NCBI GenBank assembly: GCA_964553245.1
Contig: CAZKJM010000001.1
Span: 447,555 to 511,554, forward strand
From: an uncultured Gammaproteobacteria bacterium
GTDB lineage: Bacteria > Patescibacteriota > Microgenomatia > Levybacterales > UBA12049
Length of the DNA: 64,000 bases
Direction: 5' to 3'
Shown: piece after piece, positions 1 to 64,000 of the stretch
Position numbering within the stretch: position 1 is the stretch's first letter
Layout of the letters: the number at the start of each line of letters is the position of its first letter
Notes under the pieces: model-generated
Database searches by the model: none
What the model was told of the DNA's origin: nothing
Seen by the model: the letters and a program-made list of their open reading frames with translations, nothing else
Program-made: the position numbers and the translations under genes

Positions 1-1952
1 TAGCAAGTTGAGTTAACAGTATTTGTTCCATCTACACAGTTTTCGAAACAATAATCAGCGCCATTGCTTTCTGTCCATATCCACCAACCCAAAATTCCAA
101 TATCTACGCCAAGTTTTTCGGAGGCAATAACAGCCTGAGGCATTACTTGTTTCCATCTTTTTAAAATTTCTTCATCAAATATTTTGGGGTTTGGATTATT
201 GGGTGCTGGAAATCCGTATGACTCGAATTTTTTTTGATCAAAACTAGCGCTTGTTGTTTGTCCAGATATTGAACTTGATTGGTTTGCGTTTGATTCCAGC
301 GTCCATTTTACTGTTTTAGTAAGAGATGTGTTTGTTGTTTGGTTTCCGTTTGCGTCAAAAAGAGTTGGGTTGTTGTCTGCGCTTACAAACTCCGCATTAT
401 CGGGGATAGGATCGGTTATAGTTATTTGACTGGGGTTTCCGGAATAAGAAACATTAATTGTAAAGGTTATATCTGAATCAGCAGAGCCAGCAATTGGATT
501 TGGGACACTTTCCTTATTTACTGTTTTAGAAATGTTTACAACAGGATTTCCTCCTATACCAAGCCTTGATTGATAATCCCCAGCACCGAATATAAGAAGA
601 ATTAAGACTAATATAATTATAAAAATTATTACAGCAAGAATAACCCACCCGACAGGATTGCTTCCTAGCGCTACAGCTCCTCCTGTTCCCGCGGCTGCTG
701 TTCCGGCTCCGGCAGCTCCAGCAGCGCTGCCAGCCGCGCCTCCGCCACCAAGAAGAGATCCAAAGATTGATCCTCCGGCTTGCCCTAAAAATCCTCTCCC
801 GGCACTTCCAAACAATTGTCCTCCTAATCTAGGACCAGATTTAAATATAGATTTGCCTTTGTTAAAAAGACTATTTGCTCTATCTATGTAATTTTTGGGT
901 TGTTTAATTGAGGGGAGTCTAAAATTACCAAGTGTTTCATGATCTTCATTATTTGTCGTAGTCGTAGTGGGTGTAAAGGTGGTTGGGGCAAAATACTCAT
1001 TTTGCCTTGCCGAAGAAGAATTGCCGGATGAAGATATGTGCTCACTTAATCTAATTGAAAAACATTGAATAAAAAAAGAAGTTACTTGCTCTCTTGTTTT
1101 TATTGATCCTTTATCCCATTGACGACTCATGGGCTTTTTTAATTTTAAAAATTTTCTCCTTTCTCTTGCGCTTTGGAGTTTTTTTGCCTGTTCAATTTTT
1201 TTTAAGGTTTCGGTTAGAGCAATTGAAACCACATCTCTCTTTGGATCTTGGGCTGGAGCATTTTTTATTGCTTCAATTGCCCTCGCTTTTTCTAAAAGAT
1301 CTGACTTTTCTTTTAAAAATGCTTCGTCTACAGCAAAACGGAAATCGTGATCTTCTTTAATTTGCGCTTCGGTTTTGCCGGCATGCTTTATGCACCATTC
1401 GTCAAACACTTTTTTTTCTGTTCTTCGATATTCCTCTTGCCTTTCTTTTGGGTCCCCAGAGGTCGTGTAGTCTTCTACAACAGTTCTTTTTACAACTTTT
1501 GTAAATAGATCAGGGGCAACAGTTTTTTTTAATCTGACGTTGTATAAAAGCTCTTTTTCTAATTTTTTTATTGATTCATTAAAAAGTTCATCTTTTGTTA
1601 ATTCTTTTTTTTGTTTGCCAAAATAAACGGCGTTTTCCTTTTTGTCTTTTTTTTGCGTCAGATCGCTTGTTTTTTTGTCTTCTGTATCGCTTACCTCCAC
1701 ATGATTTGGGTTTAGGAGAACATTTTCTATGTCCGATCGGAATTTTTCGTATTCAGGATAATCAACCAAGAGCTTAAAAAGGCTATCGTGCGCTCTTTTT
1801 AAACTGTCAGGGGTTCCGAGTGAAGCGTATTTCATTATTAAACTAAATCCATCCCTTGCGGCTTGACCCTTTTCATCTTGTGGCAATGTACTTATGAATT
1901 GCTCAATCCTTTTTTGAACAAATTCCTTTGTTTGACTGTCTTGGTTACTCAT
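1..1952 (-). CDS. Edge-truncated membrane protein. N-terminal ~330 aa are charged/cytoplasmic, followed by a Gly/Ala-rich segment, one TM helix (WVILAVIIFIIILVLILLIF) and an extracellular Ser/Thr/Asn-rich region. The last residues in the window (…VIASEKLGVDIGILGWWIWTESNGADYCFENC…) may begin a peptidoglycan-hydrolase (lytic transglycosylase/VirB1-like) domain.
   Basis: Manual reverse-strand translation gives an uninterrupted frame of 650 codons from ATG at 1952..1950 to the window edge. The ORF track omits it because no stop lies in the window. Its ATG overlaps the VirB4 TGA stop (ATGA), consistent with translational coupling. The small + strand ORFs at 658-1777 are antisense to it. Confidence 0.7.
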   Translation of the reverse strand, partial: MSNQDSQTKEFVQKRIEQFISTLPQDEKGQAARDGFSLIMKYASLGTPDSLKRAHDSLFKLLVDYPEYEKFRSDIENVLLNPNHVEVSDTEDKKTSDLTQKKDKKENAVYFGKQKKELTKDELFNESIKKLEKELLYNVRLKKTVAPDLFTKVVKRTVVEDYTTSGDPKERQEEYRRTEKKVFDEWCIKHAGKTEAQIKEDHDFRFAVDEAFLKEKSDLLEKARAIEAIKNAPAQDPKRDVVSIALTETLKKIEQAKKLQSARERRKFLKLKKPMSRQWDKGSIKTREQVTSFFIQCFSIRLSEHISSSGNSSSARQNEYFAPTTFTPTTTTTNNEDHETLGNFRLPSIKQPKNYIDRANSLFNKGKSIFKSGPRLGGQLFGSAGRGFLGQAGGSIFGSLLGGGGAAGSAAGAAGAGTAAAGTGGAVALGSNPVGWVILAVIIFIIILVLILLIFGAGDYQSRLGIGGNPVVNISKTVNKESVPNPIAGSADSDITFTINVSYSGNPSQITITDPIPDNAEFVSADNNPTLFDANGNQTTNTSLTKTVKWTLESNANQSSSISGQTTSASFDQKKFESYGFPAPNNPNPKIFDEEILKRWKQVMPQAVIASEKLGVDIGILGWWIWTESNGADYCFENCVDGTNTVNSTC

Positions 1953-3877
1953 AGATTAGTTGGCGTGGTTGGGTTTCCTGTCTGTATTGGTTGTTGATCA
2001 GGAGTTATTTCCGGATTTAATTGTTGGGGAGTTTTGGCAAGCGGTGCTTCATCCGTTGGTTTTTCGCTTGATTCCGTTTCTGCCTGTTTTTGCATTTTTT
2101 CAAGCTCTTGAGGATTAGATGTAATTAGCGTGTGCTCAAAAGGAGCAGCAATTACTTTTATAGCAACGTGACTTTGTCCTGCAAAAAATAATCCTTCACC
2201 GATGTCTGCGGAAAGCAACAACTCCTTTTCTCCTTGAGAAAGATAAAATATTTGAGCAATATGGTCAATTTCGGTAGTGCTTTGCTTTAAAAGCACTTGA
2301 ATTGATGAATTGGATAAAACAGCTTTCCCGTAGTCTGTTGATAAAAAGTCCTGAACATCCTGCGTTGCTGTGGTAAGCGCAAGATAATATTTTCTTGATC
2401 TTTTGGCTATTCCATAAACAAACGAAGCTGAATCCTGATATTTCATTATGTACCAAGCTTCATCTAAGATAAGCAATCTCTTTTTAAGATTCTTTTTAAC
2501 TTTTGTCCAAACAAAGTCCAAAATTATATGCATTGCAACCGGTCTTAATTCTTCCTCCAGGGTTTTAATATTAAATACGGTAAAAGGATTCTTTATGTCA
2601 AAGTTAGATTGTTGATTAAATATGCCATTTAAGCTTCCTTTAATGAATTTTTCAAGTCTTAAGGCAAGTTCTCTTGCGGCAGGATCTTCCATTCCCAAAA
2701 GTACTTTGTATAAGTCCTCCATAAGTGGAGGTTGTTTTTTTTGAGTTGAAGGATCTGCGGTAATTCCTTTTTGTCTGTATGTTTCTACCAGAGCTCTATC
2801 AAGTATCGCGTCGTGGGCAGGATCAAGATTGCCCATAATTATTCTTAGCAAGCCGTGAAGAGATAATATTTTTAAGCCGAGTTCGTTTTCCCCTTCTTCG
2901 TAAAGACCAGAAAGATCAAAAGGATTAATTTTTACCGGCTCAGACGGAGTAAAAGAAACATGCTCCCCTCCTAATGTTTTTGTCAGCGCTTCGTATTCTC
3001 CTTCCGGATCAATAATTATTACTTCTGTGCCAAACATAAATTGTCGCATCGCTTCAAGCTTAATAAGATATGATTTTCCGGAACCTGATTTACCAAAAAC
3101 TACTTCATTTGCATTTTCCAGTGTGTATCGATCAAAAATAACTAGTGAACCGTTTTGTTCGTTGATGCCATACATTACTCCGCGATCCTGCGTTAAAGTA
3201 GCAGAGGTAAACGGAAAGGTAGAAGCAAGAGAAGTTGTGTCCATGTTTCTGGTTATGAATAATCTGTCTTGACCAATTGGAATTGTTGACTTAAACCCGT
3301 CTTCCATCTGAAGGGTAGCGGTTTTAGTAATCATCATAATGGAATTAAGTATTGAGTTTAGTCTTTTTGATGCTTCGCTAAGATCATCAAGATTATCCGA
3401 AGATAAAGTTATATACAAACTGAACTGGAAAAATCTTTCAACTCCTTTTGCAAGTTGCTCTTGTATTTCCAGTGCGTCATCAAGTGCTGCTCTTACTTTT
3501 GGATCAACAACTTTTCCCTCCTCGATTTCGGAGGAAATAGTCGCTTCCATTTCGGCAATTTTTCTTCTTAAATCTGCCAGAACATCGGAGGCAGAGGTTG
3601 GGTAAATAAACATTGATACATTCATTGAATGGTCAAAGTCAATTAAAGGCTGTAGCCAGTTTGGAGAAACATAACGTGGGTATCCTACTACAAAAAACGT
3701 ACGATAGTATAAATCTCCAACGCGGATATATTTAAAATCTACTTCAACCGATGGGGGAGCAATTACATCAACTAAAGAAACCATTCCTTTTTCAAGCTTT
3801 TTAATACCGGGACCTTTTGTGTTTTGCTGAACAGGGATTATTGGTTGTTGTTTTGTTTTCTTGCCAAATATTTTCAT
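1949..3877 (-). CDS. virB4: Type IV secretion ATPase, VirB4/TrbE/TraC family
   Basis: Walker A (VVFGKSGSGKSYLIKL) and the family-typical Walker B (LLILDEAWYIMK) are present. Length is 642 aa. Pilin and VirB6-like genes lie upstream in the same orientation. Confidence 0.85.
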   Translation of the reverse strand: MKIFGKKTKQQPIIPVQQNTKGPGIKKLEKGMVSLVDVIAPPSVEVDFKYIRVGDLYYRTFFVVGYPRYVSPNWLQPLIDFDHSMNVSMFIYPTSASDVLADLRRKIAEMEATISSEIEEGKVVDPKVRAALDDALEIQEQLAKGVERFFQFSLYITLSSDNLDDLSEASKRLNSILNSIMMITKTATLQMEDGFKSTIPIGQDRLFITRNMDTTSLASTFPFTSATLTQDRGVMYGINEQNGSLVIFDRYTLENANEVVFGKSGSGKSYLIKLEAMRQFMFGTEVIIIDPEGEYEALTKTLGGEHVSFTPSEPVKINPFDLSGLYEEGENELGLKILSLHGLLRIIMGNLDPAHDAILDRALVETYRQKGITADPSTQKKQPPLMEDLYKVLLGMEDPAARELALRLEKFIKGSLNGIFNQQSNFDIKNPFTVFNIKTLEEELRPVAMHIILDFVWTKVKKNLKKRLLILDEAWYIMKYQDSASFVYGIAKRSRKYYLALTTATQDVQDFLSTDYGKAVLSNSSIQVLLKQSTTEIDHIAQIFYLSQGEKELLLSADIGEGLFFAGQSHVAIKVIAAPFEHTLITSNPQELEKMQKQAETESSEKPTDEAPLAKTPQQLNPEITPDQQPIQTGNPTTPTNL

Positions 3878-4542
3878 TTTTCTTCCTTTCTTACAATAGC
3901 TGTTTTTATATTTTCGGTTATCTGGTTTGTTTCGATATGGGCATCGTTATAAAGCTCGTAATAAAGTTTAACCAATTCCTCTTTTTCTAGCGTTTTTGCT
4001 CCAAGGCTAAGCCTTGCGAGTTGAGCGTGAATCGTATCAAGCTTTGTATGCAAAGATGCTTTTGCCTCTTCGATAAAAGAGTTTTTCCCCGACTGTTTTT
4101 TTACCGTTGCATTTGCAGCTACGGTTGCAGCTCCTTTTTCAAGATACGAATAGGGTATGCAGATATAAAAATTTTTGTCCAGCACGATATTTACTTTAAC
4201 CAATTCCTGCACAAAATCTCTATACAATTTAATTTGACTTGCTAGCATTTCGTTTTGGGTATTTTTGGCTTCGTTGTCTAATAGTTTTAAGTATGAGCTA
4301 ATATCTAGCTTTTTACTCCTAATAATAATTTCTATTGGAAAAGAAAGTGAGTTTAGAAGCGACGCGTAGGAATATATTTTTGTATTTTGCTCTTCAAGCG
4401 ATAAAAGCGCAAAATTTGTCGCTCTAACTTCAATAATAGAACAGGCACTATTTCCGGACAGAAGAACAATATCGTCAATAATATCAATAATTTCCGTAAA
4501 TTTTTGAGTTGTTGAGTGTATTTTTTGGGCAGAATCTTTCAT
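3874..4542 (-). CDS. Hypothetical soluble protein within the T4SS-like operon
   Basis: 222-aa ORF with a 4-nt overlap to virB4 and 3 nt from the upstream gene. No TM segment or recognisable motif. Confidence 0.5.
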   Translation of the reverse strand: MKDSAQKIHSTTQKFTEIIDIIDDIVLLSGNSACSIIEVRATNFALLSLEEQNTKIYSYASLLNSLSFPIEIIIRSKKLDISSYLKLLDNEAKNTQNEMLASQIKLYRDFVQELVKVNIVLDKNFYICIPYSYLEKGAATVAANATVKKQSGKNSFIEEAKASLHTKLDTIHAQLARLSLGAKTLEKEELVKLYYELYNDAHIETNQITENIKTAIVRKEEK

Positions 4543-4545
4543 ATA

Positions 4546-5811
4546 TTAATTACCGAATAAACTTTTTCTTAATTCTTCTCGCTCATCAATAGAAATTACT
4601 TCAATCGGCAAGATTATTTCTCCGGTTGCCTGAAATTCAACAGAATCGAATCTATGTTTTTTTTCCGGATCCTCAAAGTCAATGGTGTATATGCCGTTGG
4701 ACAAAGGAGTTGCTGATGCAAATTGCCCAAGCGGGTTAGTCTTAAAAGCCCGGACTGGGTTTCCTTCCTCGTCTTTTACCTCAACTAAAATATTCGGTAG
4801 AGGATTGTTTCTTGAGTCTTTTATAATACCTGTTAAAACATTTGGAAAATCAGTAGAAATAGGAAGTCCTACGCTTTTGCCCATTTCTTTTGGAATGCTT
4901 CTAACATGTTTAGTTTGTTTTATTTGCGGCTCAGGGATCGCCATGCTTGGGGTGTAAACTTTTTTATTTTGTACCTCAAGTTTTTTTTGAAGTTCCAATA
5001 ATTGATTTTCTAATTGTTGTTTTTGAAGCATAGTTTCATTTAAGATCTTTTCAAGTTCAGTTACTTTTTGGTGCGCTGCCTCATACTCTTTGGATCCTGT
5101 TTTCTCCGAAACTTCTTTTTGCTTTGCTTCCTCAAGTTGTTTTTGAAGAATTACAGCTTCTTTCTGAAGCTCTTCTTCTTTTTCTTCCGGTTCTTCTTTA
5201 GCTTCTTTGGTTGGCATATCAACCGGTTTTGGTGGTTCCACTACAGTTTTTAAATTGTTTTTGCCAAAAATTGCAGCAAATGGATTAGGAAGAGAAAAAG
5301 AGCTGTCATCTTGCAGGGTCTTGGCTTGAATTATTGGGTTAGAAATATTATTCAAGGTTTGCAAAAATGATATTTCTTTTTCGTCCAATTTATTTTTAGG
5401 AGTTTTTGGTAGCGAGGATAAAAATGACTTGAGCTTTTCTTCCGAAATTGCGGGTTGAACAGGAGAGTGAGCCATTATTGCGCCTTGTTTTAATGTCCCA
5501 AACTCGGGAAAATAAAGATCTGCTCCGTTTTTTTGATAAACAAATTGAGTTGGGTTAAAAAGTGCCTTTGAAAAATTGCCAATCATTACATCCAATGGTC
5601 TTCCCTCTATTGGCAAAAAAGCAAAGCTTGCTCCGATTCCGGCTACTACAAGCGCAATCGGAAGTTTTATCAAAAGCAAAAACGGCATAGCAGTAATAAT
5701 CCAACCTAAAATTACGCCTGTTGCAAGATATGCAAACTGTTTGACAGTCATATTGCCGATTAGTTTAAACTGAAAGCCTGTTATATCTTGAGGAATAGGG
5801 TGATTTTCCAT
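4546..5811 (-). CDS. T4SS-associated membrane protein. The N-terminal two-TM module (VirB3/PrgI-like?) is followed by a long coiled coil (EEKEEELQKEAVILQKQLEEAKQ…) and a C-terminal beta-sandwich-like domain.
   Basis: The N-terminus (TGFQFKLIGNMTVKQFAYLATGVILGWIITAMPF…) carries two predicted TM helices and is placed immediately upstream of virB4, as VirB3/PrgI is. Coiled-coil heptads are visible. The C-terminal region (PNILVEVKDEEGNPVRAFKTNPLGQFASATPLSNGIYTIDFE) resembles a carboxypeptidase-regulatory-like/Ig-like fold. Confidence 0.45.
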   Translation of the reverse strand: MENHPIPQDITGFQFKLIGNMTVKQFAYLATGVILGWIITAMPFLLLIKLPIALVVAGIGASFAFLPIEGRPLDVMIGNFSKALFNPTQFVYQKNGADLYFPEFGTLKQGAIMAHSPVQPAISEEKLKSFLSSLPKTPKNKLDEKEISFLQTLNNISNPIIQAKTLQDDSSFSLPNPFAAIFGKNNLKTVVEPPKPVDMPTKEAKEEPEEKEEELQKEAVILQKQLEEAKQKEVSEKTGSKEYEAAHQKVTELEKILNETMLQKQQLENQLLELQKKLEVQNKKVYTPSMAIPEPQIKQTKHVRSIPKEMGKSVGLPISTDFPNVLTGIIKDSRNNPLPNILVEVKDEEGNPVRAFKTNPLGQFASATPLSNGIYTIDFEDPEKKHRFDSVEFQATGEIILPIEVISIDEREELRKSLFGN

Positions 5812-5958
5812 ATAAAACTACTGTATAACGTGAAAAATTTGCTTTCAAGATTATCAAACTAGGTCAAACAACAATTAAAATGTATCTAAAAACCGTGAAA
5901 AATGCAATATAGAAAAACAATAATAATTTATGTAATTATTTCTTTTAGAAAAAGAGGA

Positions 5959-6342
5959 TTAGGAACAGTTATTAAACCCAAAATAATTAATACATTCGGC
6001 TCCTGTTATATAGGCGATAATTTTTATTATTAAAAAAGATAAAAAGATTACCAATAAGCCGATAATTGCATAGGTTAAAGTTTTTTTTGCTTGATCAATT
6101 TTCTTTTGATCTCCGCCTGATGTTATAAAGCTGATTCCGGATAAAATAACAAAAATTAAGGCAACACTTCCCGATAAAATCAAGAGCCAATTAACAACTT
6201 GACCAAATACAACCGGAAGGCATTGAAGAGTTGCAACTCCGTCTACCATACAGTTTGACCAAGAAGCTCCGCCTGAAGTTCCTCCTGTGGAGCCGGTTCC
6301 AGGATCAGCTTTGGCGATAAGGTTAATAAAAGTTGCCAACAT
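5959..6342 (-). CDS. VirB2/TrbC-like T4SS pilin, paralogue 1
   Basis: 127 aa with two hydrophobic helices separated by the short polar loop TSGGDQKKIDQAKKTLTYA, shared with the neighbouring paralogues. It has Cys pairs near the N-terminal (SNCMVDGVATLQC) and C-terminal (AECINYFGFNNC) ends. Confidence 0.6.
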   Translation of the reverse strand: MLATFINLIAKADPGTGSTGGTSGGASWSNCMVDGVATLQCLPVVFGQVVNWLLILSGSVALIFVILSGISFITSGGDQKKIDQAKKTLTYAIIGLLVIFLSFLIIKIIAYITGAECINYFGFNNCS

Positions 6343-6386
6343 AAAGATAGATTAACAAAAGAAATATTAATTTACAATACGCTTTG

Positions 6387-6779
6387 TTATAAAGTCGGGA
6401 GTTCTAGATTATTGATGCTTGGGAGACCAAATACACTTAGTATAATGCTTATTATTAAGTAAGAAAGAAATACTACGATTAATCCAATAATAGCAGCTAC
6501 TATATGACTTCTTGCTGCTTCTACTTTTCCTTTATCTCCACCGGATGTGACCCATCTGATACCACCATATATTAAGTATCCAAGAGCAGCAACAATTGCT
6601 AATATAAATGCGGTATTAATTATTACACCGATTATTTTTCCAAAATCTCCAGCTTTAAGCTCGCATAGAGTTTGAGATATTCCTCCACCTTCGCAAAGAT
6701 TAATGGTCTCTGCAAACGCAAATGGAGCCAGTGTTAAATAGGTTGCTGCTGAGGTAATAATTCCTACAGTTTTTTTCAT
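6387..6779 (-). CDS. VirB2/TrbC-like T4SS pilin, paralogue 2
   Basis: Signal-peptide-like N-terminus (MKKTVGIITSAATYLTLAPFAFA), then TM1, loop (TSGGDKGKVEAARSH) and TM2. This is the classic VirB2 topology. Confidence 0.65.
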   Translation of the reverse strand: MKKTVGIITSAATYLTLAPFAFAETINLCEGGGISQTLCELKAGDFGKIIGVIINTAFILAIVAALGYLIYGGIRWVTSGGDKGKVEAARSHIVAAIIGLIVVFLSYLIISIILSVFGLPSINNLELPTL

Positions 6780-6824
6780 TTATAATTTAATGCTAGTATT
6801 AAATTCCTGTCTTGTCAAGTACTT

Positions 6825-7139
6825 TTATATAAAATTATTAATTCCGAATAGTCCTCCGATAATATTTACAATTAAATACGCTAATAAAACAACTACCAAC
6901 CCGGCTACGGCATAAAATAATTTTTTTCTTGCTGCTTGCAATTTTTGTTTATCGCCCTCTGATGTCATCCACTGAAATCCTCCGTAGATTAAAAAGCCTA
7001 AAGCCAGAATAATAGCAACTATATATAATATATTTACTCCGACACCGATAATTTTTTCAAGAGTACCTGCTCCACCGGTTGGAATTCCTTGTGGTCCTGT
7101 AATCTCTTGTCCTGCAATATTTAAAACGATCTCCTTCAT
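6825..7139 (-). CDS. VirB2/TrbC-like T4SS pilin, paralogue 3
   Basis: 104 aa with TM1, loop MTSEGDKQKLQAARKKL and TM2, the same motif as paralogues 1 and 2. Only 3 nt separate it from the upstream gene. Confidence 0.6.
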   Translation of the reverse strand: MKEIVLNIAGQEITGPQGIPTGGAGTLEKIIGVGVNILYIVAIILALGFLIYGGFQWMTSEGDKQKLQAARKKLFYAVAGLVVVLLAYLIVNIIGGLFGINNFI

Positions 7140-7142
7140 AAA

Positions 7143-8336
7143 TCAGCTGAATCCGGGTATTTTTAAAATATCAACACCAATTACCTGAAGTATAACAAGG
7201 GAAAAGATTATAAACAATAATCCAACAATAGCTGCTGTTAAAGACTCTTTTGCTCCCTGCATTTTTTCCGGGTTTCCTCTTGCCAAAATAATTTTGTAAC
7301 CAGATAGAATGATTAAGATTAATGCAATTCCCCCGGAAAGACTTAAAAGGACACCGAATAAAGATTTAATAAAAGACGCTGCATCTGTTCCTAATGTTAT
7401 TCCAAGCCCAGTATCTATGGATAAACATTTTCCGCCATCTCCCAACTCTGAACAATGCGCAGTAATCGGAGGAAGATTATCAAAAAGGTTATCAATAAAT
7501 ACTTTCCCCTCATTGCTTTCTTCTCCTAAAACATTTAGAACGATCCAGTCTTTATTATTGCCTTCAAAAACATATATAGTTTGATCTCCAATTGCCTTAT
7601 CTGGAACCTTAAGTTCTATTTTACATTCAGGCTCATCTAGACATTGCCTTAAATTGTCCGATCCGCCCTGGAACCTGTATTTATAAGTCCCGCTTTTGTT
7701 GTTATGGATTGTCAATGTAACTGTCTCTCCAGGATTTGCTTTTGAAGGATCGATTGACAACGTGAATGGAGCATTATGTTCTTGATCTAAATAAAAAGTT
7801 CTATAGGTCTCGACATGTTCTTTTTGTTTATTGGTTGCATAAAGTCTATAGACAGCGCCTCCTGTTCCAAAAATATCAAATTTTTCCACTTTAAATTGCG
7901 CTTTAATTTTCCAATTTTTCCCCCCATCATTACTAAAACAAGATTGTTGAACAAATGATGATCCTTGATGAGATAGGTCGCATGTTGAAGACTTTCTGTT
8001 AATTTTATACTCCAATTTCCATTCATGTTTTGAAGATTTAAAAACATTACTGGTTGATTCATTCTCTACCAAAATTAAGAGTTGATATTCTTCATCTGGT
8101 TTTGGCGCTGGTAATTGTCCCCCTCTTGAGTAATAAAGTGTTGTTTGAGTTTGAGCAGTGCTTACTTCTCCCCAAATAGCATCAGAAATATCTAGTTCAA
8201 CGTTTATAATGTCACCGTTTTTTACATTAGTTTTATCAATCGTTAGCGCAACTCCGCTTGCATGAACAGGGTTTTTAAAAAACAGGAAAAAAATTAAGAT
8301 TAAGATTGAAAATAGAATTCTTTTCAGGACAGGCAT
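7143..8336 (-). CDS. Pilin-fusion protein. After a signal peptide, a ~300-aa extracellular domain is fused to a C-terminal VirB2-like pilin module.
   Basis: The N-terminal signal is MPVLKRILFSILILIFFLFFKNPVHA. The Cys-containing extracellular region is beta-rich. The C-terminal 70 aa (…ILSGYKIILARGNPEKMQGAKESLTAAIVGLLFIIFSLVILQ…) repeat the TM-loop-TM motif of the three small pilins. Confidence 0.55.
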   Translation of the reverse strand: MPVLKRILFSILILIFFLFFKNPVHASGVALTIDKTNVKNGDIINVELDISDAIWGEVSTAQTQTTLYYSRGGQLPAPKPDEEYQLLILVENESTSNVFKSSKHEWKLEYKINRKSSTCDLSHQGSSFVQQSCFSNDGGKNWKIKAQFKVEKFDIFGTGGAVYRLYATNKQKEHVETYRTFYLDQEHNAPFTLSIDPSKANPGETVTLTIHNNKSGTYKYRFQGGSDNLRQCLDEPECKIELKVPDKAIGDQTIYVFEGNNKDWIVLNVLGEESNEGKVFIDNLFDNLPPITAHCSELGDGGKCLSIDTGLGITLGTDAASFIKSLFGVLLSLSGGIALILIILSGYKIILARGNPEKMQGAKESLTAAIVGLLFIIFSLVILQVIGVDILKIPGFS

Positions 8337-8374
8337 AATTAAATCGTAATTTAAAAAGTCTGTAAAAGCAAGTT

Positions 8375-9793
8375 TTAAGAAGTAAATTTAAGTCCCCGGC
8401 CTTTTACTGTTTGAAGATGCTTTGGATTATTTGGGTCATCTTCGATTTTTTTTCTGACCCGAAAAATAAGTTGATCCAAAGCCTGATCAGTTACTCCCGC
8501 TGTTGTTTGAGTATCCTTCCAAACAGCAGAAATTATTTCGTTTCTTTCTAAAATTTTTTCATGACTATCGATTAAAAATTTTAATAATCTAAATTCAAGA
8601 GTAGTGAGAGCATCGGATAAAACAATCTCACCTTTTTTAACTTGGTTTGTATTTTGATCGTAAATTATTTTATCCGAGGCGATTTTTATAAGCGCATTAT
8701 TTTTATCAAGAAACATTTCGAGTAGAGGAATTGAAATTTTCCCATTTTTTATTAAACCTATTTTTTCAAGTAGGTTAAGCTGTTCAAGATTAATCTTTTT
8801 AGCCATAGACTTTTGCTCAAACGGCGTTAAAAAACTCCAGATCTCAAAAAGACAGGCTTTAATTTGTTTTCTTTCTATTAAAAAATCAGCAATATTTTCT
8901 TTTGGAAAATCAGAGCTTGTTACAATTTCTGTAGCAAGTCTCGTAAGCTTACTGTGTCCTCCGGTAAGGCTAATTAATTTTTCAATTAATTCTTTTTTAA
9001 TTTTTTTACCCGAGACCTTTTCCAAATACGAAATTCTAAAATCCAGCCCGATTTTGTCTTTAATATTTAAATAGACAATTTTATCAGCAATAAATTCGTA
9101 AAACTGGTTTAATATTTCGGTAATTAAGGTTTCTTCAAGCGGTCTTGTCAGTGAAAATATTGAGGCAAAACGGTATTTAGCTTTATTTCTTAAAATTCTA
9201 AGATTTGCAAAAAACTCGCTTGAAATAACCGGGATGTACTCATCGAAACGATCAAATAAAAAAATAATCGACAATTTTTTTTCGATAGACAAGCAATCAA
9301 AAGCTTCTTTTAAACCCTGAAAAAGAACAAGTTCGTCGTTTAAGCTAAGATGTTCCTTAAAAATACGGTGAATTTCCCTATGTTCATTGATTAACTCTCT
9401 GTCTCTTAATGAATCGGCAAGAGACAAAAAAATATATTTATTTACGTCAAAAAGCGATCGGTTTTTAACCTCGGAAAAATTCATATAAACAAAATGAACA
9501 TTTTTTTGATTTTCTCCCAAATGCTTAACGCGGATTTTGTGATTATAGGCAAGCATCCTTAACAGATTTGATTTACCTGATCCAGGAAGACCAATTAATT
9601 GGCAGGAATTTCCCTCTTTTAGAAAATCTAAAATTTTCTGTATTTCTTCAAAACGGGAATCCTCAGGATAAAGGGATTCAAAATGAGTAAAACCATTATT
9701 GTTTGATTGTTTCATTGCAACACTATGGTAATTGTAAGTTTTTTGTAAGGAAAATATCAAGTTTAATAAGTTCTTAAGGATTAAAATCGCCAT
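8375..9793 (-). CDS. Transcriptional regulator with an N-terminal P-loop NTPase (AAA/STAND-like) fused to a C-terminal OmpR/PhoB-type winged helix
   Basis: Walker A is LIGLPGSGKSNLLRML. The C-terminus matches the trans_reg_C pattern (LTTLEFRLLKFLIDSHEKILERNEIISAVW…ALDQLIFRVRKKI…LQTVKGRGLKF). The annotated start at 9793 lies 4 bp from the divergent ORF start at 9797, so the internal Met at 9715 is a possible alternative start. Confidence 0.65.
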   Translation of the reverse strand: MAILILKNLLNLIFSLQKTYNYHSVAMKQSNNNGFTHFESLYPEDSRFEEIQKILDFLKEGNSCQLIGLPGSGKSNLLRMLAYNHKIRVKHLGENQKNVHFVYMNFSEVKNRSLFDVNKYIFLSLADSLRDRELINEHREIHRIFKEHLSLNDELVLFQGLKEAFDCLSIEKKLSIIFLFDRFDEYIPVISSEFFANLRILRNKAKYRFASIFSLTRPLEETLITEILNQFYEFIADKIVYLNIKDKIGLDFRISYLEKVSGKKIKKELIEKLISLTGGHSKLTRLATEIVTSSDFPKENIADFLIERKQIKACLFEIWSFLTPFEQKSMAKKINLEQLNLLEKIGLIKNGKISIPLLEMFLDKNNALIKIASDKIIYDQNTNQVKKGEIVLSDALTTLEFRLLKFLIDSHEKILERNEIISAVWKDTQTTAGVTDQALDQLIFRVRKKIEDDPNNPKHLQTVKGRGLKFTS

Positions 9794-9796
9794 AAT

Positions 9797-12499
9797 ATGA
9801 CAAAAGAATTTGAATTCCAGAAATTGACAAGCGAAGTTAATTTTTCTACACTCAAAGGTAGAAAGGTTATTTTTATGGAGAACTCAGAAACACCAAGGCC
9901 ACCTGAAGATAAGGGAATGGGTAAGAATGTGTTAGGCGGAGAAAATCCTGCTTCTTCAGAAGCTTCTGGAGTTAACGAAACAAGTGAACAAAGAGGAGAA
10001 GAGCTTCAAAGAAATCTTGCAAGGCTTGGTATAGGAAGCGAAGAGTTTGGAGATATTTCAGAAGAAGAGAGGTTGATGGCTCAAAGAGCACAACAAGAGT
10101 TTATAAGACAAGCAAGGGAGGGTCTTAGAGACAACATTTCCCCGCAGGAAAAACTAAAAAAAGAAGAAGAAAAAATCCTTAGCTTAGGATCAAGAGAAGA
10201 TCTTGATAAATTTTTAGTTTCAAAAGACAAGAATCTTTTGTTTTATCTTCTAGACGCAAAAAGATTAATAGAGAAAGGCGATTTTGCAATAGAAGACGAA
10301 AGAGCAAAGGAAAACTTTTTAAACGAATTAAATGAACTCATTGCGATGTCAAAAGGGGACAAATCAATAGTGGACGTCGATGATTATAAAAGAAGGGTTT
10401 CTGAAATTATTCATGGCAAAACTGATGCGGCTGGTAAAGAAAGCCTCGGCTTAATAGATTTATGTAAAAAACGCGAGCCCAGAGAAATGCACGGCGAAAT
10501 GCCTAAATGCCTTGAAGATCTTGCCGAATTAATCATGAGCTCGGAGGAAGATAAGTGGAGAAAAGACGGAGAAAGAGCGCTTATTAACGAAGAGGGAAGT
10601 GTAAATACGGAAAATTTATTAGCTTGGTTCAGGGACAGAATTATGTGGTTTCATGATTTTAATCCTGATTCGGAGATAAATTTGTTTAATCAAATCTCCG
10701 TGCCAACGCTGTACAGAACCTACTCATTTTCGGAAATGCTTGATAACAAAAGATATTTCTTAAAAAGAACAAAAAGGTTAGGAGAAGGAGAGTACGAACA
10801 TCATAGAAGCGAAGAATATGAAAAATTAAAAGACCATTTGCTTTACGAAGTTTGGTTGTTTAACACCTCGCATAATTATGACGTAAAATACCGCACTGTT
10901 ATGGGAATTGAATCTAAGGTTCCGGAGGTTTTAACAGAAATGTATTACACTAACGTTTTTACTAAGGATAGGAATAGACTTCTCAAGATTTTAAAGCTTC
11001 CTAAAATTGATCAGATAGAAGTAGGAAAGATTGTTAAGTCTAAAAATGGCGAGCAAGAAGGACAGGGAACAGTTGGAAGAGTCGTCAGAAGAGCTCTTCT
11101 TGCCTATTATTATCTTCCGGAGTTGGTTGCAGAAGATGATCAATTAGTAAATGGTGGGAATATGTTTGAAAAGTCACTCGGAGAAAATGGCTCGCTTGAA
11201 TTTTACGCTTCCCTTGTAAAACAGCTTGGTGGAGAAGTCCTAGACACAGGATCAATGGGTTTTAGAGACGCCAGAAATATTTTAAGAGAAAGAATAGCTG
11301 ATTTACTAGATAAAAAATATGGTCATAAATTTACCCAGCTAAATATTTTTGATGACGTAAATAAAGATAGAACGGTACTGCGTCTTATAAGAACTGCCTT
11401 AAGGGATGCGATTGCAAAGGTGGAAGGATTAGCAGATAAAAAAGGAAATCCGGACGAAAACGTTATCTATGGAGAGAACTGGGCAAATACAATGATTTAC
11501 TGGACAGGAATTTCTGCAAAAAACGATACTAATGCAATTGGTTTTGACGCGTGGACAAAAATAATGAGCGCAAAAGATTATAGAGTAAGACAAGCAGGAG
11601 CAAGAGGAATTTTTGGAGAAATGTACAATATTTATGGTTTAACAAGAATCGGATTAAATTTTTGGGAAGGAATTAAAGTAAGAAGAGAAGGAGACAGGGG
11701 TTTTAACTGCAATGTTTTGGAGGTTTTACAGGGTGGTCAAGGAAACGATATTAATCTTGATCGCGGAATAAGCGATTTTGATTTTCAGGATAATGCTCAA
11801 AGACAATTTGCGGCAAATCATATAAGAAATGCTTTTAGTTTTTTTGAATTTGTAATGAAAAAACACGGAATGAATTTTGACCAATTTTTATCTGTTGACG
11901 TATTCGGGAGAATAATTTTTGATCCAGGGAAAGCAGACGAAGTGTTTGATAAATTATGGAGCAAAGGACTTCGTTATACTTTTGATTTGCCGGATTTTTT
12001 TTGGGATCATGAGGTACGTGGTTGGTGGAGAGATAAAGATAAGGATGGTGAGGAGTGCGTATATTTTGGCTCAAAAAAACTAAGGGATTTAATGTTTAAC
12101 GAAGAACTAAATAATATGGGAATGTACGACAGAGAAAGATTTAAAGATCAAAAGAGTAAATTAGCAGCTCGCAATGTTTTTGCATACCTTATTGCTAAAG
12201 AATTATATGCGCATAGAGCATTTGATTCCAGATATAAAAGATACAGCGCAGAACAAATAATGGTAATAGAATCATATTTAAGAGGATACCCATTAGAAAT
12301 TGAAGAAACAGAAGGACACGAGGTTAAAATAAAAGATTACTTTTTCTCAAAAGAGGAATGGGAGCATGTTACAAAAATTTCTCATACACAATATAGTAAG
12401 ATGTTTATGGAAAATCTTGCGTTAACTGGAACCCAAGGAGCAATAGGCGGAGCCTTTTCAGGCATAAAACATTTTATTAAGGAACTAGTAAAATTCTAA
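9797..12499 (+). CDS. Hypothetical 900-aa soluble protein with no recognisable domain, embedded in the T4SS-like locus
   Basis: Long uninterrupted ORF with good coding character, no TM segments, an acidic/charged N-terminal ~250 aa and a Trp/Phe/Tyr-rich core. It is divergent from the regulator gene and convergent with the VirB6-like gene, overlapping it by 4 nt. The start may be a downstream Met (M26 or M41). Confidence 0.6.
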   Translation: MTKEFEFQKLTSEVNFSTLKGRKVIFMENSETPRPPEDKGMGKNVLGGENPASSEASGVNETSEQRGEELQRNLARLGIGSEEFGDISEEERLMAQRAQQEFIRQAREGLRDNISPQEKLKKEEEKILSLGSREDLDKFLVSKDKNLLFYLLDAKRLIEKGDFAIEDERAKENFLNELNELIAMSKGDKSIVDVDDYKRRVSEIIHGKTDAAGKESLGLIDLCKKREPREMHGEMPKCLEDLAELIMSSEEDKWRKDGERALINEEGSVNTENLLAWFRDRIMWFHDFNPDSEINLFNQISVPTLYRTYSFSEMLDNKRYFLKRTKRLGEGEYEHHRSEEYEKLKDHLLYEVWLFNTSHNYDVKYRTVMGIESKVPEVLTEMYYTNVFTKDRNRLLKILKLPKIDQIEVGKIVKSKNGEQEGQGTVGRVVRRALLAYYYLPELVAEDDQLVNGGNMFEKSLGENGSLEFYASLVKQLGGEVLDTGSMGFRDARNILRERIADLLDKKYGHKFTQLNIFDDVNKDRTVLRLIRTALRDAIAKVEGLADKKGNPDENVIYGENWANTMIYWTGISAKNDTNAIGFDAWTKIMSAKDYRVRQAGARGIFGEMYNIYGLTRIGLNFWEGIKVRREGDRGFNCNVLEVLQGGQGNDINLDRGISDFDFQDNAQRQFAANHIRNAFSFFEFVMKKHGMNFDQFLSVDVFGRIIFDPGKADEVFDKLWSKGLRYTFDLPDFFWDHEVRGWWRDKDKDGEECVYFGSKKLRDLMFNEELNNMGMYDRERFKDQKSKLAARNVFAYLIAKELYAHRAFDSRYKRYSAEQIMVIESYLRGYPLEIEETEGHEVKIKDYFFSKEEWEHVTKISHTQYSKMFMENLALTGTQGAIGGAFSGIKHFIKELVKF

Positions 12500-14196
12500 G
12501 ATTGTTTCCCCCAAGCCTTTTCTCCCCCAAGCCATTGTTTAGTGCCATCGGCCAATCGTTGTGCGATCTTAGAATTTTTATGGTTATCGGCATATTTTTG
12601 CGTAAGTCTAATAGGTAAGCTCCTAATAGGACCCGCTCCTCTAGTATAATCAGCAGGTCTTGTCAGTTGTTTCCAGCCGTAACCAGTTGGTTTTCCCAGC
12701 GTTGATGTTCCAACATGGAAGGCTTGACCGATTGGAGCCATCTCAAACTTTGGAGCCTTAAGCATTTTCTCTACCATAGTTGCAACATTCGGAGTTAATA
12801 AAATTATCCCCAGTCCTACAACTGCAGCTAATTGATCTGCATTTCCAACGTTACCTACCAACGGTGGGGTAAAAAAAGTATTTGCGCCGGTTGATTGAAT
12901 TGCATCTATAAAAACTTTTCCGAGCAAAAGCATGGCTACTACAGTAGGAAAAACAATTAACTTAGAGCCTATGCTTCTTAACCAGGAACCAAAACCGCGT
13001 TCGCTTCCCATAAACGGAATTATTCCTATAACAATAAATAAAGGGGACAGTACTATGTCTATGAGTATCCCAACATAAGTGAGCAAAAGCTTAAACCATA
13101 ACCTAAACATAGCAAAAGTTATAGCAACGGCAATAATTAAGAATGCAATTAGTTGACCAAGTCCTGCTAAAACCTTTTCTGCAAATCCAGCAGCAGTTAC
13201 AGCCCCTGCAATTCCACCGATAATACTACCGATAATTGGTATAGCAGATCCAGCAGCTACTCCTGCAGCAACAGACCCAGCCATCATAAGCATACCAAGT
13301 ATTCCTTGAAGTATTTTACCTGGACCAGTTTCGAGCATTGATTGTATAAATGTTCCTATGGCACCCGCAGCTTGCCATGACATACTAACGAAGTTTACAT
13401 TTTTATCGAAATAAATTGGAGCTTGATAATTTACTTGGTTTGCTATTTCAAGTTTAATTTGGGGATCAGCATTTGCAAACAAGTTTATTATTAAATATGT
13501 CGCAACCCACATTAAGTCTATTAGGAATCCGGCAATTGCAAACGAAAAAGTTACTAAAATGATTCCGATAATCATTTTAGGAATTTGATTTTGAATAGTC
13601 ATTACGGTACGCGGATCAATTTTTACACGTAACATTATTGCAAGTCCAACAAGAATAAAAACAAGCACAAAAACTATATAAATCATATTTCTAAAAGCAG
13701 CCCACGCGTTCATTAGTGGATTTAATTGTTGAAAACCGGTTGTTTGTGCAAGCGCTGGTTTTGCAATCCCAAAATTCTGAGCTAGATAATTTACATATTC
13801 AAAACTATGCGCAGGAATATTAAAAGTCATTGTAATCAAATTGTTTAAAACACCGATTACTCCTCCTCCGCCAATTTGTCCGGGTTCTGCAGCGGGTACG
13901 AATCCGATTTTTCCGGTTTTTGGATCTACGCCCAAGCATTGATGATTTTGACTGATTGGGTCATATCCGGTTAACTGACAAGCAACAGTTGCCATTAATT
14001 CTATAAACACATTTTGAGTATAGGTGTGCAGGTTTTGGGGAACATCGGGATTATTTACGGGAGCGGTGTAGCTATTCTGAGCAAAGGAAGATTTACTTAA
14101 GTTAAATAAGAAAATCAGTACAAGAAAAAAAACGGTTATTAACCGGGCAGCGAATCTCATTAATATTAGTTTGAAGTATTTTAATTGGTGTGTCAA
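12496..14196 (-). CDS. Polytopic membrane protein, VirB6/TrbL-like T4SS inner-membrane component
   Basis: A signal-like N-terminus (MRFAARLITVFFLVLIFLFNLSKSSFA, alternative start 14160) precedes a ~130-aa extracytoplasmic region. This is followed by at least six hydrophobic helices with Gly/Ala-rich stretches, as in TrbL/VirB6. Genomic context is the VirB4/pilin locus. Confidence 0.5.
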   Translation of the reverse strand: MTHQLKYFKLILMRFAARLITVFFLVLIFLFNLSKSSFAQNSYTAPVNNPDVPQNLHTYTQNVFIELMATVACQLTGYDPISQNHQCLGVDPKTGKIGFVPAAEPGQIGGGGVIGVLNNLITMTFNIPAHSFEYVNYLAQNFGIAKPALAQTTGFQQLNPLMNAWAAFRNMIYIVFVLVFILVGLAIMLRVKIDPRTVMTIQNQIPKMIIGIILVTFSFAIAGFLIDLMWVATYLIINLFANADPQIKLEIANQVNYQAPIYFDKNVNFVSMSWQAAGAIGTFIQSMLETGPGKILQGILGMLMMAGSVAAGVAAGSAIPIIGSIIGGIAGAVTAAGFAEKVLAGLGQLIAFLIIAVAITFAMFRLWFKLLLTYVGILIDIVLSPLFIVIGIIPFMGSERGFGSWLRSIGSKLIVFPTVVAMLLLGKVFIDAIQSTGANTFFTPPLVGNVGNADQLAAVVGLGIILLTPNVATMVEKMLKAPKFEMAPIGQAFHVGTSTLGKPTGYGWKQLTRPADYTRGAGPIRSLPIRLTQKYADNHKNSKIAQRLADGTKQWLGGEKAWGKQS

Positions 14197-14228
14197 GATT
14201 TATGCTTCTTTGGTATAATCTTGTAACT

Positions 14229-14315
14229 GGAGGGATCGCATAGAGGCCTAGTGCGTTCGCTTGGAGAGCGGATGTCGTCGTGAGATGACCGGGAGTTCGA
14301 ATCTCCCTCCCTCCG
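14229..14315 (+). tRNA. tRNA-Ser(GGA), type II with long variable arm
   Basis: Acceptor GGAGGGA/TCCCTCC, 3-bp D-stem, anticodon stem TTCGC/GCGGA with loop TTGGAGA, an 18-nt variable arm and T-arm GGGAG-TTCGAAT-CTCCC. The track ORF at 14102-14374 is an artefact over it. Confidence 0.8.
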
Positions 14316-14390
14316 CCTTCACCCGCCGAAGCCAGAATGGCGAAGGCGGGCTTCGATCGGGTTTCAGCGGACACAGTCCGCCATAATGAG

Positions 14391-14819
14391 TTATGAGTTA
14401 TGAGTTATGAGTTGTTTTGCTTCCTCCCAAACCTTTTTATCTGATTTGTAAGTTAATTTTTTTTCCACTTTTTCCACAGAAAGCCATTCAACGCTTTCCA
14501 TTTCTTTATCTTTTAAGCTTAAATCCTCAGTTAAATATTCCATTAAAAAATAATAAACGGTTTTCTTGATTTTTTGTTTTTCAAAAACATACCAATACTC
14601 AACCGGATTTAATGATTTTAGAATTTTGGCGTTAATACCTGTTTCTTCCAAAACTTCTCTTATTGCTGTGTCTTCTTTTTTTTCTTTTTCAATCTTATCT
14701 CCGATTAATCCCTTTGGAAAAACCCAGCCGTGATGTTGTGAATGCTGGCACACTAGAATTAAAAGTTTATTTTTTTCTTTTTTAAAGACTATGCCACCGG
14801 CAGAAAATTCAAATTTCAT
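14391..14819 (-). CDS. NUDIX hydrolase
   Basis: Nudix box GX5EX7REVLEETGI present (…KGLIGDKIEKEKKEDTAIREVLEETGINAKI). Overlaps the upstream GIY-YIG gene by 4 nt (ATGA). Confidence 0.7.
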   Translation of the reverse strand: MKFEFSAGGIVFKKEKNKLLILVCQHSQHHGWVFPKGLIGDKIEKEKKEDTAIREVLEETGINAKILKSLNPVEYWYVFEKQKIKKTVYYFLMEYLTEDLSLKDKEMESVEWLSVEKVEKKLTYKSDKKVWEEAKQLITHNS

Positions 14820-15058
14820 AATGGAAATAAATGTTTTTTTAAGAAAGCCCTTCCAGAACCAGATTTAAGGTATTTCTCAAAATTAAAAGCGGTATATTTA
14901 TCTATGAACGCAAAATAAGAGATCAGTCTTATTGGACGTAGTAATTTAGTTGCAGGTACATGTCCTTTTTTATGCCTTTCTATTCTTTCTTCCAAATTGC
15001 TTGTACAACCCGTATATGGTTTGCCGTTTTTACATTTTAAAAAATATACAAAAAACAT
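14816..15058 (-). CDS. Small stand-alone GIY-YIG domain protein (~80 aa)
   Basis: The GIY-YIG-like motif is MFFVYFLKCKNGKPYTGCTSNLEERIERHKKG. The track ORF (14816-15259) is over-extended across two tRNA genes. The real start is probably the Met at 15058, with AAGGAG 9 nt upstream. Confidence 0.6.
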   Translation of the reverse strand: MFFVYFLKCKNGKPYTGCTSNLEERIERHKKGHVPATKLLRPIRLISYFAFIDKYTAFNFEKYLKSGSGRAFLKKHLFPL

Positions 15059-15122
15059 ACTAATTTCTCCTTCGCGAACTACTAAGCGGATGTTATCCGC
15101 CGTAGCTCGCTTCGGCGAGCGA

Positions 15123-15212
15123 TGGCGGAGGAGAGAGGATTCGAACCTCTGTGAGCCGTAAAGCCCGCTCGGTTTTCGAGACCGGCCAAATAAACCACTC
15201 TTGCACTCCTCC
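15123..15212 (-). tRNA. tRNA-Ser(CGA), type II
   Basis: Reverse complement gives acceptor GGAGGAG/CTCCTCC, 3-bp D-stem CAA/TTG, anticodon loop CTCGAAA (one C·A mismatch at the stem top), a long variable arm, T-arm AGAGG-TTCGAAT-CCTCT and an encoded CCA. Confidence 0.65.
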
Positions 15213-15217
15213 ATAAG

Positions 15218-15290
15218 CGCTCTTGGGGAGAATCGAACTCCCAGCCTAAGCGTCCGCAACGCTTCGCTCTATCCGTTGAGCTACAAGAGC
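15218..15290 (-). tRNA. tRNA-Arg(GCG)
   Basis: Reverse complement GCTCTTG-TA-GCTC-AACGGATA-GAGC-G-AAGCG-TTGCGGA-CGCTT-AGGCT-GGGAG-TTCGATT-CTCCC-CAAGAGC-G. Every stem pairs perfectly and the anticodon is GCG. Confidence 0.75.
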
Positions 15291-15297
15291 CCGTTAC

Positions 15298-15346
15298 CGC
15301 TTCGCTCTATCCGTTGACCCCGATTAAATCGGGGTTGAACTACAGG
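15298..15346 (-). repeat. Truncated 5' copy of tRNA-Arg (5' acceptor strand, D-arm and 5' anticodon stem) interrupted by a 17-nt hairpin, upstream of the intact tRNA-Arg
   Basis: The 19-nt stretch gcttcgctctatccgttga occurs at 15261-15279 and again at 15299-15317. The second copy is followed by ccccgattaaatcgggg flanked by a ttga duplication, then actacagg, which is the D-stem region. It ends exactly at the anticodon stem/loop boundary. Confidence 0.55.
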
Positions 15347-15361
15347 CACAGATTAGCAAGT

Positions 15362-15375
15362 AGTATATAGCAAAT
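15362..15375 (-). promoter_or_regulatory. Putative extended -10 promoter (TGCTATATACT on the - strand) for the tRNA-Arg / tRNA-Ser(CGA) transcript
   Basis: The 14-mer agtatatagcaaat also occurs at 16266-16279, upstream of the other minus-strand tRNA pair. It resembles the TGCTATACT element upstream of three other genes. Confidence 0.4.
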
Positions 15376-15424
15376 AATAAATAGCTACACTGTGATTTTA
15401 CTTTAAAGTTGAATTTGAAGCAAA

Positions 15425-15997
15425 TTAATGGGAATTTTCCAAGGGAAAATTTTTAGAAAGCCAGTCGCCTGATTTTTCCATAAAAGTCGGCTTTATATAT
15501 TCCCTAAACGGGAGATAAGGCAAAAGTACTCTTTTTATGTGTTCTCTGTCAATGTTTCTTAATGTTAAGGTTAATTCCCCGGGGATAAATGCTTTTGTTC
15601 GTATGTGCAATACGTCTACGCCGTTTATCTTTTTAAAATAAAAATCATATAATTCTTGCCATAGGAAAAAATGATCCTCAACTTTTATTCCCTCAGTGCT
15701 TATTCTATAATGGAAATCCTGGGGGGGAACACTTGATAGCGCAAAGCTTACAAAGACCAAAGACAAAATTACCAGCATTAGTAAATATTGAGAAAAAAGA
15801 AAAAGAATAATCTCTACAAAAAACATAATCAAAAGCGCAGTTAAATAATATTGTTTTGTTCTTTTTTTAAATGGTCTGCCGGGAGAACTCCATGATAAAA
15901 GAGTTTTTACTTCCGTGGGGGGATAATTAAAGCTTGAATAAGGATGTTGTTCTTTAATTTCATTTGATTTAGGATTTTCCTTTATTTGTTTTTCCAT
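15425..15997 (-). CDS. Hypothetical membrane protein (190 aa, two TM helices)
   Basis: ORF of good length between tRNA genes with central hydrophobic helices (LTALLIMFFVEIILFLFSQYLLMLVILSLVFVSFAL). Confidence 0.45.
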   Translation of the reverse strand: MEKQIKENPKSNEIKEQHPYSSFNYPPTEVKTLLSWSSPGRPFKKRTKQYYLTALLIMFFVEIILFLFSQYLLMLVILSLVFVSFALSSVPPQDFHYRISTEGIKVEDHFFLWQELYDFYFKKINGVDVLHIRTKAFIPGELTLTLRNIDREHIKRVLLPYLPFREYIKPTFMEKSGDWLSKNFPLENSH

Positions 15998-16062
15998 AGA
16001 GCAGTATATTTTTAATCTACCCTAATCAGAAGTATTAGTCAATAAATATTGATTTTCAATTT

Positions 16063-16152
16063 TGGCGGAGAGGGTGGGATTCGAACCCACGTTCACCAAT
16101 TGGCGAAAGCGGTTTTCAAGACCGCCGCACTAGGCCTCTATGCGACCTCTCC
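16063..16152 (-). tRNA. tRNA-Ser(TGA), type II
   Basis: Reverse complement gives GGAGAGG…, D-stem GCA/TGC, anticodon stem GCGGT/ACCGC with loop CTTGAAA, a long variable arm, T-arm and an encoded CCA. Confidence 0.8.
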
Positions 16153-16157
16153 TAGGG

Positions 16158-16247
16158 CGGAGGAGGTGAGATTCGAACTCACGCGAGCTTATTCAGCTCA
16201 GGGGGTTAGCAACCCCCCGCAATGGACCGTGCTATGCGACTCCTCCT
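16158..16247 (-). tRNA. tRNA-Ser(GCT), type II
   Basis: Reverse complement gives GGAGGAG-TC-GCA…, anticodon stem GGGGG/CCCCC with loop TTGCTAA, a long variable arm and T-arm GTGAG-TTCGAAT-CTCAC. The track ORF 16049-16267 is an artefact over the two tRNAs. Confidence 0.8.
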
Positions 16248-16265
16248 TTTTAGCAATTAGCCAAT

Positions 16266-16279
16266 AGTATATAGCAAAT
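16266..16279 (-). promoter_or_regulatory. Putative extended -10 promoter for the tRNA-Ser(GCT)-tRNA-Ser(TGA) pair
   Basis: Same 14-mer as at 15362-15375. It reads TGCTATATACT on the - strand about 20 nt upstream of the tRNA 5' end. Confidence 0.4.
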
Positions 16280-16324
16280 GGTTAATATAGCTTTGGATAT
16301 TATAACATTTGGAAGCTTAACTTA

Positions 16325-16888
16325 CTATTCAGTTTTGTAAAAATAGACCTTTGCCGGGGTGTGTTCAAAAGAACACATTTCATCATTTGTTAAATGTTCA
16401 AAATATTTCCTCATTGGTCTAAGCGAATTACCGTGAGCAGAAATAAAAATTACATCATTCTTTTTCCAAGTCGGAATCTCTTCATTTAAAAATGACAATA
16501 CTCTTTTTTCAACGTCCTTTATGCATTCGCCTTCAGGCGGGGCAATATCGTAGGACCTATGCCATAAAGCATAGTTTCTTGGATCAGAATTAGAAATATC
16601 GTCTTTATTAAGCCCTGTTAGATTTCCGTAGTCTCTTTCTTTAATTCTAGGATCTTCTAAGATTTCTACATTTTTATGATAATTACTTAAAACTAGTTCT
16701 AGCGTATGTTTTGAGCGGATTTGGTCAGAAGTATAAGCTTTATTTACAGAGATGTCTTTTAATTCATCTCCTATTTTTTTTGCCTCTTCTTCTCCTTCTA
16801 AGGTTAAGTCAACGTCTCTAAAGCCCGAAAAAATATGGTTTTTATTATCTGTTGTTTGTCCATGACGAAAAATGTAAATCTTAGCCAT
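16325..16888 (-). CDS. Histidine phosphatase family protein (phosphoglycerate-mutase-like)
   Basis: N-terminal RHGQT motif (IYIFRHGQTTDN) and internal SAHGNSLR, both typical of the family. Confidence 0.7.
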   Translation of the reverse strand: MAKIYIFRHGQTTDNKNHIFSGFRDVDLTLEGEEEAKKIGDELKDISVNKAYTSDQIRSKHTLELVLSNYHKNVEILEDPRIKERDYGNLTGLNKDDISNSDPRNYALWHRSYDIAPPEGECIKDVEKRVLSFLNEEIPTWKKNDVIFISAHGNSLRPMRKYFEHLTNDEMCSFEHTPAKVYFYKTE

Positions 16889-16927
16889 AAATAAAGTATA
16901 TCGTATTTAGTATATAGTATCTAGTAT

Positions 16928-17620
16928 ATGGCAATTTTGGATTTTTTGTTTCCAAAGAAATGCGTTTTATGTAAAAAAATCGGTAGTTTTCTTTGCCCGG
17001 ATTGCTTTTCCCATCTTTCTTTTGACGTAAAAAGTTTATGCTTAGTTTGTAATAAGCCATCTTTTAATGGGATAACTCACCCGAGTTGTAAGTCTAAATA
17101 TTCAATTGATGGCTGTTTTTCTGCACTTTCTTATAACAAAACTGCAAAAAAACTAATTTATAATTTTAAATATAAACCATACCTAACGGAATTAAAACAG
17201 GTTTTAGGAGATTTATTTTATGAAAGTCTTATTCAAAACGAGGAATTGATGCGACAAATAGGGAATAGCGTATGGTATATGGTTCCGATACCTTTGTCAA
17301 AATTAAAGCTAAGAAAGCGCGGATATAACCAATCGGAAATTTTAGCGAAGGAATTGGCAAAAAAGCTTAATTTTCCGATACATAATTTACTAAACAGAAT
17401 CCGCGATACTAAAACCCAAGTCGGATTAAAAGTGGAGGAAAGAAGACTTAATATTAAAAACGCTTTTCAAGTTAGTAGTCAGGAGTTAGTAGTTAGCAGT
17501 GAGAATGTTTTTCTTGTTGATGATTTAGTAACAACCGGATCAACTCTTTTGGAAGCTGCAAAAGTTCTTAGAAAAGCAGGCGTGAAAAAAGTTATTGGTT
17601 TGACTTTAGCGAGGGATTAA
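16928..17620 (+). CDS. comF: ComF family protein (phosphoribosyltransferase domain)
   Basis: An N-terminal Cys-rich zinc finger (CVLCKK…CPDC…CLVCNKP) and a C-terminal PRTase motif (VFLVDDLVTTGSTL). Confidence 0.7.
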   Translation: MAILDFLFPKKCVLCKKIGSFLCPDCFSHLSFDVKSLCLVCNKPSFNGITHPSCKSKYSIDGCFSALSYNKTAKKLIYNFKYKPYLTELKQVLGDLFYESLIQNEELMRQIGNSVWYMVPIPLSKLKLRKRGYNQSEILAKELAKKLNFPIHNLLNRIRDTKTQVGLKVEERRLNIKNAFQVSSQELVVSSENVFLVDDLVTTGSTLLEAAKVLRKAGVKKVIGLTLARD

Positions 17621-17645
17621 AAAACCTATGAAATTGAACAGAAGA

Positions 17646-17918
17646 TTAAATTAATCGTTTGTTTCGAAAAGCAAAACCAGAATTAGTTTTAAGATATTTT
17701 TCAAAGTCAAGCGCCTTTTCCTTCGAAGAAAAGGATGCGTAAAATACGAGCTTAAATGGTCTAAGATTTTTTGTTGACGATACCATTCCATTTTGATGGT
17801 TTTTTAAGCGCGCTTTTAAATTAGATGTTGAGCCATGGTAAAAAGATTTATCTTTTAATTGGATAATGTAAGCAAAATACACAAATTCAGAATACCAAAA
17901 AATGCCCCACTTCGCCAA
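17646..17918 (-). CDS. Small stand-alone GIY-YIG domain protein (~90 aa), paralogue of 14816-15058
   Basis: The motif FVYFAYIIQLKDKSFYHGSTSNLKARLKNHQNG… aligns with the other copy (…KYLKSGSG/KYLKTNSG…). It lies immediately downstream of the tmRNA. Confidence 0.6.
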   Translation of the reverse strand: MAKWGIFWYSEFVYFAYIIQLKDKSFYHGSTSNLKARLKNHQNGMVSSTKNLRPFKLVFYASFSSKEKALDFEKYLKTNSGFAFRNKRLI

Positions 17919-17998
17919 CTAATTTGTTTAAACTCCGTGATTTAAAGAGGCTTCGTTTGGGGCACTCTTCTCAAACCATGTCATGCACTTATTTTTTA

Positions 17999-18038
17999 GA
18001 AGTGTGGTTTACCACTTCGTAGCTCCGATAAGATCGGA
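17999..18038 (-). other. Two stable hairpins just 3' of the tmRNA (GAAGTG-8nt-CACTTC and CTCCGAT-AAG-ATCGGAG)
   Basis: Perfect inverted repeats were read directly. On the - strand they are followed by an A-tract, not a U-tract, so they are not canonical intrinsic terminators. Confidence 0.4.
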
Positions 18039-18046
18039 GTGAAGAG

Positions 18047-18412
18047 TGGAGATGTCGAGCTATGAACTCGAGTCCAAGAAATTCGTTAAAAAACATCTAC
18101 AAGCTTATTCGATTTTTTAAATTTCGCTTTATTCTTATCCAATCGAAAGGAAAAAATAAAGTTAAGATTAAATAAATTCTATAAGGACCTAATCAACTTC
18201 CTTATTATTTCCCAAACTGTGTTTATGCCTAGATAATCCCGTTTAGGAAAAGATTAAATAGACAGTCTTTTAGTTATATGCGTATAAAGGCATATATGCC
18301 AATTGACTTCTAGAATTACTTCTAGCATTTATTTTTTGACTAGTTTAAAGACATTTAGTCGTTGTCTGCTTGCAGTTTTTAAAGTGCTTTCCTGTCGATG
18401 CAATGCATCCCC
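18047..18412 (-). ncRNA. ssrA: tmRNA (ssrA), ~366 nt
   Basis: The - strand 5' end is GGGGATGCATTGCATCGACAGG, matching the conserved GGGGNUG…UCGACNGG. The 3' end is T-arm TCGAG-TTCATAG-CTCGA followed directly by CATCTCC-A. That acceptor pairs with the 5' GGGGATG, including the G3·U wobble. It lies immediately downstream of smpB. The tag-peptide frame was not resolved by eye. Confidence 0.7.
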
Positions 18413-18448
18413 ATTGAACAGGAATTATACCACTTTGAAGCTAAAGAG

Positions 18449-18889
18449 TCAAATTTTACCCCTCAATTCTTCTTCTATTTCTCGATTTAAATCCCGTCTT
18501 TTTATGGCTTCTTTTTTCTCGTATTTTTTCTTTCCCTTACCAAGTCCAAGCTCAACTTTTATAAAACCGTGCTTAATGTACATTGAAACAGGCACAATTG
18601 CAAGATTTTGTCCATCAGTTTTGCCTTTTAAGGCTGTGATTTCTGCTTTGTGAAGCAAAAGCTTTCTTGTTCTTGCCTGATCATAATCTTTAAGACTTGC
18701 GTATTCATATGGAAAAATTTTAGCATTAACTAAGTATGCTTCGCTTCCTTGAATCTTGACAAAGCTTCCTGTTAAATCCGCATGCCCATTTTTAACTGCT
18801 TTTACTTCATAGCCATACAAGTTTATTCCGGCTTCAATCCGGTCTTGAAGTGAATAATCATAGTTAGCGCGCTTATTAAGAATTCTCAT
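18449..18889 (-). CDS. smpB: SsrA-binding protein SmpB
   Basis: Conserved SmpB sequence (NKRANYDY…GYEVKAVK…LLLHK…) followed by a basic C-terminal tail. Confidence 0.85.
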   Translation of the reverse strand: MRILNKRANYDYSLQDRIEAGINLYGYEVKAVKNGHADLTGSFVKIQGSEAYLVNAKIFPYEYASLKDYDQARTRKLLLHKAEITALKGKTDGQNLAIVPVSMYIKHGFIKVELGLGKGKKKYEKKEAIKRRDLNREIEEELRGKI

Positions 18890-18937
18890 GGTTCGATTTC
18901 ACTCACCATAATACGGCAAAGAAAGGGAAAAGTAAAA

Positions 18938-20779
18938 TTATTTTAAATCTATTTCGTAGATTTTGCCGGAGGATAGCACCAGAACTTTTTTATCGTTTTC
19001 CAAAACTTCAAATTCTTTTGCAGAGGATAAAATATTTGATGAATATTGTTCTTTATAATTTCCATTTTTTTCTAAAACAACGATTCTTGAATTACCATTG
19101 TCTAAAACATAAACATAATCAGAATCTACGTCGGTATAAATTTTGCTAGGGTTGGAAAGCGGGGAATCAACCCCGGTTAAATTAAATGCGTCTGCCTTTC
19201 CTTTGGTGAATTTAAGAATTGTTCCATCAGAAAGAAGGATCCAGATTGATCCATCTATTGCAATTGATTTTGCATTTTTTAGATCTGGTTCGGAATCGGT
19301 AAAATAATTTATTTGTCCGAATCCCTCGGATCCTCCTACAAACTTTATAACCCCGCCTTTTGTTTTATCCAAAACATAAATGTTGCTTAAGTATGGAAAA
19401 ACTCCTACAGGGTTTTTCCAGTAATCTTCATTTTTGATGATTTCTTTTGTGTTTTCTTTTCCTTTGGTTGTAGAATAAACACCGTCTTTGTCTATGGAAT
19501 AAATATTACTACTGTCTTTTGCAAAAGCAACAGCTTTGGATTCTTCAACGAATTTTAAGAATTCACTTTGGTCTTTTCCAACCTCTTTTGCCTTAACAGT
19601 GTTTATCTTAGAGGTATTTTTAACGGATTCTTCTATTTTTACCAGTAATTCAAGAATTTGTTGTTCCTCTTTGGAATTTTTATCAAATTTTTCTTTTCCA
19701 TCTTCCAGGATTTTTTTAGCCGAAACAAAACTATCCCTTGCCAAATTCTGATTTAAGTCCTCAAGGCTTTTTCCTTCGTCGTATTTTTTAAGAGCAACAG
19801 GATAAACTTGTTCAAAAAGAGCTTTTGTTTTAGCTTCGTTTTGTTTATTAATTGCAAAAATAATACTCGTAATCAAAACAACCAAAATAATTACAGTAAT
19901 TGAAAGATACATTCTTTTTGAGTGACTTAAGCTTATTGGTTTTTTTGGAACGATTTTTTTAAGAAAGGATGCTAGGAAAACATTTACGCTTCCTAATATT
20001 GCAAACTTATTGTAAGAAACCGTTTTTACAGGAGCTTCTTTTATGAGCTCTTCTTCGAGTGTTCTGTCTTCTTCGGATTCTTTTTTGTACTCCTCTTCAG
20101 CGCTAACTTCTTGTTCATCTTTTGGAACTTCTTTAAAGCTCATAATTATAGAAGCTGCTCCGCCTTCGTTGTGTCTGTGAATAATCGGCGCTAAAGTTTC
20201 AGCTATTTCATTTGGCGGGAGATTGTCCAAAATAGATGTTAATTTTTCTGAGGGGACAAGGTTTGAAAATTGGTTTGTTTCCAAAATCACAATATCGTTT
20301 TCCATAACATAACCTGACGCGCCTTTAATATTATTCTCCTCGTCTTTTGCTAGATTAAGGATTAGTCCGAAATTATTGTTTCTTTTTAAATAAATTTTTC
20401 CAGAGCCGAATACAAAAACATATAAAACGTTTTTTGCCAATGAGGTAATTACAAAAGAAGATCGTATGTTCTCCGGAATTTTTTTTGAGGTTGCTATGAT
20501 GGCATTTTTTACCGAATCAAGATTTTTATCTTCTAAGGCAAAATACTCGCTTTCTAGAGTGTCTAAGACTTCTTTTCCCAAAATTGCCAGAAAATCTTTA
20601 TCTTCTATTTTATCTTCTAAGGATTCTTCTGGATTTTCACCCTTTGTCTCTTTTTCTAAAGAAATAACTGCAAAAAGTTTCCCTGCATTGTATGCTTGTG
20701 CCCAAGAAGTAGTGTTTGGATTAGCAACTATTTTTGCAAAATTTATATTCGAGTCAGGCATTAATTTATAATATAACAA
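18938..20779 (-). CDS. Hypothetical single-pass membrane protein with a large N-terminal cytoplasmic domain, one TM helix (ISLSHSKRMYLSITVIILVVLITSIIFAI) and a C-terminal beta-propeller-like repeat region (NHL/YVTN-like)
   Basis: The C-terminal ~200 aa carry repeated strands such as YSIDKDGVY, IYVLDKTKG, IWILLSDG and YVYVLDNGNSRIVVL. The N-terminal domain is unassigned. Confidence 0.4.
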   Translation of the reverse strand: MLYYKLMPDSNINFAKIVANPNTTSWAQAYNAGKLFAVISLEKETKGENPEESLEDKIEDKDFLAILGKEVLDTLESEYFALEDKNLDSVKNAIIATSKKIPENIRSSFVITSLAKNVLYVFVFGSGKIYLKRNNNFGLILNLAKDEENNIKGASGYVMENDIVILETNQFSNLVPSEKLTSILDNLPPNEIAETLAPIIHRHNEGGAASIIMSFKEVPKDEQEVSAEEEYKKESEEDRTLEEELIKEAPVKTVSYNKFAILGSVNVFLASFLKKIVPKKPISLSHSKRMYLSITVIILVVLITSIIFAINKQNEAKTKALFEQVYPVALKKYDEGKSLEDLNQNLARDSFVSAKKILEDGKEKFDKNSKEEQQILELLVKIEESVKNTSKINTVKAKEVGKDQSEFLKFVEESKAVAFAKDSSNIYSIDKDGVYSTTKGKENTKEIIKNEDYWKNPVGVFPYLSNIYVLDKTKGGVIKFVGGSEGFGQINYFTDSEPDLKNAKSIAIDGSIWILLSDGTILKFTKGKADAFNLTGVDSPLSNPSKIYTDVDSDYVYVLDNGNSRIVVLEKNGNYKEQYSSNILSSAKEFEVLENDKKVLVLSSGKIYEIDLK

Positions 20780-21002
20780 TTGCTGTTAAGAAAAGCAAAA
20801 TCGCAAAAATAATATTAATCAAAGAAATTAAAACTAAAATGAATGATGACTGGGATTGTTCAACGACATTGTTCATAATTTTTACCCTTTTAAAAATAAT
20901 AAAAGAAAAAACGACATAAAAAAAGATCAGGATTACGATCCCAATTTTTATAAAAACAAACGGGTTTTGAAATGGATATAATATTATTTGTTCACTCTGC
21001 AT
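20766..21002 (-). CDS. Small hydrophobic membrane protein (78 aa, two TM helices)
   Basis: Short ORF that overlaps both neighbours by a few nt. Composition is strongly hydrophobic. Confidence 0.35.
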   Translation of the reverse strand: MQSEQIILYPFQNPFVFIKIGIVILIFFYVVFSFIIFKRVKIMNNVVEQSQSSFILVLISLINIIFAILLFLTAIVIL

Positions 21003-21846
21003 CGGAAGATCCTCCTATTAAGTCTTCTAAAATATTAACAACTCTTTCTGGTTTTGGAATAGAGATAAAATCAAATCTTAAAGATTTTCCTGCGGTTTCT
21101 GCGTATACATTGCCAAATCCAAAAAAAGACCCAAAAAAACCTGACTGAACATAATTAACACTCTCGATTAGGTTAAGTTTTGTCATTGAAACATCATGAT
21201 AAATAACATCTTGAAAGCAAATATCAACGAGCTTTTTGTTTGTTATAAGAGAAACATTGTAATACCAAGTAATAAAGTTAATAAACATGTAGGCAAAAAC
21301 AATTAGGTAGTAAAAAGAAATATAAATTAAAAGACTTGATGAAGAAATCGAAAAAATAAATGATATATCAGTGAGGTTAAACACAAAAGCTATTAGGAAT
21401 GGAGAAATAAGCAGAATAATACTTAAAAATACCCACGGGGTATTGGTGATAAAATGCCTTCTTAAGAGCAGTAAAATTTCCTCATCCTCATCTTGTTCGT
21501 TGTAGTGTAGTCCTCTTGGGTTTACTCTAAAAGCACTAAGTAATCCCGGAGGATTAGAGATTTTGGTTTTCTCAATTTTTTTCGAGGTTGTTTTTTTACC
21601 TGAGATGTCATCCAGTAATTTGCTAGAATGAATGTGCTTAGCAGTATTATCTAAAACTTCTTTTCCGTGAAGCATCACAGAATGTTCTTCTTCTTTAATT
21701 AATTTTCTTTTGGATTCCCTTTTTAGTTCATCTGGTTCTTTTTTATTTGCTATGAATATGTCTGGCATATGATTAAATTTTAAATTCAAAATTTTTATTT
21801 CCAAATCGGTTTTATCGTCTTTCCACATTATACAACGGTCCGACAA
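20992..21846 (-). CDS. Membrane protein with a bacterial PH-like domain (YdbT/bPH_2-like), tentative
   Basis: Two adjacent TM helices (WVFLSIILLISPFLIAFVF…LLIYISFYYLIVFAYMFINFI) are followed by a ~100-aa soluble domain. No catalytic motifs. Confidence 0.35.
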   Translation of the reverse strand: MSDRCIMWKDDKTDLEIKILNLKFNHMPDIFIANKKEPDELKRESKRKLIKEEEHSVMLHGKEVLDNTAKHIHSSKLLDDISGKKTTSKKIEKTKISNPPGLLSAFRVNPRGLHYNEQDEDEEILLLLRRHFITNTPWVFLSIILLISPFLIAFVFNLTDISFIFSISSSSLLIYISFYYLIVFAYMFINFITWYYNVSLITNKKLVDICFQDVIYHDVSMTKLNLIESVNYVQSGFFGSFFGFGNVYAETAGKSLRFDFISIPKPERVVNILEDLIGGSSDAE

Positions 21847-23509
21847 TTTGAATATTCGCAGGAGCTCTTAAGTTAAACCAATTTTTAAATTCAGAAGCAT
21901 CAAATGATTTTGAACCCGCGTCCCCAGAGAGGTTTATTGAATTTGTTTTTCCCGATCCGAAATCAACGCTTACAGAGACATCAGAGATGCTATTAAACGG
22001 TGTAATTCCTTTTGTTTTTAACTCCTGTTTTACTCGATCTTCGTTCCAGACTTCGCCTCCATAGGGATGTGACTTATCTGTTTGATAAAGATGATCGCTA
22101 GATGATGAATCTGCTTTTGCCAAGAGGATTACATTGACAATATCAGCAACTTCCGTTTGTTTTAACCAAGCTGTTTTATTGTAATTTGCCCTAGACCCCC
22201 AGTCGCAATAAAACCAGGGAGATTCTTTATCATAGGCGCGTTCATTTAATTCTGCAAAGCTTGTTGGGTTACCCCCAGATCCATCAAACTTACCTAAATT
22301 TTGAATATATCCTCCGTGAGTTGATGCATATTGCGTAAATCCTGGAGATCCACCGTCTATAAGGACCCAGCCTTTAGTTGACTCAACCGCTGTTTCCCAA
22401 TTGCCGCCTTTTGGATCCGGCTTAAAAACTTGGCATTGTTCGGTTGTACAAATTTGATTTGCTCCGTTATTGGTTGATCGAAGGGCGTAAGTTCTGGCGG
22501 CTACAGCTTGCGCTTTTAACACAGCTAAATTATTGTCTGTCCATGAATCAGGAACTTCGTAAATTCTTTTTACATAATCCTCAATTGATCCGGACCAACC
22601 GGTAGTCGTTGTTATTTGAATATTTTGATCATAATCCTTTCTAAGCGTCATTCCCGGATAATATTCCTGAAGAATTTGCTCTTCATTTTGTCCTGATTTT
22701 GCTCTTCCCCAAGCGCCATATTGATTTAATCCATTCCTATGTGGTGCTCCATAAGTAAAAAACGCAATCCTTGGAGAAAACCCTGGATCGATATCTCGAT
22801 CATCAGTACATCCACGCGCAGAGGTACCTGCAGATCTTGGAATATTAAGGCTTCCTAATTTTTGTGCCAATAATTGTTTTTGTTTTTCGGAAAGTTCGGC
22901 GATTTGTGAAGATAATTTAGACTGATATTCTTTTGCCCCACTCACTACTTTGTCCAGCTTTGCAGATTGTTCATCTAAATTTGTCCTTGCTAGGGTAAGA
23001 CGTTTTTGCTCATCTTCAAGCTGCAGCTTTTTTGTTTCCAAGTCTTCTATTACCAAAGCGATGTTGGTAATAATCAACTTATCTTGATCTGTTGCTGCTT
23101 TTTGATACGCTAAAATCTGCGTTATATCGGAAGCCTTCGAGGAAGAAAGAAATATTAAAATAGGAGAATAATAATAGCTTTTAATATAATAATCGTTTAT
23201 TGCCTTATAAAGAATTTTTTCTTGTTTTTCCAAATCCTTGTAGCCTTGATCTATTTTTATTTTTTTATTAGCAACGTCACTTTCTATAGCTGTAATTCTT
23301 GTTTTTATGCCGTCAATTTCTTTTTTTAAACTATTTAATTCCGATTCAAGCGGCTGTGTTGCTTTAACAGATTGATCCAAAGCTGCGGTCAAGTCATTTA
23401 TTTGTTTTGTAATATCATCTAACTCATCGGAAAAAGTTTTGGGTAAGTTATTAAAGACAAGCGTAATCACTAGTAATAAAAAGAAGAATATTGAAAGGAG
23501 TTTTTTCAT
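21812..23509 (-). CDS. SpoIID/LytB-domain peptidoglycan hydrolase with an N-terminal signal peptide and a long coiled coil
   Basis: The C-terminal region contains the SpoIID signature (AVLKAQAVAARTYALRS…GGYIQNLG…). The N-terminal ~230 aa are heptad-rich (LESELNSLKKEIDGIKTRITAIESD…), like the coiled coils of EnvC/PcsB. Confidence 0.7.
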   Translation of the reverse strand: MKKLLSIFFFLLLVITLVFNNLPKTFSDELDDITKQINDLTAALDQSVKATQPLESELNSLKKEIDGIKTRITAIESDVANKKIKIDQGYKDLEKQEKILYKAINDYYIKSYYYSPILIFLSSSKASDITQILAYQKAATDQDKLIITNIALVIEDLETKKLQLEDEQKRLTLARTNLDEQSAKLDKVVSGAKEYQSKLSSQIAELSEKQKQLLAQKLGSLNIPRSAGTSARGCTDDRDIDPGFSPRIAFFTYGAPHRNGLNQYGAWGRAKSGQNEEQILQEYYPGMTLRKDYDQNIQITTTTGWSGSIEDYVKRIYEVPDSWTDNNLAVLKAQAVAARTYALRSTNNGANQICTTEQCQVFKPDPKGGNWETAVESTKGWVLIDGGSPGFTQYASTHGGYIQNLGKFDGSGGNPTSFAELNERAYDKESPWFYCDWGSRANYNKTAWLKQTEVADIVNVILLAKADSSSSDHLYQTDKSHPYGGEVWNEDRVKQELKTKGITPFNSISDVSVSVDFGSGKTNSINLSGDAGSKSFDASEFKNWFNLRAPANIQIVGPLYNVERR

Positions 23510-23577
23510 GGCTATGTAATTATAACAGATATAATTATGCCCTATTTCTTTTTTAAAAAAACTGTTATCATTTTTTA

Positions 23578-23832
23578 ATGAGCAAAAGGCAAAACTCCTT
23601 TTTAAACGTACTTTCTCAATTCTTACTGCCCTTTTTTACCGTATTGGGATTTTTGTTTACATCTTTTAAGATTCCTCAATGGGGATTAATCTTTAATCTT
23701 ATTGCTCAAGTTTTTTGGTTGTATTCCGGATGGCAAGCTTGGAAAAAAGCAAATCAAATCGGAATATTTATTGCTTCAGTAATGATCACAATAATTGTTG
23801 CATACGGGGTTTTAAATTATTGGGTTTTTTAA
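23578..23832 (+). CDS. Small membrane protein (84 aa, 3 TM)
   Basis: Hydrophobic ORF with a Trp-rich loop. Confidence 0.35.
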   Translation: MSKRQNSFLNVLSQFLLPFFTVLGFLFTSFKIPQWGLIFNLIAQVFWLYSGWQAWKKANQIGIFIASVMITIIVAYGVLNYWVF

Positions 23833-23839
23833 CAACGTC

Positions 23840-23870
23840 TTCTTGAAAAAAGGATTTTTTATGCTATACT
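23840..23870 (+). promoter_or_regulatory. Putative sigma-70 promoter TTGAAA-16-TGCTATACT (extended -10) for the LytR_C gene
   Basis: ttgaaaaaaggattttttatgctatact at 23843-23870. A GGGG RBS follows, then the ATG at 23890. Confidence 0.45.
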
Positions 23871-23889
23871 GCTTGTAGATTTAGGGGTT

Positions 23890-24477
23890 ATGGAAGATAC
23901 TGTATTTCAGGAACCTTCTCAGACATTTCCTGCTCCCCGAAGACGAAATCAAAAACGCCTAGCTCTTTTTATTGTTGCGGTTTTAATTATTGTCATTTTT
24001 ACGATATTTATCTCTTTAGCAAACTCCGGCAAGCAAAATCAAAATGAGGAAAAACTGACACCAACTCCTACGGTTGAAAAAATAACAGATACACCTACTC
24101 CAACCCCGGAGGAAGAAACCACTCCAACTCCTGAAGAAACAAAAACCCCAACCCCAAAACCTACCAATAATCCGATTGATAAAACAACAGGACTTGATAG
24201 AAGTGAGTTATCGGTTGCGGTGGAAAACGGAAGTGGGGAAGCAGGTGTTGCTGGTAAGGCAGCGGGAATCTTAAAAGAGTTAGGTTATAAAATTGCATCT
24301 ACAGGAAACGCGGATAATTACGACTATCAGAACGTGACAATAAAAGTAAAAAGCAGCAAAAGTGATTACATAACTCTTTTAAAAACCGATTTGGGGAAAA
24401 ACTATACAGTTGGCGAAGCTTCAAGCGATCTCTCCGCATCGGTTTCCGCAGATGCTTTGGTTATTGTTGGAAAGTAA
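23890..24477 (+). CDS. LytR_C (LytR cell-envelope-related C-terminal) domain protein with an N-terminal TM and a Pro/Thr-rich linker
   Basis: LytR_C pattern: LSVAVENGSGEAGVAGKAAGILKELGYKIASTGNADNYDYQNVTIK. The linker is PTPTVEKITDTPTPTPEEETTPTPEETKTPTPKPT. Confidence 0.6.
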   Translation: MEDTVFQEPSQTFPAPRRRNQKRLALFIVAVLIIVIFTIFISLANSGKQNQNEEKLTPTPTVEKITDTPTPTPEEETTPTPEETKTPTPKPTNNPIDKTTGLDRSELSVAVENGSGEAGVAGKAAGILKELGYKIASTGNADNYDYQNVTIKVKSSKSDYITLLKTDLGKNYTVGEASSDLSASVSADALVIVGK

Positions 24478-24531
24478 AAAACAAACAACTTTACTATTGC
24501 CCAAAAACAATCTTTGAAGTATAAATAAGAT

Positions 24532-25482
24532 ATGAATAATGTATTTGATCTTATTGCCGTTGGCAATGCTACAGTTGATCTTTTTTTAACAATTCACGAC
24601 GAGAACAAGCACTTTCATTTAAACGAAGAAAAAGAACTTTGTGTAAAATACGCAGACAAAATATTGGTTGATAATGCCAAGTTTTTACTTGGCGGAAACG
24701 CATGTAACGTTGCGGTTGGACTTAAGAGGTTAGGGTTTAAAACAGCAATTGTCGCAGAAATAGGACAAGATGAATTTTCCAAAAAAATAATGAATGGTCT
24801 TAAAAAAGAAGAGGTAGATGATAGTTTAATTATAAAATCAAACAATGAAATATCGCCGTTCTCGATAATTTTAAACTACAAAAAAGAAAGGACAATTTTT
24901 TCCGAAAATACGGAAAAAGACCACGATTTCGATTTTAAGGATTTTTCCTCCAACTTTATTTATTTAACTTCTCTTGGAAAAAAATGGATGGATGCTTATG
25001 ATAAAACATTGGATTTTGCAAAAAGAAAAAATGCAAAAATAATTTTTAATCCCGGAACGCCGCAAATAGATGCCGGAGAAAATCATATTTCAAAAATTTT
25101 AGAAAATACGGATATTTTAATAGTTAACAAAGAAGAAGCAGAGAAAATAGTAAATACTGATAAAGAAGCAATGAAGGACTTATTAAGGAGATTAAAAGAG
25201 CATGGTCCGAGAATTGTGGCAATAACAGATGGGCTTAATGGAGCATACTGTATAGATGAAAATGAACAAATTTATTACCAGCCAATAACAGAAGCAGAAA
25301 TTGTGGAAAGAACCGGGGCTGGAGACTCTTTTTCTTCTGGTTTTGTTGCAGCGTTAATGCATAAAAAAACCATAAAAGAAGCGATGCATTGGGGAAGCCA
25401 TAATGCAGCATCTGTAGTTAGAAAAGTTGGCGCACAACAGGGATTATTAAAAAAATTAGAAATGGAAGAGCTGCTAAAATGA
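24532..25482 (+). CDS. PfkB-family carbohydrate kinase (ribokinase/5-dehydro-2-deoxygluconokinase-like)
   Basis: N-terminal GG motif (LLGGNACNVAVGLKRLG) and C-terminal GAGDSF anion hole (GAGDSFSSGFVAAL). Confidence 0.75.
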   Translation: MNNVFDLIAVGNATVDLFLTIHDENKHFHLNEEKELCVKYADKILVDNAKFLLGGNACNVAVGLKRLGFKTAIVAEIGQDEFSKKIMNGLKKEEVDDSLIIKSNNEISPFSIILNYKKERTIFSENTEKDHDFDFKDFSSNFIYLTSLGKKWMDAYDKTLDFAKRKNAKIIFNPGTPQIDAGENHISKILENTDILIVNKEEAEKIVNTDKEAMKDLLRRLKEHGPRIVAITDGLNGAYCIDENEQIYYQPITEAEIVERTGAGDSFSSGFVAALMHKKTIKEAMHWGSHNAASVVRKVGAQQGLLKKLEMEELLK

Positions 25483-26408
25483 TAGACCTTTCAAAATTAG
25501 GATATAACAAACCTCTTTTTATTTTACCCTTTGATCATAGAGCCTCATTTATAAAAGGGATTTTTGGAGATGAGGTTAAAGAAATCAACAATGTTCAAAA
25601 ACAAAAAATTATTGAAGAAAAACAAATGATATACGAAGCATTTAAAAAAGCGATTTTGGAAAAAATTCCAAAAGAAAATGCAGCAATTTTGGTTGATGAA
25701 GAATTCGGTGATTTGATTTTGCAGGACGCGGTTAAAAATAATTTTAACACTTGTCTTACAACAGAAAAAAGCGGACAGGAAATTTTTGATTTTGAATACG
25801 GAGACAAATTTCCTGAACATATAAAAAAATACAATCCAAAATTTGTTAAAGCGCTAATAAGATATAACCCTGAGGGAGAGGTAGAGGTAAATAAAAATCA
25901 AGAAGAAAAATTAAGACTACTTAATAATTATTGTCATAACGAAGGTTATTTATTTTTGCTGGAAGTTTTAATTCCTCCAACAAAAAACCAATTAGAAAAA
26001 ACTGGTGGAAATTTAATTGTTTACGAAGAAAGCGTAAAGCCAGAATTAGCTTTAAGAATGATTGATTTACTAAGAAAAGCAAGTATTGAGCCGGATGTTT
26101 GGAAGCTTGAGGGTTTAAGCTCTAAGAAAAATTACGAAAAAACTTGTTTAAAAATCAAAGAGGGAAATAGGAAAAACGTTTCGGTAGTAATTTTAGGAAG
26201 AGGAGAAAAGAAAGAGCTGGTTGATAAATGGATAGTTCAGGGCGCAAGAGAAAAGGGAGTAATAGGTTTTGCGATTGGAAGAACAGTTTTTTGGCAGCCA
26301 TTAGTAAGTTACAGAAATAAAAATTTAACAAAAGAAGAAGCAATAGATATAATAAGTAGTAATTATCAATACTATTACCAATTATTTATTGATAATAAAA
26401 ATCTATGA
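25479..26408 (+). CDS. TIM-barrel aldolase-like protein (LacD/DUF2090-type), tentative
   Basis: The N-terminus (ILPFDHRASFIKGIF) resembles the tagatose-bisphosphate-aldolase / DUF2090 start. It overlaps the PfkB kinase by 4 nt. The PfkB-DUF2090 pairing is recalled from inositol-type clusters. Confidence 0.4.
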   Translation: MIDLSKLGYNKPLFILPFDHRASFIKGIFGDEVKEINNVQKQKIIEEKQMIYEAFKKAILEKIPKENAAILVDEEFGDLILQDAVKNNFNTCLTTEKSGQEIFDFEYGDKFPEHIKKYNPKFVKALIRYNPEGEVEVNKNQEEKLRLLNNYCHNEGYLFLLEVLIPPTKNQLEKTGGNLIVYEESVKPELALRMIDLLRKASIEPDVWKLEGLSSKKNYEKTCLKIKEGNRKNVSVVILGRGEKKELVDKWIVQGAREKGVIGFAIGRTVFWQPLVSYRNKNLTKEEAIDIISSNYQYYYQLFIDNKNL

Positions 26409-26854
26409 AGATTTTTTTAGCAGCAGACCACGCAGGATTTGAGTTAAAAGAAGAGGTAAAAAAATATTTACTGGAAAAAGGAATAACTATTGAGGATTGC
26501 GGTGCAGAAATATTCCATCCGGAAGATGATTACCCTGATTTTGTCCAATTAGCTGCAAGAAAAGTTGCTGAAAATTCAAAATCAATGGGAATTGTTTTTG
26601 GAAAATCAGGAGCAGGAGAGGCAATTGTTGCCAATAAAATAAAAGGAATAAGAGCAATTCTAGGGTTTAACAAGGAGAACGTTATCCTTTCAAGACAGCA
26701 TAATGATGCAAACGTGCTTTCCTTGGGCTCTCAATTCGTTTCAAAAGACGAGGTAAAAGAATTAGTTGACTTTTTTTTAAACACGCCTTTTTCCAATGAA
26801 GATCGCCACAAAAGAAGAATCGAAAAAATAACAGAAATAGAAAAAGAGTCATAA
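26405..26854 (+). CDS. rpiB: Ribose-5-phosphate isomerase B (RpiB/LacAB family)
   Basis: MKIFLAADHAGFELKEEV…GIVFGKSGAGEAIVANKIKGIRAIL matches the RpiB signature. Confidence 0.8.
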   Translation: MKIFLAADHAGFELKEEVKKYLLEKGITIEDCGAEIFHPEDDYPDFVQLAARKVAENSKSMGIVFGKSGAGEAIVANKIKGIRAILGFNKENVILSRQHNDANVLSLGSQFVSKDEVKELVDFFLNTPFSNEDRHKRRIEKITEIEKES

Positions 26855-26858
26855 GTAT

Positions 26859-27488
26859 ATGTGGGAAATTATTCCTGGAATATTGGAAAAAGACTGGAAT
26901 TCAATTGAGGGAAAGATAGGGCTTATTAAGTCTTTTGCAAAGACAATACAAATAGATGTTATTGATGGAAAATTTGCGCCAAACGCTACTTTTTTAGACC
27001 CAAAACCATTTAAAAAATATTCTGGCGACATTTTTTTTGAAGTTCAACTAATGGTTGAAAACCCACTGGATTACATAGAAAATTTTGCAAACGCAGGTTT
27101 TAAAAGATTTATAGGCCAAATAGAAGAAATGCCGGATCAAAAAACCTTTATCGATTTTGCGAAAAAATTTGGAGAAGCAGGATTAGCAATTGATGCTCAA
27201 ACGTCATTGGATAACATAAAGGTGGATTTTAATTACCCTGACTGTTTTACATTAATGAGCGTTAAAGCTGGTTTTTCGGGGCAACTGTTTATTTCATCTG
27301 TCTTGGAAAAGACAAAAGCCTTAAGAGAAAAAACTTTAAAGCCAATAGAGATAGACGGTGGGATAAATAGAAGTACAATAAGAGGGGTTAAAGAATTTGG
27401 CGCAAACAGATGTGTGGTAAATAGTGCATTATTTAAAGCAAATAATTTAAAAAATGAATTTGAAAACCTTCGTGATTTATCATTTTAG
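26859..27488 (+). CDS. rpe: Ribulose-phosphate 3-epimerase-like protein
   Basis: IIPGIL…IDVIDGKFAPNATF…VQLMVENP resembles Rpe motifs (IDVMDGHFVPNLTF, HLMV). Confidence 0.65.
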   Translation: MWEIIPGILEKDWNSIEGKIGLIKSFAKTIQIDVIDGKFAPNATFLDPKPFKKYSGDIFFEVQLMVENPLDYIENFANAGFKRFIGQIEEMPDQKTFIDFAKKFGEAGLAIDAQTSLDNIKVDFNYPDCFTLMSVKAGFSGQLFISSVLEKTKALREKTLKPIEIDGGINRSTIRGVKEFGANRCVVNSALFKANNLKNEFENLRDLSF

Positions 27489-29674
27489 TTTATAGCAACG
27501 GGAACAGCGCTTGGGGTAGCAATAAAAGTGCAATTTACAATTTTTTCCGTTCCTTTTATGAAATATTCATTTTTACTTTGGCAAAACTTACTAACAATGT
27601 TTTCTGGAACGATAGGCGTTTCTTTTGGTTTATCTTTAATAAGGTGAGTCATAAGCTTATTCCAAATCGGTGCAGCTCCTGTTATTCCGGAGGCAATTCC
27701 ACTCATCGGGCTATTGTCGTTATTTCCGACCCATACGGCAACAAGTACGGATTGAGTATATCCAATAGTCCAGTTATCCCTTATGTTATTTGAAGTTCCT
27801 GTTTTAACCGATACATATTTACCAGGAATGTTTAAGGGAGAATTTGTTCCAAACTCAATTGCTCTTGCATTATTGTCAGCTAAAATATCGGAGATAATGA
27901 ACGCAACCCCTTTATCCAGTATTCTTGTTTTTGAAATATTTTTCTTTTCGTATAAAACTTCTCCTTTTGAATCGGTTACTTTTAATAATGGGTTAAGATT
28001 TACTTTTTCTCCCTGATTTGCCAAGGATCCATAGGCTACTGCCATATCAGTCATTTTTACCTCCGCTGCCCCAAGAGTTATTGAGAGTCCGTAATCTTTA
28101 GCCTCTTTCCATGTGGTTATTCCCATCCTTTTTGCCAAGCCGACCATTTTTTCGATACCGATTTTATTCAATGTTTTAACAGCTGGAATATTGATTGAAT
28201 TTCCGAGAGCGGTTCTTAATGTCATAAGCCCCCTAAATTGTCCATCGTAATTAACCGGAATATAATCTTCTGCTCCCGAAAACCTAAATCTTATAGGAGA
28301 ATCGTCAATTAAAGTTGCAGATGTAAATCCATTGTTTAACGCTTCGCTGTAGGTAATTACTTTTATTGTTGAGCCGGGTTGTCTTAGGGCTGTTGTAACA
28401 TTATAGTTTCCGCTTGCAGGGTCTTCGTAATCTTTACTTCCAACCATTGCTAAAATATCACCGTTTTTTGGGTTGGTTATTAATGCTGCGCCATTGGTTA
28501 AGTTATAAAAATAACTATTGCTGACTTCGTTTCTTACTGTTTCTTCGGCAAATTCTTGAGTTTTTAGATCAAGGCTTGTGACAACATTTAGTCCTCCCTT
28601 TTCAACCATTGGAAGCCCGTATTTTTTAATAAGTTGTTCTTTTATATACATTACAAAGTGAGGTGCAAGAATCGGCGATTGGGGAGAGCGAATATTTAAT
28701 TCTTCTTGTATTGCTTGCTCTTTTTGTTTTTTAGTAATATATCTTAGTTCTTGCATTCTTTCCAAAACCTCTTTTTGCCTTTTTTTCCATAAATCAGGAT
28801 TTTCTCCGTAAGGGGAATAAATACTTGGTGCCTTTGGCATCCCTGCTAAAAATGCAGCCTCTGCCAGTGATACATCTTTAACTGATTTATTAAAGTATGT
28901 TTGTGAAGCAGCTTCTATTCCCCAAGAAGTCCCGCCATATGGAACTTGATTGAAGTACATTTGTAAAATTTGGTCTTTTGTGTAAATTTGCTCTGCCCAG
29001 AAAGCCAAAATAATTTCTTTTATTTTTCTTTCTATAGTAATTTCCGGAGTTAATAAGCTCGATTTAATTAATTGTTGAGTAATTGTTGATCCTCCCTGAA
29101 GAGGTTCTCCGGAAAGGTCTGCGATTGCAGCTCTAACTATAGCTGTTAAATCAAACCCTGGATTTTTATAAAAATCCTTGTCTTCTATTGCAATAGTTGC
29201 GTCTTTTAAATATTTTGGAATATTGGACAAGGGCACAATGGTTCTATTTTGATTTGCGTAAATTTGGTATAAGAGCTTATTGTTTCGATCGTAAATTTTC
29301 GTGGTTTGAGCAATTTCTGCTCCTGATAAGGTTTTTGGATCAGGCAAATTTTGAAGAAAAATTAAAACTAATAAGGGTATAAAAACTAAAAATAACGAGC
29401 AAAAAACCCCGATTATAAAATATCTAAATTTCGTAAAAAAGGGTAGAGGGAAAAGTTTCACTGGTTTTTTGTGTTTCAGTTTTTTAATTTTTATTTTCTT
29501 TTTCTTCTCAGAGATTTTATATTTAAAAACAGGAAGCTTGGTCTTTTTTACTCTTATTTTAGAAAAAAATGTTTTTACAAGAGATAACGGCAGTTTTAAG
29601 ATAAAAAGCGTAATATCTCCGATAAGAATGAAAAAATTAGTTATTAAAACAATAATTTTTAAAATTATTCCCAT
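27485..29674 (-). CDS. Class A penicillin-binding protein (bifunctional glycosyltransferase GT51 / transpeptidase), PBP1A-like
   Basis: Carries the GT51 motifs EDKDFYKNPGFD and GGSTITQQL and the TP motifs RQPGSTIK, SxN and KTGT, with an N-terminal TM. Confidence 0.85.
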   Translation of the reverse strand: MGIILKIIVLITNFFILIGDITLFILKLPLSLVKTFFSKIRVKKTKLPVFKYKISEKKKKIKIKKLKHKKPVKLFPLPFFTKFRYFIIGVFCSLFLVFIPLLVLIFLQNLPDPKTLSGAEIAQTTKIYDRNNKLLYQIYANQNRTIVPLSNIPKYLKDATIAIEDKDFYKNPGFDLTAIVRAAIADLSGEPLQGGSTITQQLIKSSLLTPEITIERKIKEIILAFWAEQIYTKDQILQMYFNQVPYGGTSWGIEAASQTYFNKSVKDVSLAEAAFLAGMPKAPSIYSPYGENPDLWKKRQKEVLERMQELRYITKKQKEQAIQEELNIRSPQSPILAPHFVMYIKEQLIKKYGLPMVEKGGLNVVTSLDLKTQEFAEETVRNEVSNSYFYNLTNGAALITNPKNGDILAMVGSKDYEDPASGNYNVTTALRQPGSTIKVITYSEALNNGFTSATLIDDSPIRFRFSGAEDYIPVNYDGQFRGLMTLRTALGNSINIPAVKTLNKIGIEKMVGLAKRMGITTWKEAKDYGLSITLGAAEVKMTDMAVAYGSLANQGEKVNLNPLLKVTDSKGEVLYEKKNISKTRILDKGVAFIISDILADNNARAIEFGTNSPLNIPGKYVSVKTGTSNNIRDNWTIGYTQSVLVAVWVGNNDNSPMSGIASGITGAAPIWNKLMTHLIKDKPKETPIVPENIVSKFCQSKNEYFIKGTEKIVNCTFIATPSAVPVAIN

Positions 29675-29770
29675 ATTTTAAAAGAGGCAGATTAATAAAA
29701 ATAAATTCAAAAGATAAAATCAGGTTTGCCAAATTATACTATAGGAGCCTTTTAAAGAAAAGGACTTCTT

Positions 29771-31945
29771 TTATGGAGTTGGTGATGGGGTTAAAGTTGG
29801 TGATGGATGGGGACAATTTAAACAATACTTATCTCCGGTAAGATCTGTAATTATTTGTTGCTCTTTTAATTCTAAATTATCTGTTTTCCCCGGAGGGGGA
29901 AGATCTTGAGTATCTTTGTCAATCCAAACTTGCTGATTTGAAATGTTTGCGTATTTACCTTCAGTTCCTTTTATAAAATATTCGTAACGTGCTTGGCATC
30001 CTGATGGGCTATCTTTTGAGCTTGATAAAGATCCTGATAGTGAACATACTGATTTTTGAATTACATTTGAAGGTCGTTGAATTGACTGAGGTAGTTTATC
30101 TTTTAAAAGCCTAACCATGATTTCGTGCCAAATCGGTGCAGCTCCTGTTATACCGGAAACCAATCCGCTCATTGGGGTATTGTCATTATTTCCAACCCAC
30201 GTTGTAACAACATATGATGGAGTATAACCAATGGTCCAGTTGTCTCGGTAATCGTTTGTTGTTCCTGTTTTTACAGAAACAATTTGATTTGGAATTCTAA
30301 GTTCTGAATTTGAACCAAAGGCAATAAGTCTTGCGTTATTATCGGCTAAAATATCGGATATAATAAATGAAACGCCGTCAGGTAGCACTTTTTTCCCGAA
30401 AATTGGGCTTTTTGGCGGTATGTATTCCTCTAATGTCTTACCGCGTTTGTCGATTACTTTTAAAATCGGATGTAAGTCAACTTTATATCCTCCGGTTGCA
30501 AAAACACCGAAAGCCTGAGTCATATCATACATGGTGACTTCTCCTCCTCCAAGAGTAAGAGATAATCCGTAATCGTCAGGATTTTTAAAGGTTGTTATTC
30601 CCATTGCAGAAGCGGTTGCGATCATATTTTTTATTCCGTTTGCTTTTAGCATTTTTACAGCAGGGATGTTTAAAGAGCTTCCTAAAGAGTCTCTCATAGA
30701 AACAATTCCGTGGAATTTTCCGTCGTAATTAACCGGACAATAATTCTTTCCGCCCTGATTTGGAAAACAGGTTTTTTGATCTATAAAAGGCGTTGCTGGA
30801 GAGTAGCCATTGATTAATCCAACTGCATAATTAATTGGCTTTATAGAAGAACCCGGTTGTCTTAGGGAAAGAGCAACATTTACGTTTCCATCAATGTCGG
30901 TGTCAAAATAATTCCTGCTTCCAACCATTGCTAAAACTTCACCAGTTGATGGATTGGATACCATAGCGGCACCATTTGATACGCGGTAACTTTTGAGGCT
31001 TTTTACTTCCGCTGCAACTGTTGCCTGAACCATGTCCTGAATATCTAGATCAAGGCTGGTTGTGACTTTAAGTCCTCCTTCTTCAACAATTTTTTCTCCG
31101 TATTTTTTAATTAAAAGATCCCTAATAAAAAGGGAAAAATGAGGAGCTTTAATCGAAGTGGAAAAGCGTTTATAATTTAAAGGTTCTTTTTCCGCTTTTT
31201 CTTTTTGCTCTTTAGTTATATATTTTTCTTCGTACATTGCTTGAAGAACCTGAAATTGTCTTTGTTTTGCTCGTTCAGGATGGGAACCAAATGGGGAAAA
31301 AGCTGTTGGTGCTTCGGGAAGACCTGTTAAAAGAGCGGATTCGGCAAGATTTAATTCCTTTGCCTTTTTGCCAAAATATGTTTGCGCCGCAGCCTCTATT
31401 CCATAGGCGGTTCCTCCATAGGGTGTTTGATTAAGATACATTTCTAAAATTTTATTTTTTGAATATAAAAATTCTGTTGCGAATGCTAAAATGACTTCTT
31501 TTATTTTTCTGGTTATTGTCCTTTCTTGGCTGAGCAAACTATTTTTGACAAGTTGCTGAGTTAGAGTTGATCCTCCCTGAAGCTCTTTATGAAAAATAAT
31601 GGAGTAAGCTGCTCTTGTAATTCCTTTTAAATCGATTGCTCCATGTGAATAAAAATTTCGATCTTCTATTGCGATAGTAGCTTGTTGAATTTGCTTGGGA
31701 ATTTGCGAGAGAGGGATAAATGTTTGATCCTTAGAGCGATAAATATTATAAAGCAATTTTCCGTTTTTATCATAAATTTGACTAGATTGTGGATTTGAAG
31801 AGCTGCCTAATTTTGTTGGGGAAGGAAGATCTTTTAAAAAATAAATATAAAAAGGAATAAGGAGAACAATAAGAAAAGTAAAAATAAATATCAGTTTCTT
31901 AGGAATTTTTTTAGCTTTTTTTAGTTTCTTTTTAATGACCTGCAC
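29771..31945 (-). CDS. Class A penicillin-binding protein, second tandem paralogue
   Basis: EDRNFYSHGAIDLKG…GGSTLTQQL, RQPGSSIKP and KTGTT. It is collinear with the neighbouring PBP and has a Pro/Thr-rich C-terminal tail. Confidence 0.85.
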   Translation of the reverse strand: MQVIKKKLKKAKKIPKKLIFIFTFLIVLLIPFYIYFLKDLPSPTKLGSSSNPQSSQIYDKNGKLLYNIYRSKDQTFIPLSQIPKQIQQATIAIEDRNFYSHGAIDLKGITRAAYSIIFHKELQGGSTLTQQLVKNSLLSQERTITRKIKEVILAFATEFLYSKNKILEMYLNQTPYGGTAYGIEAAAQTYFGKKAKELNLAESALLTGLPEAPTAFSPFGSHPERAKQRQFQVLQAMYEEKYITKEQKEKAEKEPLNYKRFSTSIKAPHFSLFIRDLLIKKYGEKIVEEGGLKVTTSLDLDIQDMVQATVAAEVKSLKSYRVSNGAAMVSNPSTGEVLAMVGSRNYFDTDIDGNVNVALSLRQPGSSIKPINYAVGLINGYSPATPFIDQKTCFPNQGGKNYCPVNYDGKFHGIVSMRDSLGSSLNIPAVKMLKANGIKNMIATASAMGITTFKNPDDYGLSLTLGGGEVTMYDMTQAFGVFATGGYKVDLHPILKVIDKRGKTLEEYIPPKSPIFGKKVLPDGVSFIISDILADNNARLIAFGSNSELRIPNQIVSVKTGTTNDYRDNWTIGYTPSYVVTTWVGNNDNTPMSGLVSGITGAAPIWHEIMVRLLKDKLPQSIQRPSNVIQKSVCSLSGSLSSSKDSPSGCQARYEYFIKGTEGKYANISNQQVWIDKDTQDLPPPGKTDNLELKEQQIITDLTGDKYCLNCPHPSPTLTPSPTP

Positions 31946-31970
31946 AAGCCATATAATAGCATTATCTTAA

Positions 31971-33023
31971 TTGTCTGGCAATTATTTTAGGATCGGATAT
32001 AATAAAATTATGGACTTGAACTCTTTTTTTTACACGTTTTCACAAACAGGAGTTAATTGGATAGACTTATTAATCTTAATTGTAATTACCATTTATATGG
32101 TAGAAGGTTACATATTGGGGTTTTGGTCTTCTTTCTATGATTTTTTAAGCTTTATTTTCTCTTTTATTGCCGGACTTAGCTTTTATCATTTACTATCAAA
32201 ATTGTTAGTCAGTTATTTTTCCATTCCCCAAGGTTTTGCAAACGCAGCCTCTTTTTTTGTTATAGCTTTTTTATTCGAATTAATAATTAGCTTTATAATT
32301 AAAAATCTTGCAATGCTTAAATCTGAAAAAGAAGTTAAAGAAAGCGATAAAACGGATTTTTGGGATAAGATATTAGGAATAATTCCTTCTGTTTTGTCTG
32401 CGATAGTCTTGATTTCTTTTGTTTTAACAATGATTACTTCATTACCCTTGTCACTATTTTTAAAACAATCAGTTTCAAACTCGGTAACGGGTAATATTTT
32501 AGTTGAAAAAACGCAATGGTTTTCCAAGAACATAAACTCTATTTTCGGGCAGGCCGTAAATGACACCCTGTCTTTTTTAACTGTTGAGCCTCAAAGCAAC
32601 GAAACAGTAAATTTAAATTTTAAAGTAAAAATTCCTAAGATTGATCAGTCTTCGGAAAATAAAATGCTTGAGCTTATTAATATGGAAAGACAAATAAGAG
32701 GGTTATCAAAGCTTGAAATGTCCTATGATTCACAAAAACTTGCAAGACATTATTGCGAAGATATGTTAAAGCGCGGGTATTTTTCGCATTATTCCCCTGA
32801 GGGATTTTCTCCTTTTGACAGAATGGCACAGTTTGATATTTATTATACTTATGCAGGCGAAAACTTAGCATTTGCCCCCAATGTTCAACTGGCAATGCGG
32901 GGATTAATGCAGAGCAAAGGACACAGAGAAAATATTTTATCAAGCGAATTTAAAAAAGTCGGTGTTGGAGTTGCGGATGGAGGAATATACGGACAAATGT
33001 ATTGTCAGGAGTTTACAGATTAA
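31971..33023 (+). CDS. CvpA-family membrane protein fused to a C-terminal CAP/SCP (PR-1-like) domain
   Basis: The N-terminal ~170 aa have four TM helices (CvpA-like). The C-terminal domain carries SCP-like motifs (…RHYCEDMLKRGYFSHYSPEG…GENLAF…GHRENIL…). Confidence 0.55.
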   Translation: MSGNYFRIGYNKIMDLNSFFYTFSQTGVNWIDLLILIVITIYMVEGYILGFWSSFYDFLSFIFSFIAGLSFYHLLSKLLVSYFSIPQGFANAASFFVIAFLFELIISFIIKNLAMLKSEKEVKESDKTDFWDKILGIIPSVLSAIVLISFVLTMITSLPLSLFLKQSVSNSVTGNILVEKTQWFSKNINSIFGQAVNDTLSFLTVEPQSNETVNLNFKVKIPKIDQSSENKMLELINMERQIRGLSKLEMSYDSQKLARHYCEDMLKRGYFSHYSPEGFSPFDRMAQFDIYYTYAGENLAFAPNVQLAMRGLMQSKGHRENILSSEFKKVGVGVADGGIYGQMYCQEFTD

Positions 33024-33025
33024 AT

Positions 33026-34054
33026 ATGAAAAACAAACTGCCCGTTTTAGATAAAAAGTTAATAAGCAATAAGAAGGTTTTTTTAAGACTTGATTTAGAT
33101 GTTCCTATCATAAACGGGGAAATCAAAGATGAAACCAGATTAATCGCAGGCTTAAAGACTTTGCAGTTTTTATTAAATTATTCCTCAAAAATAATTATTT
33201 GTGGACATTTGGGAAGACCAATCGGTTTTGATAAAAATTTTAGTTTAAAGCCGGTTGCAGAATGGTTTAGGGACAAGCTTAAAGTTCAGAGCTCAAAGTT
33301 CAAAAACGAGAGAATGGGAGAATTTTTGGGTTGGGAAATCGGCGAAAAAATCTTTTTATTGGAAAATATCCGTTTTTATGAAGAAGAAGAAAGAAGCGAT
33401 AAAAAATTCAGCAAAAAATTAGCGCATTTGGCAGATATTTATGTAAATGACGCATTTGCAGCATCTCACAGAAACCATGCATCAATAGCGGGTGTTCCAA
33501 AATACTTAACTCATTTTGCAGGATTTAATCTTGAAAATGAGATTAAAAATCTTTCTTTGGTTTTTGAAAATCCTATGAGACCATTAACTGTGATTATTGG
33601 CGGAGCTAAGATAGAGACAAAGCTTCCGCTTGTTGAAAAAATGGATAAAATTGCTGATTCAATTTTAATTGGCGGAAAAATAGCGTTGGAGAAAAATAAG
33701 ATTAAAACCAAAGATAATAAAGTATATATTGCTGTTTTAAATAAAGAAGAAATGGACATAAACCAAGACGATATTTCATTTTTCAAAAAAATCATTAATA
33801 GATCAAGAATGATCATTTGGAACGGACCAGTCGGAAAAATAGAGGAAAAAGAATATCAAAAGGGAACAGAAAAAGTTGCTAGGGCAATTATTCAAACAAA
33901 AGTTTTTTCGATAGTTGGCGGTGGGGATACGATTGATTTTATTAATAAAATAGGCTTAATAAATAAATTTTCCTTTATCTCAACTGGTGGAGGGGCGATG
34001 TTGTCTTTTTTATCGGGCGAAAAGCTTCCCGGAATTGAAGTTTTAAAAACATAA
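33026..34054 (+). CDS. pgk: Phosphoglycerate kinase
   Basis: PGK N-domain motif VFLRLDLDVPI…DETRLIAGLKTL…CGHLGRP. The track start at 33002 overlaps cvpA, so the Met at 33026 is preferred. Confidence 0.8.
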   Translation: MKNKLPVLDKKLISNKKVFLRLDLDVPIINGEIKDETRLIAGLKTLQFLLNYSSKIIICGHLGRPIGFDKNFSLKPVAEWFRDKLKVQSSKFKNERMGEFLGWEIGEKIFLLENIRFYEEEERSDKKFSKKLAHLADIYVNDAFAASHRNHASIAGVPKYLTHFAGFNLENEIKNLSLVFENPMRPLTVIIGGAKIETKLPLVEKMDKIADSILIGGKIALEKNKIKTKDNKVYIAVLNKEEMDINQDDISFFKKIINRSRMIIWNGPVGKIEEKEYQKGTEKVARAIIQTKVFSIVGGGDTIDFINKIGLINKFSFISTGGGAMLSFLSGEKLPGIEVLKT

Positions 34055-34094
34055 AGTATTGAACCTTCTGATTTAAAAAGTATATACTATTTAT

Positions 34095-35168
34095 ATGTTT
34101 CGCGTTGCAATTAATGGTTACGGAAGAATTGGAAGAATTGCCCATAGGGTAATTTTGGAACGTTTTTCGGAACATATAGATTTAGTTGCTATAAACGCCG
34201 GATCCTCAACGGATATTAAGGGGTGGATGAATCTTTTAAAATATGATACTGCTTATGGTCCAATTTTATCCTTAAACATAAATTATCAGGATCCTGAGCC
34301 AATGCCTTTGATAAAGGATTTAGTTGGTTATTTAATTATTGAAGATAAAAAAATACCTGTTACTTCTCAAAAAGACCCAATGCTTCTTCCCTGGCAAGAT
34401 TTGGAAGTAGACGTAGTTATTGAATCAACAGGTCATTTTACGACCCTTGAAAAACTCCAGAAGCATTTAAATGCAGGTGCAAAATCAGTTATTTTATCAG
34501 CTCCGTCAAAAGGCGAGGGGGTACCAACTTATGTTTTGGGAGTAAATGCCCAAGATTATCAGGGAGAAAAAATTATCAATAATGCTTCGTGTACAACCAA
34601 CTGCATTGCGCCGGTTGCCAAAATTATGGTTGATAATTTTGGCGTGGAAAAAGCAATGATGACAACAATACACAGCTATACTTCGGATCAAAAACTTCAC
34701 GATGGTGGGCATAGCGATTACAGAAGATCAAGAGCAGCTGCTTACAATATTGTTCCTACATCAACCGGCGCTGCTATTGCAACAGGAGAAGTAGTTGGGG
34801 AGTTAAAGGAAGTATTCGAAGGCTTGGCAGTTAGAGTACCTGTAATAGTTGGGTCGCTTTCTGATTTTACTTTTGTTTTAAAAAAAGAAACAACAGTAGA
34901 TGAAGTTAATAATATTTTAAAACAGGCATCGGAAGACCCAAATTATGAAGGGATCTTAATGACATCAGAAGAACCGATTGTTTCTTCTGATATAATAGGA
35001 AATCCATATTCGTCTATAGTTGATTTATCTTTAACTCAAGTAATCGGAAATCTGGTTAAGATAGTTGCATGGTACGATAACGAATATGGTTATGCAAACA
35101 GGTTAATAGAGGAAGTGTTAATGGTTGGAAATTATTTAAATCAAAAACTGCCCCAATCCAATAGTTAG
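34095..35168 (+). CDS. gap: Glyceraldehyde-3-phosphate dehydrogenase
   Basis: NGYGRIGR NAD-binding motif and the catalytic ASCTTNC. Confidence 0.9.
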   Translation: MFRVAINGYGRIGRIAHRVILERFSEHIDLVAINAGSSTDIKGWMNLLKYDTAYGPILSLNINYQDPEPMPLIKDLVGYLIIEDKKIPVTSQKDPMLLPWQDLEVDVVIESTGHFTTLEKLQKHLNAGAKSVILSAPSKGEGVPTYVLGVNAQDYQGEKIINNASCTTNCIAPVAKIMVDNFGVEKAMMTTIHSYTSDQKLHDGGHSDYRRSRAAAYNIVPTSTGAAIATGEVVGELKEVFEGLAVRVPVIVGSLSDFTFVLKKETTVDEVNNILKQASEDPNYEGILMTSEEPIVSSDIIGNPYSSIVDLSLTQVIGNLVKIVAWYDNEYGYANRLIEEVLMVGNYLNQKLPQSNS

Positions 35169-35170
35169 TT

Positions 35171-35755
35171 ATGGTTAAGCAAAAAGCATTACAAGATATA
35201 AAGGTTATTACAGTTTCGGGAAGAATTGCTTCTGGGGCAACAACGCTGGCAAAAAACCTCGCGGACGCTTTGGGCTGGAAATTGTTGGAAGGCGGGGCGC
35301 TATTTGAAAAAATTCATCAGGAATTAAACCTTGATCAGGAAATGGTAGATAAAAGACCGGATCATTTTGATCTAGAATACGAAAAGAAGGTAAAGCAAAT
35401 TTGTAAAAATGATAAAAATATAATTATCCAAAGCCATCTTGCAGGATATGATGCACAGGGAATAAATGGAGTTTTTAAAATACTAGTCGAGTGCACGGAT
35501 CACGGCATTGATAAGCCAGAAATAAGGATAGATAGGCTTGTTAATAGAGATGGAATCAACACTCAAAAGGCAAAGCAGGAGGTTTTGGAAAGAGAAAGAC
35601 GACATCTAGAGAAATTCAGGAGACTTTATGCAAATGGGGATAGTAATTGGGTTTATTGGGATAAAAAGTATTATGATTTAATCATAAATACATTCACTTA
35701 CAATAAAGAAGAGAGTTTAGAGTTAGCGTTTAAAAAAATCGGAATAACAGAATAA
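35171..35755 (+). CDS. Cytidylate-kinase-like P-loop NMP kinase
   Basis: Degenerate P-loop VSGRIASGATTLAKNLADALGW, similar to archaeal-type Cmk. Confidence 0.45.
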   Translation: MVKQKALQDIKVITVSGRIASGATTLAKNLADALGWKLLEGGALFEKIHQELNLDQEMVDKRPDHFDLEYEKKVKQICKNDKNIIIQSHLAGYDAQGINGVFKILVECTDHGIDKPEIRIDRLVNRDGINTQKAKQEVLERERRHLEKFRRLYANGDSNWVYWDKKYYDLIINTFTYNKEESLELAFKKIGITE

Positions 35756-35799
35756 TCTCCTTATTGATTATTATGTTATAATAGGCTAGATTTAGCATT

Positions 35800-37068
35800 A
35801 TGAAAATCTCCAATATAATGCAAAAATGTATAGCTTCAGTAACGGAAGATACTCCATTAAAAGAGGTTGGTAGGCACATTTTTAGTTTTGGAATAAGTGC
35901 AGTCCCTGTTGTTAGGGACGGAAAACTCGTTGGAATTGTCACAGAGTCAGATATGCTTAGAAAAATGTATCCTTCTATGGAAGAGTTAGCAGAAGACTAT
36001 ATTCATCTTCGGGATTTTGAGCAAATGGAAAGAAATCTCAAAAGTATTTTGGATAGTCCGGTTTCCGAGGTTATGAATAAGAGAGTAAAAACAATATCTC
36101 CAGATACTCCAATAATGAACGCGCAATCGACAATGCTTGTAAATGAGTTTAGTCATTTACCAGTTGTTGATAATGACGGTAAGTTAGTTGGAATAGTATC
36201 TCAAGGGGATATTTTTAGAAGATTAATAAAAGATGAAATCCCAAAGCTTGAAAGAGAAAAGTACGCTGATTTTATTTCTCAGTTTTATGATTCAATGGTA
36301 GATTGGGAAAAAAGATTTAAAGATGAGTTTCCTGCACTTATAAATCTTTTTGAGAAAGAAAAAGTGAAAAATATTATTGATTTAGGATCATGGACAGGAG
36401 AATACACATTAGGATTGTTAAAAAAAGGAAAATATAATATTCTGGGGCTTGATCATAATCCGGAAATGATAAGCCTTGCAAATAAAAAAAGAGAAGAATT
36501 GTCAGAAAATTTAAAACACAGAATTGATTTTACCTTAACAGATTATAAAAATATAACAAAAGAAGTAAAAGAAAAATTCGATGTTGCGTTAAGCGTTGGA
36601 AATGCGTTGCCTTATTTTCCGATTGAACCACAAGAGCTTTTTAAGAATACTGCAAAAGTTTTAAAAAGTAAAAATGCTCTTTTTGTTTTGCACACAATAA
36701 ATTTTGATAAAATATTGGAGTCAAGAGGAAGACTTTTAAATTTTAAAATAGAAGAAGAAGGTTGTAACGAAACAAAGGAAAGATTGGTAATAGAATTCTT
36801 TGAAAGAAAAGGTGAAAGAGATTTAAAACAACATTTGATCGTTTTTAACAATGACGGGAAAAATTGGTTATTTAGAGGATTGACATCTATAGATATTCAT
36901 TACTTTAATAAGGAAGACATCGAAAAAGCTTTTAAAAAAGCTGGTTTTAAAAAAATAAATTTTTATGGTTCGAAGGGAGAATACAAGTGGGATTTTGGTA
37001 AATTAAACTTTGACGAAAAGTTTGATTCAGATGAAAGCGATTGGTTAATAGCGGTTGCAAAAAAATAA
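35800..37068 (+). CDS. CBS-pair domain protein fused to a class I SAM-dependent methyltransferase
   Basis: Two CBS repeats (…PVVRDGKLVGIVTESDML…, …PVVDNDGKLVGIVSQGDIF…) followed by MTase motif I (IIDLGSWTGEYT). Confidence 0.6.
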   Translation: MKISNIMQKCIASVTEDTPLKEVGRHIFSFGISAVPVVRDGKLVGIVTESDMLRKMYPSMEELAEDYIHLRDFEQMERNLKSILDSPVSEVMNKRVKTISPDTPIMNAQSTMLVNEFSHLPVVDNDGKLVGIVSQGDIFRRLIKDEIPKLEREKYADFISQFYDSMVDWEKRFKDEFPALINLFEKEKVKNIIDLGSWTGEYTLGLLKKGKYNILGLDHNPEMISLANKKREELSENLKHRIDFTLTDYKNITKEVKEKFDVALSVGNALPYFPIEPQELFKNTAKVLKSKNALFVLHTINFDKILESRGRLLNFKIEEEGCNETKERLVIEFFERKGERDLKQHLIVFNNDGKNWLFRGLTSIDIHYFNKEDIEKAFKKAGFKKINFYGSKGEYKWDFGKLNFDEKFDSDESDWLIAVAKK

Positions 37069-37636
37069 AATGTTTAAAAAAGCAATATTAATATTTTTAT
37101 CTATTTTTTTATTTTTTATTTTATTTACTTCAGATATCTTCGCAGAAGAAATAATTAAAGAAGAAAGTTCTCCTTCTGCCAAAAAACAAATAATTGACTA
37201 CAACCTTCCTTATCCTGGAATCTTGCCGGATAACCCTTTCTATATAGTTAAAACAGTAAGGGACGGAATAATTCGTTTTTTTATTTCTGATCCTCTTAAA
37301 AAAGCAGAATTTGATTTACTTCAGGCGGATAAAAGATTAAACGCAGGTTACTATTTATTTGTTAAGGGTGATAAGAGTAGGAAATTAGCAATTAGTACAA
37401 TTTCCAAAGGAGAAAATTACTTTTTTAATGCAATAGAAGGTGCAATAAAAGCAGAAAAACAAGGCGTAGAAACCGATGTATTTTGGGAAAAGCTTTTAAC
37501 TTCCTCAAAAAAACACAAAGAAATCTTAGAAGATTTAAAATTAAAATCTTCTAAAGATCTTATTTCGAACATAGAGACTGAACTGAAGAGAGTGAATGAC
37601 TTTAGCAAAAAGGTAGAAAAAATTAAGCTTAAATAA
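37055..37636 (+). CDS. Hypothetical secreted protein (signal/TM anchor plus helical domain)
   Basis: N-terminal hydrophobic segment ILIFLSIFLFFILFTSDIFA. No known motif. Confidence 0.4.
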   Translation: MQKNKMFKKAILIFLSIFLFFILFTSDIFAEEIIKEESSPSAKKQIIDYNLPYPGILPDNPFYIVKTVRDGIIRFFISDPLKKAEFDLLQADKRLNAGYYLFVKGDKSRKLAISTISKGENYFFNAIEGAIKAEKQGVETDVFWEKLLTSSKKHKEILEDLKLKSSKDLISNIETELKRVNDFSKKVEKIKLK

Positions 37637-37794
37637 AGAGGATTTATTAACTAAAAGTACACTTTTTTTACTCTTAAGCGCAAGGCATATTTTTAATAAA
37701 TATGTCTTTTTTGTTCATTTTTTTGCTCGGTAGAATTTCAGTTAAAAATCAAGGCTAAAAAACAGGTTGACGTTTTTTGATATATTTATTAATA

Positions 37795-37847
37795 GTTGAC
37801 ATGTCAGATCTAGGGTTTTATGATTTTTTTGGCACTAGATATAGTGA
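37795..37847 (+). promoter_or_regulatory. Promoter TTGACA-17-TATGAT with an NrdR-box-like palindrome (GCACTAGATATAGTGA) upstream of nrdR-nrdJ
   Basis: ttgacatgtcagatctagggttttatgat is followed by the palindrome cacta-gata-tagtg at 37832-37847. This matches the NrdR box consensus acaCwAtATaTwGtgt at most positions. Confidence 0.5.
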
Positions 37848-37853
37848 TTTTTT

Positions 37854-38303
37854 ATGAAATGTCCATATTGTGGGAGCAGAGACACGGAAGTAGTTGAAAC
37901 AAGAGTCAGTGAAGATTTAGACACAATTAGAAGAAGAAGAGCTTGTACAAACTGCGAAAAAAGATTTACGACTTACGAAAGAGTAGAAAATATAAATTTA
38001 GTAGTCATTAAAAAAGATGGGAAAAGAGAACAGTTTAATAGAGATAAATTAAAAAATGGAATAATAAGATCCTGCGAAAAAACAAAAATATCGGTTGCGG
38101 ACATAGAACAAATTGTAACAGAAATAGAAAGAGAGCTAAGAGGAGCAGATTCAGTAGAAGTGGAAAGTAAAAAAATTGGACAGATGGTGGCAGTAAGGTT
38201 AAAAAAATTGGACAAAGTTGCGTACATAAGGTTTTCGAGCGTATTTAGAAGATTCGTGGACGTAGAAGACTTTGAAAAGGAAGTCAAAAAATTAATTAAA
38301 TAA
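37854..38303 (+). CDS. nrdR: Transcriptional repressor NrdR
   Basis: MKCPYCGSRDTEVVETR zinc ribbon followed by the ATP-cone. Confidence 0.85.
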   Translation: MKCPYCGSRDTEVVETRVSEDLDTIRRRRACTNCEKRFTTYERVENINLVVIKKDGKREQFNRDKLKNGIIRSCEKTKISVADIEQIVTEIERELRGADSVEVESKKIGQMVAVRLKKLDKVAYIRFSSVFRRFVDVEDFEKEVKKLIK

Positions 38304-38306
38304 TTT

Positions 38307-40793
38307 ATGAAACTAGACGGAATTAGAGAAAAAGTATTTTTAGATAGATATGCCTTAAAAGACAAAAAAGGTAATCCTATCGAAAAGACCCCCGATGAAA
38401 TGTGGAGAAGGGTTGCGAAGGGTGTTTCACAAGCAGAAAAAAAATCAGAGCGTACAAAATGGGAGAAAAAATTCTATGAAGCAATGCAGGATTTTAAATT
38501 TGTTCCGGGTGGAAGAATTCTGGCAGGTGCAGGTACAGGCTATCAAGTAACATTCTATAATTGCTTTGTCCTCCCTAGCCCTAAAGATTCAAGAGACGGG
38601 ATTTTAGAAAATCTAAAACATATGACCGAGATTATGGCAAGAGGAGGAGGAGCGGGAATAAATCTTTCTTCTTTAAGACCAAGAGGAGCAAGGGTAAAAA
38701 AGGTAAATGGTTTTTCCTCCGGTCCGATTAATTGGGCAGAGCTTTATTCCATAACCACAAAAGACATAATTCAACAAGGAGGTTCAAGAAGAGGAGCATT
38801 AATGTTAATGCTTTGGGATTGGCATCCGGATATTGAAGAATTTATTACGGTAAAACAGGATCTTACTAAAATTAACGGCGCTAATTTATCCGTTTGTGTT
38901 TCCGATAAATTTATGGAGGCAGTTAAAAAAGATGAAGATTGGGATTTAGTTTTTCCGGATATTGACGACAAAGATTACGATGAAAAATGGGACGGAAACT
39001 TGGAAACTTGGAAATCTCTAAAGAAAAAAGTAAAAGTTTTTAAAACAATAAAAGCAAGACATCTTTGGGATTTAATTTGTGAAGCTGCATGGAGATCTGC
39101 AGAGCCGGGAATCGTTTTTATGGAAAGATATAATAAATGGTATAACAACTGGTATTGGAATAAAGTTAATTGTACAAATCCTTGCGGCGAAGAAGGATTG
39201 CCCGCTTGGGGAGTTTGTAATTTAAGCTCTTTAAATCTCTCAGCCTTTGTAAAAGGATATTCTGTAGATAAAGCAGGAGAGATGGACTATAAATCATTAG
39301 CGGAATACGCAAAAATTGGCGTTAGACTGCAGGACGATGTTATAGATATGGATTCCTACGCTTTTCCTCAAATCAGACAAGTTCAGGTAAATGGAGAAAG
39401 AAGAATTGGGCTTGGCACAATGGGGCTTGGAGACGCTTTAATAAAAATGCATCTTCGCTATGGAACAGAAGAATCCTTAAAAGTCATCGAGAAAATTTTT
39501 AAAACAATAAGGGACGCTGCTTATGAGGTGTCATCTGAGCTTGCAAAAGAAAAAGGTGTATTTCCTAAGTTTAACAGTCAAAAATATACAAAGGGCTATT
39601 TTATTAAAAAGTTACCAAAAGAATTAAGAACAAAAATTAAGAAACAGGGTATTAGGAATTCTCTTTTGCTTCAAGCGGCGCCAACTGGATCAACCAGTCT
39701 TTTATCGGGAGTATCATCGGGAATAGAGCCGATTTATGAATTTGAATTTATTAGAAAAGACAGGCTTGGAGAGCACAAAATTTATCACCATCTGTATGAA
39801 GAATGGAAAAATGCCCATCCGGATTTATCGGAAAGCGAAAAGCCTGAATACTTTGTTTCTGCAAACGATCTTACTCCCGCAGATCATGTAAAAGTTCAAG
39901 GAACAATCCAAAAATATGTAGATGCTTCCATTTCCAAAACAGTTAACGCTCCAAGGACACATACAGTTAATGATGTAAAAAATCTTTATATGATGGCTTA
40001 TGAAGAAGGTTGTAAGGGAATTGCTTATATGAGGGAAGGATCAAGAGAAGGAGTTTTGGTTAGAAAAGAGGATAAAAAAGAAGAATTAGCTAATTTACAA
40101 GCCGGCGGAGAAAGAACTGCGCCAAAAAATACAATTACACCAAGACCGTATATGGTAGAAGGAGTGACTTATAAAACAGAAACCCCTGTTGGGCAAACGT
40201 ATATAACCATAAATCATGATGAGTGTAAGGAGCCGTTTGAGATATTTATAACCGTTGGAAAATCCGGTTCAGACGTTGCTGCAATGGCGGATGGATTAGG
40301 AAGAATGATTTCTTTATTTCTAAGACTTAACGGACATCTTTCTTCAAGAGAAAGAGTAAAGCAGGTTATAGCGCAATTAATCGGAATCGGTGGTGCAAAA
40401 AGCGTTGGCTTTGGAGATAAAAGAGTAAGATCATTGCCGGATGCGGTTGCCAAAGTTTTAGCAAGGCACTTTTCTTTTAGAGTTAACGGTGTAGTTGAAG
40501 ATAAGCCTCGTACTTTGCATGCAAACGGAGCTTCTAATCAAAATGGTCATAAAAATGGATTAATGAATGGGCACACTTTACCAGTAAATAATATTGCTTC
40601 TTCGGAAAAACAGGATGATCAGCCAATTGTAGTTATGAAACAACTTACTTTGGAAACGCAAGAGGGTAATCTTTCATCCTCGGAAGGTGTCTCCACAGGG
40701 CTTTTTGATATTTGTCCGGATTGTGGAAGTGGAAGCTTAGCTTACGAAGAAGGCTGTAGAAAATGCTACAGTTGTGGATATTCAGAGTGTTAA
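38307..40793 (+). CDS. nrdJ: Class II (adenosylcobalamin-dependent) ribonucleotide reductase NrdJ
   Basis: Active-site CTNPCGEEGL and a C-terminal zinc ribbon (CPDCGSGSLAYEEGCRKCYSCGYSEC). A single long chain lies immediately after nrdR. Confidence 0.85.
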   Translation: MKLDGIREKVFLDRYALKDKKGNPIEKTPDEMWRRVAKGVSQAEKKSERTKWEKKFYEAMQDFKFVPGGRILAGAGTGYQVTFYNCFVLPSPKDSRDGILENLKHMTEIMARGGGAGINLSSLRPRGARVKKVNGFSSGPINWAELYSITTKDIIQQGGSRRGALMLMLWDWHPDIEEFITVKQDLTKINGANLSVCVSDKFMEAVKKDEDWDLVFPDIDDKDYDEKWDGNLETWKSLKKKVKVFKTIKARHLWDLICEAAWRSAEPGIVFMERYNKWYNNWYWNKVNCTNPCGEEGLPAWGVCNLSSLNLSAFVKGYSVDKAGEMDYKSLAEYAKIGVRLQDDVIDMDSYAFPQIRQVQVNGERRIGLGTMGLGDALIKMHLRYGTEESLKVIEKIFKTIRDAAYEVSSELAKEKGVFPKFNSQKYTKGYFIKKLPKELRTKIKKQGIRNSLLLQAAPTGSTSLLSGVSSGIEPIYEFEFIRKDRLGEHKIYHHLYEEWKNAHPDLSESEKPEYFVSANDLTPADHVKVQGTIQKYVDASISKTVNAPRTHTVNDVKNLYMMAYEEGCKGIAYMREGSREGVLVRKEDKKEELANLQAGGERTAPKNTITPRPYMVEGVTYKTETPVGQTYITINHDECKEPFEIFITVGKSGSDVAAMADGLGRMISLFLRLNGHLSSRERVKQVIAQLIGIGGAKSVGFGDKRVRSLPDAVAKVLARHFSFRVNGVVEDKPRTLHANGASNQNGHKNGLMNGHTLPVNNIASSEKQDDQPIVVMKQLTLETQEGNLSSSEGVSTGLFDICPDCGSGSLAYEEGCRKCYSCGYSEC

Positions 40794-40975
40794 CTAGTGC
40801 ATAGGTAATTGCCGTTAAATTCGGCAGCAGTGCCGCTACTGTAAATTCCGCGAAGCCTCTTGGGCAAAGTGGAATAAAGCCAGAAAACTATGTACGTTCG
40901 CCAAAAGGCGGATGTTTCCCGAGCAGGAATTTTTTTGTAAAAAACCTCCTCGGGATTACCTAGGGAGGATTTTTT
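40794..40975 (+). promoter_or_regulatory. Candidate cobalamin riboswitch / structured leader upstream of the PduO-type adenosyltransferase
   Basis: The 182-nt region is unusually GC-rich for this genome. It contains GCCGCTACTGTAA (compare the conserved gCcCccgCaACtGtaa element), AGCCAG (B12-box-like) and a GGAGG RBS within a possible sequestering hairpin. Confidence 0.35.
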
Positions 40976-41533
40976 ATGGTTAAACAGATTCACCGCGAGT
41001 TTAAAATATATACAAAAAGGGGGGACAAGGGTTTTACCTATCTTTTTAATGGCAAAAAAATTAAAAAAGACAATAATAGAGTGCAAGCTTATGGGAATAT
41101 TGATGAATTAAATTCAATAGTAGGAATTTTAATTGCCTTTTTAAGAGATAAGCAACTAAAAAAAGAGTTGATCTGTGTTCAAAAAGATTTGTTTTTAGTA
41201 GGTGGGTATTTAGCAAAATCAATTGGTAGAGAAATAGAGATACTTAATAAAAGAACAAAAGAGATAGAACTGCTAATCGATAAATTATCGGTAAAACTTC
41301 CCAAAATTACTTCTTTTATATTACCAGGGGGTACAATAGAGGCTTCGTTTATGCATTTTGCAAGAACTGTTTGTAGAAGATCGGAAAGAAGTGTCGTTTT
41401 ATTGTCCAAAAAAGAAACCGTAGAAAAAACAGTGATTGTTTATTTGAATAGGCTTTCAGACGCCCTTTTTATAATGGCTAGATTTATAAATTTTAAAGAA
41501 GGGAAAAAAGAGGAGGTCTGGAAAACAAAATGA
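40976..41533 (+). CDS. PduO-type ATP:cob(I)alamin adenosyltransferase
   Basis: N-terminal IYTKRGDKGFTYLFNGKKIKKDNNRVQAYGNIDELNSIVG closely matches the PduO/MMAB signature (YTKTGDKG…EAYG..DELNS). Confidence 0.85.
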   Translation: MVKQIHREFKIYTKRGDKGFTYLFNGKKIKKDNNRVQAYGNIDELNSIVGILIAFLRDKQLKKELICVQKDLFLVGGYLAKSIGREIEILNKRTKEIELLIDKLSVKLPKITSFILPGGTIEASFMHFARTVCRRSERSVVLLSKKETVEKTVIVYLNRLSDALFIMARFINFKEGKKEEVWKTK

Positions 41534-42600
41534 AAGAAAAAATTGCCGGATCAATTGCGTTTAGATTAGAATATCAGCCACAAGTATTGGAAAAGGAAAT
41601 AAGAGAAGACGTAATTTCTTATCTTTGGGAATACCGTTTTAGTGGTCAAAAATATGATTATTCCCTTTCTTTTACAGACGGAAAAATAACAGATATCCAT
41701 AGGGGGGAATCGATGGTGGTTAAGGGAGAAAGAGCAGTTGAGGACAGGAAAATCCGAGGATTATCCACAACAAGAGAAGAAGCGGAATTGGTTGGCATTA
41801 AAAGATTAGAAGACCAACTTAGTTTATTAAAAAACGAGGGAACAATCATTTGGGCAAGTCCTCCTGGATCAACGGAAGATGGATATGGTGATTATGGATT
41901 TTTATATGTCGGTAAAGTTAGATCGGATGATTCTAGTAATAAAGAAATAACAATGACTGCTATAAGAGTGGAGAGTCCGACTGTAAAAGGTTTTAATGAA
42001 GTTTTTTCCGATTTATTAAAGGATAAAGTAGAGGCAAAAAATCCAGAAGATTTTATTTCTGCGCCGCTTGTTTTAGAAAGACAAATGGATATTGGTCATA
42101 TTGAAGAAATTTTGCATAAGGTTTTTTTATACGAAGAAAAGACAAAAGAAAAAGAATTATTTAAAAGAGTTTTAAAAAGACTGAATCCATTAATTACTGA
42201 TTTTACAAATTTTTATGGAAAGGCAAGTCCTGAGGAAAGACAAAAAGCGTTATATGCATTAGAGAATTATGCACTTATTTTAAAGGCTGAAGAAAATGTT
42301 TTGGATAAAGAAAATGTAATTTATGTAAGTCAAAAACAAGAGCAAAGCCTGGTAGCAATTATGCCTGTCTTGGGTTACGAACCGCCGAAGGTTCTTGGCA
42401 GTTGTGGAAGTACCAAAACAGAGAGCAATAATATCTTTGGACCAAAAACTATTTTAAATTCACTTTTAGAAGATGATAATTACGGATCAAGAGCGTTTAA
42501 GTGTCCAAGGTGCGGACAAGTTAATATTAGACCAAAAAATGAGCTTGTAAGTCATTGTCAGTATTGTGGAAGCAATGAGGTAAGTTGTTCTAATTCATAG
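41530..42600 (+). CDS. Hypothetical protein with a C-terminal zinc-ribbon (CPRCGQ…CQYCGS)
   Basis: 356-aa ORF with a 4-nt overlap to the upstream gene. No known domain apart from the terminal Cys4 pair. Confidence 0.45.
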   Translation: MKEKIAGSIAFRLEYQPQVLEKEIREDVISYLWEYRFSGQKYDYSLSFTDGKITDIHRGESMVVKGERAVEDRKIRGLSTTREEAELVGIKRLEDQLSLLKNEGTIIWASPPGSTEDGYGDYGFLYVGKVRSDDSSNKEITMTAIRVESPTVKGFNEVFSDLLKDKVEAKNPEDFISAPLVLERQMDIGHIEEILHKVFLYEEKTKEKELFKRVLKRLNPLITDFTNFYGKASPEERQKALYALENYALILKAEENVLDKENVIYVSQKQEQSLVAIMPVLGYEPPKVLGSCGSTKTESNNIFGPKTILNSLLEDDNYGSRAFKCPRCGQVNIRPKNELVSHCQYCGSNEVSCSNS

Positions 42601-42639
42601 GTTTGTTTAACCTCTTTTTTAATGCTATTATGATTATGT

Positions 42640-43053
42640 ATGGATGATGTTCAACGAAATTCCCAAAATTCGCAAGCTAGCAGCCATATGCAGCCGTTTA
42701 GTTCAATGCATAAAGAGCAAGCGCCGATTTCGGAAATCGGAAATGTCAGCGATTTTTTATCTCACGCGGAAAAGGGGCCTGAATTAGATGATGACCTAAA
42801 GAGAGCTGGAGTGGAAAAAGCCGGCGAGAGATTTGAATTATCAAAGGAGCATAATGATTTTGGAATAGAAGACGCAAAAGAATCAATTAAGCCGCATTTG
42901 GAACCAAAAGGAACAGTAAAAATATTAACTAACGATGAAGCAACGCAAATAGATAAAAAAGATAAAAATACAGAAGATTCAATAAAATGGCTAGCTAGAC
43001 TACGTTTAAAAATTCAAAAAGTGTGGCAAAATATAAGAGGAAATAAAATTTAA
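42640..43053 (+). CDS. Hypothetical acidic protein (137 aa)
   Basis: ORF ending 5 nt before the T4CP-like gene. Low complexity and charged. Confidence 0.35.
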   Translation: MDDVQRNSQNSQASSHMQPFSSMHKEQAPISEIGNVSDFLSHAEKGPELDDDLKRAGVEKAGERFELSKEHNDFGIEDAKESIKPHLEPKGTVKILTNDEATQIDKKDKNTEDSIKWLARLRLKIQKVWQNIRGNKI

Positions 43054-43057
43054 ATTT

Positions 43058-45427
43058 ATGATAGAAGCTCTCACCATGGAAAATTTAGTTCCATCATTAA
43101 TATTATTTGGAGCTTATGCTTTAGCAATAACGGTTTTAGTATTTTTCATAGCGTTTGTAGCCTACTCGTTGTTTATTTTATATAAAAACAGAAATAGGGA
43201 AAAAGATGCGCTTAATTCAACGCTTCTTCAGGTTTCACTAACCAGAGATAATGAGGTTAAAATTGATGCTGCAGAACAGCTTTTTGCATCTTTAGCATCG
43301 GTCAGAAAAGGAGGAAAATTAAGTTTTTTAAAACCTCAACCCCATTTTTCTTTTGAGATTGTCGGAATACCCGGGGACATCAGTTTTTATATTTATACCC
43401 CGAATAAACTAAAGGATTTAATCGAGAAGCAAATAAATGGTGCTTATCCAGAAGCGGAAATAAAAGTTGTTGATGAAAAAACGCAAAAAGAGGGATATGT
43501 AATCGGTAATGAATATAATATTTTCTCCAAAGAAGGAAAAGTTGCCTTTACTTCCCTTAAGCTTAAAACTTCAAATTATTATCCAATAAAAGTTTTTAAA
43601 GATTTACCTGTTGATCCTTTGTCTTCTATTACATCAGTCTTGGCAAAAATGACCGAAGGAGAAGGAGCTGCAATTCAAGTTTTATTTAGTCCGGTAGATG
43701 GAAAATGGAAAAAAATGGGAAGGGGATATATTTCCCGAACTAAAAAAGGAGAGGCAAATCCGGAAACGGCTAAATATTCGGCAGACTCTAAAGAGCTGGA
43801 AGCAGTAGAAAACAAAATATCAAAAACGGGTTTTGATACGGTTATAAGAATTGTAGTTTCCTCAAGCACAAAAGAAGCTGCAAGTGCTCATCTTAGCAAT
43901 ATTATAACCAGCTTTGGCCAGTTTAACGGAATAAACTCTTTTACTAAAAATAAACATAGGCTTAAAGGTTTGTTTATGAATGATTTTATTTACCGTTTTA
44001 TGCCAATGTATGGTCAGACTTCGGTGTTGTCGAATGAAGAACTGGCAACGGTTTTCCATTTTCCGAACAAATCGGTAACAACGCCTCATATTCATTGGCT
44101 AAATTCCAAAAGGGCACCAGCTCCTGCACAAATACCTGATAACGGTCTTTTTTTGGGAAGAAGTACTTATAGAGGCTTGTCAAAGCCGGTTTACATGCAA
44201 AGAGACGATAGAAGACGCCATATGTACGTTATTGGAAAAACCGGTGTTGGAAAATCCGAGTTTTTAAAAGATATGATTTTGCAGGATATTAGAAATGGAG
44301 AAGGGGTTTGTTTTATAGATCCTCACGATACAATTGATAAATTACTTCCTCTGATTCCGCCGGAGCGTGCAGAAGACGTAATCCTTTTTGAGCCTTCGGA
44401 TACAGATAGACCAATGGGGCTAAATATGTTAGAAGCACAAACAGAAGACCAGAAACATTATGTTGTTTCGTCGATAATAGGCCTTATGTATAAACTTTAT
44501 GATCCAAATAAAACCGGAATTATCGGACCAAGGTTTGAGCACGCAATAAGAAATGCAATGCTAACAGTAATGTCAGAACCGGGAAATACTTTTGTAGAAG
44601 TAGTAAGGGCTTTAACAGATTCCAGTTTTGTAGAAGAATTATTGCCAAAAGTACAGGATCCAATGGTAAGAAGATATTGGACAGATCAAATTGCTCAAAC
44701 ATCGGATTTTCATAAATCAGAAGTTTTAGATTATATTGTTTCTAAGTTCAGTAGATTCGTAAGCAATAAAATGATGAGAAACATTATTGGTCAGTCTGAA
44801 TCTGCTTTTAATTTTAGAAAAGTAATGGATGAGGGTAAAATTCTTTTAATTTCTTTATCAAAAGGAAGAATTGGGGAAGAGAATTCAAGCTTTTTAGGAC
44901 TCGTTTTAGTGCCAAAGATTTTAGTTGCCGCAATGAGCAGGCAGGATATTCCGGAAGAAAAAAGAAGGGACTTTTATTTATACGTTGATGAGTTTCAAAA
45001 TTTTGCAACGCCTGATTTTGCCCAAATACTTTCAGAGGCAAGAAAATACAGGCTTAATTTAACGGTTGCTAACCAGTTTATCGGTCAAATGGACGAGGAG
45101 GTAAAAAACGCAATTTTTGGAAACGTTGGTTCTCTTGTTTCATTTAGAGTTGGTGTAACAGATGCTAATTATCTTCAACATGAATTCCAACCTGTATTTA
45201 CAGAAGCAGATCTTATTAATGTAGACAGGTTTAATGCTTATATAAAAACGGTTGTCGGTGGAGAACCTGTTTTGCCTTTTTCAATTGATCTAACTCGTGA
45301 TATGACAAAAGAAAAACAGACCGAAAATCCAAGAGTAGCAGAATTAATTCGTGAGCTTTCAAGATTAAAATATGGTCACGATGTTACCACCGTAGAGCAG
45401 CAAATTGCCCAAAGGGCAAGATTGTAA
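43058..45427 (+). CDS. Type IV coupling protein-like ATPase (VirD4/TraG/TraD family)
   Basis: N-terminal TM anchor, Walker A (YVIGKTGVGKSEF), Walker B (FYLYVDEFQNF) and the family-typical segment ARKYRLNLTVANQFIGQMDEE… Length is 789 aa. Confidence 0.6.
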   Translation: MIEALTMENLVPSLILFGAYALAITVLVFFIAFVAYSLFILYKNRNREKDALNSTLLQVSLTRDNEVKIDAAEQLFASLASVRKGGKLSFLKPQPHFSFEIVGIPGDISFYIYTPNKLKDLIEKQINGAYPEAEIKVVDEKTQKEGYVIGNEYNIFSKEGKVAFTSLKLKTSNYYPIKVFKDLPVDPLSSITSVLAKMTEGEGAAIQVLFSPVDGKWKKMGRGYISRTKKGEANPETAKYSADSKELEAVENKISKTGFDTVIRIVVSSSTKEAASAHLSNIITSFGQFNGINSFTKNKHRLKGLFMNDFIYRFMPMYGQTSVLSNEELATVFHFPNKSVTTPHIHWLNSKRAPAPAQIPDNGLFLGRSTYRGLSKPVYMQRDDRRRHMYVIGKTGVGKSEFLKDMILQDIRNGEGVCFIDPHDTIDKLLPLIPPERAEDVILFEPSDTDRPMGLNMLEAQTEDQKHYVVSSIIGLMYKLYDPNKTGIIGPRFEHAIRNAMLTVMSEPGNTFVEVVRALTDSSFVEELLPKVQDPMVRRYWTDQIAQTSDFHKSEVLDYIVSKFSRFVSNKMMRNIIGQSESAFNFRKVMDEGKILLISLSKGRIGEENSSFLGLVLVPKILVAAMSRQDIPEEKRRDFYLYVDEFQNFATPDFAQILSEARKYRLNLTVANQFIGQMDEEVKNAIFGNVGSLVSFRVGVTDANYLQHEFQPVFTEADLINVDRFNAYIKTVVGGEPVLPFSIDLTRDMTKEKQTENPRVAELIRELSRLKYGHDVTTVEQQIAQRARL

Positions 45428-45488
45428 TATACACCTGATAGGTTAAATTCTTTTGATACGTCTTGTTTTGTGCTAAAATTACTCGGAA

Positions 45489-45560
45489 GCGTCTGTAGCT
45501 CAGTGGCAGAGCGCTACTCTTATAAAGTAGATGTCCTTGGTTCGAACCCAAGCAGACGCA
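45489..45560 (+). tRNA. tRNA-Ile(TAT)
   Basis: GCGTCTG-TA-GCTC-AGTGGCA-GAGC-G-CTACT-CTTATAA-AGTAG-ATGTC-CTTGG-TTCGAAC-CCAAG-CAGACGC-A. Every stem pairs perfectly and the anticodon is UAU. Confidence 0.75.
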
Positions 45561-45563
45561 CAA

Positions 45564-46424
45564 TTAAAGCTCTGAGAGGATGTTTGTTTCTTTGCCGCGT
45601 TCTGGTACGTATTGAAGATATCTTTCGGTTGTAGAAAGCCTTTTATGACCCAAGAGCTTAGAAAGCATTACTAAAGAAACACCGTGTTTTAAATGATGTG
45701 CAACAAAAGTGTGTCTTAAATCATTTACTTTTGCCCCTTTAATTTCTGCTAATCTAAAGTATCTTTCGACCGCAGTCCTAATGTTTCTGATTAAAAATGG
45801 TTTTCCGGATTTAGTTATAAACAAAGTGTTTTCGGTTGCCTTTGGTCTTACTTCTAAATATTTTTCCAAAGCGTCTTTTGCTCTTTTATTAAGCGGCACT
45901 GTTCTTTCTTCGTGTTTTTCAAAAGGTGCAATATGAAGACTATCCTTTTGCATATCAGATAATGTTAAAGCTGCTAATTCTCCGATTCTAATTCCGGTTT
46001 GAAGCAATAATTCGATTACCGCATACATTCTTGCGTCATTTCTTGCAGCGTCTCTTAATGCTCTATACTCGGTTGGGGTAAGGATTCTGGGTGGAGCAAG
46101 TTGGTAGGTTGGGTGAGTAATTAAAAGCGATGGATCATCGGTTATATATTCACTGATTTTTAAAAACCTATAAAAAGTTCTGGTTGAGTTTATTTTTCTA
46201 GAGACCGATTTTGGCGTATAACCATCTTTATTCATTTTTGCCAAAAATGCTTCCAAATCTTCTTTTTTAACATCGTGAACTTGAGCTTTTTGAAGCTCTT
46301 CTAGAAAACCGACAAGCTGGTCAATGTCTTTACCGTAGGCAATAACAGTTGAGTTTGAATGCTTGTTATCCTTTAAATATTTTTTAAACTGTTCGTGGGC
46401 ATCGCGAAGTTTAACTGGTTTCAT
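45564..46424 (-). CDS. Tyrosine recombinase (XerC/XerD-like)
   Basis: Catalytic R…HxxR…Y region (LRHTFVAHHLKHGVSLVMLSKLLGHKRLSTTERYLQ) and an N-terminal SAM-like core-binding domain. It ends 3 nt from the tRNA-Ile 3' end. Confidence 0.8.
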   Translation of the reverse strand: MKPVKLRDAHEQFKKYLKDNKHSNSTVIAYGKDIDQLVGFLEELQKAQVHDVKKEDLEAFLAKMNKDGYTPKSVSRKINSTRTFYRFLKISEYITDDPSLLITHPTYQLAPPRILTPTEYRALRDAARNDARMYAVIELLLQTGIRIGELAALTLSDMQKDSLHIAPFEKHEERTVPLNKRAKDALEKYLEVRPKATENTLFITKSGKPFLIRNIRTAVERYFRLAEIKGAKVNDLRHTFVAHHLKHGVSLVMLSKLLGHKRLSTTERYLQYVPERGKETNILSEL

Positions 46425-46527
46425 AATAATATCCTATAATATCACTAAAAATACCTATAGTCAAGGGTATTTTTTACAAAATAATCTAAAAACAGTCAAA
46501 GTATGTTAATATAGTTAAAAGTAGTTC

Positions 46528-46869
46528 ATGAAGAAGATACTATTTGTAGTTACGGTTATAATTCTGCTCTTAATAATTAATAATCTTTCACGCTCAATTT
46601 ATGATTTGTGGAAAAAGCAGGATCTTCTTACTAAAGCTCAGAAAGAGCTTGTAAAAGAACAACAATTAAATCAAAAGCTTAAAGCAGAATTGTCCTTTGC
46701 GAAAACCCGTCAATTTATAGAGGAAGAGGCTAGAAATAAGCTTTTTTTACTAAAACCGGGTGAGCAACAAGTGTTAATTTCCGAAGATCAGCTTAATCTA
46801 GGAAAACAAAAGTCAACAAAACCGGAAATTCCAAATTGGCAAAAATGGTTAAACTTATTTGTAAAATAG
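46528..46869 (+). CDS. Septum formation initiator (FtsB/DivIC-like)
   Basis: N-terminal TM followed by a coiled coil (LWKKQDLLTKAQKELVKEQQLNQKLKAEL). Confidence 0.5.
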   Translation: MKKILFVVTVIILLLIINNLSRSIYDLWKKQDLLTKAQKELVKEQQLNQKLKAELSFAKTRQFIEEEARNKLFLLKPGEQQVLISEDQLNLGKQKSTKPEIPNWQKWLNLFVK

Positions 46870-46873
46870 GCAT

Positions 46874-47659
46874 ATGTTGAAACAAAGAGAAATAATTAAG
46901 AGGGCAGCATTGGAGGCTGGAAAAATAATTTTGGCAACTAAGCCAACGGAAAATGTAAAGGAAAAAGCAGGAAGGGCGAATCTAGTTACAGAAGCGGATC
47001 TTAAAAGCGAAAATGCAATAGTTGAGCTTATAAATCAACACTTTCCCGAAGACTTAATATTGTCAGAAGAAACAAAAAGTAACATCCCAAATCCATTATT
47101 AGCAGAAAAGCTCTGGGTTGTGGACCCAATTGACGGAACAAATAATTTTAGATACGAAAGAAATTATTCTTGTGTTTCAATTGCCTATGCGGAAAAAGGC
47201 GTAGTGCAATTAGGGGTAGTTTATGATCCGTTTAGAGATGAAATGTTTTATGCAGAAAAAATGCAGGGAGCATTTTTAAACGGAAAAAAGATTTTTGTCT
47301 CCAAGTTAAAAGATTTAGCAAGGTCAGTGGTAGCCAGTGATAATTCTTACGAGTCCGAAGGAACCAAGTATAACCTTGAGTTATTTTTAAAATTAAATCC
47401 AGCGCCTTGGTTTTTGATAAAAGGAAGCGCCACTTTAACAATGTGCGAAGTTGCTGCCGGTAGAATTGATCTCTATTTTCACAATTATTTAAAACCATGG
47501 GATAATGCGGCAGCGTTTTTAATAGTTGAGGAAGCAGGCGGAGTAGTAAGAGGTATTAGCGGTAATAATGCAAATTTTATGTCGGAAAGCGTAATTTGTG
47601 GAAACGAAGAACTTGTAAAAAACTTTGTTGCGGGGCTAGGAGTTGCGCCTAGCCTGTGA
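46874..47659 (+). CDS. Inositol monophosphatase family protein (SuhB-like)
   Basis: Signature WVVDPIDGTNNF and the metal-binding EE motif. Confidence 0.75.
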   Translation: MLKQREIIKRAALEAGKIILATKPTENVKEKAGRANLVTEADLKSENAIVELINQHFPEDLILSEETKSNIPNPLLAEKLWVVDPIDGTNNFRYERNYSCVSIAYAEKGVVQLGVVYDPFRDEMFYAEKMQGAFLNGKKIFVSKLKDLARSVVASDNSYESEGTKYNLELFLKLNPAPWFLIKGSATLTMCEVAAGRIDLYFHNYLKPWDNAAAFLIVEEAGGVVRGISGNNANFMSESVICGNEELVKNFVAGLGVAPSL

Positions 47660-47708
47660 GATTATGAGCCTCACGTGCACTGTACACTACCCCGCACGTA
47701 AAGCACAT

Positions 47709-47748
47709 TTTAACAGAATTTTGAATTTAGGTCAAAGTTTGCTATACT
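47709..47748 (+). promoter_or_regulatory. Promoter TTGAAT-16-TATACT with TGn extended -10 (TGCTATACT) for the tRNA(CAT) gene
   Basis: ttgaatttaggtcaaagtttgctatact. The -10 element ends about 9 nt before the tRNA 5' end at 47758. Confidence 0.55.
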
Positions 47749-47757
47749 TGAGGCTAC

Positions 47758-47831
47758 GCCAGGGTAGCTCAGTCGGTTAGAGCACAGCATTCATAACGCT
47801 GAGGTCGTGGGTTCGATCCCCACCTCTGGTA
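47758..47831 (+). tRNA. tRNA with CAT anticodon (elongator Met or Ile2; not initiator-like)
   Basis: GCCAGGG-TA-GCTC-AGTCGGTTA-GAGC-A-CAGCA-TTCATAA-CGCTG-AGGTC-GTGGG-TTCGATC-CCCAC-CTCTGGT-A. The acceptor has two G·U pairs. It lacks the three G:C anticodon-stem pairs of initiator tRNA. Confidence 0.65.
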
Positions 47832-47879
47832 CACATTCGACTCGCTTCACTCGCTCAGTGCAAGCACCAGTTATTCATT

Positions 47880-48664
47880 ATGAATAATCAGCCTATTGGA
47901 ATTTTTGATTCTGGCCTTGGTGGTTTATCTGTTTTAAAAGAAATCGAAAAACTGCTTCCCAAAGAAAATTTTATTTACGTTGCTGATCAGGCAAATTTTT
48001 CTTATGGGTTAAAGTCAAAAAAAGAGCTTGAGGCACTTACGACTAAAATCGTACAATTTTTAATCAATAAAAAAGTAAAATTAGTAGTTGTCGCATGTAA
48101 CACGGCCACAATTCAGGCAATAGAGTGTTTAAGGAAAAACTTCACAATCCCAATAATTGGCATTGTGCCTGTTATTAAAACCATTTCCTCTATTTCCAAA
48201 ACAAAAAACACGGCAGTATTTGCAACTCCGTCAACAACAAAAAGTAAGTACTTAAGTAGTTTAATAAAAAAATATGCTCATGGCGTAAAGGTTTATAAAA
48301 TAAGCGGAATTGGATTAGAGCAGCTAATAGAGCAGGGGGAATTTAATGACGGCAGAATTAAGAATGCATTGGAAAAGTCACTGGCTAAGTTAAAAAATAA
48401 AAACATTGATGTTATTGCTCTTGGTTGTACGCATTATCCATTTATCAAGCCTCAAATTCAAAGAATACTCGGTTCAAAAATTACCATTATTGATTCGGGA
48501 GGTGCGGTTGCAAGGAGAGTAAAGTCGATTTTAATTCAAGAGAATTTGCTTGCCGGAGATAAAAGGGAAAACAGCTTTTATACTTCTTGCGATGCAAAAA
48601 GGTTTAAAAGAATGCTAAAATCACTATTAAGAATAGAAACAGATAATGTTTTTGGTTTAAATAT

Positions 48665-48668
<4 letters not shown>
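47880..48668 (+). CDS. murI: Glutamate racemase
   Basis: IGIFDSGLGGLSV… and VVACNTAT motifs. Confidence 0.85.
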
Positions 48669-52339
<3,671 letters not shown>

Positions 52340-52353
52340 TAAATAATAAATGG

Positions 52354-52382
52354 TTGACAAAATAAGCATTTAGTTTTATAGT
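52354..52382 (+). promoter_or_regulatory. Consensus sigma-70 promoter TTGACA-17-TATAGT, 7 nt upstream of a GTG-start ORF (leaderless?)
   Basis: ttgacaaaataagcatttagttttatagt. The ORF GTG at 52390 has no intervening RBS. Confidence 0.5.
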
Positions 52383-52389
52383 TTGCATC

Positions 52390-52941
52390 GTGAAGGAAAG
52401 ATATAGCGAGGAAAGATCAGAAAAAAGAACAGTAGTCGTGCATTTATTATTTTCTAAAACTCCAGAACCAGAAGTTTATCGCGCTTCATTAAAAAACGGA
52501 GAAGACCCCTCAGCTTATGCTTTAAATATTCTTGGCAAAGATGGAGCCTATGGTTATAAAATTGGAGATCTTTATTCAGGAACAATAATTCTTGATGGTA
52601 AGACGAGGGCTTATCAGACAACAGAGCAAATGGAGCCAGGTATAGTTTATGTTGACGCGGAAAAATTTTCCGTTGAAGATTCAAGGAAAGCATTAAGGGA
52701 ATTAGAAGAAGAATTTGCTTTTGAAAACGAAGGTAATATCTATGCAACAAAAACAATAGACAAAGACCCTGGATATAAATTGGAATATTTAACATTAAGT
52801 GAATCATTGAAAAATGTTCTTCGTCTTAGGGAAAGAGCGGGAGATGAATTTGTGGAGCCGGAATTAGTAAGAGCAAGAGATGGATCATGGCATATTTTGG
52901 GAACAAAGGATAAAATGGTAAAGTCTAAAGATAAAAGATAA
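52390..52941 (+). CDS. Hypothetical protein (183 aa; apparent GTG start)
   Basis: ORF directly downstream of the consensus promoter. No recognised domain. Confidence 0.4.
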   Translation: MKERYSEERSEKRTVVVHLLFSKTPEPEVYRASLKNGEDPSAYALNILGKDGAYGYKIGDLYSGTIILDGKTRAYQTTEQMEPGIVYVDAEKFSVEDSRKALRELEEEFAFENEGNIYATKTIDKDPGYKLEYLTLSESLKNVLRLRERAGDEFVEPELVRARDGSWHILGTKDKMVKSKDKR

Positions 52942-52967
52942 ATTTTTCAAAATACCACTTAAGTTAT

Positions 52968-53459
52968 ATGGAGAGATTTTTAAGCCCACGAAGACCAAGA
53001 GAAGAAGCCGTAAAACAGTGGCAAACAATACAAGTCTTAGAAGAAATTACTTTTGGTAAAAAGAGTTTTTTTCGGACAAGAGTTAATTCTAAACTTTCTA
53101 ATCAAGGGATAGCAAGTGAGGTTATAGAAATCAGCAGACGAGCATATGGATTTGTAAAAATTGACAGTAGAGATCCAGAAACCGAAGATGCGAATCCAAA
53201 AATTAATTATATTGACGCACGCTTTTTTACTATGGAAGAAACTCTCCGTTTTCCACCAAAATTTGAACGTTCTTTAAAAAAGAAAGAATATTTAAGCTTA
53301 ATGTATGCAATGAGCGAATATATGACGATGCTTGCAGTGAGCGAATGCAAAAATGAAAACGAAATAAAAAAACCAAGAGGGATAATTAGAAGAAGAGATG
53401 GATTATTTACGGTTTTAAAAAATGGGGATAGAATTATTTCGACGACTCAAAAAAACTAG
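52968..53459 (+). CDS. Hypothetical protein (163 aa)
   Basis: ORF with coding-like composition and no recognised domain. Confidence 0.4.
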   Translation: MERFLSPRRPREEAVKQWQTIQVLEEITFGKKSFFRTRVNSKLSNQGIASEVIEISRRAYGFVKIDSRDPETEDANPKINYIDARFFTMEETLRFPPKFERSLKKKEYLSLMYAMSEYMTMLAVSECKNENEIKKPRGIIRRRDGLFTVLKNGDRIISTTQKN

Positions 53460-53465
53460 AAATAT

Positions 53466-53485
53466 AGCCTCTACTATGCTATACT
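53466..53485 (+). promoter_or_regulatory. Extended -10 promoter element TGCTATACT, 7 nt upstream of the ftsH ATG (possible leaderless transcript)
   Basis: ctactatgctatactgaccaccATG, the same 9-mer as at 23862 and 47740. Confidence 0.4.
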
Positions 53486-53492
53486 GACCACC

Positions 53493-55370
53493 ATGCGAAA
53501 CGGTAAAAAAAGAAAAATAAAAATTACAAAACCAAATGTCAGGTTTTCTTGGAAAAATGGAATTATTTATGCTTTTTTAGCGGTTTTTATTTGGTTTGTA
53601 ATTATCGGAATTACTCAGCCTATAGGAGAAAATGGATCAGAAACAAAAGACGTTCCTCTCTCGCAAATTATTACAGAAGTAAAACAAAACAAAATTAAAC
53701 AAATTGAAGTTTCTGGAAATAAAATTACAGCAATAGATAAAGAAGGAAAAACCATAGAAGCAAATAAGGAAGAAGGCGCAAATCTTTATCAGATTTTTAA
53801 AGATTCAGGTATATCTTTGGAAAAAACAAAAGTTGTTGTTAAGGATGATACTACTTTAAATACTTGGGTTAGTATTCTTTCTTCGGTTTTGCCTGTAATC
53901 TTAATGGTTGCTTTTTTCTACTTTATATTTAGACAGGCCCGTGGAGCACAGGAGAATGTTTTTTCTTTTGGTCAGTCAAAAGCAAAAATGTTTAATAAGG
54001 GAATTCAAAGGGTTACATTTGCAGACGTTGCGGGAGTAGATGAGGCAAAACAGGAGTTATCGGAAATCGTTGATTTTCTTAAAAACCCGAGTAAATATAA
54101 GGCAATGGGAGCAAGAACCCCAAAGGGAGTGTTAATGATTGGTCCATCAGGTACCGGTAAAACACTTTTAGCAAGAGCAACGGCAGGCGAAGCAAATGTT
54201 CCGTTTTTTTCTATGGCAGGATCTGAATTTATGGAAATGCTGGTTGGCGTTGGAGCATCAAGGGTAAGGGATTTATTTAATACTGCAAAAAAGGCACAGC
54301 CTGCAATTATTTTTATAGACGAAATCGATGCGATTGGAAGACAACGTGGGGCAGGGTTAATGGGTGGACATGATGAAAGAGAGCAAACATTAAATCAGAT
54401 TCTAGTAGAAATGGATGGATTTGCTCCGACGGAACAATTAATCGTAATTGCAGCAACCAATAGACCTGATGTTTTGGATCCGGCTTTGGTAAGACCGGGA
54501 AGATTTGACAGGCGAGTTGCTTTGGATATGCCGGATGTTGAAGGTAGAAAAGCGATTTTAGCAATTCATGCAAAAGGAAAGCCATTTGCAGAGGACGTTA
54601 ATTGGGACAAAGCATCCAAGAGAACGGTTGGTTTTTCTGGTGCGGATTTAGAAAATATGCTAAATGAAGCGGCGATTTTAGCAGCCCGTTTAGGCAAAAA
54701 AGCAATAGAAATGAAAGACTTGGAGGAAGCGGCAACTAAAGTAAAATTGGGACCGGAGAAAAAAAGACTTCAAACAGAAGAGGATCGAAAGATGACTGCA
54801 TATCATGAAGCAGGTCACGCGATTGTTTCATGGTCGATGCCGCATACTGATCCCGTGCACAGAATCTCAATTGTTTCAAGAGGAATGTCCTTGGGTCATA
54901 CGATGCTTGAACCAACAGAGCATTTACACGAAACAAAAACATATCTTCTTGAGCAAATTGCAGTAATGCTTGGGGGAAGAGCAGCGGAGAATTTAATTTT
55001 TAAGGAAATGACAACAGGAGCAGCAGATGATATTTCCAAGGCAACTATGGTTGCAAGAACAATGGTAACAGAGTATGGAATGAGCGACATAGGACCGATT
55101 AACCTTGATGGAGAAAAAAGAATGATTTATGAACAAGCGCCGATTTCTCCGGATATGTCTGCAAAAATTGACGCAGAAATTAAAAAAATAACAGACGATG
55201 CGTATAAAAAAGCAGCTTCAATTTTGGTTAAGCATAAGAAAAAACTGGATAAATTAGCAGAAGAACTTCTTAAAAAAGAAACACTTGAATCAGAAGATTT
55301 CGAGGCGCTGGTTGGCAAAAAACCACTGATGGAAAAATCTGTTAAACTAAAAAAGACCATAAGGTCTTGA
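53493..55370 (+). CDS. ftsH: ATP-dependent zinc metalloprotease FtsH
   Basis: AAA Walker A ([13 protein letters not shown]), SRH, and the HEAGH zinc-binding motif (HEAGHAIV). Confidence 0.9.
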
Positions 55371-55371
55371 T

Positions 55372-57048
55372 ATGAAAAAAATATTCAAGTCTCTAACACT
55401 CGGTCTTATTCTGTTTATTTTTTCTACGTCTTCTTCTTTTGCCTCGGCTGAATCAATCGAAGTTTTCAATACACAAATAACCGTGCGTAAAGATGGAAGT
55501 CTTGATGTTATCGAAAACATAAAATACAATTTTTTTGACAATCAAAAACACGGTATTTACAGAGATATACCATTGGCAAGCTCTAATAACGGTGTTTACA
55601 AAGAAATTGGAGTTGAAGTAAAAGAGGTTTTAAGAGATGGAACAAGCGAGAGGTATACAAAGACAGTAAATAATAATAAATTAAATCTTAAAATCGGAAA
55701 AGCGGAACAGACGATTTCCGGAATTCACAATTATATAATTTCTTATAAAGTTACTAATGTAATCGGAAATTTTGATGATCACGATGAAATATATTGGAAC
55801 GCAACCGGTACTGATTGGGAAGTAGGAGTTAATTCTACAAGTGTTAAAATAATTCCGGATTTTGATACTTCGATTACTAAATTTACCTGTTTTACAGGAA
55901 GCTTTGGCTCCAAGGACAAAAATTGCGAATTCAGTAAAGACGGCGAAGTCGGAATTTTTAAATCAACAGCTGTTTTAAATCCAGGAGAAGGATTAACAAT
56001 TGTTGCTGGATTTCCGCCAAATACTTTTCCAAAAAGCAAAATAAGCGTTTTAGAAAATAAGGAATTATCCCCGTTTTGGACAGCAGTAATAATTGGATTA
56101 GTAATTTTAGCAACTGTTTTGTATTATATTGCGCTTCCATTTTTTGTTTTTCGCTGGTATTTAAGAAACAGACATAAATCCCGTTTTGGAAGCCCTTCCG
56201 TTAACTTTGATTTACCAAAAGATAACGACAACAACCGCTTACTTCCCGCAGAAGCAGGAGTGATGGATACGGCAAGATTGGAAAAAGATGATGTTGTTGC
56301 AACAATTTTTGACTTGGCAATAAGAAAATATATTTTTATAGAGCAGATTAAAAAGAAAAAATTTTTGGGTCTTGGTGAAGATAAAGACTTTTTGATAAAA
56401 AAGAAAAAAGATTTTAATGACCTAACAGGATTTGAAAAAACCCTATTAGAAAGGCTTTTTAAGAACGGTGAATCGGTTGAGTTAGGTTCATTGTCCTCGG
56501 ATTTTTATGAAACATTTACGAAACTACAAAAAGACATTTTTTCTATTCTAATTAAGAAAGGTTTTTACAAGGAAAACCCACAGAATAAAAAAGCTCTTTA
56601 TGCAGGTCTTGGATTTTTTTCGGTTATTTTTTTCCTAAACTTGCCTCTTGCTTTTATTCTATTCTGGATGTTCGGCGAATATAACGGCAGAACAGACTTA
56701 GGGGATGAGGTAGACTTTCGAGTTGATGGACTTAAGCTTTTCTTAAAAAGCATGGACAGGGAACATAAATGGTATGCCAATCAACTTGCTTTAGTTGAGC
56801 AAATGATTCCGTATTCAATTGCCTTAGGTTACATAGACAAATTTATGGAGCAATTAAAAATTTCTTATCCGGATTATGATCCTACATGGTACAAAGGGAA
56901 TATGGCGTTTTTTGCAGTGTCAAATAGTATGTTTAACTCAATGAATAGTAGCATTGCAACAAATGCTCCTTCAAGATCGAGTGGTTTTTCCGGTGGAGGC
57001 GGATTCTCCGGCGGGGGATCCGGTGGAGGCGGAGGAGGAAGTTGGTAG
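55372..57048 (+). CDS. DUF2207-family membrane protein with a C-terminal Gly-rich tail
   Basis: Signal peptide, a large extracellular N-domain, TM helices around residues 240-265 and ~420, and the C-terminus SGFSGGGGFSGGGSGGGGGGSW typical of DUF2207. Confidence 0.5.
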   Translation: MKKIFKSLTLGLILFIFSTSSSFASAESIEVFNTQITVRKDGSLDVIENIKYNFFDNQKHGIYRDIPLASSNNGVYKEIGVEVKEVLRDGTSERYTKTVNNNKLNLKIGKAEQTISGIHNYIISYKVTNVIGNFDDHDEIYWNATGTDWEVGVNSTSVKIIPDFDTSITKFTCFTGSFGSKDKNCEFSKDGEVGIFKSTAVLNPGEGLTIVAGFPPNTFPKSKISVLENKELSPFWTAVIIGLVILATVLYYIALPFFVFRWYLRNRHKSRFGSPSVNFDLPKDNDNNRLLPAEAGVMDTARLEKDDVVATIFDLAIRKYIFIEQIKKKKFLGLGEDKDFLIKKKKDFNDLTGFEKTLLERLFKNGESVELGSLSSDFYETFTKLQKDIFSILIKKGFYKENPQNKKALYAGLGFFSVIFFLNLPLAFILFWMFGEYNGRTDLGDEVDFRVDGLKLFLKSMDREHKWYANQLALVEQMIPYSIALGYIDKFMEQLKISYPDYDPTWYKGNMAFFAVSNSMFNSMNSSIATNAPSRSSGFSGGGGFSGGGSGGGGGGSW

Positions 57049-57094
57049 AAAAATTACTTGACACAAAAAAACATTAGTGGGAAACTAAAGCTAT

Positions 57095-57703
57095 ATGAAA
57101 ATATTCTCAATTTCAGATGCAATTAGTTTTGGGTTTAAAACAGTAAAGAGGAACTTCTTTTTCTTTTTAGGTGTAGTTGCAATTGTTTTTGCAGTATCTG
57201 CTGTTAACAGTAGTCTTCAGGAAAGCTTAATTGACCAGTGGTTTTTATACACTTTAGTAAGCATAGTTTTTTGGATTATTGCAGAAGTTGTCGGAATGGG
57301 AGTTATTAGGATTAATCTTTCTTTTGTTGACGGTAAGAAGCCTAAATTTTCCGATCTTTTTATACTCAATTGGAGACAGTTATTAAATTATATCTTAAGT
57401 TCATTTTTAGTAGGCTTAACGGTGCTTGGGGGCATGATACTTTTGATAGTCCCCGGAATTATTTTCGCCTTAAAACTTCAGTACACGACTTATTTAATAG
57501 TTGATAAAAATATTGGTCCAATTGAAGCATATAAAAAAAGCTGGAAAATGACTAAAGGACAAGTTTGGCATTTGTTTTTACTTGCCCTAACTTTTATTGG
57601 AATTAATTTAGCTGGATTACTACTTCTTGTAATCGGATTATTATTTTCTGCGCCCTTATCGATGGTTGCAGCTACTTCCGTTTATAGAAAGCTTTCCTCT
57701 TAA
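57095..57703 (+). CDS. Hypothetical membrane protein (about 4-5 TM)
   Basis: Hydrophobic helices throughout. No motif. Confidence 0.4.
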   Translation: MKIFSISDAISFGFKTVKRNFFFFLGVVAIVFAVSAVNSSLQESLIDQWFLYTLVSIVFWIIAEVVGMGVIRINLSFVDGKKPKFSDLFILNWRQLLNYILSSFLVGLTVLGGMILLIVPGIIFALKLQYTTYLIVDKNIGPIEAYKKSWKMTKGQVWHLFLLALTFIGINLAGLLLLVIGLLFSAPLSMVAATSVYRKLSS

Positions 57704-57733
57704 AAACCTTTTTAAAATGTTATAATTCAAGCT

Positions 57734-58666
57734 ATGGATAAACTGATTCTCGTTGATGGCAACGCAATTTTACATCGGGCTTTTCACGCACTTCCTCCGC
57801 TTAATAACATAGAAGGTCAGATGACCAACGCGGTTTTTGGTTTTTTTTCAATGCTTTTTAAAATAATAACAGATTTAAAACCGGAGTATTTAGCAGTTTG
57901 CTTTGATAGACCAAAGCCGACATTTAGACAAGAGCTTTACGTCGGCTATCACGCACAAAGACCAAAAATGGACGAAAATTTAGTTCCGCAAATAGGCTTG
58001 GTTCACGAAGGTTTGGAAAAAGCAGGAATAAAAATTTTTGAAATAGACGGATATGAAGCAGACGATTTAATAGGAACTCTTTCTTACCAAGCGGTAAAGA
58101 TTGAAAAAAATGCTCATGTAATAATTGTCTCGGGAGACCGGGATATGCTTCAATTGGTAAATCATAGGGTTAATGTTTTAGCACCAATTATTGGAATTAC
58201 AAAAATGATTTTATTCGATGAGGAAAAGGTTAAGGAAAAATACGGACTTAAACCGCTTCAGATTATTGACTACAAAGCACTCGTTGGAGACCCATCGGAT
58301 AATTACCCGGGAGTTTCTGGAGTTGGTCCTAAAACAGCAAGTGAGTTATTAAAAAAATATGAAACATTTGAAAATTTATACAAACATTTAAACGAACTTC
58401 CCGAAAAACTCTCCGTAAGGCTGGCAGAAGATGCGGAGCAGGCAGCTTTGTGCCGCAAATTGGCAACCATAGTTACGAATGCACCGATTCACCTAAAACT
58501 TACCGAGCTAGATATGGCAAAACTTAAAAAAGAAAAATTAATTAATTTTTTCGAAAAAATGAACTTTAAAAGTTTAATCAATCGTTTGTCAAACGGGGTA
58601 GAGAATCATATTCAGGAGCAAAAGGCAAAAAAAGAAAACAATAATGAGCAACTGGGTTTAATATGA
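57734..58666 (+). CDS. 5'-3' exonuclease (FEN/Pol I N-terminal domain family)
   Basis: LILVDGNAILHRAFHALPPL…, an acidic metal site (…GYEADDLIGT…SGDRDMLQL) and a HhH segment (GVSGVGPKTA). Confidence 0.75.
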   Translation: MDKLILVDGNAILHRAFHALPPLNNIEGQMTNAVFGFFSMLFKIITDLKPEYLAVCFDRPKPTFRQELYVGYHAQRPKMDENLVPQIGLVHEGLEKAGIKIFEIDGYEADDLIGTLSYQAVKIEKNAHVIIVSGDRDMLQLVNHRVNVLAPIIGITKMILFDEEKVKEKYGLKPLQIIDYKALVGDPSDNYPGVSGVGPKTASELLKKYETFENLYKHLNELPEKLSVRLAEDAEQAALCRKLATIVTNAPIHLKLTELDMAKLKKEKLINFFEKMNFKSLINRLSNGVENHIQEQKAKKENNNEQLGLI

Positions 58667-59358
58667 AAATAAAAAAACACGGAAATTTAAGATATGTAGA
58701 TGAGGGAAAAGGTGATGCTATTCTGTTTTTTCATGGCTGGGCTGTAACTCCTTTTTCGTACCTTAATTCAATCAAATTCTTAGCAAAGGATTTTAGGGTA
58801 ATAGCCCCATTTATAGATTCATTTAGAAAATTTAAAAGCATAACAAAAGATACGGAAGATCTTTTGAAAAACTTACAAATAGAAAAAGTATTAGTTATTG
58901 GTCATTCTGCAGGAGGAATTACGGCAGCTAGTTTTGTAGCAAATTGCAATAAGTCTTCTTCGGGATTAATACTTATTAACTCAGCCGGAATAAAAACTAA
59001 AAAAAACGTCTCTATACATATGTTAAAATGGCTTAATTATTTACGTATATTAGTTACTAGACATATACAGCATTTTTCCTTAATGATAATGGATTTTTTA
59101 AGAAATTTGCTATTTTTTAAAGATTTGATAGACGAAGCAATTTTTATTAGAAATTATTCATTTAATGACCTTAGCTTGAATATTCCCGTTTTTATTATTT
59201 GGGGTAAGGATGATCATTTAATATCGGTTAATAATGCTTATGAATTAAATAAAATTTTTGTCGGATCAAAGCTGGAAATTGTTGAAGGTGATCACGAATG
59301 GCTTGCAGAAAATCCGCAATTACTGGTTAAAAAAATTAAGGAATTTTTAGAAAAATGA
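58663..59358 (+). CDS. Alpha/beta hydrolase fold protein
   Basis: Nucleophile elbow GHSAGG and the C-terminal GDHE. Confidence 0.5.
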   Translation: MKIKKHGNLRYVDEGKGDAILFFHGWAVTPFSYLNSIKFLAKDFRVIAPFIDSFRKFKSITKDTEDLLKNLQIEKVLVIGHSAGGITAASFVANCNKSSSGLILINSAGIKTKKNVSIHMLKWLNYLRILVTRHIQHFSLMIMDFLRNLLFFKDLIDEAIFIRNYSFNDLSLNIPVFIIWGKDDHLISVNNAYELNKIFVGSKLEIVEGDHEWLAENPQLLVKKIKEFLEK

Positions 59359-60470
59359 AGATTGCTATAGTTCACGATTATATAAAAGAATACGGTGGAG
59401 CAGAAAGGGTTTTGGAGACTCTTCACGAAATTTATCCGGATGCACCGATTTTTACCTCTGTTTATCTACCAAAGTATTTAGGACCACATAAAAAACGGTT
59501 TAAAAAAATGGACATTAGAGCTTCTTTTTTACAAAATCTACCATTTAAATCAAAGTTAATTAGCCCGATAAGACTTATTGCACCAATGCTTTTTAGGCGT
59601 TTTGATTTTTCTAAATTCGATGTTGTAATTGTTTCTGCAACCGGAGCATATACTCCAAACGCAATTAATAAAAACAATGCAGTGCAAGTTTGTTATTGTC
59701 ATACGCCGCCAAGATATTTATACGGTTTTGCAACGGCAAGAGAATGGAAGAATAATATAGTCTTTAGAATTTTAGGAGAAATTGCAAACCATTTTTTAAG
59801 ACTTACCGATTTTAAATCATCGGAAACCGTGGATTATTTTATAGCAAATTCAGAAAATGTAAGAAGAAGAATCCAAAAATTTTATAAAAAAGACGCGAAA
59901 GTAATATATCCACCTGTAGAAACAAATCCTAAATCCAAAGTTCTAAAATCTAAAAAAATACAAAACACAAAATATTATCTTGCCGGGGGGAGGTTGGCAA
60001 GACCAAAGCACATAGATTTAATTATAGAAACGTGTTCCAAAAATGATATTCCGCTTAAAGTTTTTGGGAAGGCATTTGCCGGTTATGGAAAGGAATTAAA
60101 AAATATCGCCGGTCCAACGGTTGAATTTTTAGGAGAAGTTACAGATGAGGAAAAATTAGCTTTAATGAAAAACGCAAAAGCGTTTATTTTTGCTTCGGAA
60201 GATGAGGATTTTGGTATCACGCCTGTTGAGGCAATGTCGGTTGGCACGCCTGTTATTGCTTATGCATCGGGTGGAGTCTTAGAGTCGGTTATAGACGGCA
60301 AGACAGGTTTATTTTTTAATGAATTAACAGTAGGAAATATAAGAAAAGCGATAGAGAAACTTCAAAAAACAAAAATTAACAAGCAAGATTGTATAAAACA
60401 AGCCCAAAGTTTTAGTAAGGCAAGGTTTAAAAGAGAAATAAAAAAGTTTGTGGAAGCAAGAATAAATTAG
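59355..60470 (+). CDS. Glycosyltransferase family 4 (GT-B)
   Basis: C-terminal EX7E-type motif (ASEDEDFGITPVEAMSVGTPVIAYASGG). Confidence 0.75.
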   Translation: MKIAIVHDYIKEYGGAERVLETLHEIYPDAPIFTSVYLPKYLGPHKKRFKKMDIRASFLQNLPFKSKLISPIRLIAPMLFRRFDFSKFDVVIVSATGAYTPNAINKNNAVQVCYCHTPPRYLYGFATAREWKNNIVFRILGEIANHFLRLTDFKSSETVDYFIANSENVRRRIQKFYKKDAKVIYPPVETNPKSKVLKSKKIQNTKYYLAGGRLARPKHIDLIIETCSKNDIPLKVFGKAFAGYGKELKNIAGPTVEFLGEVTDEEKLALMKNAKAFIFASEDEDFGITPVEAMSVGTPVIAYASGGVLESVIDGKTGLFFNELTVGNIRKAIEKLQKTKINKQDCIKQAQSFSKARFKREIKKFVEARIN

Positions 60471-60475
60471 CAGTA

Positions 60476-60560
60476 TGCCGGAGTTGCCAGAAGTTGACCC
60501 CATAGAGATTTTACCTCGCGCCAGAGGCTTACAGCCTCGTGCTCGCGAGGGGCAATTCTA
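60476..60560 (+). repeat. Partial duplication of the fpg 5' end (ATGCCGGAGTTGCCAGAAGTTGA, giving a 'MPELPEVDPI*' pseudo-start) followed by a GC-rich extended hairpin
   Basis: Compare the true fpg start ATGCCAGAGTTGCCGGAGGTAGAA at 60594. The hairpin is CCTCGCGCCAGAGGCT-TAC-AGCCTCGTGCTCGCGAGG (about 13 bp in two segments). Confidence 0.6.
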
Positions 60561-60593
60561 CGGGGCAAGAACATTAAAGGAGGTTGATTATTA

Positions 60594-61499
60594 ATGCCAG
60601 AGTTGCCGGAGGTAGAAACGTTGAGGCTTGGTTTAGTCAAATATGTTGTAGGGCATAAGATTTTAGATGTGGAAATAAGAGTTCCCAAGATTTTTCAGGG
60701 TGACAAAAATAAAATTATTGGTGCAAAAATTATTGGAGTAAAAAGAATAGGGAAAGGATTGATAATAGAACTTGATAATGGATTTTGCCTTGCAGTTCAC
60801 CTTAAAATGACCGGACAGTTAATTTACAGGGGGAAGGAAACTAAGGATATTGTTCTTTCAAAAAAAACAGGTGGTGATTTACCTTCAAAGTACAGCCACG
60901 TCATATTTAAGCTCAAAAATCCTCCGCCAGCCGGCGGATCAAAACTTAAAAATGACAAGCCCGATTCTTTTCTATATTTTAACGATTTAAGAAAATTCGG
61001 CTGGGTTAAGGTTTTAAAAAGAGAAGAAGTTGAAGAATTAGCGTTTTTTAAAGAAATGGGTCCAGAGCCATACAAAAAAACCGATTTAAATCGGTTGGTT
61101 TTGACTTTAAAAAGATTTTCCGAGTTAATAAAAAAAAATAACTTAGCAATTAAAGTTTTTTTGATGGATCAAAAAAGAATTGGAGGAATTGGTAATATTT
61201 ATGCAAACGAAGCATTATTCATGGCTGGGTTAGATCCAAGAAGAAAAGCCAATCAACTTACAGACAATGAAATAAGAAAACTTTATTCCTCAGTTTTTAA
61301 CGTAATTAAACAAGGATTAAAGTATGGCGGATCATCGGATGAGAATTTTATTAATGTTTTAGGACAGGAAGGTGCTTATCAACAGCATTTTTTGGTTTAC
61401 AATAGAAAGGGTAAAAAATGTCATCAATGTAAAGGATTTATCAACAAAATAAAGCTTGGAGGTAGAGGTACATATTTCTGTCCAAATTGCCAAAAATAA
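60594..61499 (+). CDS. mutM: Formamidopyrimidine-DNA glycosylase (Fpg/MutM)
   Basis: N-terminal MPELPEVE (catalytic P2/E3) and a C-terminal zinc finger (CHQCKG…CPNCQ). Confidence 0.85.
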   Translation: MPELPEVETLRLGLVKYVVGHKILDVEIRVPKIFQGDKNKIIGAKIIGVKRIGKGLIIELDNGFCLAVHLKMTGQLIYRGKETKDIVLSKKTGGDLPSKYSHVIFKLKNPPPAGGSKLKNDKPDSFLYFNDLRKFGWVKVLKREEVEELAFFKEMGPEPYKKTDLNRLVLTLKRFSELIKKNNLAIKVFLMDQKRIGGIGNIYANEALFMAGLDPRRKANQLTDNEIRKLYSSVFNVIKQGLKYGGSSDENFINVLGQEGAYQQHFLVYNRKGKKCHQCKGFINKIKLGGRGTYFCPNCQK

Positions 61500-61566
61500 C
61501 ACATTGACGTTATTCAAACTGTATGCTAAGATCAGGATCTAGCAACCTAAAAATTGCTAGTTTTTT

Positions 61567-62316
61567 ATGCCTAAAAAATGGTTAAAGCGTAAACTTGGAA
61601 GAGAAAAGCGAACACCAAATTCGTATACGGAAAAAATCGTAATTTCCGTAGGTGGATCTTTAATTATTCCCAATGGGGGAATTGATAAGGAATTTCTTTG
61701 CAAATTAAACAAATTTATTAGAAATCAACTGGCAAGAAACAAACACCGCCAGTTTTTTTTAATTACAGGAGGAGGTAAGACAACAAGACATTATCAAAAG
61801 GCAGCAATGGACGTGGTAGGTAAATTAGCAAACGAAGACTTAGACTGGATCGGAATACATGCAACAAGACTAAATGCTCACTTGGTAAGAACAATCTTTA
61901 GAGACATAGCACATCCTTACATAATTAAGGATTACGAAACAATTTTAAAACCCATAGAACCGGTTGTGATTGCCTCTGGATGGAAACCGGGGTGGTCAAC
62001 GGATTACGACGCTGTAATTATTTGTGAAGATTATGGTGCAAAACAAATAATTAATTTAAGTAACATTAATATGGCTTACGATAAAGATCCTAAGAAATAT
62101 AAAGATGCAAAACCGATAAGGAAAACAACTTGGAGAGAGTTCAGAAAAATAGTCGGTAGTAAATGGACGCCCGGAATGAATGCTCCGTTTGATCCAATTG
62201 CCGCTAAAAAGGCGGAAGAATTAAAGCTCAAAGCAGTATTGATGAGCGGGAAAAATTTTGAAAATTTAAACAATTTTTTGGACGGAAACAAATTCGTAGG
62301 AACTGTAATTGAATAA
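61567..62316 (+). CDS. pyrH: UMP kinase (amino-acid-kinase family, archaeal-like short form)
   Basis: IVISVGGSLI… and ITGGG motifs of the AAK fold. Confidence 0.55.
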   Translation: MPKKWLKRKLGREKRTPNSYTEKIVISVGGSLIIPNGGIDKEFLCKLNKFIRNQLARNKHRQFFLITGGGKTTRHYQKAAMDVVGKLANEDLDWIGIHATRLNAHLVRTIFRDIAHPYIIKDYETILKPIEPVVIASGWKPGWSTDYDAVIICEDYGAKQIINLSNINMAYDKDPKKYKDAKPIRKTTWREFRKIVGSKWTPGMNAPFDPIAAKKAEELKLKAVLMSGKNFENLNNFLDGNKFVGTVIE

Positions 62317-62360
62317 CCTCAAATTGAAAAATGTTCCCCAAGACTGTAAAATGCTTGTAC

Positions 62361-63443
62361 ATGTTTTTAAAATCCCTCGCGCTAAATAACTTTAGGAATT
62401 ATCAAAAATTGGAGTTGGAATTTAACCCCAAAACAACAGTTGTTATAGGACCAAATACTTATGGAAAAAGTAATTTGGCAGAAGCCATATTTTTGCTTTC
62501 TACTGGAAAAAGTTTTAGAGCAGAAAAAGATTTTGAAATGATTAAATTTGGCGAGGATGTTGCAAGGGTTATTGGAGAAGCTGGAGATATAAAACTAGAA
62601 GCAGTTTTAGCGATTGGGCAAAATAACGGGAAAAACGGATTTTTAAAAAAGCTTTTGGTAAACGGAATTTCAAGAAGAAGAATTGACTTTGCTGCAAATT
62701 TATCTGTAGTTTTATTTTCTCCGGAGGATTTAGATATTATTATAGATTCTCCTAGTTTAAGAAGAAATTTTTTAGATAATGTTTTAGAGCAAACAGACAG
62801 AGAGTATAGGCTTTCTTTAATTAATTATACCAAAGCTTTAAGGCAAAGAAACGCGCTTTTAGAAAGAATAAGGGAAGTACATGCAGACAGCTTAAAAACT
62901 CAAAGCTTTGGAGATGAGAAACAACTTGAATATTGGAATAATATTTTAATTGAAAACGGAGAAAAAATTACTTTAAAAAGGGAAGAATTTTTAGAATTTG
63001 TTAATAGCCAGTCAAAAGATCTTTTTGATTTTATGACAATTTACGATAAAAGTATTATTTCTCATCAAAGATTGTTGCAGTATAAAAACGAGGAAGTTTT
63101 TGCAGGAGTAACTTTAGTTGGTCCGCATAGGGATGATTTTTCTCTTTCCATGTTTGATAAAGAGAGGCAATCTACGCACGACATTAAACATTATGGATCA
63201 AGAGGACAGCAAAGGTTGGCAATTTTACAACTTAAGCTTTTAGAGCTATTGTTTATAGAAAAAAAATTAGGATATAGACCTTTGCTTTTACTTGATGATA
63301 TTTTTTCGGAACTTGACGAAGATCACATAAGATTGGTGCTTGAGGTTATAGATAAACAGCAGACAATTATTACAACAACACATAAAGAGTTTATTCCGAA
63401 AAAAATATTAGCTAAAATGCAAATAGTTGAATTAAAAAAATGA
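62361..63443 (+). CDS. recF: DNA replication and repair protein RecF
   Basis: LKSLALNNFRNY, Walker A GPNTYGKSNLAEAI and the signature/D-loop LLLDDIFSELD. The start is probably the Met at 62361 rather than the track start 62331. Confidence 0.8.
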   Translation: MFLKSLALNNFRNYQKLELEFNPKTTVVIGPNTYGKSNLAEAIFLLSTGKSFRAEKDFEMIKFGEDVARVIGEAGDIKLEAVLAIGQNNGKNGFLKKLLVNGISRRRIDFAANLSVVLFSPEDLDIIIDSPSLRRNFLDNVLEQTDREYRLSLINYTKALRQRNALLERIREVHADSLKTQSFGDEKQLEYWNNILIENGEKITLKREEFLEFVNSQSKDLFDFMTIYDKSIISHQRLLQYKNEEVFAGVTLVGPHRDDFSLSMFDKERQSTHDIKHYGSRGQQRLAILQLKLLELLFIEKKLGYRPLLLLDDIFSELDEDHIRLVLEVIDKQQTIITTTHKEFIPKKILAKMQIVELKK

Positions 63444-64000
63444 TTGACTTTAGTATCGAAGAATTAAAAAAACTTTATAAACCTGCTTTCAATTCGCACA
63501 AGGGACAGAACGGAAAATTAATGATAATTGGCGGATCTAAGCTGTTTCACGCAGCATCACTTTGGTCTTTAAAAGTAGCAAGTAGAATTGTTGATATGGT
63601 TTTTTATTCGTCTGTTCCGGAAAACAACCAAATAATAATAGAACAGAAAAAAGAATTTCGAGACGGAATTATTATTCCAAGAGATAAAATTGATAATTAC
63701 ATACAGGAAGCAGATTGTATCTTAATCGGACCTGGTCTTCCTAGAAAAAATGGGGAAGAGGCCGGAGATGACGACACAAAAGAGCTTTCTGAAAGATTGC
63801 TTAAAAAATACAAAGATAAAAAATTGGTTATAGATGGAGGAAGCCTGCAGGTAATAGATCCGGAATTTATTCCTCATGGATCGATATTAACACCACACCA
63901 CAGGGAGTTTAGAGACCTCAAATTAAAAATTAAAAATGAAAAATTAAAAATTACAATTCAAAATTCAAAAATTGAAGAACAAGCCCAAATATTTGCTAGG
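63440..64000 (+). CDS. NAD(P)H-hydrate dehydratase (YjeF C-terminal / Nnr-like), truncated at the window end
   Basis: Manual translation gives MIDFSIEELKKLYKPAFNSHKGQNGKLMIIGGSKLFHAASLW…, which matches the family (HKGxxG…GG…GA). The ATG overlaps the recF stop (ATGA). The track omits it because no stop lies in the window. Confidence 0.65.
   Translation, partial: MIDFSIEELKKLYKPAFNSHKGQNGKLMIIGGSKLFHAASLWSLKVASRIVDMVFYSSVPENNQIIIEQKKEFRDGIIIPRDKIDNYIQEADCILIGPGLPRKNGEEAGDDDTKELSERLLKKYKDKKLVIDGGSLQVIDPEFIPHGSILTPHHREFRDLKLKIKNEKLKITIQNSKIEEQAQIFAR

Follow-up and report, generated by a model that had tools for sequence, protein, structure and literature searches.

A large, fast-evolving protein encoded in Patescibacteria T4SS loci: a candidate substrate or specificity subunit of the machine

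The window considered here (the whole stretch of DNA analysed, 64,000 nucleotides) contains what is, on sequence grounds, a chromosomal, pilus-bearing, MPF-FATA-like T4SS locus of Levybacteria/Microgenomates-type Patescibacteria. Genes for a VirB4 ATPase (1949-3877), a TrsD/TraC-like protein (3874-4542) and a PrgI/VirB3-like protein (4546-5811), all on the minus strand and recognised through Pfam and NCBIfam matches, make up its core (1949..5811), in which the gene order is shared with homologous loci. They are accompanied on the same strand by genes for three small VirB2-like pilins (5959-6342, 6387-6779 and 6825-7139; Pfam T4SS_pilin), for a large pilin-domain protein of 397 aa (7143..8336), whose N-terminal part is hypervariable and whose VirB2-like pilin domain at the C-terminal end (Pfam T4SS_pilin, residues 322-386) is conserved, and for a regulator (8375..9716). 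The gene with which we are mainly concerned, here called BIG, follows on the plus strand (9797..12499); it is divergent from the regulator and convergent with a gene for a polytopic VirB6-like membrane protein (12496..14160, minus strand), the two 3' ends overlapping by 4 nt (12496-12499). A VirD4-type coupling-protein gene, above the Pfam cut-offs for TraG-D_C and TrwB_AAD_bind, is also present in the window (43058-45427), far from the T4SS locus; no chaperone gene adjoins BIG. There are tRNA genes near BIG and, in some of the homologous loci, restriction-modification or GIY-YIG genes.

The position of BIG is unchanged in all 15 independent loci that were compared, a set that includes the distant members P0103 and P0140 and reaches family members found only at E ~1e-73 to 1e-97. 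One flank carries the divergent regulator, the VirB2-like pilin array and then, where the contig extends that far, the PrgI/VirB3, TrsD-like and VirB4 genes; the other (15/15 loci) carries the convergent VirB6-like gene. This bears out the link to the T4SS, and the orientation of BIG relative to its two neighbours, that had been proposed in an earlier, sequence-only reading of this DNA, and BIG can be regarded, with strong comparative support, as an accessory member of the Patescibacteria T4SS gene cluster. Loci of the same type figure in published accounts of Patescibacteria T4SSs (Wang et al. 2023; Quinonero-Coronel et al. 2025), and, going by the parts of those papers that set out the system, they share with this one a Patescibacteria-clade VirB4, a TrsD-like protein, PrgI, an array of VirB2-like pilins and a divergent VirB6, with neither a relaxase nor a coupling protein in the cluster. 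There are two differences: neither a BIG-like protein nor the regulator appears in the system descriptions that these papers provide, and VirB6 is given there as scarce or undetectable in Microgenomatia, whereas a VirB6-like gene is present here in every BIG locus.

The BIG reading frame is uninterrupted from the first ATG (ATG1) to the stop codon (12497-12499), and its translation is, as originally claimed, 900 aa long. It has homologues, a dN/dS well below 1 and a core that is confidently modelled by AF2, from which we take it to be a real gene rather than a chance open reading frame. The divergent regulator, which adjoins BIG in all the loci, combines a P-loop (STAND-like) NTPase region with an OmpR/PhoB-type winged helix; the latter gives a Pfam Trans_reg_C match of 63.5 bits, accompanied by weak NTPase matches, and the NCBIfam matches span only the C-terminal domain of response regulators. 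The regulator frame is open up to 9793, and the earlier statement that the two start codons are 4 bp apart is an artefact of stretching this frame to its longest form. A promoter scan found TTGATA and TACAAT, separated by 18 nt, at 9760..9731 in the direction of reading (9731..9760, minus strand), and both hexamers are kept in all loci. Since this conserved promoter lies within the extension of the frame, the true start of the regulator is most likely at 9716, and the intergenic region is then 80 bp long.

A second conserved promoter, found by the same kind of scan, lies inside BIG itself. Here (9824..9852, plus strand) a -35 box TTGACA (9824-9829) and a -10 box TACACT (9847-9852) are separated by a 17-nt spacer. 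The -35 box coincides with a Leu-Thr pair that is encoded by TTG ACA in 15/15 loci, although Leu is otherwise written as TTG in 13% of cases and Thr as ACA in 35%; in the -10 box, the T, the A and the final T are invariant although the encoded residue changes. In 14 loci, the conserved -10 box is followed 9-22 nt later by an SD-like purine-rich run and then an ATG. In the window, the SD-like GAAAGG (9861-9866, plus strand) precedes the second in-frame ATG (ATG2, codon M27), from which a form of 874 aa would be made (9875..12499); the DNA similarity of the BIG locus to its closest relative stops at 9882, just past ATG2. Upstream of ATG1, in turn, there is a putative promoter, P1, represented by the -10-like box TAAAAT (9782..9787, plus strand) 9 nt before the ATG. 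In 13 loci, TAAAAT, TAAACT or TATACT occurs exactly 21 nt past a conserved TATCAA and 7-10 nt before ATG1, and no -35 consensus was found upstream of the box. Any transcript from P1 is possibly leaderless.

The canonical promoter in frame within the 5' end of BIG makes two nested starts, at 9797 and 9875, likely. The frame between ATG1 and ATG2 is open and in phase in 15/15 loci (the other two frames contain 1-5 stops), for which reason we reject the idea that BIG starts only at ATG2, its first 26 codons being translated promoter. The start of the 900-aa frame, which the earlier reading had singled out for checking, is itself ambiguous, both positions having comparative evidence in their favour. 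Expression of BIG may thus involve two nested pairs of promoter and start beside a STAND/OmpR-type regulator, with P1, having only a -10 box, perhaps needing an activator and yielding the 900-aa form, and the canonical promoter within the coding sequence yielding the 874-aa form. The promoter inside BIG is a clear example of a canonical promoter retained within a coding sequence.

BIG had been described as an orphan, which it is not. A profile search places it in a family hosted by Patescibacteria (Levybacteria/Microgenomates) that comprises, at 50% identity, no fewer than 372 clusters, with 266 of the cluster representatives at E<=1e-30. The best non-self match among 5.8 billion proteins is 39% identical, and a further homology search with a 150-sequence BIG profile returned nine proteins, all already known. 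No paralogues of BIG were found within the window, and no internal repeats within the protein.

The protein appears to be soluble, as the earlier reading supposed: it has no signal peptide or transmembrane helix, the maximum 19-residue Kyte-Doolittle mean being 0.71. The acidic N-terminal region noticed earlier corresponds to residues 27-115 (9875..10141; pI 4.5, GRAVY -1.17) and is predicted to be disordered, AF2 pLDDT values being below 50 at residues 1-88 and 99-113; across the family, this region varies from almost nothing to about 700 extra residues. It is followed by a poorly conserved helical domain (residues 116-234, 10142..10498; AF2 helices with pLDDT 55-83), the most variable part of BIG among close pairs (18-50% identity), and by the conserved family core (residues 235-870, 10499..12406), a mixed alpha/beta structure with pLDDT mostly 80-94. 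In alignments of 11 and of 150 family members, the core has 13 near-invariant residues (W277, R279, Y365, G427, Y437, N516, G571, D577, D584, R596, G607, R726 and Y727). Aromatic residues are indeed abundant (F+W+Y account for 13% of residues 235-900). The near-invariant polar and aromatic positions in this core of about 650 residues have the appearance of a site kept for binding or catalysis. The rest of BIG diversifies very fast, above all its acidic N-terminal third, which is predicted to be disordered.

The earlier failure to recognise any motif in BIG has held up in searches of both sequence and fold. No family match was obtained in Pfam-A, NCBIfam, PHROGs or PADLOC, and when 52 further members of the family (6 long and 46 divergent) were compared with Pfam in a search for informative fusions, there was no consistent match, only sporadic short ones such as SHOCT in 2 of the 46. 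Against PDB sequences, phmmer with BIG found nothing, and the 150-sequence profile matched only low-complexity stretches, by way of the disordered N-terminus. HExxH, GxSxG, Walker A, CxxC and HxH are all absent, and the four DxD triplets all fall outside conserved columns. Comparison of the AF2 model with PDB and viral folds gave no significant structural match (a CagA fragment, 4irv, was a non-significant Foldseek match at E ~1); as the model was built on only 11 sequences (pLDDT 72.5), 'no known fold' is a provisional description.

These results bear on the proposal that BIG processes or escorts DNA for a conjugation-like function of the locus, standing in for a relaxase or working in the way of VirE2 or a primase. 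Such a role might be looked for in a large, cytoplasmic protein encoded at the edge of a locus that, according to PMC12102498, derives from monoderm conjugation systems and is without a recognisable relaxase. BIG, however, shows none of the HUH/3H, Rep_trans, PD-(D/E)XK or tyrosine-recombinase features used in recognising relaxases (MOB), no primase or nuclease motif, and no GxxxxGK[ST] sequence or P-loop family or fold match of the sort expected of a coupling protein, VirB4 or VirB11 ATPase; there is no fold match to a solved relaxase or DNA enzyme, and neither BIG nor the 52 further members provided a Pfam family that would suggest one. Moreover, tblastn with the BIG core gave no match in PLSDB (72,556 plasmids) or INPHARED (50,697 phages), and the flanks of the chromosomal locus, as far as they were examined, show no sign of an excisable element. 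The relaxase-independent DNA-processing factor suggested by the earlier reading is thus unsupported, and we consider a role of this kind extremely unlikely.

The convergent neighbour of BIG is a protein of 554 aa (from M13) with nine predicted hydrophobic helices (a signal/transmembrane helix and eight further transmembrane helices), an outer loop (residues 228-295) and a basic cytoplasmic tail (residues 477-566). The name 'VirB6-like' given to it earlier needs some qualification. The copy in the window has no direct Pfam match, and its profile found no match among PDB sequences; but it has more than 889 homologues, one of which (P0267, 41% identity over 96% coverage) matches PF04610 (TrbL/VirB6) at 32.0 bits, above the cut-off of 25.9, while another (P0244) reaches 24.9 bits against the same cut-off. 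Membership of the TrbL/VirB6 family is therefore supported by transitive homology only. With that reservation, a VirB6 homologue has been recovered in Microgenomatia, where profile searches had largely missed VirB6.

Comparison with the closest relative reveals very uneven rates of change along the locus. Identity is 95% for VirB4, 97% for the TrsD-like protein, 90% for PrgI, 86% for the regulator and 93% for a small pilin, against 40% for BIG, 49% for the VirB6-like protein and 44% for the large pilin. BIG is the fastest-evolving gene, at about ten times the rate of its neighbours; its dN is 0.58, 20-fold that of VirB4 (0.03), and its dN/dS is 0.29 (VirB4, 0.04). At fourfold codons for identical residues, silent differences amount to 0.56 in BIG and about 0.41 in the flanking genes. 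As this excess is only about 1.4-fold, most of the excess divergence of BIG reflects faster amino-acid change rather than older alleles, and replacement by an old allele is rejected as the sole cause when the silent excess is set against the 20-fold difference in dN. Varying along with BIG are the large pilin in its outer domain (10-30% identity at N-terminal residues 40-300, compared with 82-100% in the C-terminal domain) and two hypervariable spots in the VirB6-like protein, its outer loop and its cytoplasmic tail; the transmembrane bundle of the latter protein is 95-100% conserved in the pair L002/L010.

Rapid evolution, with silent divergence slightly older than that of the flanks, is also seen in recombination hotspots, and the nearby tRNA genes and occasional restriction-modification or GIY-YIG genes might be read in the same way. 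BIG could on that account be a defence, anti-defence or other conflict gene that happens to occupy a variable hotspot and has nothing to do with T4SS function. A hotspot would carry differing cargo from genome to genome, and not one family each time; BIG has the same position and orientation in 15/15 loci across deep divergence, its promoter architecture is fixed, and it has no PADLOC match, so this explanation is very unlikely.

The C-terminal tail of BIG (residues 871-900, 12407..12496) consists of a linker rich in Gly, Ala, Ser and Thr and then a basic amphipathic helix (GIKHFIKELVKF). Among 145 family members, G/A/S/T make up 40% of positions -32 to -15 (23% in the cores), the last 14 residues have a net positive charge in 81% and a net negative charge in 7%, and the helical hydrophobic moment of the tail is 0.56, against 0.42 in controls, exceeding the protein's own control in 87%. 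The linker and the net-positive, amphipathic C-terminus thus retain their character in the 145 members despite turnover of sequence. Substrates of VirB/D4-type systems bear positively charged C-terminal signals. The sequence-only reading had suggested that the tail be inspected for such a signal, and its positive charge and Gly-rich linker do fit one; they suit a membrane anchor equally well, the tail resembling just as closely the membrane-targeting helices of MinD and FtsA, in which a flexible linker also leads to a short helix, basic and amphipathic, that ends the protein. The resemblance is confined to composition, BIG having no ATPase or actin-like domain.

One possibility is that BIG works in the cytoplasm as an accessory subunit of the T4SS, bound peripherally to the membrane, and as a partner of VirB6. 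The amphipathic helix, preceded by its Gly-rich linker in the classic membrane-targeting layout, would tether BIG to the inner leaflet. There BIG, possibly by way of its acidic N-terminal region, would bind to the basic cytoplasmic tail of the VirB6-like protein and serve as a docking platform, gate or regulator. In function BIG would then match, as a separate gene, the hydrophilic domains of 'extended' VirB6 proteins such as the F-plasmid TraG (C-terminal part), RvhB6 of Rickettsiales and SEML1_0011/0013 of S. epibionticum. These are sizeable soluble modules, helical for the most part, with a functional link to the VirB6 channel. The C-terminal module of F TraG is polymorphic and sets partner specificity. 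BIG is comparable in its tail-to-tail arrangement with a short VirB6-like gene and in the co-variation of the two proteins, and differs in being made as a polypeptide of its own from separate promoters. Extended VirB6 proteins are treated in PMC12857230, and those of S. epibionticum, as entered in Table S2 of PMC10633639, are about 1000-1090 aa long with large helical soluble domains, whereas the VirB6-like protein of the window has only 554 aa. BIG is, besides, always present, in single copy and strictly adjoining the VirB6-like gene, with overlapping 3' ends, and the hypervariability of the VirB6-like cytoplasmic tail alongside BIG could come from co-evolution between two partners in the cytoplasm just as well as from pressure exerted by a host. 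Against such a subunit, the cytoplasmic machine parts VirB4 and TrsD-like are the slowest-evolving in the locus and BIG the fastest, and there is no known driver of a dN/dS of 0.3-0.5 over 900 codons in a purely internal adaptor; we regard this explanation as a serious, if doubtful, alternative.

It is also conceivable that BIG, once exported, does not enter the host but remains attached outside the cell, with a structural or adhesive role like that of a stalk, cap or tip factor, in the manner of VirB5 or CagL. BIG constantly accompanies the machine and shares its hypervariability with the VirB6 outer loop and the large pilin's outer domain, and, according to PMC12102498, Patescibacteria T4SSs have no known homologue of VirB5 or of an adhesin. 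Yet BIG lacks the Sec signal with which the pilins of this locus are made, and has no fold similarity to VirB5, CagL or adhesins; a folded protein of 100 kDa with a disordered acidic third is unlike the known tip proteins. Pilus-tip proteins that are known use Sec signals, and a role of this sort for BIG is unlikely.

The best explanation, to which we incline only tentatively, is that BIG is a host-interaction protein translocated by the T4SS as its dedicated substrate. The earlier suggestion of a secreted substrate or effector gains indirect support from the exceptionally fast evolution of BIG and from the basic C-tail found throughout its family; the unrecognised structural component that was suggested beside it is a plausible alternative. 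Counting against an effector is the constancy of BIG: effectors usually come and go, whereas a single gene in strict synteny that is always present and has, like BIG, 13 near-invariant residues would more typically encode part of the machine. A bolder version of the substrate reading, in which BIG is a new-fold effector put into or onto a host bacterium, sets the host range jointly with the variable VirB6 loop and pilin domain, and is made in two isoforms under a contact-sensing STAND/OmpR-type regulator, is a speculation that we think more likely wrong than right.

For the idea of a translocated substrate there are functional parallels. CagA is about 120 kDa in size, needs a Lys-rich C-tail for translocation and has no homologues outside its lineage. 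Like this substrate of the Helicobacter pylori cag T4SS, BIG is large, lineage-limited, encoded at the edge of a T4SS locus and made without a Sec signal, and it combines a structured core with a long disordered region and marked sequence diversification. The likeness is one of function at most, there being no similarity of sequence or fold; the disordered part is C-terminal in CagA and N-terminal in BIG, CagA needs the chaperone CagF, for which no equivalent gene adjoins BIG, and the target is a eukaryotic cell for CagA but would be a bacterial cell for BIG. VirE2 and VirF of A. tumefaciens and the Beps of Bartonella, with which BIG may also be compared, are cytoplasmic proteins recognised through an unstructured, net-positive C-terminus, and the genome of BIG encodes a VirD4-like coupling protein, a possible substrate receptor; but the BIG tail is Lys-rich and amphipathic-helical, without following the Arg-x motif, and BIG has neither a BID domain nor any other known delivery domain. 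It counts against a substrate, too, that the coupling protein is not essential in S. epibionticum, according to PMC12102498, that its gene in the window lies far from the locus, and that BIG has no chaperone gene beside it.

BIG is made in the cytoplasm, as the lack of an export signal implies. If it is a substrate, its flexible Gly-rich linker and its basic amphipathic C-tail would let it dock on the cytoplasmic side of the machine. It would then travel by way of the VirB4/VirB6 channel and the pilus either onto or into the host bacterium, and its conserved core would there act on some target in the host. The diversification of BIG would be driven by conflict with the host's recognition or defence, as would that of the VirB6-like protein and the large pilin in their outward-facing parts.

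In the published work (PMC10633639; PMC12102498; PMC12857230), the T4SS is essential for the epibiotic growth of Saccharibacteria, the relaxase is absent from Patescibacteria T4SSs, and protein export is proposed with no substrate known; the lack of a relaxase and of a coupling protein is noted there, and export or uptake of protein is a matter of speculation only. Among secretion machines, only the T4SS has been found essential to the epibiotic life of a cultivated Patescibacterium. Always in the locus, without an export signal, evolving fastest and having a conserved core with putative active-site residues, BIG is a concrete candidate for the cargo of this machine, or for its missing specificity subunit, in a large part of Microgenomates. 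With the large pilin's outer domain and two parts of the VirB6-like protein, the loop and the tail, BIG makes up a 'variable module' that could explain host specificity; and if the substrate reading is true, BIG would be the long-sought protein cargo of the essential, relaxase-less T4SS of Patescibacteria.

The large protein under study (BIG; 9797-12499, + strand) lies beside, and divergent from, a regulatory gene for a P-loop (STAND-like) NTPase joined to a winged helix of OmpR/PhoB type (8375-9793, - strand; Trans_reg_C 63.5 bits). Beyond this, all on the - strand, are genes for a 397-aa large pilin with a C-terminal VirB2-like pilin domain (7143-8336) and three small VirB2-like pilins (5959-7139), both recognized with Pfam, and then for PrgI/VirB3-like (4546-5811), TrsD/TraC-like (3874-4542) and VirB4 (1949-3877) proteins, identified with Pfam and NCBIfam. 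The locus is the chromosomal, relaxase-less, pilus-bearing MPF-FATA-like type IV secretion system (T4SS) described for Patescibacteria (PMC12102498), of a type that Southlakia epibionticum cannot do without for epibiotic growth (PMC10633639; PMC12857230). Synteny was followed in six contigs with first-round homologues, seven species-representative loci and the loci of two distant family members (P0140 and P0103). BIG adjoins the same regulator, divergently, in all of them (with one to three small genes in between in two loci); a convergent VirB6-like gene follows in every locus extending far enough; and past the regulator come the pilin array and, where the contig is long enough, PrgI, TrsD-like and VirB4. 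The sequence-only reading had tied BIG to the T4SS, to be judged by co-occurrence in other genomes, and the same neighbourhood was found in all loci checked. BIG is thus a conserved, locus-specific protein of a Microgenomates-type T4SS, and that it is an unrelated gene of a hotspot is improbable, as the invariant synteny speaks against this. Titles of the contigs carrying homologues read Candidatus Levybacteria, Levyibacteriota or 'Patescibacteria group', by which these contigs fall within the Microgenomates, a group of the CPR.

Directly downstream of virB4, a frame open for 648 codons or more (1-1948, - strand) runs off the window start; it is homologous to the 1041-aa Peptidase_M15_4 protein of locus L002 and lies where the locus has its VirB1-like cell-wall hydrolase. 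A VirD4-type coupling protein (789 aa; 43058-45427, + strand), scoring 24.2 bits for TraG-D_C (cut-off 22) and 22.0 bits for TrwB_AAD_bind (cut-off 20.5) in Pfam, has its gene about 30 kb away from the T4SS locus, a separation reported for many Patescibacteria. Two tandem class-A penicillin-binding proteins (transglycosylase plus transpeptidase; 27485-31945, - strand) and a SpoIID-like protein (21812-23509) amount to a noteworthy commitment to cell-wall enzymes, given the reduced genome. Beside the VirB6-like gene is tRNA-Ser(GGA) (14229-14317), 99% identical to its counterpart at 14892-14981 of the closest related locus (L006), in inverted orientation; four further tRNA genes (Ser, Arg, Ser, Ser) lie within 15123-16246, and since the listed GIY-YIG frame 14816-15259 covers two of these its start is over-extended. 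A small 23S_rRNA_IVP (PF05635) gene separates regulator and BIG in two unrelated loci (L001, 9457-9864; L019, 7302-7682). The contigs of loci L002, L010 and L011 (CAZFYA010000006.1 and CAYWVK010000016.1) are titled 'uncultured Gammaproteobacteria', but the T4SS locus they carry is complete and of Levybacteria type, and their VirB4 shares 83-85% identity with that of the window; the label is almost certainly wrong.

The frame of BIG is uninterrupted for 900 codons from the first ATG, as the ORF list and translation bear out (GC about 35%, with a coding strand strongly skewed to purines), and its 3' end overlaps that of the convergent polytopic membrane protein, as the sequence-only reading had it, the overlap being 4 nt long. 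The soluble character, acidic N-terminal region and aromatic-rich core described there are likewise recovered: no 19-residue Kyte-Doolittle mean exceeds 0.71, so that BIG has neither signal peptide nor transmembrane helix and is, on this prediction, made in the cytoplasm; residues 27-115 have a pI of 4.5; and aromatic residues make up 13% of residues 235-900. AlphaFold2 gives pLDDT values below 50 for residues 1-88. The label 'orphan', on the other hand, does not hold. A word-indexed search found 10 homologues (28-39% identity), and an exhaustive profile search found 372 cluster representatives (50% identity clusters), 266 of them at E<=1e-30, none of the homologues being named or having a consistent Pfam domain; the best non-self match among 5.8 billion proteins is 39% identical. 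The existence of homologues, a dN/dS of 0.2-0.3 (indicating constraint) and a confident AlphaFold2 core make BIG certainly a real gene.

The core common to the members runs approximately from residue 235 to residue 870; within it, 13 residues (W277, R279, Y365, G427, Y437, N516, G571, D577, D584, R596, G607, R726 and Y727) recur in 90% or more of 150 family members, and conserved blocks read ExWLFxxxxNxDxxYR, NxFTK and WTGxAARNDTxAxGFDAWxKxxxxxxYRxRQ. With its invariant Asp, Asn, Arg, His and aromatic residues, this pattern is suggestive of a site for binding or catalysis. The lack of a recognizable domain was confirmed: nothing matched in Pfam, NCBIfam, PHROGs or PADLOC, in PDB sequences (searched with the single query and a 150-sequence profile), or in a motif scan for P-loop, HExxH, GxSxG, HxH and CxxC. 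BIG is outside every tested family, and its conserved core has no assigned fold. No match was found in any PLSDB plasmid or INPHARED phage. A relaxase-independent DNA-processing role, one of the earlier guesses, has no motif, fold or plasmid link in its favour and seems very improbable.

The supposed spacing of 4 bp between the first ATGs of BIG and its regulator reflects an over-extended regulator ORF. A regulator promoter on its own strand (TTGATA-18-TACAAT, 9760..9731), conserved in every locus, lies inside this long frame, so that translation most likely starts from the ATG at 9716, for a product of 446 aa (homologues have 437-473 aa). Between the first ATG of BIG (9797) and a second, in-frame ATG (9875), a near-invariant Leu-Thr (residues 10-11) is encoded by TTG ACA in 15 of 15 loci, against a background in which TTG accounts for 13% of Leu codons and ACA for 35% of Thr codons. 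A TAnnCT box follows after 17-18 nt, its T, A and final T constant while the encoded residues change, and then come a GGAG/GAAGG-type Shine-Dalgarno run and the second ATG. This interval is stop-free in the BIG frame in every locus (the other two frames have one to five stops each), and TTGACA keeps the phase of the ORF throughout, 21 to 72 nt from the first ATG and in multiples of three only; hence a canonical promoter of sigma-70 type, with a ribosome-binding site, is maintained inside the reading frame. A conserved TAAAAT/TAAACT box lies 7-10 nt before the first ATG and exactly 21 nt from the -35 element of the regulator promoter, without a -35 of its own. The layout of the whole 9717-9877 region is rigid in at least 13 loci. 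The simplest reading of these signals is of two nested expression units: an upstream promoter, possibly activator-dependent and possibly leaderless, would give the 900-aa form, and the embedded, constitutive promoter an 874-aa form.

Between the window and L006, identities are 95% for VirB4, 97% for the TrsD-like protein, 90% for PrgI, 93% for a small pilin, 86% for the regulator and 83% for a NUDIX protein, against 40% for BIG, 49% for the VirB6-like protein and 44% for the large pilin. The DNA of the two loci aligns at 81-87% up to 9882, seven bases beyond the second ATG of BIG; from there alignment fails as far as 13484, within the VirB6-like gene. Another gap (7468-8338) takes in the N-terminal part of the large pilin. 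For BIG and VirB4, respectively, dN is 0.58 and 0.028, and Nei-Gojobori dN/dS 0.29 and 0.04. At identical residues with fourfold codons, third-position differences are 0.56 +/- 0.06 in BIG and about 0.41 in flanking genes, so BIG alleles may be somewhat older than their flanks, with some recombination, while faster amino-acid change accounts for most of the 20-fold excess in dN. Another close pair, L002/L010, repeats the pattern (VirB4 91%, regulator 92%, BIG 59%), and across all pairs BIG is 32-59% identical regardless of VirB4 identity. Overall, BIG evolves about ten times faster than the T4SS machine core. (In L002/L010, silent divergence of the regulator, 0.17 against about 0.44 for its neighbours, is unusually low, which hints at a recent recombination event.)

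Variation within BIG of L002/L010 is greatest in the N-terminal third, which is disordered and helical (18-50% identity), and core segments reach 75-92%. In the VirB6-like protein of this pair the transmembrane bundle is 95-100% identical, against 35-52% for a predicted outer loop (about residues 240-360) and 15-28% for the cytoplasmic tail over its final 60 residues. Compared with L006, the large pilin combines an outer N-terminal part of 10-30% identity with a pilin domain of 82-100%. Parts of two envelope components that face outward vary along with BIG, as does the cytoplasmic tail of VirB6. That BIG is itself an exported structural or tip element seems rather unlikely. The large pilin, whose variable part comprises about 300 residues, is a candidate pilus-tip or adhesin subunit.

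The VirB6-like protein (12496-14160, - strand, counted from M13) has a signal/transmembrane helix and another eight hydrophobic helices, and its cytoplasmic tail is basic (16 K+R within residues 477-566). Hypervariability is confined neither to this tail nor to one side of the membrane, as an outer loop (about residues 228-360) is hypervariable too. The earlier name survives by transitive homology: the window copy has no Pfam match, but among more than 889 homologues P0267 (41% identity over 96%) matches TrbL/VirB6 (PF04610) with 32.0 bits against a cut-off of 25.9, and P0244 scores 24.9 bits. The window copy shares 40-59% identity with each of the 119 non-self homologues listed, and no more than 49% with those aligned over at least 77% of it. 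A 2025 survey (PMC12102498) describes VirB6 as scarce in Microgenomatia.

The C-terminal tail of BIG, where the sequence-only reading had proposed to look for a secretion signal, was analysed in 145 family members. Positions -32 to -15 form a linker with 40% G/A/S/T (23% in cores), Gly reaching 35% at single positions, and the last 14 or so residues an amphipathic helix whose character is kept throughout, with a net charge that is positive in 81% and negative in 7%, a hydrophobic moment of 0.56 (0.42 in controls) and Lys as the commonest final residue. T4SS translocation signals can be positively charged, and the MinD/FtsA-type helix is membrane-targeting; by analogy, either would fit this tail equally well. 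The main rival to a secreted BIG, a possible though doubtful one, has BIG tethered to the membrane as a cytoplasmic partner of VirB6, and likens it to the hydrophilic domains that extended VirB6 proteins carry (S. epibionticum VirB6-like proteins have 1000-1090 aa). This would account for the tail, the strict presence of BIG and the co-varying VirB6 tail, but leaves its evolutionary rate unexplained.

We tentatively favour, at somewhat less than even chances, BIG as a cargo that the T4SS would deliver to the host cell, and whose diversification would be driven by conflict between epibiont and host. This is the most economical reading for a protein that is cytoplasmic, hypervariable and always present in a secretion locus. 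Functionally, BIG is closest to CagA-like dedicated effectors or to detached domains of extended VirB6 proteins. The Patescibacteria T4SS is already known, and the accessible text of two dedicated studies and a 2025 review does not place BIG among its components (PMC12102498; PMC10633639; PMC12857230); circumstantial evidence points to BIG as a new hypervariable accessory or cargo family without an assigned fold. Such a candidate turns the question of what this essential T4SS moves into specific experiments.

Follow-up and report, generated by a model that had tools for sequence, protein, structure and literature searches.

Analysis of the window, that is, the whole 64,000-nt stretch of DNA presented above, revealed two small ORFs on the reverse strand, each lying downstream of a stable-RNA gene on the same strand. 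GIY1 (14816-15058, -) encodes an 80-aa stand-alone GIY-YIG nuclease domain of the Slx1/UPF0213 type, belonging to a tRNA-Ser-linked family, and starts 64 nt downstream of tRNA-Ser(cga) (15123-15212, -; ARAGORN, Rfam), which itself follows tRNA-Arg(gcg) (15217-15290, -; ARAGORN; Rfam tRNA, 67.7 bits). The 3' end of this occupied target, ...CTCCGCCA, directly adjoins the GIY1 cassette leader (15059-15122, -), a single rod-like hairpin. GIY2 (17646-17882, -) encodes a 78-aa GIY-YIG protein with a GTG start, assigned to a Microgenomates tmRNA-linked clade, and is found 161 nt downstream of the tmRNA gene ssrA (18044-18412, -; Rfam RF00023, 97.4 bits), which was missed by ARAGORN. The intervening tmRNA-type leader (17883-18043, -) was identified from its fold, and the backbone gene smpB (18449-18889, -; Pfam SmpB, E = 5e-48) lies upstream of the tmRNA. 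An earlier, sequence-only reading had placed both small ORFs beside stable-RNA genes, which these distances bear out, although it overlooked the conserved structured leader between RNA gene and ORF. Two other tRNA-Ser genes, tRNA-Ser(gct) (16156-16246, -) and tRNA-Ser(tga) (16063-16152, -), stand 3 nt apart (16063-16246) as empty sites in this genome, the latter ending ...CCGCCA before AT-rich sequence, and tRNA-Ser(gga) (14229-14317, +; ARAGORN, Rfam) is followed by an ORF-less copy of the leader module (14318-14385, +), recognized from its sequence and its fold (-29 kcal/mol).

Among the promoter-like sites in this region, the strongest candidate (TTGACT-17-TATAAT with TG; 18424-18452, -) lies just upstream of the tmRNA; nothing comparable was detected between the tmRNA and GIY2, and neither cassette of the window has a promoter-like or terminator-like site between its RNA gene and its GIY ORF. 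We presume a transcription unit that begins with tRNA-Arg(gcg) and continues through tRNA-Ser, leader and GIY1 to a gene for a Nudix hydrolase (14391-14819, -; Pfam NUDIX, E = 5e-20). The ATGA overlap between the GIY1 TGA and the Nudix ATG, described previously as a coupled pair, is real, but the functional unit it seemed to imply was rejected, because the Nudix gene is a backbone neighbour in relatives and the overlap is limited to the window lineage. The Nudix gene stands beside the same tRNA cluster without a GIY1 overlap in five of the related loci surveyed below (L022, L064, L009, L044 and L071). Two other contigs encoding an identical Nudix protein share the overlap, and the arrangement is unchanged in them, with no cassette gain or loss. 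The overlap is thus incidental, and the Nudix gene is a neighbour that lies outside the cassette.

Both small ORFs match the Pfam GIY-YIG family (PF01541; cutoff 22.6 bits), GIY1 with 48.3 bits (E = 1.3e-12) and GIY2 with 57.3 bits (E = 2e-15), so that the GIY-YIG motif first seen by eye is backed by HMMs. The family alignment has 19 invariant columns, and Y5, Y15, R25, H29 and E61 are invariant among 27 aligned sequences including both window proteins; the catalytic Tyr (GIY), Tyr (YIG), Arg and Glu of the GIY-YIG superfamily are all kept, plus His. The two ORFs end about 19 residues past the catalytic Glu, with no DNA-binding domain tethered to the catalytic one, and the AF2 model of GIY1 (pLDDT 90.4) contains the elements E-E-H-H-E-H-H, a three-stranded sheet flanked by helices. 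Judged from these sequence features, GIY1 and GIY2 are true GIY-YIG domains and putative nucleases. The gene at GIY2 had been delimited as a 90-aa ORF (17646-17918) with a TTG start; its GIY-YIG domain begins at residue 14. The gene itself stands, but the GTG at 17882 is more likely to be the start than the TTG at 17918, because homologues begin M-Y-Y-V-Y exactly where GIY2 has this GTG and because the TTG falls within a leader hairpin.

GIY1 and GIY2 are paralogous, as previously proposed (47% identity, E = 7e-24), and are the only family copies in the 64-kb window. They do not stem from a recent duplication. In a neighbour-joining (NJ) tree GIY1 falls into the tRNA-Ser-linked clade and GIY2 into the Microgenomates tmRNA-linked clade, each with same-place counterparts in relatives; together with a comparison of same-genome copies, which are rarely each other's closest relatives, this rules out a recent duplication as the source of the pair.

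We further compared the family with known GIY-YIG lineages. A profile search against the PDB returned 1zg2 (3e-13) and 1ywl (2e-6), then SLX1 (4e-3), T4 EndoII (0.11) and I-TevI (0.25), and GIY1 as a single sequence matched 1zg2 with E = 7e-9. Foldseek gave the same order, with UPF0213 and Slx1 as the best matches, a match to the UvrC N-terminal domain and I-TevI at an E of about 1. With the homing-endonuclease profile TIGR01453, whose cutoff is 56 bits, the scores were only 20.2 and 16.3 bits. Prokaryotic Slx1-like proteins have been defined as stand-alone minimal domains without the conserved C-terminal Asn (PMC1564403), and the family fits this definition, being 78-80 aa long with no invariant or nearly invariant Asn after E61. 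On profile and model comparisons the family is therefore best placed in the minimal Slx1/UPF0213 lineage, apart from the I-TevI/Seg lineage, which counters the earlier idea of domesticated homing-endonuclease remnants; mobile endonucleases are not known in the Slx1/UPF0213 lineage. The cassette protein resembles UPF0213/COG2827 (BH0048, PDB 1zg2; EF2693, PDB 1ywl), its best sequence, profile and fold match, in being a minimal GIY-YIG domain (80-100 aa in UPF0213) with no auxiliary domain. In contrast to UPF0213 generally, the cassette subfamily is marked by a highly conserved motif of its own at the C-terminus, FEKYLKSGSGRAF-KKH, and is tied to a structured leader and to tRNA/tmRNA 3' ends, a context that our literature searches did not find reported for UPF0213.

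To place the two window copies among their relatives, we surveyed 79 related genome loci (designated L) with 84 full-length homologues. A co-oriented tRNA or tmRNA gene ended within 300 nt upstream of 74 homologues (88%), 56 of which lay behind tRNA-Ser, compared with 61 of 1607 control ORFs in the same loci (3.8%; Fisher's exact test, P = 7e-80), so that the placement pattern proposed by the sequence-only reading holds. Similarly, 58 of 95 HMM matches were located within 500 nt downstream of a co-oriented tRNA-Ser, the exceptions being mostly at contig ends, and divergent matches sat behind tmRNA. In most cases the host gene is a tRNA-Ser, whatever its anticodon; tmRNA, tRNA-Trp, tRNA-Asp and other tRNAs are less frequent hosts, and the strand and distance of the cassette relative to the RNA gene are constant. 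Counterparts of GIY2 occur 78-199 nt behind tmRNA in L006, L022, L027, L030, L033, L039 and L040. The carriers are ultra-small (CPR) bacteria and Bacteroidota, and proteins compared between these two groups are 60-67% identical. The protein family comprises 2,667 clusters at 50% identity (E <= 1e-10), many of whose representatives carry unmatched N-terminal residues; gene callers often over-extend the ORFs so that they run across the tRNA and its GC-rich leader, as in a 147-aa ORF and, in L081, a 132-aa ORF. The cassette is widespread, and no earlier description of it, or of a tRNA/tmRNA-GIY-YIG association, was found in our literature searches.

The leader is about 60 nt long and GC-rich, and is longer and modular in some copies. 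In GIY1 it comprises a basal stem S1 (CTCGCC/GGAGAA), a 3x3 GAA/GAA internal loop, stems S2 and S3 (GCGAGCUAC/GUAGUUCGC) and an apical stem P2 (GGCGGAU/AUCCGC(U)), and an AAGGAG Shine-Dalgarno sequence is embedded in the 3' strand of S1, 8 nt ahead of the ATG. Its minimum free energy of -28.7 kcal/mol (z = -4.86) was reached by none of 200 shuffles, and our covariance model R1 matched it at 15063-15124 (62 bits, E = 2e-15). Every copy forms the same rod hairpin (-28 to -43 kcal/mol). Across 34 model-aligned copies, pairing was observed in 83.6% of cells versus 31-49% with slid partners, compensatory changes were detected in 12 of 22 leader pairs, and the observed score was reached by none of 500 shuffles. 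Of 36 copies, 32 folded more stably as the sense strand than as the antisense strand, and G-U pairs numbered 47 as against about three A-C mismatches; this bias shows selection on one strand, which may be RNA or single-stranded DNA. The full structure was derived from single-sequence folds and the counting of named pairs. RNAalifold, run on MAFFT and model-fitted alignments, recovered the apical stem alone because the arms differ by 1-2 nt indels, and a first strict search for the apical hairpin caught half of the cases owing to a 1-nt bulge.

Related structures were found at the other leaders of the window. The GIY2 leader contains H1 (CUCCGAU/AUCGGAG, 18023-18039), a CUACG segment and P2 (GAAGUGG/CCACaCUUC, 17999-18018), whose CCAC core matches the tmRNA 3' end ...CUCCAC, followed by a long hairpin (17897-17970) that holds a GAAGC...GCGAAG module. 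The same H1/P2 design recurs with compensatory changes behind eight other Microgenomates tmRNAs, two of which lack the ORF. The ORF-less copy behind tRNA-Ser(gga) forms a hairpin CCCGCC-GAA-GCCA..UGGC-GAA-GGCGGG (14322-14350) and a P2 hairpin GCGGAC-aca-GUCCGC (14367-14381), and matches R1 at 14317-14352 (28 bits). No Rfam family scored above threshold for the leader. The only one to touch it was RF02980, freshwater-2, a cis-regulatory candidate from freshwater metagenomes (20.2 bits; gathering score 49.9), which likewise has two GC-rich hairpins (ucccgc...gcggga; gcgg...ccgc), AAGGAGA and AUG, but whose model is without the long-range stems of the cassette leader; searches of 11 other loci brought no match to it at E <= 1, and across 19 loci no match attained the gathering score. 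The leader resembles this family without belonging to it, and its clear covariation marks it as a new candidate for a structured RNA.

The cassette begins exactly at the mature 3' end of the stable-RNA gene. Empty tRNA-Ser genes end ...CCGC(C)A before AT-rich sequence, whereas occupied ones end ...TCCGCC|TTCGC or ...CCGC|TTTCAC. The final 5-6 nt of the host tRNA recur in the apical stem, the 5' arm of which is complementary to them. Apical TCCGC was present in 39 of 58 tRNA-Ser-linked copies, while apical CCCGC was present in all four tRNA-Trp-linked copies and in the one copy linked to a tRNA called SeC (Fisher's exact test, P = 5e-6), and the host tRNAs of these CCCGC copies all end CCCGCC; cross-class controls gave about 1%. 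The 5' arm of P2 changes with the host where this is tRNA-Ser, tRNA-Trp or tRNA-Arg. Behind tmRNA the match is a 4-nt core only, and the class was unsupported at 5-mer stringency in the k-mer test, which we used because duplex energies for pairing between hairpin and target proved to be confounded by GC content. The match between hairpin apex and host tRNA 3' end offers a testable hypothesis on how target choice is encoded.

Occupancy of these sites varies among relatives. Related genomes share a conserved backbone (tmRNA..Ser-gct Ser-tga..Arg Ser-cga..Arg..Ser-gga), on which the cassette is found behind cga in the window and L064, behind tga in L006, L027 and L039, behind gct in L013, L022, L023 and L040, behind gga in L009, and behind both gct and tga in L030. 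One conserved backbone thus shows presence/absence polymorphism, with occupied and empty tRNA-Ser sites, and the Ser-gct/Ser-tga pair that is empty in the window has a cassette between or behind its members in L006, L013, L022, L027, L030 and L039. Proteins 86-90% identical were found behind different tRNA-Ser isoacceptors, and the nearest protein neighbour had the same anticodon in 9 of 53 cases, compared with 14.2 +/- 3.5 expected by chance. ORF-less hairpins follow 10 tRNA-Ser genes (e.g., window 14318-14385, L013, L023, L040, L064, L128 and L162), truncated ORFs also occur, and orphan cassettes are preceded by a stub of 6-19 nt from a tRNA 3' end. In 9 of 66 loci (about 14%) versus 1.4% of cross-locus pairs (P = 4e-7), the tRNA 3' end recurs as a direct repeat, specific to the locus, within 160 nt after the stop codon; the window and most loci have no such repeat, and a test for a T-loop remnant directly behind the stop codon did not reach significance. 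The compared loci captured no insertion or excision event, and a metagenome pattern scan returned mostly high-GC chance matches, with true trailers in 12 of 80 loci. From these sequence comparisons we infer that the cassette is mobile and apparently able to move between stable-RNA sites. The mobile history proposed by the sequence-only reading is accordingly supported for GIY1, which is in an apparently actively relocating tRNA-Ser-linked family, but not for the GIY2 clade, which looks vertically inherited, has kept its place within Microgenomates and is possibly domesticated.

Other explanations for this arrangement differ in how much of the evidence they accommodate. Chance adjacency in a compact genome might be entertained from the window alone, which gives two cases amid clustered tRNA genes, but it is refuted by the difference between homologues and control ORFs in the same loci, by the constant strand and distance and by the conserved junction. 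A host housekeeping role is possible, though we regard it as improbable on balance: a useful small Slx1-like nuclease would be kept behind highly transcribed RNA genes for co-expression, where it might resolve hairpins, R-loops or stalled forks at RNA genes or act on RNA, the leader being a cis-regulatory or processing element and the variable placement reflecting ordinary rearrangement and loss. Strong protein conservation and the stable synteny of the tmRNA-linked clade both fit such a host function, and the same reading gains from the retention of the family, often in 2-3 copies, in very small genomes, from selection on sense-strand structure with the Shine-Dalgarno sequence inside a stem, and from fusions of bacterial Slx1-like domains to a TrmH-like tRNA methyltransferase, which have been taken as hinting at a role in RNA metabolism (PMC1564403). 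It accounts poorly, however, for an occupancy that moves among four tRNA-Ser genes on a fixed backbone, for near-identical proteins at different sites without anticodon clustering, for the ORF-less hairpins, truncated ORFs, orphan cassettes with a tRNA-end stub and flanking direct repeats, and for the many tRNA-Ser genes and two tmRNAs that do without the ORF in the same lineages.

The hairpins behind tRNA-Ser genes without a GIY ORF would also be expected if the hairpin were a normal tRNA-Ser 3' trailer, serving as terminator or processing signal, with an unrelated small gene tolerated downstream. We consider this quite unlikely, given that the hairpin accompanies the ORF to tRNA-Trp, tRNA-Asp, tRNA-Arg and tmRNA with its apical stem adapted each time, that it also precedes orphan ORFs without a full tRNA, that about 40 tRNA-Ser genes in the surveyed loci have neither hairpin nor ORF, and that non-Ser tRNAs without a downstream GIY ORF have no leader match behind them. 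More unlikely still is a derivation from integrase-borne islands or prophages, which commonly integrate into tRNA-Ser and tmRNA 3' ends and duplicate them, and of which the cassettes would be decayed stubs. The T-loop-to-3'-end direct repeats flanking some cassettes are a classic integration signature, and L023, L041 and L042 contain further small insertions with a duplicated tRNA 3' end; yet more than 80 loci from two phyla contain one and the same unit, about 0.35 kb long and made up of hairpin and GIY-YIG gene alone, and some cassettes are wedged, with 3-12 nt to spare, between tRNAs that elsewhere lie 1-21 nt apart. Nor does the element contain an integrase or recombinase, since the GIY ORF is the sole gene that separates the tRNA from the tRNA or backbone gene that follows; PHROGs and PADLOC gave no matches, and viral contigs and plasmids contain practically no members of the family.

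The explanation that we consider moderately probable is that GIY1 and GIY2 are copies of a compact, co-transcribed cassette for stable-RNA 3' ends, probably spread by its own nuclease. Such a cassette of about 0.3-0.45 kb would consist of the structured leader of about 60 nt followed by the stand-alone GIY-YIG nuclease of 78-80 aa and, with no promoter of its own in the window, may be transcribed from the tRNA or tmRNA promoter. The hairpin would separate or protect the tRNA or tmRNA and the mRNA, and could mask the ribosome-binding site. The nuclease, whose Slx1-like fold is that of a structure-specific endonuclease, would promote spread into empty tRNA-Ser or tmRNA 3' ends, possibly by cutting in or close to the segment from T-loop to 3' end, after which an occupied site would be copied or an excised copy integrated. 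The resulting life style would be homing-like or integrative and would leave the RNA gene intact. Points against this explanation are that the 80-aa catalytic domain has no DNA-binding module, that its lineage is not known for mobile endonucleases, that direct repeats are confined to a minority of loci, that same-genome copies are rarely closest relatives and that viral contigs and plasmids are practically free of the family. A bolder version, which we regard as rather unlikely, lets the leader hairpin do the targeting for a minimal mobile element of a new kind: the complement and copy in its apical stem would pair with the target in single-stranded DNA or transcript and thereby direct a bare, structure-specific Slx1-type nuclease to tRNA-Ser, tRNA-Trp or tmRNA 3' ends. 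The logic would be like that of IS200/IS605, with an 80-residue GIY-YIG protein as the enzyme, and a few base changes in the hairpin would retarget the cassette.

Several known systems share parts of this design. The free-standing Seg endonucleases of T-even phages and the intron-borne I-TevI are likewise GIY-YIG genes between conserved genes, with presence/absence polymorphism, no essential host role and a target in the conserved gene adjoining the insertion. SegB is located in the T4 tRNA gene cluster, and I-TevI is autoregulated through binding to a sequence that mimics its homing site, which the target copy in the cassette leader may parallel. Unlike the cassette protein, which is an 80-aa catalytic domain alone, these enzymes have 200-250 aa, DNA-binding domains and a UvrC/homing-endonuclease lineage, and the cassette carriers are bacterial chromosomes rather than the phages of Seg. 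Islands and prophages at tRNA-Ser and tmRNA use the same targets, leave the RNA gene intact and share with some cassette loci a displaced T-loop-to-3'-end repeat beyond the insert, whereas the cassette has no integrase, measures about 0.35 kb in all and shows repeats in about 14% of loci. IS200/IS605 (with element-encoded guides), REP/RAYT and integron attC also combine a strand-specific imperfect hairpin at an end abutting a short fixed target with an internal sequence that is complementary to the target and shifts with it; in the cassette this correspondence holds for the tRNA-Ser, tRNA-Trp and tRNA-Arg hosts and shrinks to a 4-nt core at tmRNA. In contrast, the cassette enzyme is a GIY-YIG protein, not an HUH or tyrosine enzyme, there is no regular right-end hairpin, and neither an HUH (Y1) transposase nor TnpB occurs in the cassette, whose sole ORF is the GIY-YIG gene. 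In addition, CPR rRNA genes carry non-intron insertions with GIY-YIG ORFs (PMC11270868); these are likewise small GIY-YIG ORFs in or by stable-RNA genes and unlinked to group I/II introns, but they lie inside the rRNA genes.

The cassette layout has practical value, since it allows over-extended ORF calls that include leader and tRNA to be recognized. If the cassette explanation is true, it would give the Slx1/UPF0213 branch of the GIY-YIG nucleases its first mobile or semi-mobile role, in a self-contained element whose size, about 0.35 kb, is unusually small. A small protein that ranks among the commonest without an explanation in CPR/Patescibacteria and Bacteroidota would also gain a genomic logic, that of a cassette living at stable-RNA 3' ends without breaking those genes.

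The window has a G+C content of 34.5% and looks like part of a Microgenomates-type genome from the Patescibacteria (CPR), with closest homologues from Levy-, Roizman-, Gottesman- and Beckwithbacteria. Listed along the minus strand are smpB (18449-18889), a tmRNA detected by Rfam (18044-18412), a small GIY-YIG gene (GIY2, 17646-17882), a comF-like gene on the opposite strand, a histidine phosphatase gene, tRNA-Ser(gct) (16156-16246), tRNA-Ser(tga) (16063-16152), a 190-aa ORF, tRNA-Arg(gcg) (15217-15290), tRNA-Ser(cga) (15123-15212), a second small GIY-YIG gene (GIY1, 14816-15058) and a Nudix gene (14391-14819), to which tRNA-Ser(gga) (14229-14317, plus strand) is convergent. The sequence-only reading had placed two small GIY-YIG ORFs beside stable-RNA genes; an HMM check put both well over the Pfam GIY-YIG cutoff, and they lie 64 nt (GIY1) and 161 nt (GIY2) downstream of their RNA genes on the same strand, with 47% identity to each other and no third copy in 64 kb. 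The proposed TTG start of GIY2 at 17918 is probably too far upstream, since the domain begins at residue 14 of that ORF, the M-Y-Y-V-Y of the homologues falls at a GTG at 17882, and the TTG lies within a leader hairpin. Over-extension of such ORF calls into the GC-rich leader or the tRNA seems common. The longest ORF through GIY1 (14816-15259, minus strand, 147 aa) crosses the leader and tRNA-Ser, a public call on a contig encoding an identical Nudix protein reaches 132 aa (locus L081, 2606-3004), and in many family representatives the N-terminus includes 20-60 residues with no match. Two large ORFs, 9797-12499 (plus strand, 900 aa) and 12496-14196 (minus strand, 566 aa), have no Pfam match; the latter is hydrophobic, Gly/Ala-rich and ends just before tRNA-Ser(gga).

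We fetched 79 genome loci (L-numbers) encoding homologues at 57-76% identity, from many CPR classes and Bacteroidota, and used ARAGORN to locate tRNAs and Rfam to locate tmRNAs. In these loci, a co-oriented tRNA lies 65-270 nt upstream of nearly all copies, overwhelmingly tRNA-Ser of any anticodon, with a few copies behind tRNA-Trp, Asp, Val, Arg or Met instead. More divergent copies left unexplained by ARAGORN lie 57-199 nt behind tmRNA genes detected only by Rfam, and the remaining exceptions without an upstream RNA gene are mostly at contig ends. Among full-length copies with enough upstream sequence, 74 of 84 had a co-oriented tRNA or tmRNA gene within 300 nt upstream; for the remaining ORFs of 100 aa or longer in these loci, the figure was 61 of 1607 (odds ratio 188, P = 7e-80). 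The earlier proposal of enrichment next to tRNA and tmRNA genes therefore holds, and the placement is sharper than proposed: same strand, downstream and mostly at tRNA-Ser.

Several observations concern the annotation of these loci. ARAGORN missed the window tmRNA and 10 CPR or Bacteroidota tmRNAs in L006-L063, all found by Rfam (88-145 bits), and it named several tRNA-Ser 'Ser(act)' and one tRNA 'SeC(tca)', apparently cases of class II tRNAs whose anticodon loop was misread. Eight MAGs (L006, L007, L013, L022, L027, L039, L041 and L042) are labelled 'uncultured Gammaproteobacteria'; their gene order and tRNA/tmRNA backbone are those of Microgenomates-type CPR loci, and the labels are probably wrong. 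A near-identical 24-mer, ATTTGCTATATACTAYTKGCTAAT, precedes both tRNA clusters of the window (about 15352-15375 and about 16255-16279, minus strand) and is probably a shared promoter of the tRNA operons; it is absent from the sites listed by a simple sigma-70 scan. Directly upstream of tRNA-Arg(gcg), 15291-15345 (minus strand) holds a partial tRNA 5' half, GCCTGTAGTTCAA..CGGATAGAGCGAAGCGG, with its D-loop broken by a small hairpin, CCCCGATTTAATCGGGG. This may be a tRNA remnant, possibly of tRNA-Arg(ccg), which relatives have there and the window lacks.

The overlap of GIY1 with the Nudix gene was also claimed from sequence alone, and the ATGA is real. Nudix homologues adjoin the same tRNA cluster in L009, L022, L044, L064 and L071, where GIY and Nudix do not overlap when they are neighbours, and in L064 tRNA-Arg(ccg) stands between them. 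We rejected a functional pairing; the overlap results from tight packing at this locus. The Nudix protein matches the PADLOC candidate-defence model PDC-S07 (E = 1e-9), and its best NCBIfam matches are MutT-like, far under cutoffs.

The spacer between RNA gene and ORF, hereafter the leader, starts in nearly all cases with TTCG directly after ...TCCGCC, and has 55-70% G+C in genomes of about 35%. Folded singly, 23 of 25 short spacers formed one extended rod-like hairpin (-25.5 to -43 kcal/mol), and two took another fold. The rod has an outer stem of ~6 bp, an internal 3x3 loop that is mostly GAA/GAA, ~10 bp of inner stem and, at the apex, a stem of 5-7 bp. The GIY1 leader reached -28.7 kcal/mol (z = -4.9). 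A covariance model of the rod recovered 34 full-length copies (E < 1e-8), always on the sense strand, with sense scores of 41-71 bits vs at most 28 bits antisense. In the 34-copy alignment, itself fitted to the model, 83.6% of cells were paired vs 31-49% with slid partners, both sides had changed in 12 of 22 pairs, and the covariation score was reached by 0 of 500 shuffles; an untouched MAFFT alignment gave 82% vs 33-48%. In 32 of 36 copies the sense strand gave the better fold of the two, and the stems contained 47 G-U pairs and about 3 A-C mismatches; selection therefore acts on the sense strand alone, in the form of either RNA or single-stranded DNA. Longer spacers are tandem arrays of the same modules. 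The tmRNA-linked spacers share this plan, running from TTCG through a covarying first hairpin, CUACG and an apical-type hairpin to a GAAGC...GCGAAG hairpin immediately ahead of the start codon. The only Rfam family touching the leader was freshwater-2 (RF02980; 20 bits vs a threshold of 50), whose consensus combines a pair of GC-rich hairpins with a Shine-Dalgarno sequence and AUG; it was not found in the other loci searched. In five Bacteroidota loci (L034, L048, L063, L075 and L076, around 9570-10400), tandem short GAA/GAA hairpins, e.g., CGCCCGCCGAAGC-UUUA-GCGAAGGCGGGC, flank the GIY ORF on both sides and resemble a local repeat family.

The apical stem tends to mirror the 3' end of the host RNA. 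In 39 of 58 copies behind tRNA-Ser (...TCCGCC) it reads GCG(N)GA/TCCGC. Copies at tRNA-Trp and at the putative SeC tRNA (...CCCGCC) have GCGGG/CCCGC in 5 of 5 cases, and tRNA-Arg(tct) (...GGGCAC) is followed by GUGC/GCAC. Of the two tRNA-Asp copies, one carries GGCGGUC/GACCGCC, in line with ...GACCGCC, and the other retains the tRNA-Ser type. The T/C association with the host end was significant (Fisher P = 5e-6), and ends borrowed from other classes scored about 1%. The tmRNA class is weaker evidence for mirroring because only a 4-nt core matches (GUGG/CCAC vs ...CUCCAC). That the apex guides target choice seems improbable.

A backbone common to related Microgenomates is tmRNA .. Ser(gct) Ser(tga) .. 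Arg(gcg) Ser(cga) .. Arg(ccg) .. Ser(gga), along which the high-scoring GIY copy lies behind cga (window, L064), tga (L006, L027, L039), gct (L013, L022, L023, L040), gga (L009), or both gct and tga (L030). The empty Ser(gct)-Ser(tga) gap is 1-21 nt (window, L018, L006); exactly one cassette is wedged there in L013, L022 and L030, leaving 11-12 nt (L022, L030) or 52 nt (L013) after its stop codon. The nearest protein neighbour shared the tRNA anticodon in 9 of 53 cases (14.2 +/- 3.5 by chance), and different isoacceptors host protein pairs 86-90% identical, both of which argue against four ancient paralogues with differential loss. Empty tRNA-Ser genes end in ...CCGC(C)A followed by AT-rich sequence, and occupied ones read ...CCGCC|TTCGC or ...CCGC|TTTCAC; copies without a full tRNA keep 6-19 nt of tRNA 3' end ahead of TTCG (L017, L018, L031, L071, L116, L161). 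A locus-specific repeat of the T-loop-to-3'-end segment (11-22 nt) follows within 160 nt of the stop codon in 9 of 66 loci vs 1.4% of cross-locus pairs (P = 4e-7), and may mark recent insertions; in L036 and L061 another, older hairpin comes after it, giving the look of stacked insertions. Every decay state occurs: truncated ORFs (L004, L039, L075, L130, L161), two tmRNAs keeping the first leader modules without an ORF, and ORF-less hairpins (L013, L023, L040, L064 and metagenome loci L128 and L162). The window has such a case at 14318-14385 (plus strand), behind tRNA-Ser(gga), with two hairpins built from the leader modules, CCCGCC-GAA-..-GAA-GGCGGG and GCGGAC-aca-GUCCGC, that run into the Nudix gene, which is convergent, at its 3' end. 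The picture of a moving cassette is weakened by three results: a T-loop remnant directly after the stop codon was not significant, the two other contigs found to encode the identical Nudix protein showed no cassette gain or loss, and the family was practically absent from the viral contigs and plasmids searched.

Within the 3' part of tRNA-Ser, L023 (9769-9895), L041 (9859-9925) and L042 (9819-9915) carry an extra 60-125 nt insertion that duplicates the tRNA 3' end, e.g., AATCCCACCTCCTCCGCC, with GGATGAGAAGTTTAYCCTGAGCGA common to L041 and L042. This is a second, ORF-less small element at the same target spot, displacing the GIY cassette downstream. L017, a contig of a CPR-like MAG, carries a LOOT RNA (RF03000, 72.9 bits) at 2849-2966 (minus strand), at a distance of about 7 kb to a GIY cassette.

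Among solved structures, the protein is closest to BH0048 and EF2693, both of UPF0213, followed by eukaryotic Slx1, with marginal matches to T4 EndoII and I-TevI; an AF2 model (pLDDT 90.4) gave a fold ranking in agreement, and the intron endonuclease profile TIGR01453 scored far under cutoff. Tyr5, Tyr15, Arg25, His29 and Glu61 are invariant, the tail FEKYLKSGSGRAF-KKH is strikingly conserved, and the subfamily alignment has no conserved C-terminal Asn, a lack that marks the Slx1 branch (PMC1564403). A profile search of 1.84 billion cluster representatives returned 2,667 with E <= 1e-10, nearly all of them 63-140 aa in length. GIY1 is a member of the large tRNA-Ser-linked family, which relocates. 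The GIY2 clade comprises seven Microgenomates tmRNA-linked copies and one behind tRNA-Arg(tct), and it keeps its syntenic position. The tmRNA association has a separate second origin in a Ferruginibacter copy, which clusters with the rest of the Bacteroidota copies irrespective of target. Lineages have therefore switched targets, and GIY1 and GIY2, being of separate clades, are not a recent duplication.

Leader and nuclease gene form a cassette with an exact junction at stable-RNA 3' ends, a leader structure under selection and variable site occupancy. The main alternative is a host enzyme whose gene stays behind tRNA genes for the sake of expression; it is supported by the strong conservation of the protein and the stability of the tmRNA-linked clade, but we consider it rather unlikely. 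We found no description of the association with stable-RNA genes in the searchable literature, where the closest leads are the freshwater-2 motif and GIY-YIG ORFs carried by non-intron insertions within CPR rRNA genes. The cassette would be transcribed from the promoter of the RNA gene: strong promoter-like sites occur only upstream of the tmRNA and tRNA-Ser(gga), none separates an RNA gene from its ORF, and the hairpin fills the GIY1 spacer. The hairpin may release or protect the tRNA and mRNA and mask an AAGGAG sequence, and spread into empty sites would depend on the predicted nuclease. On balance, we lean towards a leader-nuclease cassette that is co-transcribed at stable-RNA 3' ends and spread by its own nuclease.

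Follow-up and report, generated by a model that had tools for sequence, protein, structure and literature searches.

The function of tmRNA is to rescue stalled ribosomes, and nearly every bacterium has one. The 3' end of its gene, ssrA, is also said to be a site where genomic islands and prophages have integrated, as reportedly described by Williams and co-workers. In a survey of 710 unique tmRNA tags, hydrophobic tag ends were found almost everywhere and a charged end was found only in Carsonella (2014; PMC4131195). In Carsonella ruddii, whose genome is extremely reduced and whose SmpB is degenerate, the tag ends in lysine (Hudson, Lau and Williams 2014, PMC4131195). GIY-YIG genes have been described in the rRNA genes of CPR bacteria, where they lie in non-intron insertion sequences that are neither group I nor group II introns; an ssrA-linked arrangement is not described there (PMC11270868).

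The locus analyzed here lies in a stretch of 64,000 nt of DNA (hereafter the window). Its tmRNA resembles the standard one-piece form (RF00023; E. coli SsrA) in its match to the full model, G3·U acceptor, discriminator A, T arm, helix 2 and four pseudoknots, as well as in resuming at GCU behind an A-rich UAAAU context, in the position of its stop codon beside helix 5 and in having smpB next to it. It differs from that form in that CCA is unencoded, the T-loop is UUCAUAG, the 18-codon tag ends in ...YAYN and not ...LAA, the resume codon lies at the base of a hairpin and ARAGORN misses the gene at default settings. As in Carsonella, a non-hydrophobic tag end hindered the standard tools and the frame was found by comparing relatives (PMC4131195); unlike in Carsonella, the terminal residue is Asn, SmpB is complete and such ends occur in only 3 of 62 relatives. 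Behind the tmRNA lies a small GIY-YIG gene, which recalls the small GIY-YIG genes lodged in or beside stable-RNA genes of CPR bacteria (PMC11270868), except that the present gene is located outside the RNA gene, right after its 3' end, with an element of ∼150 nt and a tight linkage to ssrA. Its product is similar to UPF0213 or YhbQ-type proteins (PDB 1ZG2, BH0048), which have ∼80-100 aa and consist of the GIY-YIG catalytic domain only, whereas it has no NCBIfam name and its linkage to ssrA is not known from them. In contrast with ssrA islands, the insert is just ∼0.4 kb and has neither an integrase nor a direct repeat of the tmRNA 3' segment.

A complete tmRNA gene behind smpB

Positions 18412..18047 of the window are a genuine tmRNA gene, complete and of ordinary build. 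The features of this gene and of the region upstream are as follows.

18449..18889, minus strand: smpB, 146 aa, the protein partner of tmRNA (Pfam SmpB, 163 bits)
18424..18452, minus strand: ssrA promoter-like site TTGACT-17-TGgTATAAT (11/12 consensus matches plus TG extension)
18047..18412, minus strand: mature one-piece tmRNA (ssrA), 366 nt, ending at discriminator A 18047 (Rfam RF00023)
18108..18367, minus strand: pseudoknots PK1 (18367..18338), PK2 (18264..18208), PK3 (18205..18166) and PK4 (18161..18108), stems located
18296..18275, minus strand: helix 5 (poorly aligned; support limited to the window and close relatives)
18048..18075, minus strand: 3' half of the tRNA-like domain, with T stem UCGAG/CUCGA (18071..18067 with 18059..18055)
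18066..18060, minus strand: T-loop UUCAUAG, within this 3' half
18054..18048, minus strand: acceptor 3' strand CAUCUCC, pairing with 18412..18406

An earlier note, made from the sequence alone, had proposed a tmRNA directly downstream of smpB. A search with RF00023 supported this call: the model matched 18412..18044 over its whole length (1-374 of 374) with 97.4 bits, about twice the gathering score of 47 (E 9e-37), and the gene begins 36 nt past the smpB stop codon. The conserved 5' end reads GGGGAUGCAUUGCAUCGACAGG from 18412 on the minus strand, and the T arm runs straight into the acceptor strand (3' end ...GGAC-UCGAG-UUCAUAG-CUCGA-CAUCUCC-A), both as that note had described. The GGGGAUG/CAUCUCC acceptor pairing, including G3·U, and the discriminator A at 18047 were also read correctly. 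CCA had been thought not to be encoded, and indeed CUC comes next after A18047; encoded CCA is absent from 5-6 of the 8 tRNAs of the window too.

The comparison set comprised 62 tmRNA sequences of Levybacteria/Microgenomates (CPR) relatives. The pairing proposed for the tRNA-like domain is kept in these relatives: the 7-bp acceptor stem is 99.3% paired, with G3·U in 61 of the 62, and in the T stem, where pairing reaches 100%, each of the 5 pairs has compensatory changes. Compared with a T-loop of the GUUCRANNC type, UUCAUAG retains U55, C56 and A57 and has U instead of A at position 58, as in most of the clade, in which only U55 and C56 are invariant, A57 is nearly so and the T54-A58 pair is not conserved. 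Both stems of each of PK1-PK4 are 80-100% paired in the 62 sequences and show compensatory changes, and helix 2 is present with a conserved GUAGA internal loop; these pseudoknots and helix 2 link both domains. For the hairpin in the tag region, as for helix 5, the alignment is poor and support is limited to the window and close relatives. Over the whole molecule, 85.8% of positions at 109 pairs were paired, compared with 37-50% when the partners were slid, and 81 pairs had compensatory changes, a level reached in none of 500 shuffles.

The smpB product exceeded the cut-offs of two NCBIfam equivalog models (165.4 bits against a cut-off of 130, and 156.3 bits). In the promoter-like site, the -35 hexamer shares positions with the smpB stop codon and the end of the -10 hexamer lies 11 nt ahead of G1 of the tmRNA, a layout and distance kept in ∼38 of the 62 relatives. 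Transcription of ssrA probably depends on a strong promoter of its own that overlaps the end of smpB, and the predicted transcription start would leave a leader of 4-6 nt. RNase P would take off this short leader and an RNase Z-type cleavage behind A18047 would release the trailer, whereupon the unencoded CCA would be supplied by a CCA-adding enzyme; we infer these steps from the established maturation of tRNA and tmRNA in genes lacking CCA. The conserved identity elements suggest that the product would be alanylated by AlaRS and be active in trans-translation. Considering all of these features, it is very probable that the locus is a functional smpB-ssrA pair of a Levybacteria-like (Microgenomates, CPR) bacterium, with the mature tmRNA and the trailer as proposed here.

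The degradation tag and detection by ARAGORN

On comparison with related genes, the tag frame is now settled: it runs from GCU to UAA and encodes ARSNSRSQLAYMPLYAYN.

18270..18326, minus strand: tag reading frame, resume codon GCU 18326..18324, 18 codons ARSNSRSQLAYMPLYAYN, stop UAA 18272..18270 (homology and ARAGORN -ps80)

The frame is homologous to the tags of relatives, for example ARNQYSSGQFAYAYA in L001, and ARAGORN with a lowered threshold (-ps80) returned the identical peptide. The context upstream of the resume codon, AAAUAAAU|GCU, matches the Rfam consensus; the codon itself lies at the base of a 6-bp hairpin (CUAGAA-GUAA-UUCUAG), and the stop codon follows 2 nt past helix 5. An AUG frame giving MLEVILEVNWHICLYTHITKRLSI was rejected, as it has no homology to relatives' tags. 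The earlier remark that the candidate frames lack the usual ...LAA end also applies to the settled tag, which ends in ...YAYN.

Among the 62 relatives, the terminal tag residue is A in 54, V in 4, N in 3 and S in 1, and the stop codon is UAA in every case. Aromatic-rich ends (AYAYA, AYAFA) are dominant in the clade. Tags typically have a hydrophobic end (...AA, ...FA or ...VA), whereas that of the window ends in Asn; a hydrophobic end is a usual property of tags and not a structural criterion for the tmRNA family. Asn-ending tags are found in three branches unrelated to one another (those of the window, L033 and L057), and the frame is intact in each. An assembly error at the Asn codon was considered and dismissed: over 2869 nt there is no difference between the window and an assembled JGI contig (this contig may derive from the same sample), and the AAC-UAA end arises independently in the two other lineages.

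According to the model of trans-translation, SmpB and alanyl-tmRNA would enter the empty A site, and the ribosome would switch to the tag frame and terminate at UAA, so that ARSNSRSQLAYMPLYAYN would be added to stalled nascent chains after the alanine carried by tmRNA. The tagged protein, ending in ...AARSNSRSQLAYMPLYAYN, would then be passed to a protease; an FtsH gene is present in the window. Gur and Sauer reportedly found in 2008 that Mycoplasma ssrA tags are degraded by Lon, not ClpXP. By analogy with these tags, the last residues may be free to drift here while the protease reads other parts of the tag. The Asn ends in three lineages relax the hydrophobic-end rule for tmRNA tags and raise the question of the tag-reading protease in these reduced genomes.

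The earlier note had also suggested ARAGORN as a check, which was successful only in part. With default settings no tmRNA was called at this gene, whereas with -ps80 the gene was found and labelled 'tmRNAp'. Default ARAGORN also missed 43 of the 62 clade sequences (about 70%), all of which were found by the Rfam model. Changing the last codon from AAC to GCT in silico restored default detection of the window gene, as did a canonical T-loop; adding CCA did not. Thus, the default miss is due to the terminal Asn and the non-canonical T-loop. Since the standard finder misses ∼70% of the clade, ssrA will often be listed as missing in annotations of these CPR lineages though it is present.

The polar tag end, the T-loop without A58 and the rejection by default ARAGORN count against the reading of the locus as a functional pair. 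They could indicate a decaying pseudogene or non-functional copy in which the tag signal has been lost and the T-loop damaged, with ARAGORN finding the gene below its default threshold and as 'tmRNAp' only. The helices are all intact, however, the Rfam score is twice the threshold, and the T-loop variant is shared throughout the clade, on a stem that covaries perfectly. The default settings reject 43 of 62 clade sequences as well, Asn-ending tags with intact frames and UAA stops occur in three separate lineages, and both promoter and smpB are intact. No second ssrA was found in the 64-kb window by ARAGORN or by the RF00023 scan. Decay of the gene is therefore extremely improbable; judged against the relatives, the degenerate T-loop and the terminal Asn are peculiarities of the lineage and do not signal decay.

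The structured trailer and its GIY-YIG gene

The region behind the tmRNA contains the following features.

17897..18048, minus strand: type A structured element (3' trailer), roughly 150 nt (15 loci; RNAalifold consensus)
18048..18041 with 17970..17963, minus strand: P1, CACUCUUC with GAAGAGUG, long-range closing helix of the type A element
18039..18023, minus strand: hairpin 1, perfect 7-bp stem CUCCGAU-CUU-AUCGGAG
18015..18004, minus strand: hairpin 2 in the register GUGG-UAAA-CCAC (kept in relatives)
18018..17999, minus strand: hairpin 2 in the register GAAGUG/CACUUC (single-sequence fold)
17964..17959 with 17908..17903, minus strand: third stem, UGCCCC with GGGGCA, after an A/U-rich linker and followed by U6 (17902..17897)
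17897..17889, minus strand: -10-like TGgTATTCT, 6 nt upstream of the GIY-YIG gene
17646..17882, minus strand: GIY-YIG gene, 78 aa, GTG start, no Shine-Dalgarno (Pfam GIY-YIG, 57 bits)

Two perfect hairpins had been noticed behind the tmRNA. Both exist and hairpin 1 is perfect, whereas hairpin 2 is perfect in only one of its two registers. The GAAGUG/CACUUC register was rejected, as it is not conserved, unlike the GUGG(C)/(G)CCAC register. Neither hairpin is an obvious terminator, just as had been observed: UACG follows hairpin 1, UAAAAAAU follows hairpin 2 and a terminator scan of 17500..19100 gave 0 sites. About 100 nt beyond the two hairpins there is a covarying third stem, UGCCCC/GGGGCA followed by UUUUUU. 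This stem encloses 50 nt and was skipped by the scan because of its long loop. The combination of GC stem and U tract occurs in 6 distinct loci, and two relatives (L235 and L236) lack the U tract. Most likely, this GC-rich stem and U6 would end the ssrA transcript ∼150 nt past the mature 3' end.

As comparison of the loci indicates, the two hairpins make up the 5' half of a larger conserved element and do not stand alone. P1, which begins at the last two tmRNA bases, would close a three-way junction holding both hairpins. Among 10 sequences, 96.6% of the element's pairs were formed, compared with 41-48% when partners were slid, and 10 pairs were compensatory, the structure having been derived from those same 10 aligned sequences. 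P1 varies as CACUCUUC/GAAGAGUG, CACCCUUC/GAAGGGUG and CACUCCGC/GCGGAGUG, and some stem positions are U·G pairs, which fit the minus strand only. The single-sequence minimum-energy fold of the trailer is different (CCACUC pairs with GAGUGG around hairpin 1, and the terminator stem is longer), and the reverse strand folds about as well.

A search of 17860..18075 against Rfam 15 (permissive filters, E≤10) returned just the tmRNA 3' end and a chance microRNA match. Assignments of the trailer to hatchet, HDV-like, twister or tRNA-like families were dropped, with no relevant Rfam match at E≤10. A dispersed repeat or MITE was likewise rejected, as the trailer is single copy in the 64-kb window (BLAST and motif searches). 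A scan of viral contigs for CGAAGUGGCNNNGCCACA gave 72 matches, none with the second motif near, and these were taken as chance. The conserved structured trailer has no counterpart in Rfam, and the cassette of element and gene is undescribed.

The GIY-YIG protein is identical to P0001 (78 aa); its best relative of solved structure is the UPF0213 protein of PDB 1ZG2 (E 3e-8), and none of the NCBIfam models names it. A GIY-YIG paralogue at 15058..14816 scored 20 bits with TIGR01453, against a cut-off of 56. A like layout in L097, L038, L119, L035, L233 and L236 suggests a leaderless start, and the gene is probably expressed from its own -10 box. All of the 15 close homologues are preceded by a type A element and 14 of them lie directly behind a tmRNA; across the related ssrA loci, the gene follows the tmRNA immediately in about 13 of 62. 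We know of no reported linkage between UPF0213 proteins and ssrA, and the literature on GIY-YIG proteins with tmRNA or with CPR yielded no description of it.

Possible roles of the element and its gene

The distribution of the gene could be explained by a GIY-YIG cassette of mobile or selfish nature, with the hairpins and the element at its left end, that docks at the 3' ends of tRNA-like genes (tmRNA, tRNA-Ser) in the manner of free-standing homing-endonuclease genes or of islands that integrate at ssrA. The conserved repeats of the CCAC(N)CUUCG type would then serve as recognition or recombination sites, instead of or besides RNA helices; the motif CCAC(N)CUUC occurs 5 times, in both orientations, within 145 bp. 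The insert is found in only ∼13 of 62 ssrA loci, where it separates ssrA from a convergent comF-like gene; in other relatives this gene sits 34-48 nt from the tmRNA. Window positions 18045..16941 are missing from the closest relative (L001), and the break coincides exactly with the tmRNA 3' end. Such patchy presence at one fixed site beside a conserved target is what is expected of a homing endonuclease. All 8 homologues that were looked up adjoin a tmRNA 3' end, even where smpB is elsewhere (L236 and L242). There are also tandem copies of the element (L119, L038 and L243), gene-less hairpin remnants (L110 and L134), an element (still starting CCACUCUUCG) with its gene but no adjoining tmRNA (L035), and a second GIY-YIG gene, which likewise follows two hairpins and lies 64 nt behind tRNA-Ser(cga). 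The published GIY-YIG genes within non-intron insertions in rRNA genes of CPR bacteria (PMC11270868) point in the same direction.

Other observations make this mobile origin rather unlikely. Site-specific GIY-YIG homing enzymes of the I-TevI or Seg type combine a catalytic with a DNA-binding domain (∼200 aa or more), whereas the 78-aa protein is a bare UPF0213-type catalytic domain. No integrase or transposase was found nearby. A second copy of the tmRNA 3' end, as an island att repeat would provide, was sought in the window with up to 3 mismatches and none was found, and the element is single copy in the 64 kb. The variable hairpins keep their pairing through compensatory changes, and the U·G pairs fit one strand, both of which point to RNA. 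The synteny over several candidate phyla could be explained just as well by ancient vertical inheritance followed by losses. A folded RNA outside Rfam and a small GIY-YIG gene, tied to the ssrA 3' end across several candidate phyla, are a testable lead, and they could represent a new module for stable-RNA processing or termination, or a minimal mobile element.

The position of the element before 15 of 15 type A GIY-YIG genes would also fit a cis-regulatory leader (attenuator or riboswitch-like), in which the junction senses a ligand or protein and sets the balance between a stop at U6 and read-through from the ssrA promoter. The element has the look of an aptamer with an expression platform: the P1 3' strand GAAGAGUG abuts the terminator 5' strand (GUGCCCC), with two bases shared, the repeated segments of the CACUCUUCG and CGAAGUG types can pair in alternative ways, and the internal loop of the terminator stem (AACGNAG opposite CGAAGU) is conserved. 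We consider this reading improbable. A -10-like box precedes the start codon by 6-9 nt and there is no Shine-Dalgarno, which suggests that the gene has a leaderless transcript of its own; read-through RNA would then lack a ribosome-binding site. Furthermore, the stem has no U tract in L235 and L236, no known riboswitch class in Rfam matches, and the first half of the element persists without the gene in L110 and L134.

A tRNA-like element can direct 3'-end cleavage, as in MALAT1-mascRNA. Similarly, the element might guide formation of the tmRNA 3' end, either as a self-cleaving ribozyme with its cut at the 5' edge of the element or as a three-helix mimic of tRNA that brings in RNase P (or RNase Z) for a cut directly behind the discriminator. 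In all copies P1 starts no more than 2 nt from the mature 3' end, the compact form in L233 (∼60 nt, a 9-bp closing helix and two hairpins) is roughly tRNA-sized, and the lack of an encoded CCA in any case calls for an endonucleolytic cut behind A18047. Such a role is nevertheless very improbable: in about three quarters of the relatives, a tmRNA of this kind is made although nothing more than an ordinary terminator follows it, so that the element is unnecessary for maturation. In addition, no Rfam ribozyme or tRNA model matches at E≤10, hairpin 2 has a loop of 3-4 nt that is not a T-loop and usually lies ∼30 nt from the P1 3' strand itself, and L035 has the element without tmRNA.

In E. coli, SmrB cuts mRNA on stalled ribosomes. 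It is conceivable, though decidedly improbable, that the structured RNA (∼150 nt) and the 78-aa GIY-YIG protein form an undescribed two-part system for 3' ends of tRNA-like genes in Microgenomates, that is, either a minimal mobile cassette in which the RNA provides the target recognition missing from the bare nuclease domain or a small nuclease that assists tmRNA during the rescue of ribosomes, for instance with an SmrB-like cut in the mRNA. Both versions draw solely on the strict linkage of gene, element and ssrA. For the cassette version, the P1 strand is complementary to the junction of tmRNA end and trailer.

The tmRNA gene and its relatives

The earlier note had placed an unannotated tmRNA gene (ssrA) at 18047-18412, directly downstream of smpB, and the Rfam search that it had suggested confirmed this location. 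The tmRNA model RF00023 (gathering score 47) matched 18412..18044 on the minus strand over its full length (model positions 1-374) with 97.4 bits (E 9e-37), twice the gathering score, and no further tmRNA was found by Rfam in the 64-kb window. The RNA starts with GGGGAUGCAUUGCAUCGACAGG at 18412, and its 3' end, ...GGACUCGAGUUCAUAGCUCGACAUCUCCA at 18047, runs on as CUCUUC, which agrees with the claim that CCA is not encoded. The smpB stop codon lies 36 nt before the tmRNA start. Every tmRNA helix could be located in the window RNA, including pseudoknots PK1 to PK4.

Features of smpB and the tmRNA
18889..18449, minus strand: smpB; Pfam SmpB 163 bits, NCBIfam equivalogs 165 and 156 bits, both above cut-offs
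tmRNA positions 1-7 with 359-365: acceptor stem
four segments: helix 2
tmRNA positions 46-75: PK1
tmRNA positions 117-138: helix 5
tmRNA positions 149-205: PK2
tmRNA positions 208-247: PK3
tmRNA positions 252-305: PK4
tmRNA positions 342-358: T arm

SmpB relatives in genome and metagenome collections belonged to Levybacteria and other Microgenomates (CPR/Patescibacteria). Among these loci, denoted by L numbers, L001 was the best genome match (SmpB identity 84%), and a JGI metagenome contig (L081) was 100% identical to the window across 2869 nt. Of 40 related loci searched with Rfam, 35 had a full-length tmRNA, and an HMM built from these 35 retrieved more copies, giving 62 distinct full-length sequences, window included. 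In this alignment, standard pairs occupied 85.8% of cells, compared with 37-50% when partners were slid by 1-3 columns; two-sided changes occurred at 81 of 109 pairs, and none of 500 shuffles reached the observed values. Pairing reached 99.3% in the acceptor stem, where 61 of the 62 tmRNAs have G3·U, and 100% in the T stem, where each of the five pairs showed compensatory changes; both stems of each pseudoknot showed covariation. Helix 5 and the resume-codon hairpin were seen in the window; they fall in the tag region, which varies in length and is unreliably aligned, and are outside the covariation counts. Lineage-specific insertions of ~18-45 nt occurred after PK1 stem 1 (L102), before the helix 2 3' strand (L030) and, as a GC hairpin, after PK4 (L019); the rest of these three tmRNAs was normal.

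A promoter-like site, TTGACT-17-TGgTATAAT (18452..18424), agreed with the consensus at 11 of 12 positions. The -35 hexamer shares bases with the smpB stop codon, the end of the -10 hexamer is 11 nt upstream of G1, and the same layout and distance were present in ~38 of the 62 relatives. The short 5' leader would be removed by RNase P. Five or six of the window's eight tRNA genes likewise lack CCA, implying a CCA-adding enzyme and, probably, an endonucleolytic 3' cut. The tRNA 3' ends concerned are 14317, 15217, 16156, 45561, 47627 and 47832; of the eight genes, tRNA-Ser(cga) and tRNA-Ser(uga) alone have CCA. Two tRNA genes were unusual. One, at 45489..45561 (plus strand; ARAGORN, and Rfam tRNA 72.6 bits), is a tRNA-Ile with anticodon UAU, an uncommon route to reading AUA in bacteria. 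The other is a short tRNA-Met (70 nt, 47627..47696, minus strand, anticodon at position 31), called by ARAGORN and absent from Rfam tRNA matches at or above the gathering threshold.

We conclude with high confidence that the window RNA is a functional, standard one-piece tmRNA that would act with SmpB in trans-translation. A pseudogene was considered and rejected: the deviations are clade-wide or recurrent, and every helix, the promoter and smpB are intact. As a tmRNA the gene is ordinary; what it adds is an Asn-ending tag, an annotation blind spot, and an undescribed ssrA-linked element with a GIY-YIG gene. It was also observed that ssrA adjoins smpB on the opposite strand in L002, L003, L004, L018, L028, L033, L040, L085, L087, L090, L099 and L104, so inversion of the smpB-ssrA unit has happened repeatedly within the clade.

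Tag peptide and detection by ARAGORN

The tag frame, left unidentified in the earlier note, was obtained from the Rfam alignment consensus, in which the resume codon is GCU at tmRNA position 87 (18326..18324). The window tag is ARSNSRSQLAYMPLYAYN, with its UAA stop at 18272..18270, and that of the closest relative is ARNQYSSGQFAYAYA. Tags read from the aligned column start with A(R/N/K)... and mostly end in AYAYA, AYAFA, ALAYA or LAA; UAA was the stop in all 62, and the terminal residue was A in 54, V in 4, N in 3 and S in 1. The other two Asn-ending tags, ...RAYLN (L033) and ...PAYAYN (L057), lie on different branches and were also returned by ARAGORN at lowered threshold; as this ending recurs in the clade, an assembly error is unlikely. 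The 2014 tmRNA Website survey described 710 unique tags as short and hydrophobic, with Carsonella the only species having a charged tag end (PMC4131195), and an Asn end is thus uncommon. A 6-bp hairpin, CUAGAA-GUAA-UUCUAG (18325..18310, minus strand), has the resume codon at its base; analogous pairings, for example AUGCUA...UAGCAU, were seen in relatives, in a region too poorly aligned for covariation.

The ARAGORN check proposed in the earlier note did not return the gene at default settings, which gave eight tRNAs and no tmRNA; at 80% of threshold (-ps80), the same gene and the same tag as in the homology-based call were obtained. Changing the last tag codon in silico from AAC to GCT restored default detection, as did replacing the T-loop alone with UUCGAAU; adding CCA did not. 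The window T-loop is UUCAUAG. Across the clade, U55 and C56 are the sole fully conserved loop positions and A57 is nearly so; variation at 54 and 58 means that the standard T54-A58 pair is not maintained. ARAGORN found 19 of the 62 clade tmRNAs at default and 60 at -ps80, and this low sensitivity probably explains the unannotated tmRNA genes. Where default ARAGORN does call a clade tmRNA, it may choose a wrong or truncated tag: VRKDCSYLSSLTGIVWA at position 205 versus the homologous frame ANDTIRSIRQFALKAVDGVDATFGAQTPLRFDYALAV in L015, and a start at position 119 versus the homologous frame AGKNRIAALKAEAEAIRAELFGVRPSLALAA in L030.

The type A trailer and the GIY-YIG gene

In the majority of relatives, the tmRNA is directly followed by a classical terminator (A tract, GC hairpin and U tract). 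The window and a minority of relatives instead carry a conserved trailer, the type A element, which in the window precedes a GIY-YIG gene. The two tandem hairpins of the earlier note are real; they do not stand alone, however, but form half of this larger element, which has a terminator-like last stem.

Features of the type A element and the following gene (minus strand)
18048..18041 with 17970..17963: P1, the long-range closing helix, CACUCUUC (last two tmRNA bases included) with GAAGAGUG
18039..18023: hairpin 1
between hairpins 1 and 2: motif GCUACGAAG
18015..18004: hairpin 2, GUGG-UAAA-CCAC
after hairpin 2: A/U-rich linker
17964..17959 with 17908..17903: last stem, UGCCCC with GGGGCA, enclosing a variable hairpin and a conserved internal loop
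17902..17897: U6 tract after the last stem
17882..17646: GIY-YIG gene, 78 aa, GTG start; Pfam 57 bits

RNAalifold predicted this same layout from ten type A copies. Paired cells made up 96.6% (41-48% when slid), with compensatory changes at 10 of 27 pairs, for a structure derived from the same small alignment. P1 occurs as CACUCUUC/GAAGAGUG, CACCCUUC/GAAGGGUG and CACUCCGC/GCGGAGUG, hairpin 1 differs in sequence in almost all copies, and U·G pairs at some stem positions are compatible with this strand alone. The minimum-energy fold of the window trailer favours an alternative that pairs repeated CACUCUUCG-type with CGAAGUG-type segments, and the opposite strand folds about equally well. The trailer is single copy within the window and matched no Rfam family, even at E<=10.

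The last stem with its U tract looks like the actual terminator. We therefore commit to the simplest mechanism fitting all copies, in which the ssrA precursor would carry the element as its 3' trailer, terminate at the U-tract stem and lose the trailer through cleavage after A18047. That it guides tmRNA 3'-end formation ranks third of three further roles and seems very improbable. A regulatory leader of the GIY-YIG gene, ranked second, is unlikely. The U tract ends eighteen nt before that gene, which has no Shine-Dalgarno sequence upstream; the end of a -10-like box, TGgTATTCT, is 6 nt upstream of the start codon, and this layout is repeated in relatives, which together suggest that the gene has a promoter of its own and a leaderless mRNA.

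The nearest solved structure to the 78-aa protein is 1ZG2, a UPF0213 protein. A GIY-YIG gene lies directly 3' of the tmRNA in ~13 of the 62 ssrA loci, in two subfamilies with one trailer type each, type A (the window's) and type B. Eight more close homologues (67-76% identical), picked for long contigs, were all immediately preceded by a tmRNA 3' end and a type A element. Altogether, the element accompanied 15 of 15 type A genes and a tmRNA lay upstream of 14 (exception, L035); the linkage was kept where smpB was not adjacent (L236) or was on the other side (L242). Of all the results, this strict gene-element-ssrA linkage across candidate phyla stands out as the most interesting and the least accounted for. 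No description of it was found in our literature search; the nearest published parallel found is that of GIY-YIG genes in non-intron insertions of CPR rRNA genes (PMC11270868). The type B trailer (first ~110 nt after the tmRNA; L019, L008, L029, L079, L100 and L067) begins CCGCGUCAAACGCGGCUUCGC, contains GGUGAUCGCGUUNGACGCGACAC and precedes the second subfamily, 42-48% identical to the window protein.

Cassette turnover and similar modules

In relatives without the cassette (trailer element plus GIY-YIG gene), the tmRNA and the usual ssrA neighbour, a convergent comF-like gene, are 34-48 nt apart. In L001, the closest relative, window 18045..16941 is missing and the break falls at the tmRNA end; type A elements occur in tandem in L119, L038 and L243; and L110 and L134 have the two-hairpin half alone, then an ordinary terminator. 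A second GIY-YIG gene (15058..14816, minus strand; Pfam 48.5 bits, 45% identity to the first) starts 64 nt past the tRNA-Ser(cga) 3' end. These observations show that the cassette is not a stable part of its loci. The trailer might be the terminal part of a mobile GIY-YIG cassette targeting 3' ends of tRNA-like genes, which ranks first of the three further roles and is still doubtful; the precursor-trailer role remains our preferred reading.

The tRNA-Ser(cga) spacer (within 14816..15123) contains hairpins GCUCGC-CGAA-GCGAGC and GCGGAU-AACA-UCCGC with CUACG between, then an AAGGAG ribosome-binding site, so hairpins plus a GIY-YIG gene are a theme shared with the tmRNA trailer. Hairpins with flanking CGAAG/CUUCG motifs were also seen after tRNA-Ser(gga) (14318..14357) and, in several relatives (L119, L109, L110, L012, L008 and L017), at the 5' flank of the tmRNA, directly upstream of it, where they replace the usual promoter. 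Such hairpins resemble a general module family around stable-RNA genes in this group. In the window, a ComF-family phosphoribosyltransferase (16928..17620, plus strand) is convergent with the GIY-YIG gene, with 25 nt between stop codons. Other genes of the context are a TraG/VirB4-like ATPase (1949..3877, minus), two tandem class A penicillin-binding proteins (27485..31945, minus), a ribonucleotide reductase (38307..40793, plus) and an FtsH protease (53493..55370, plus).
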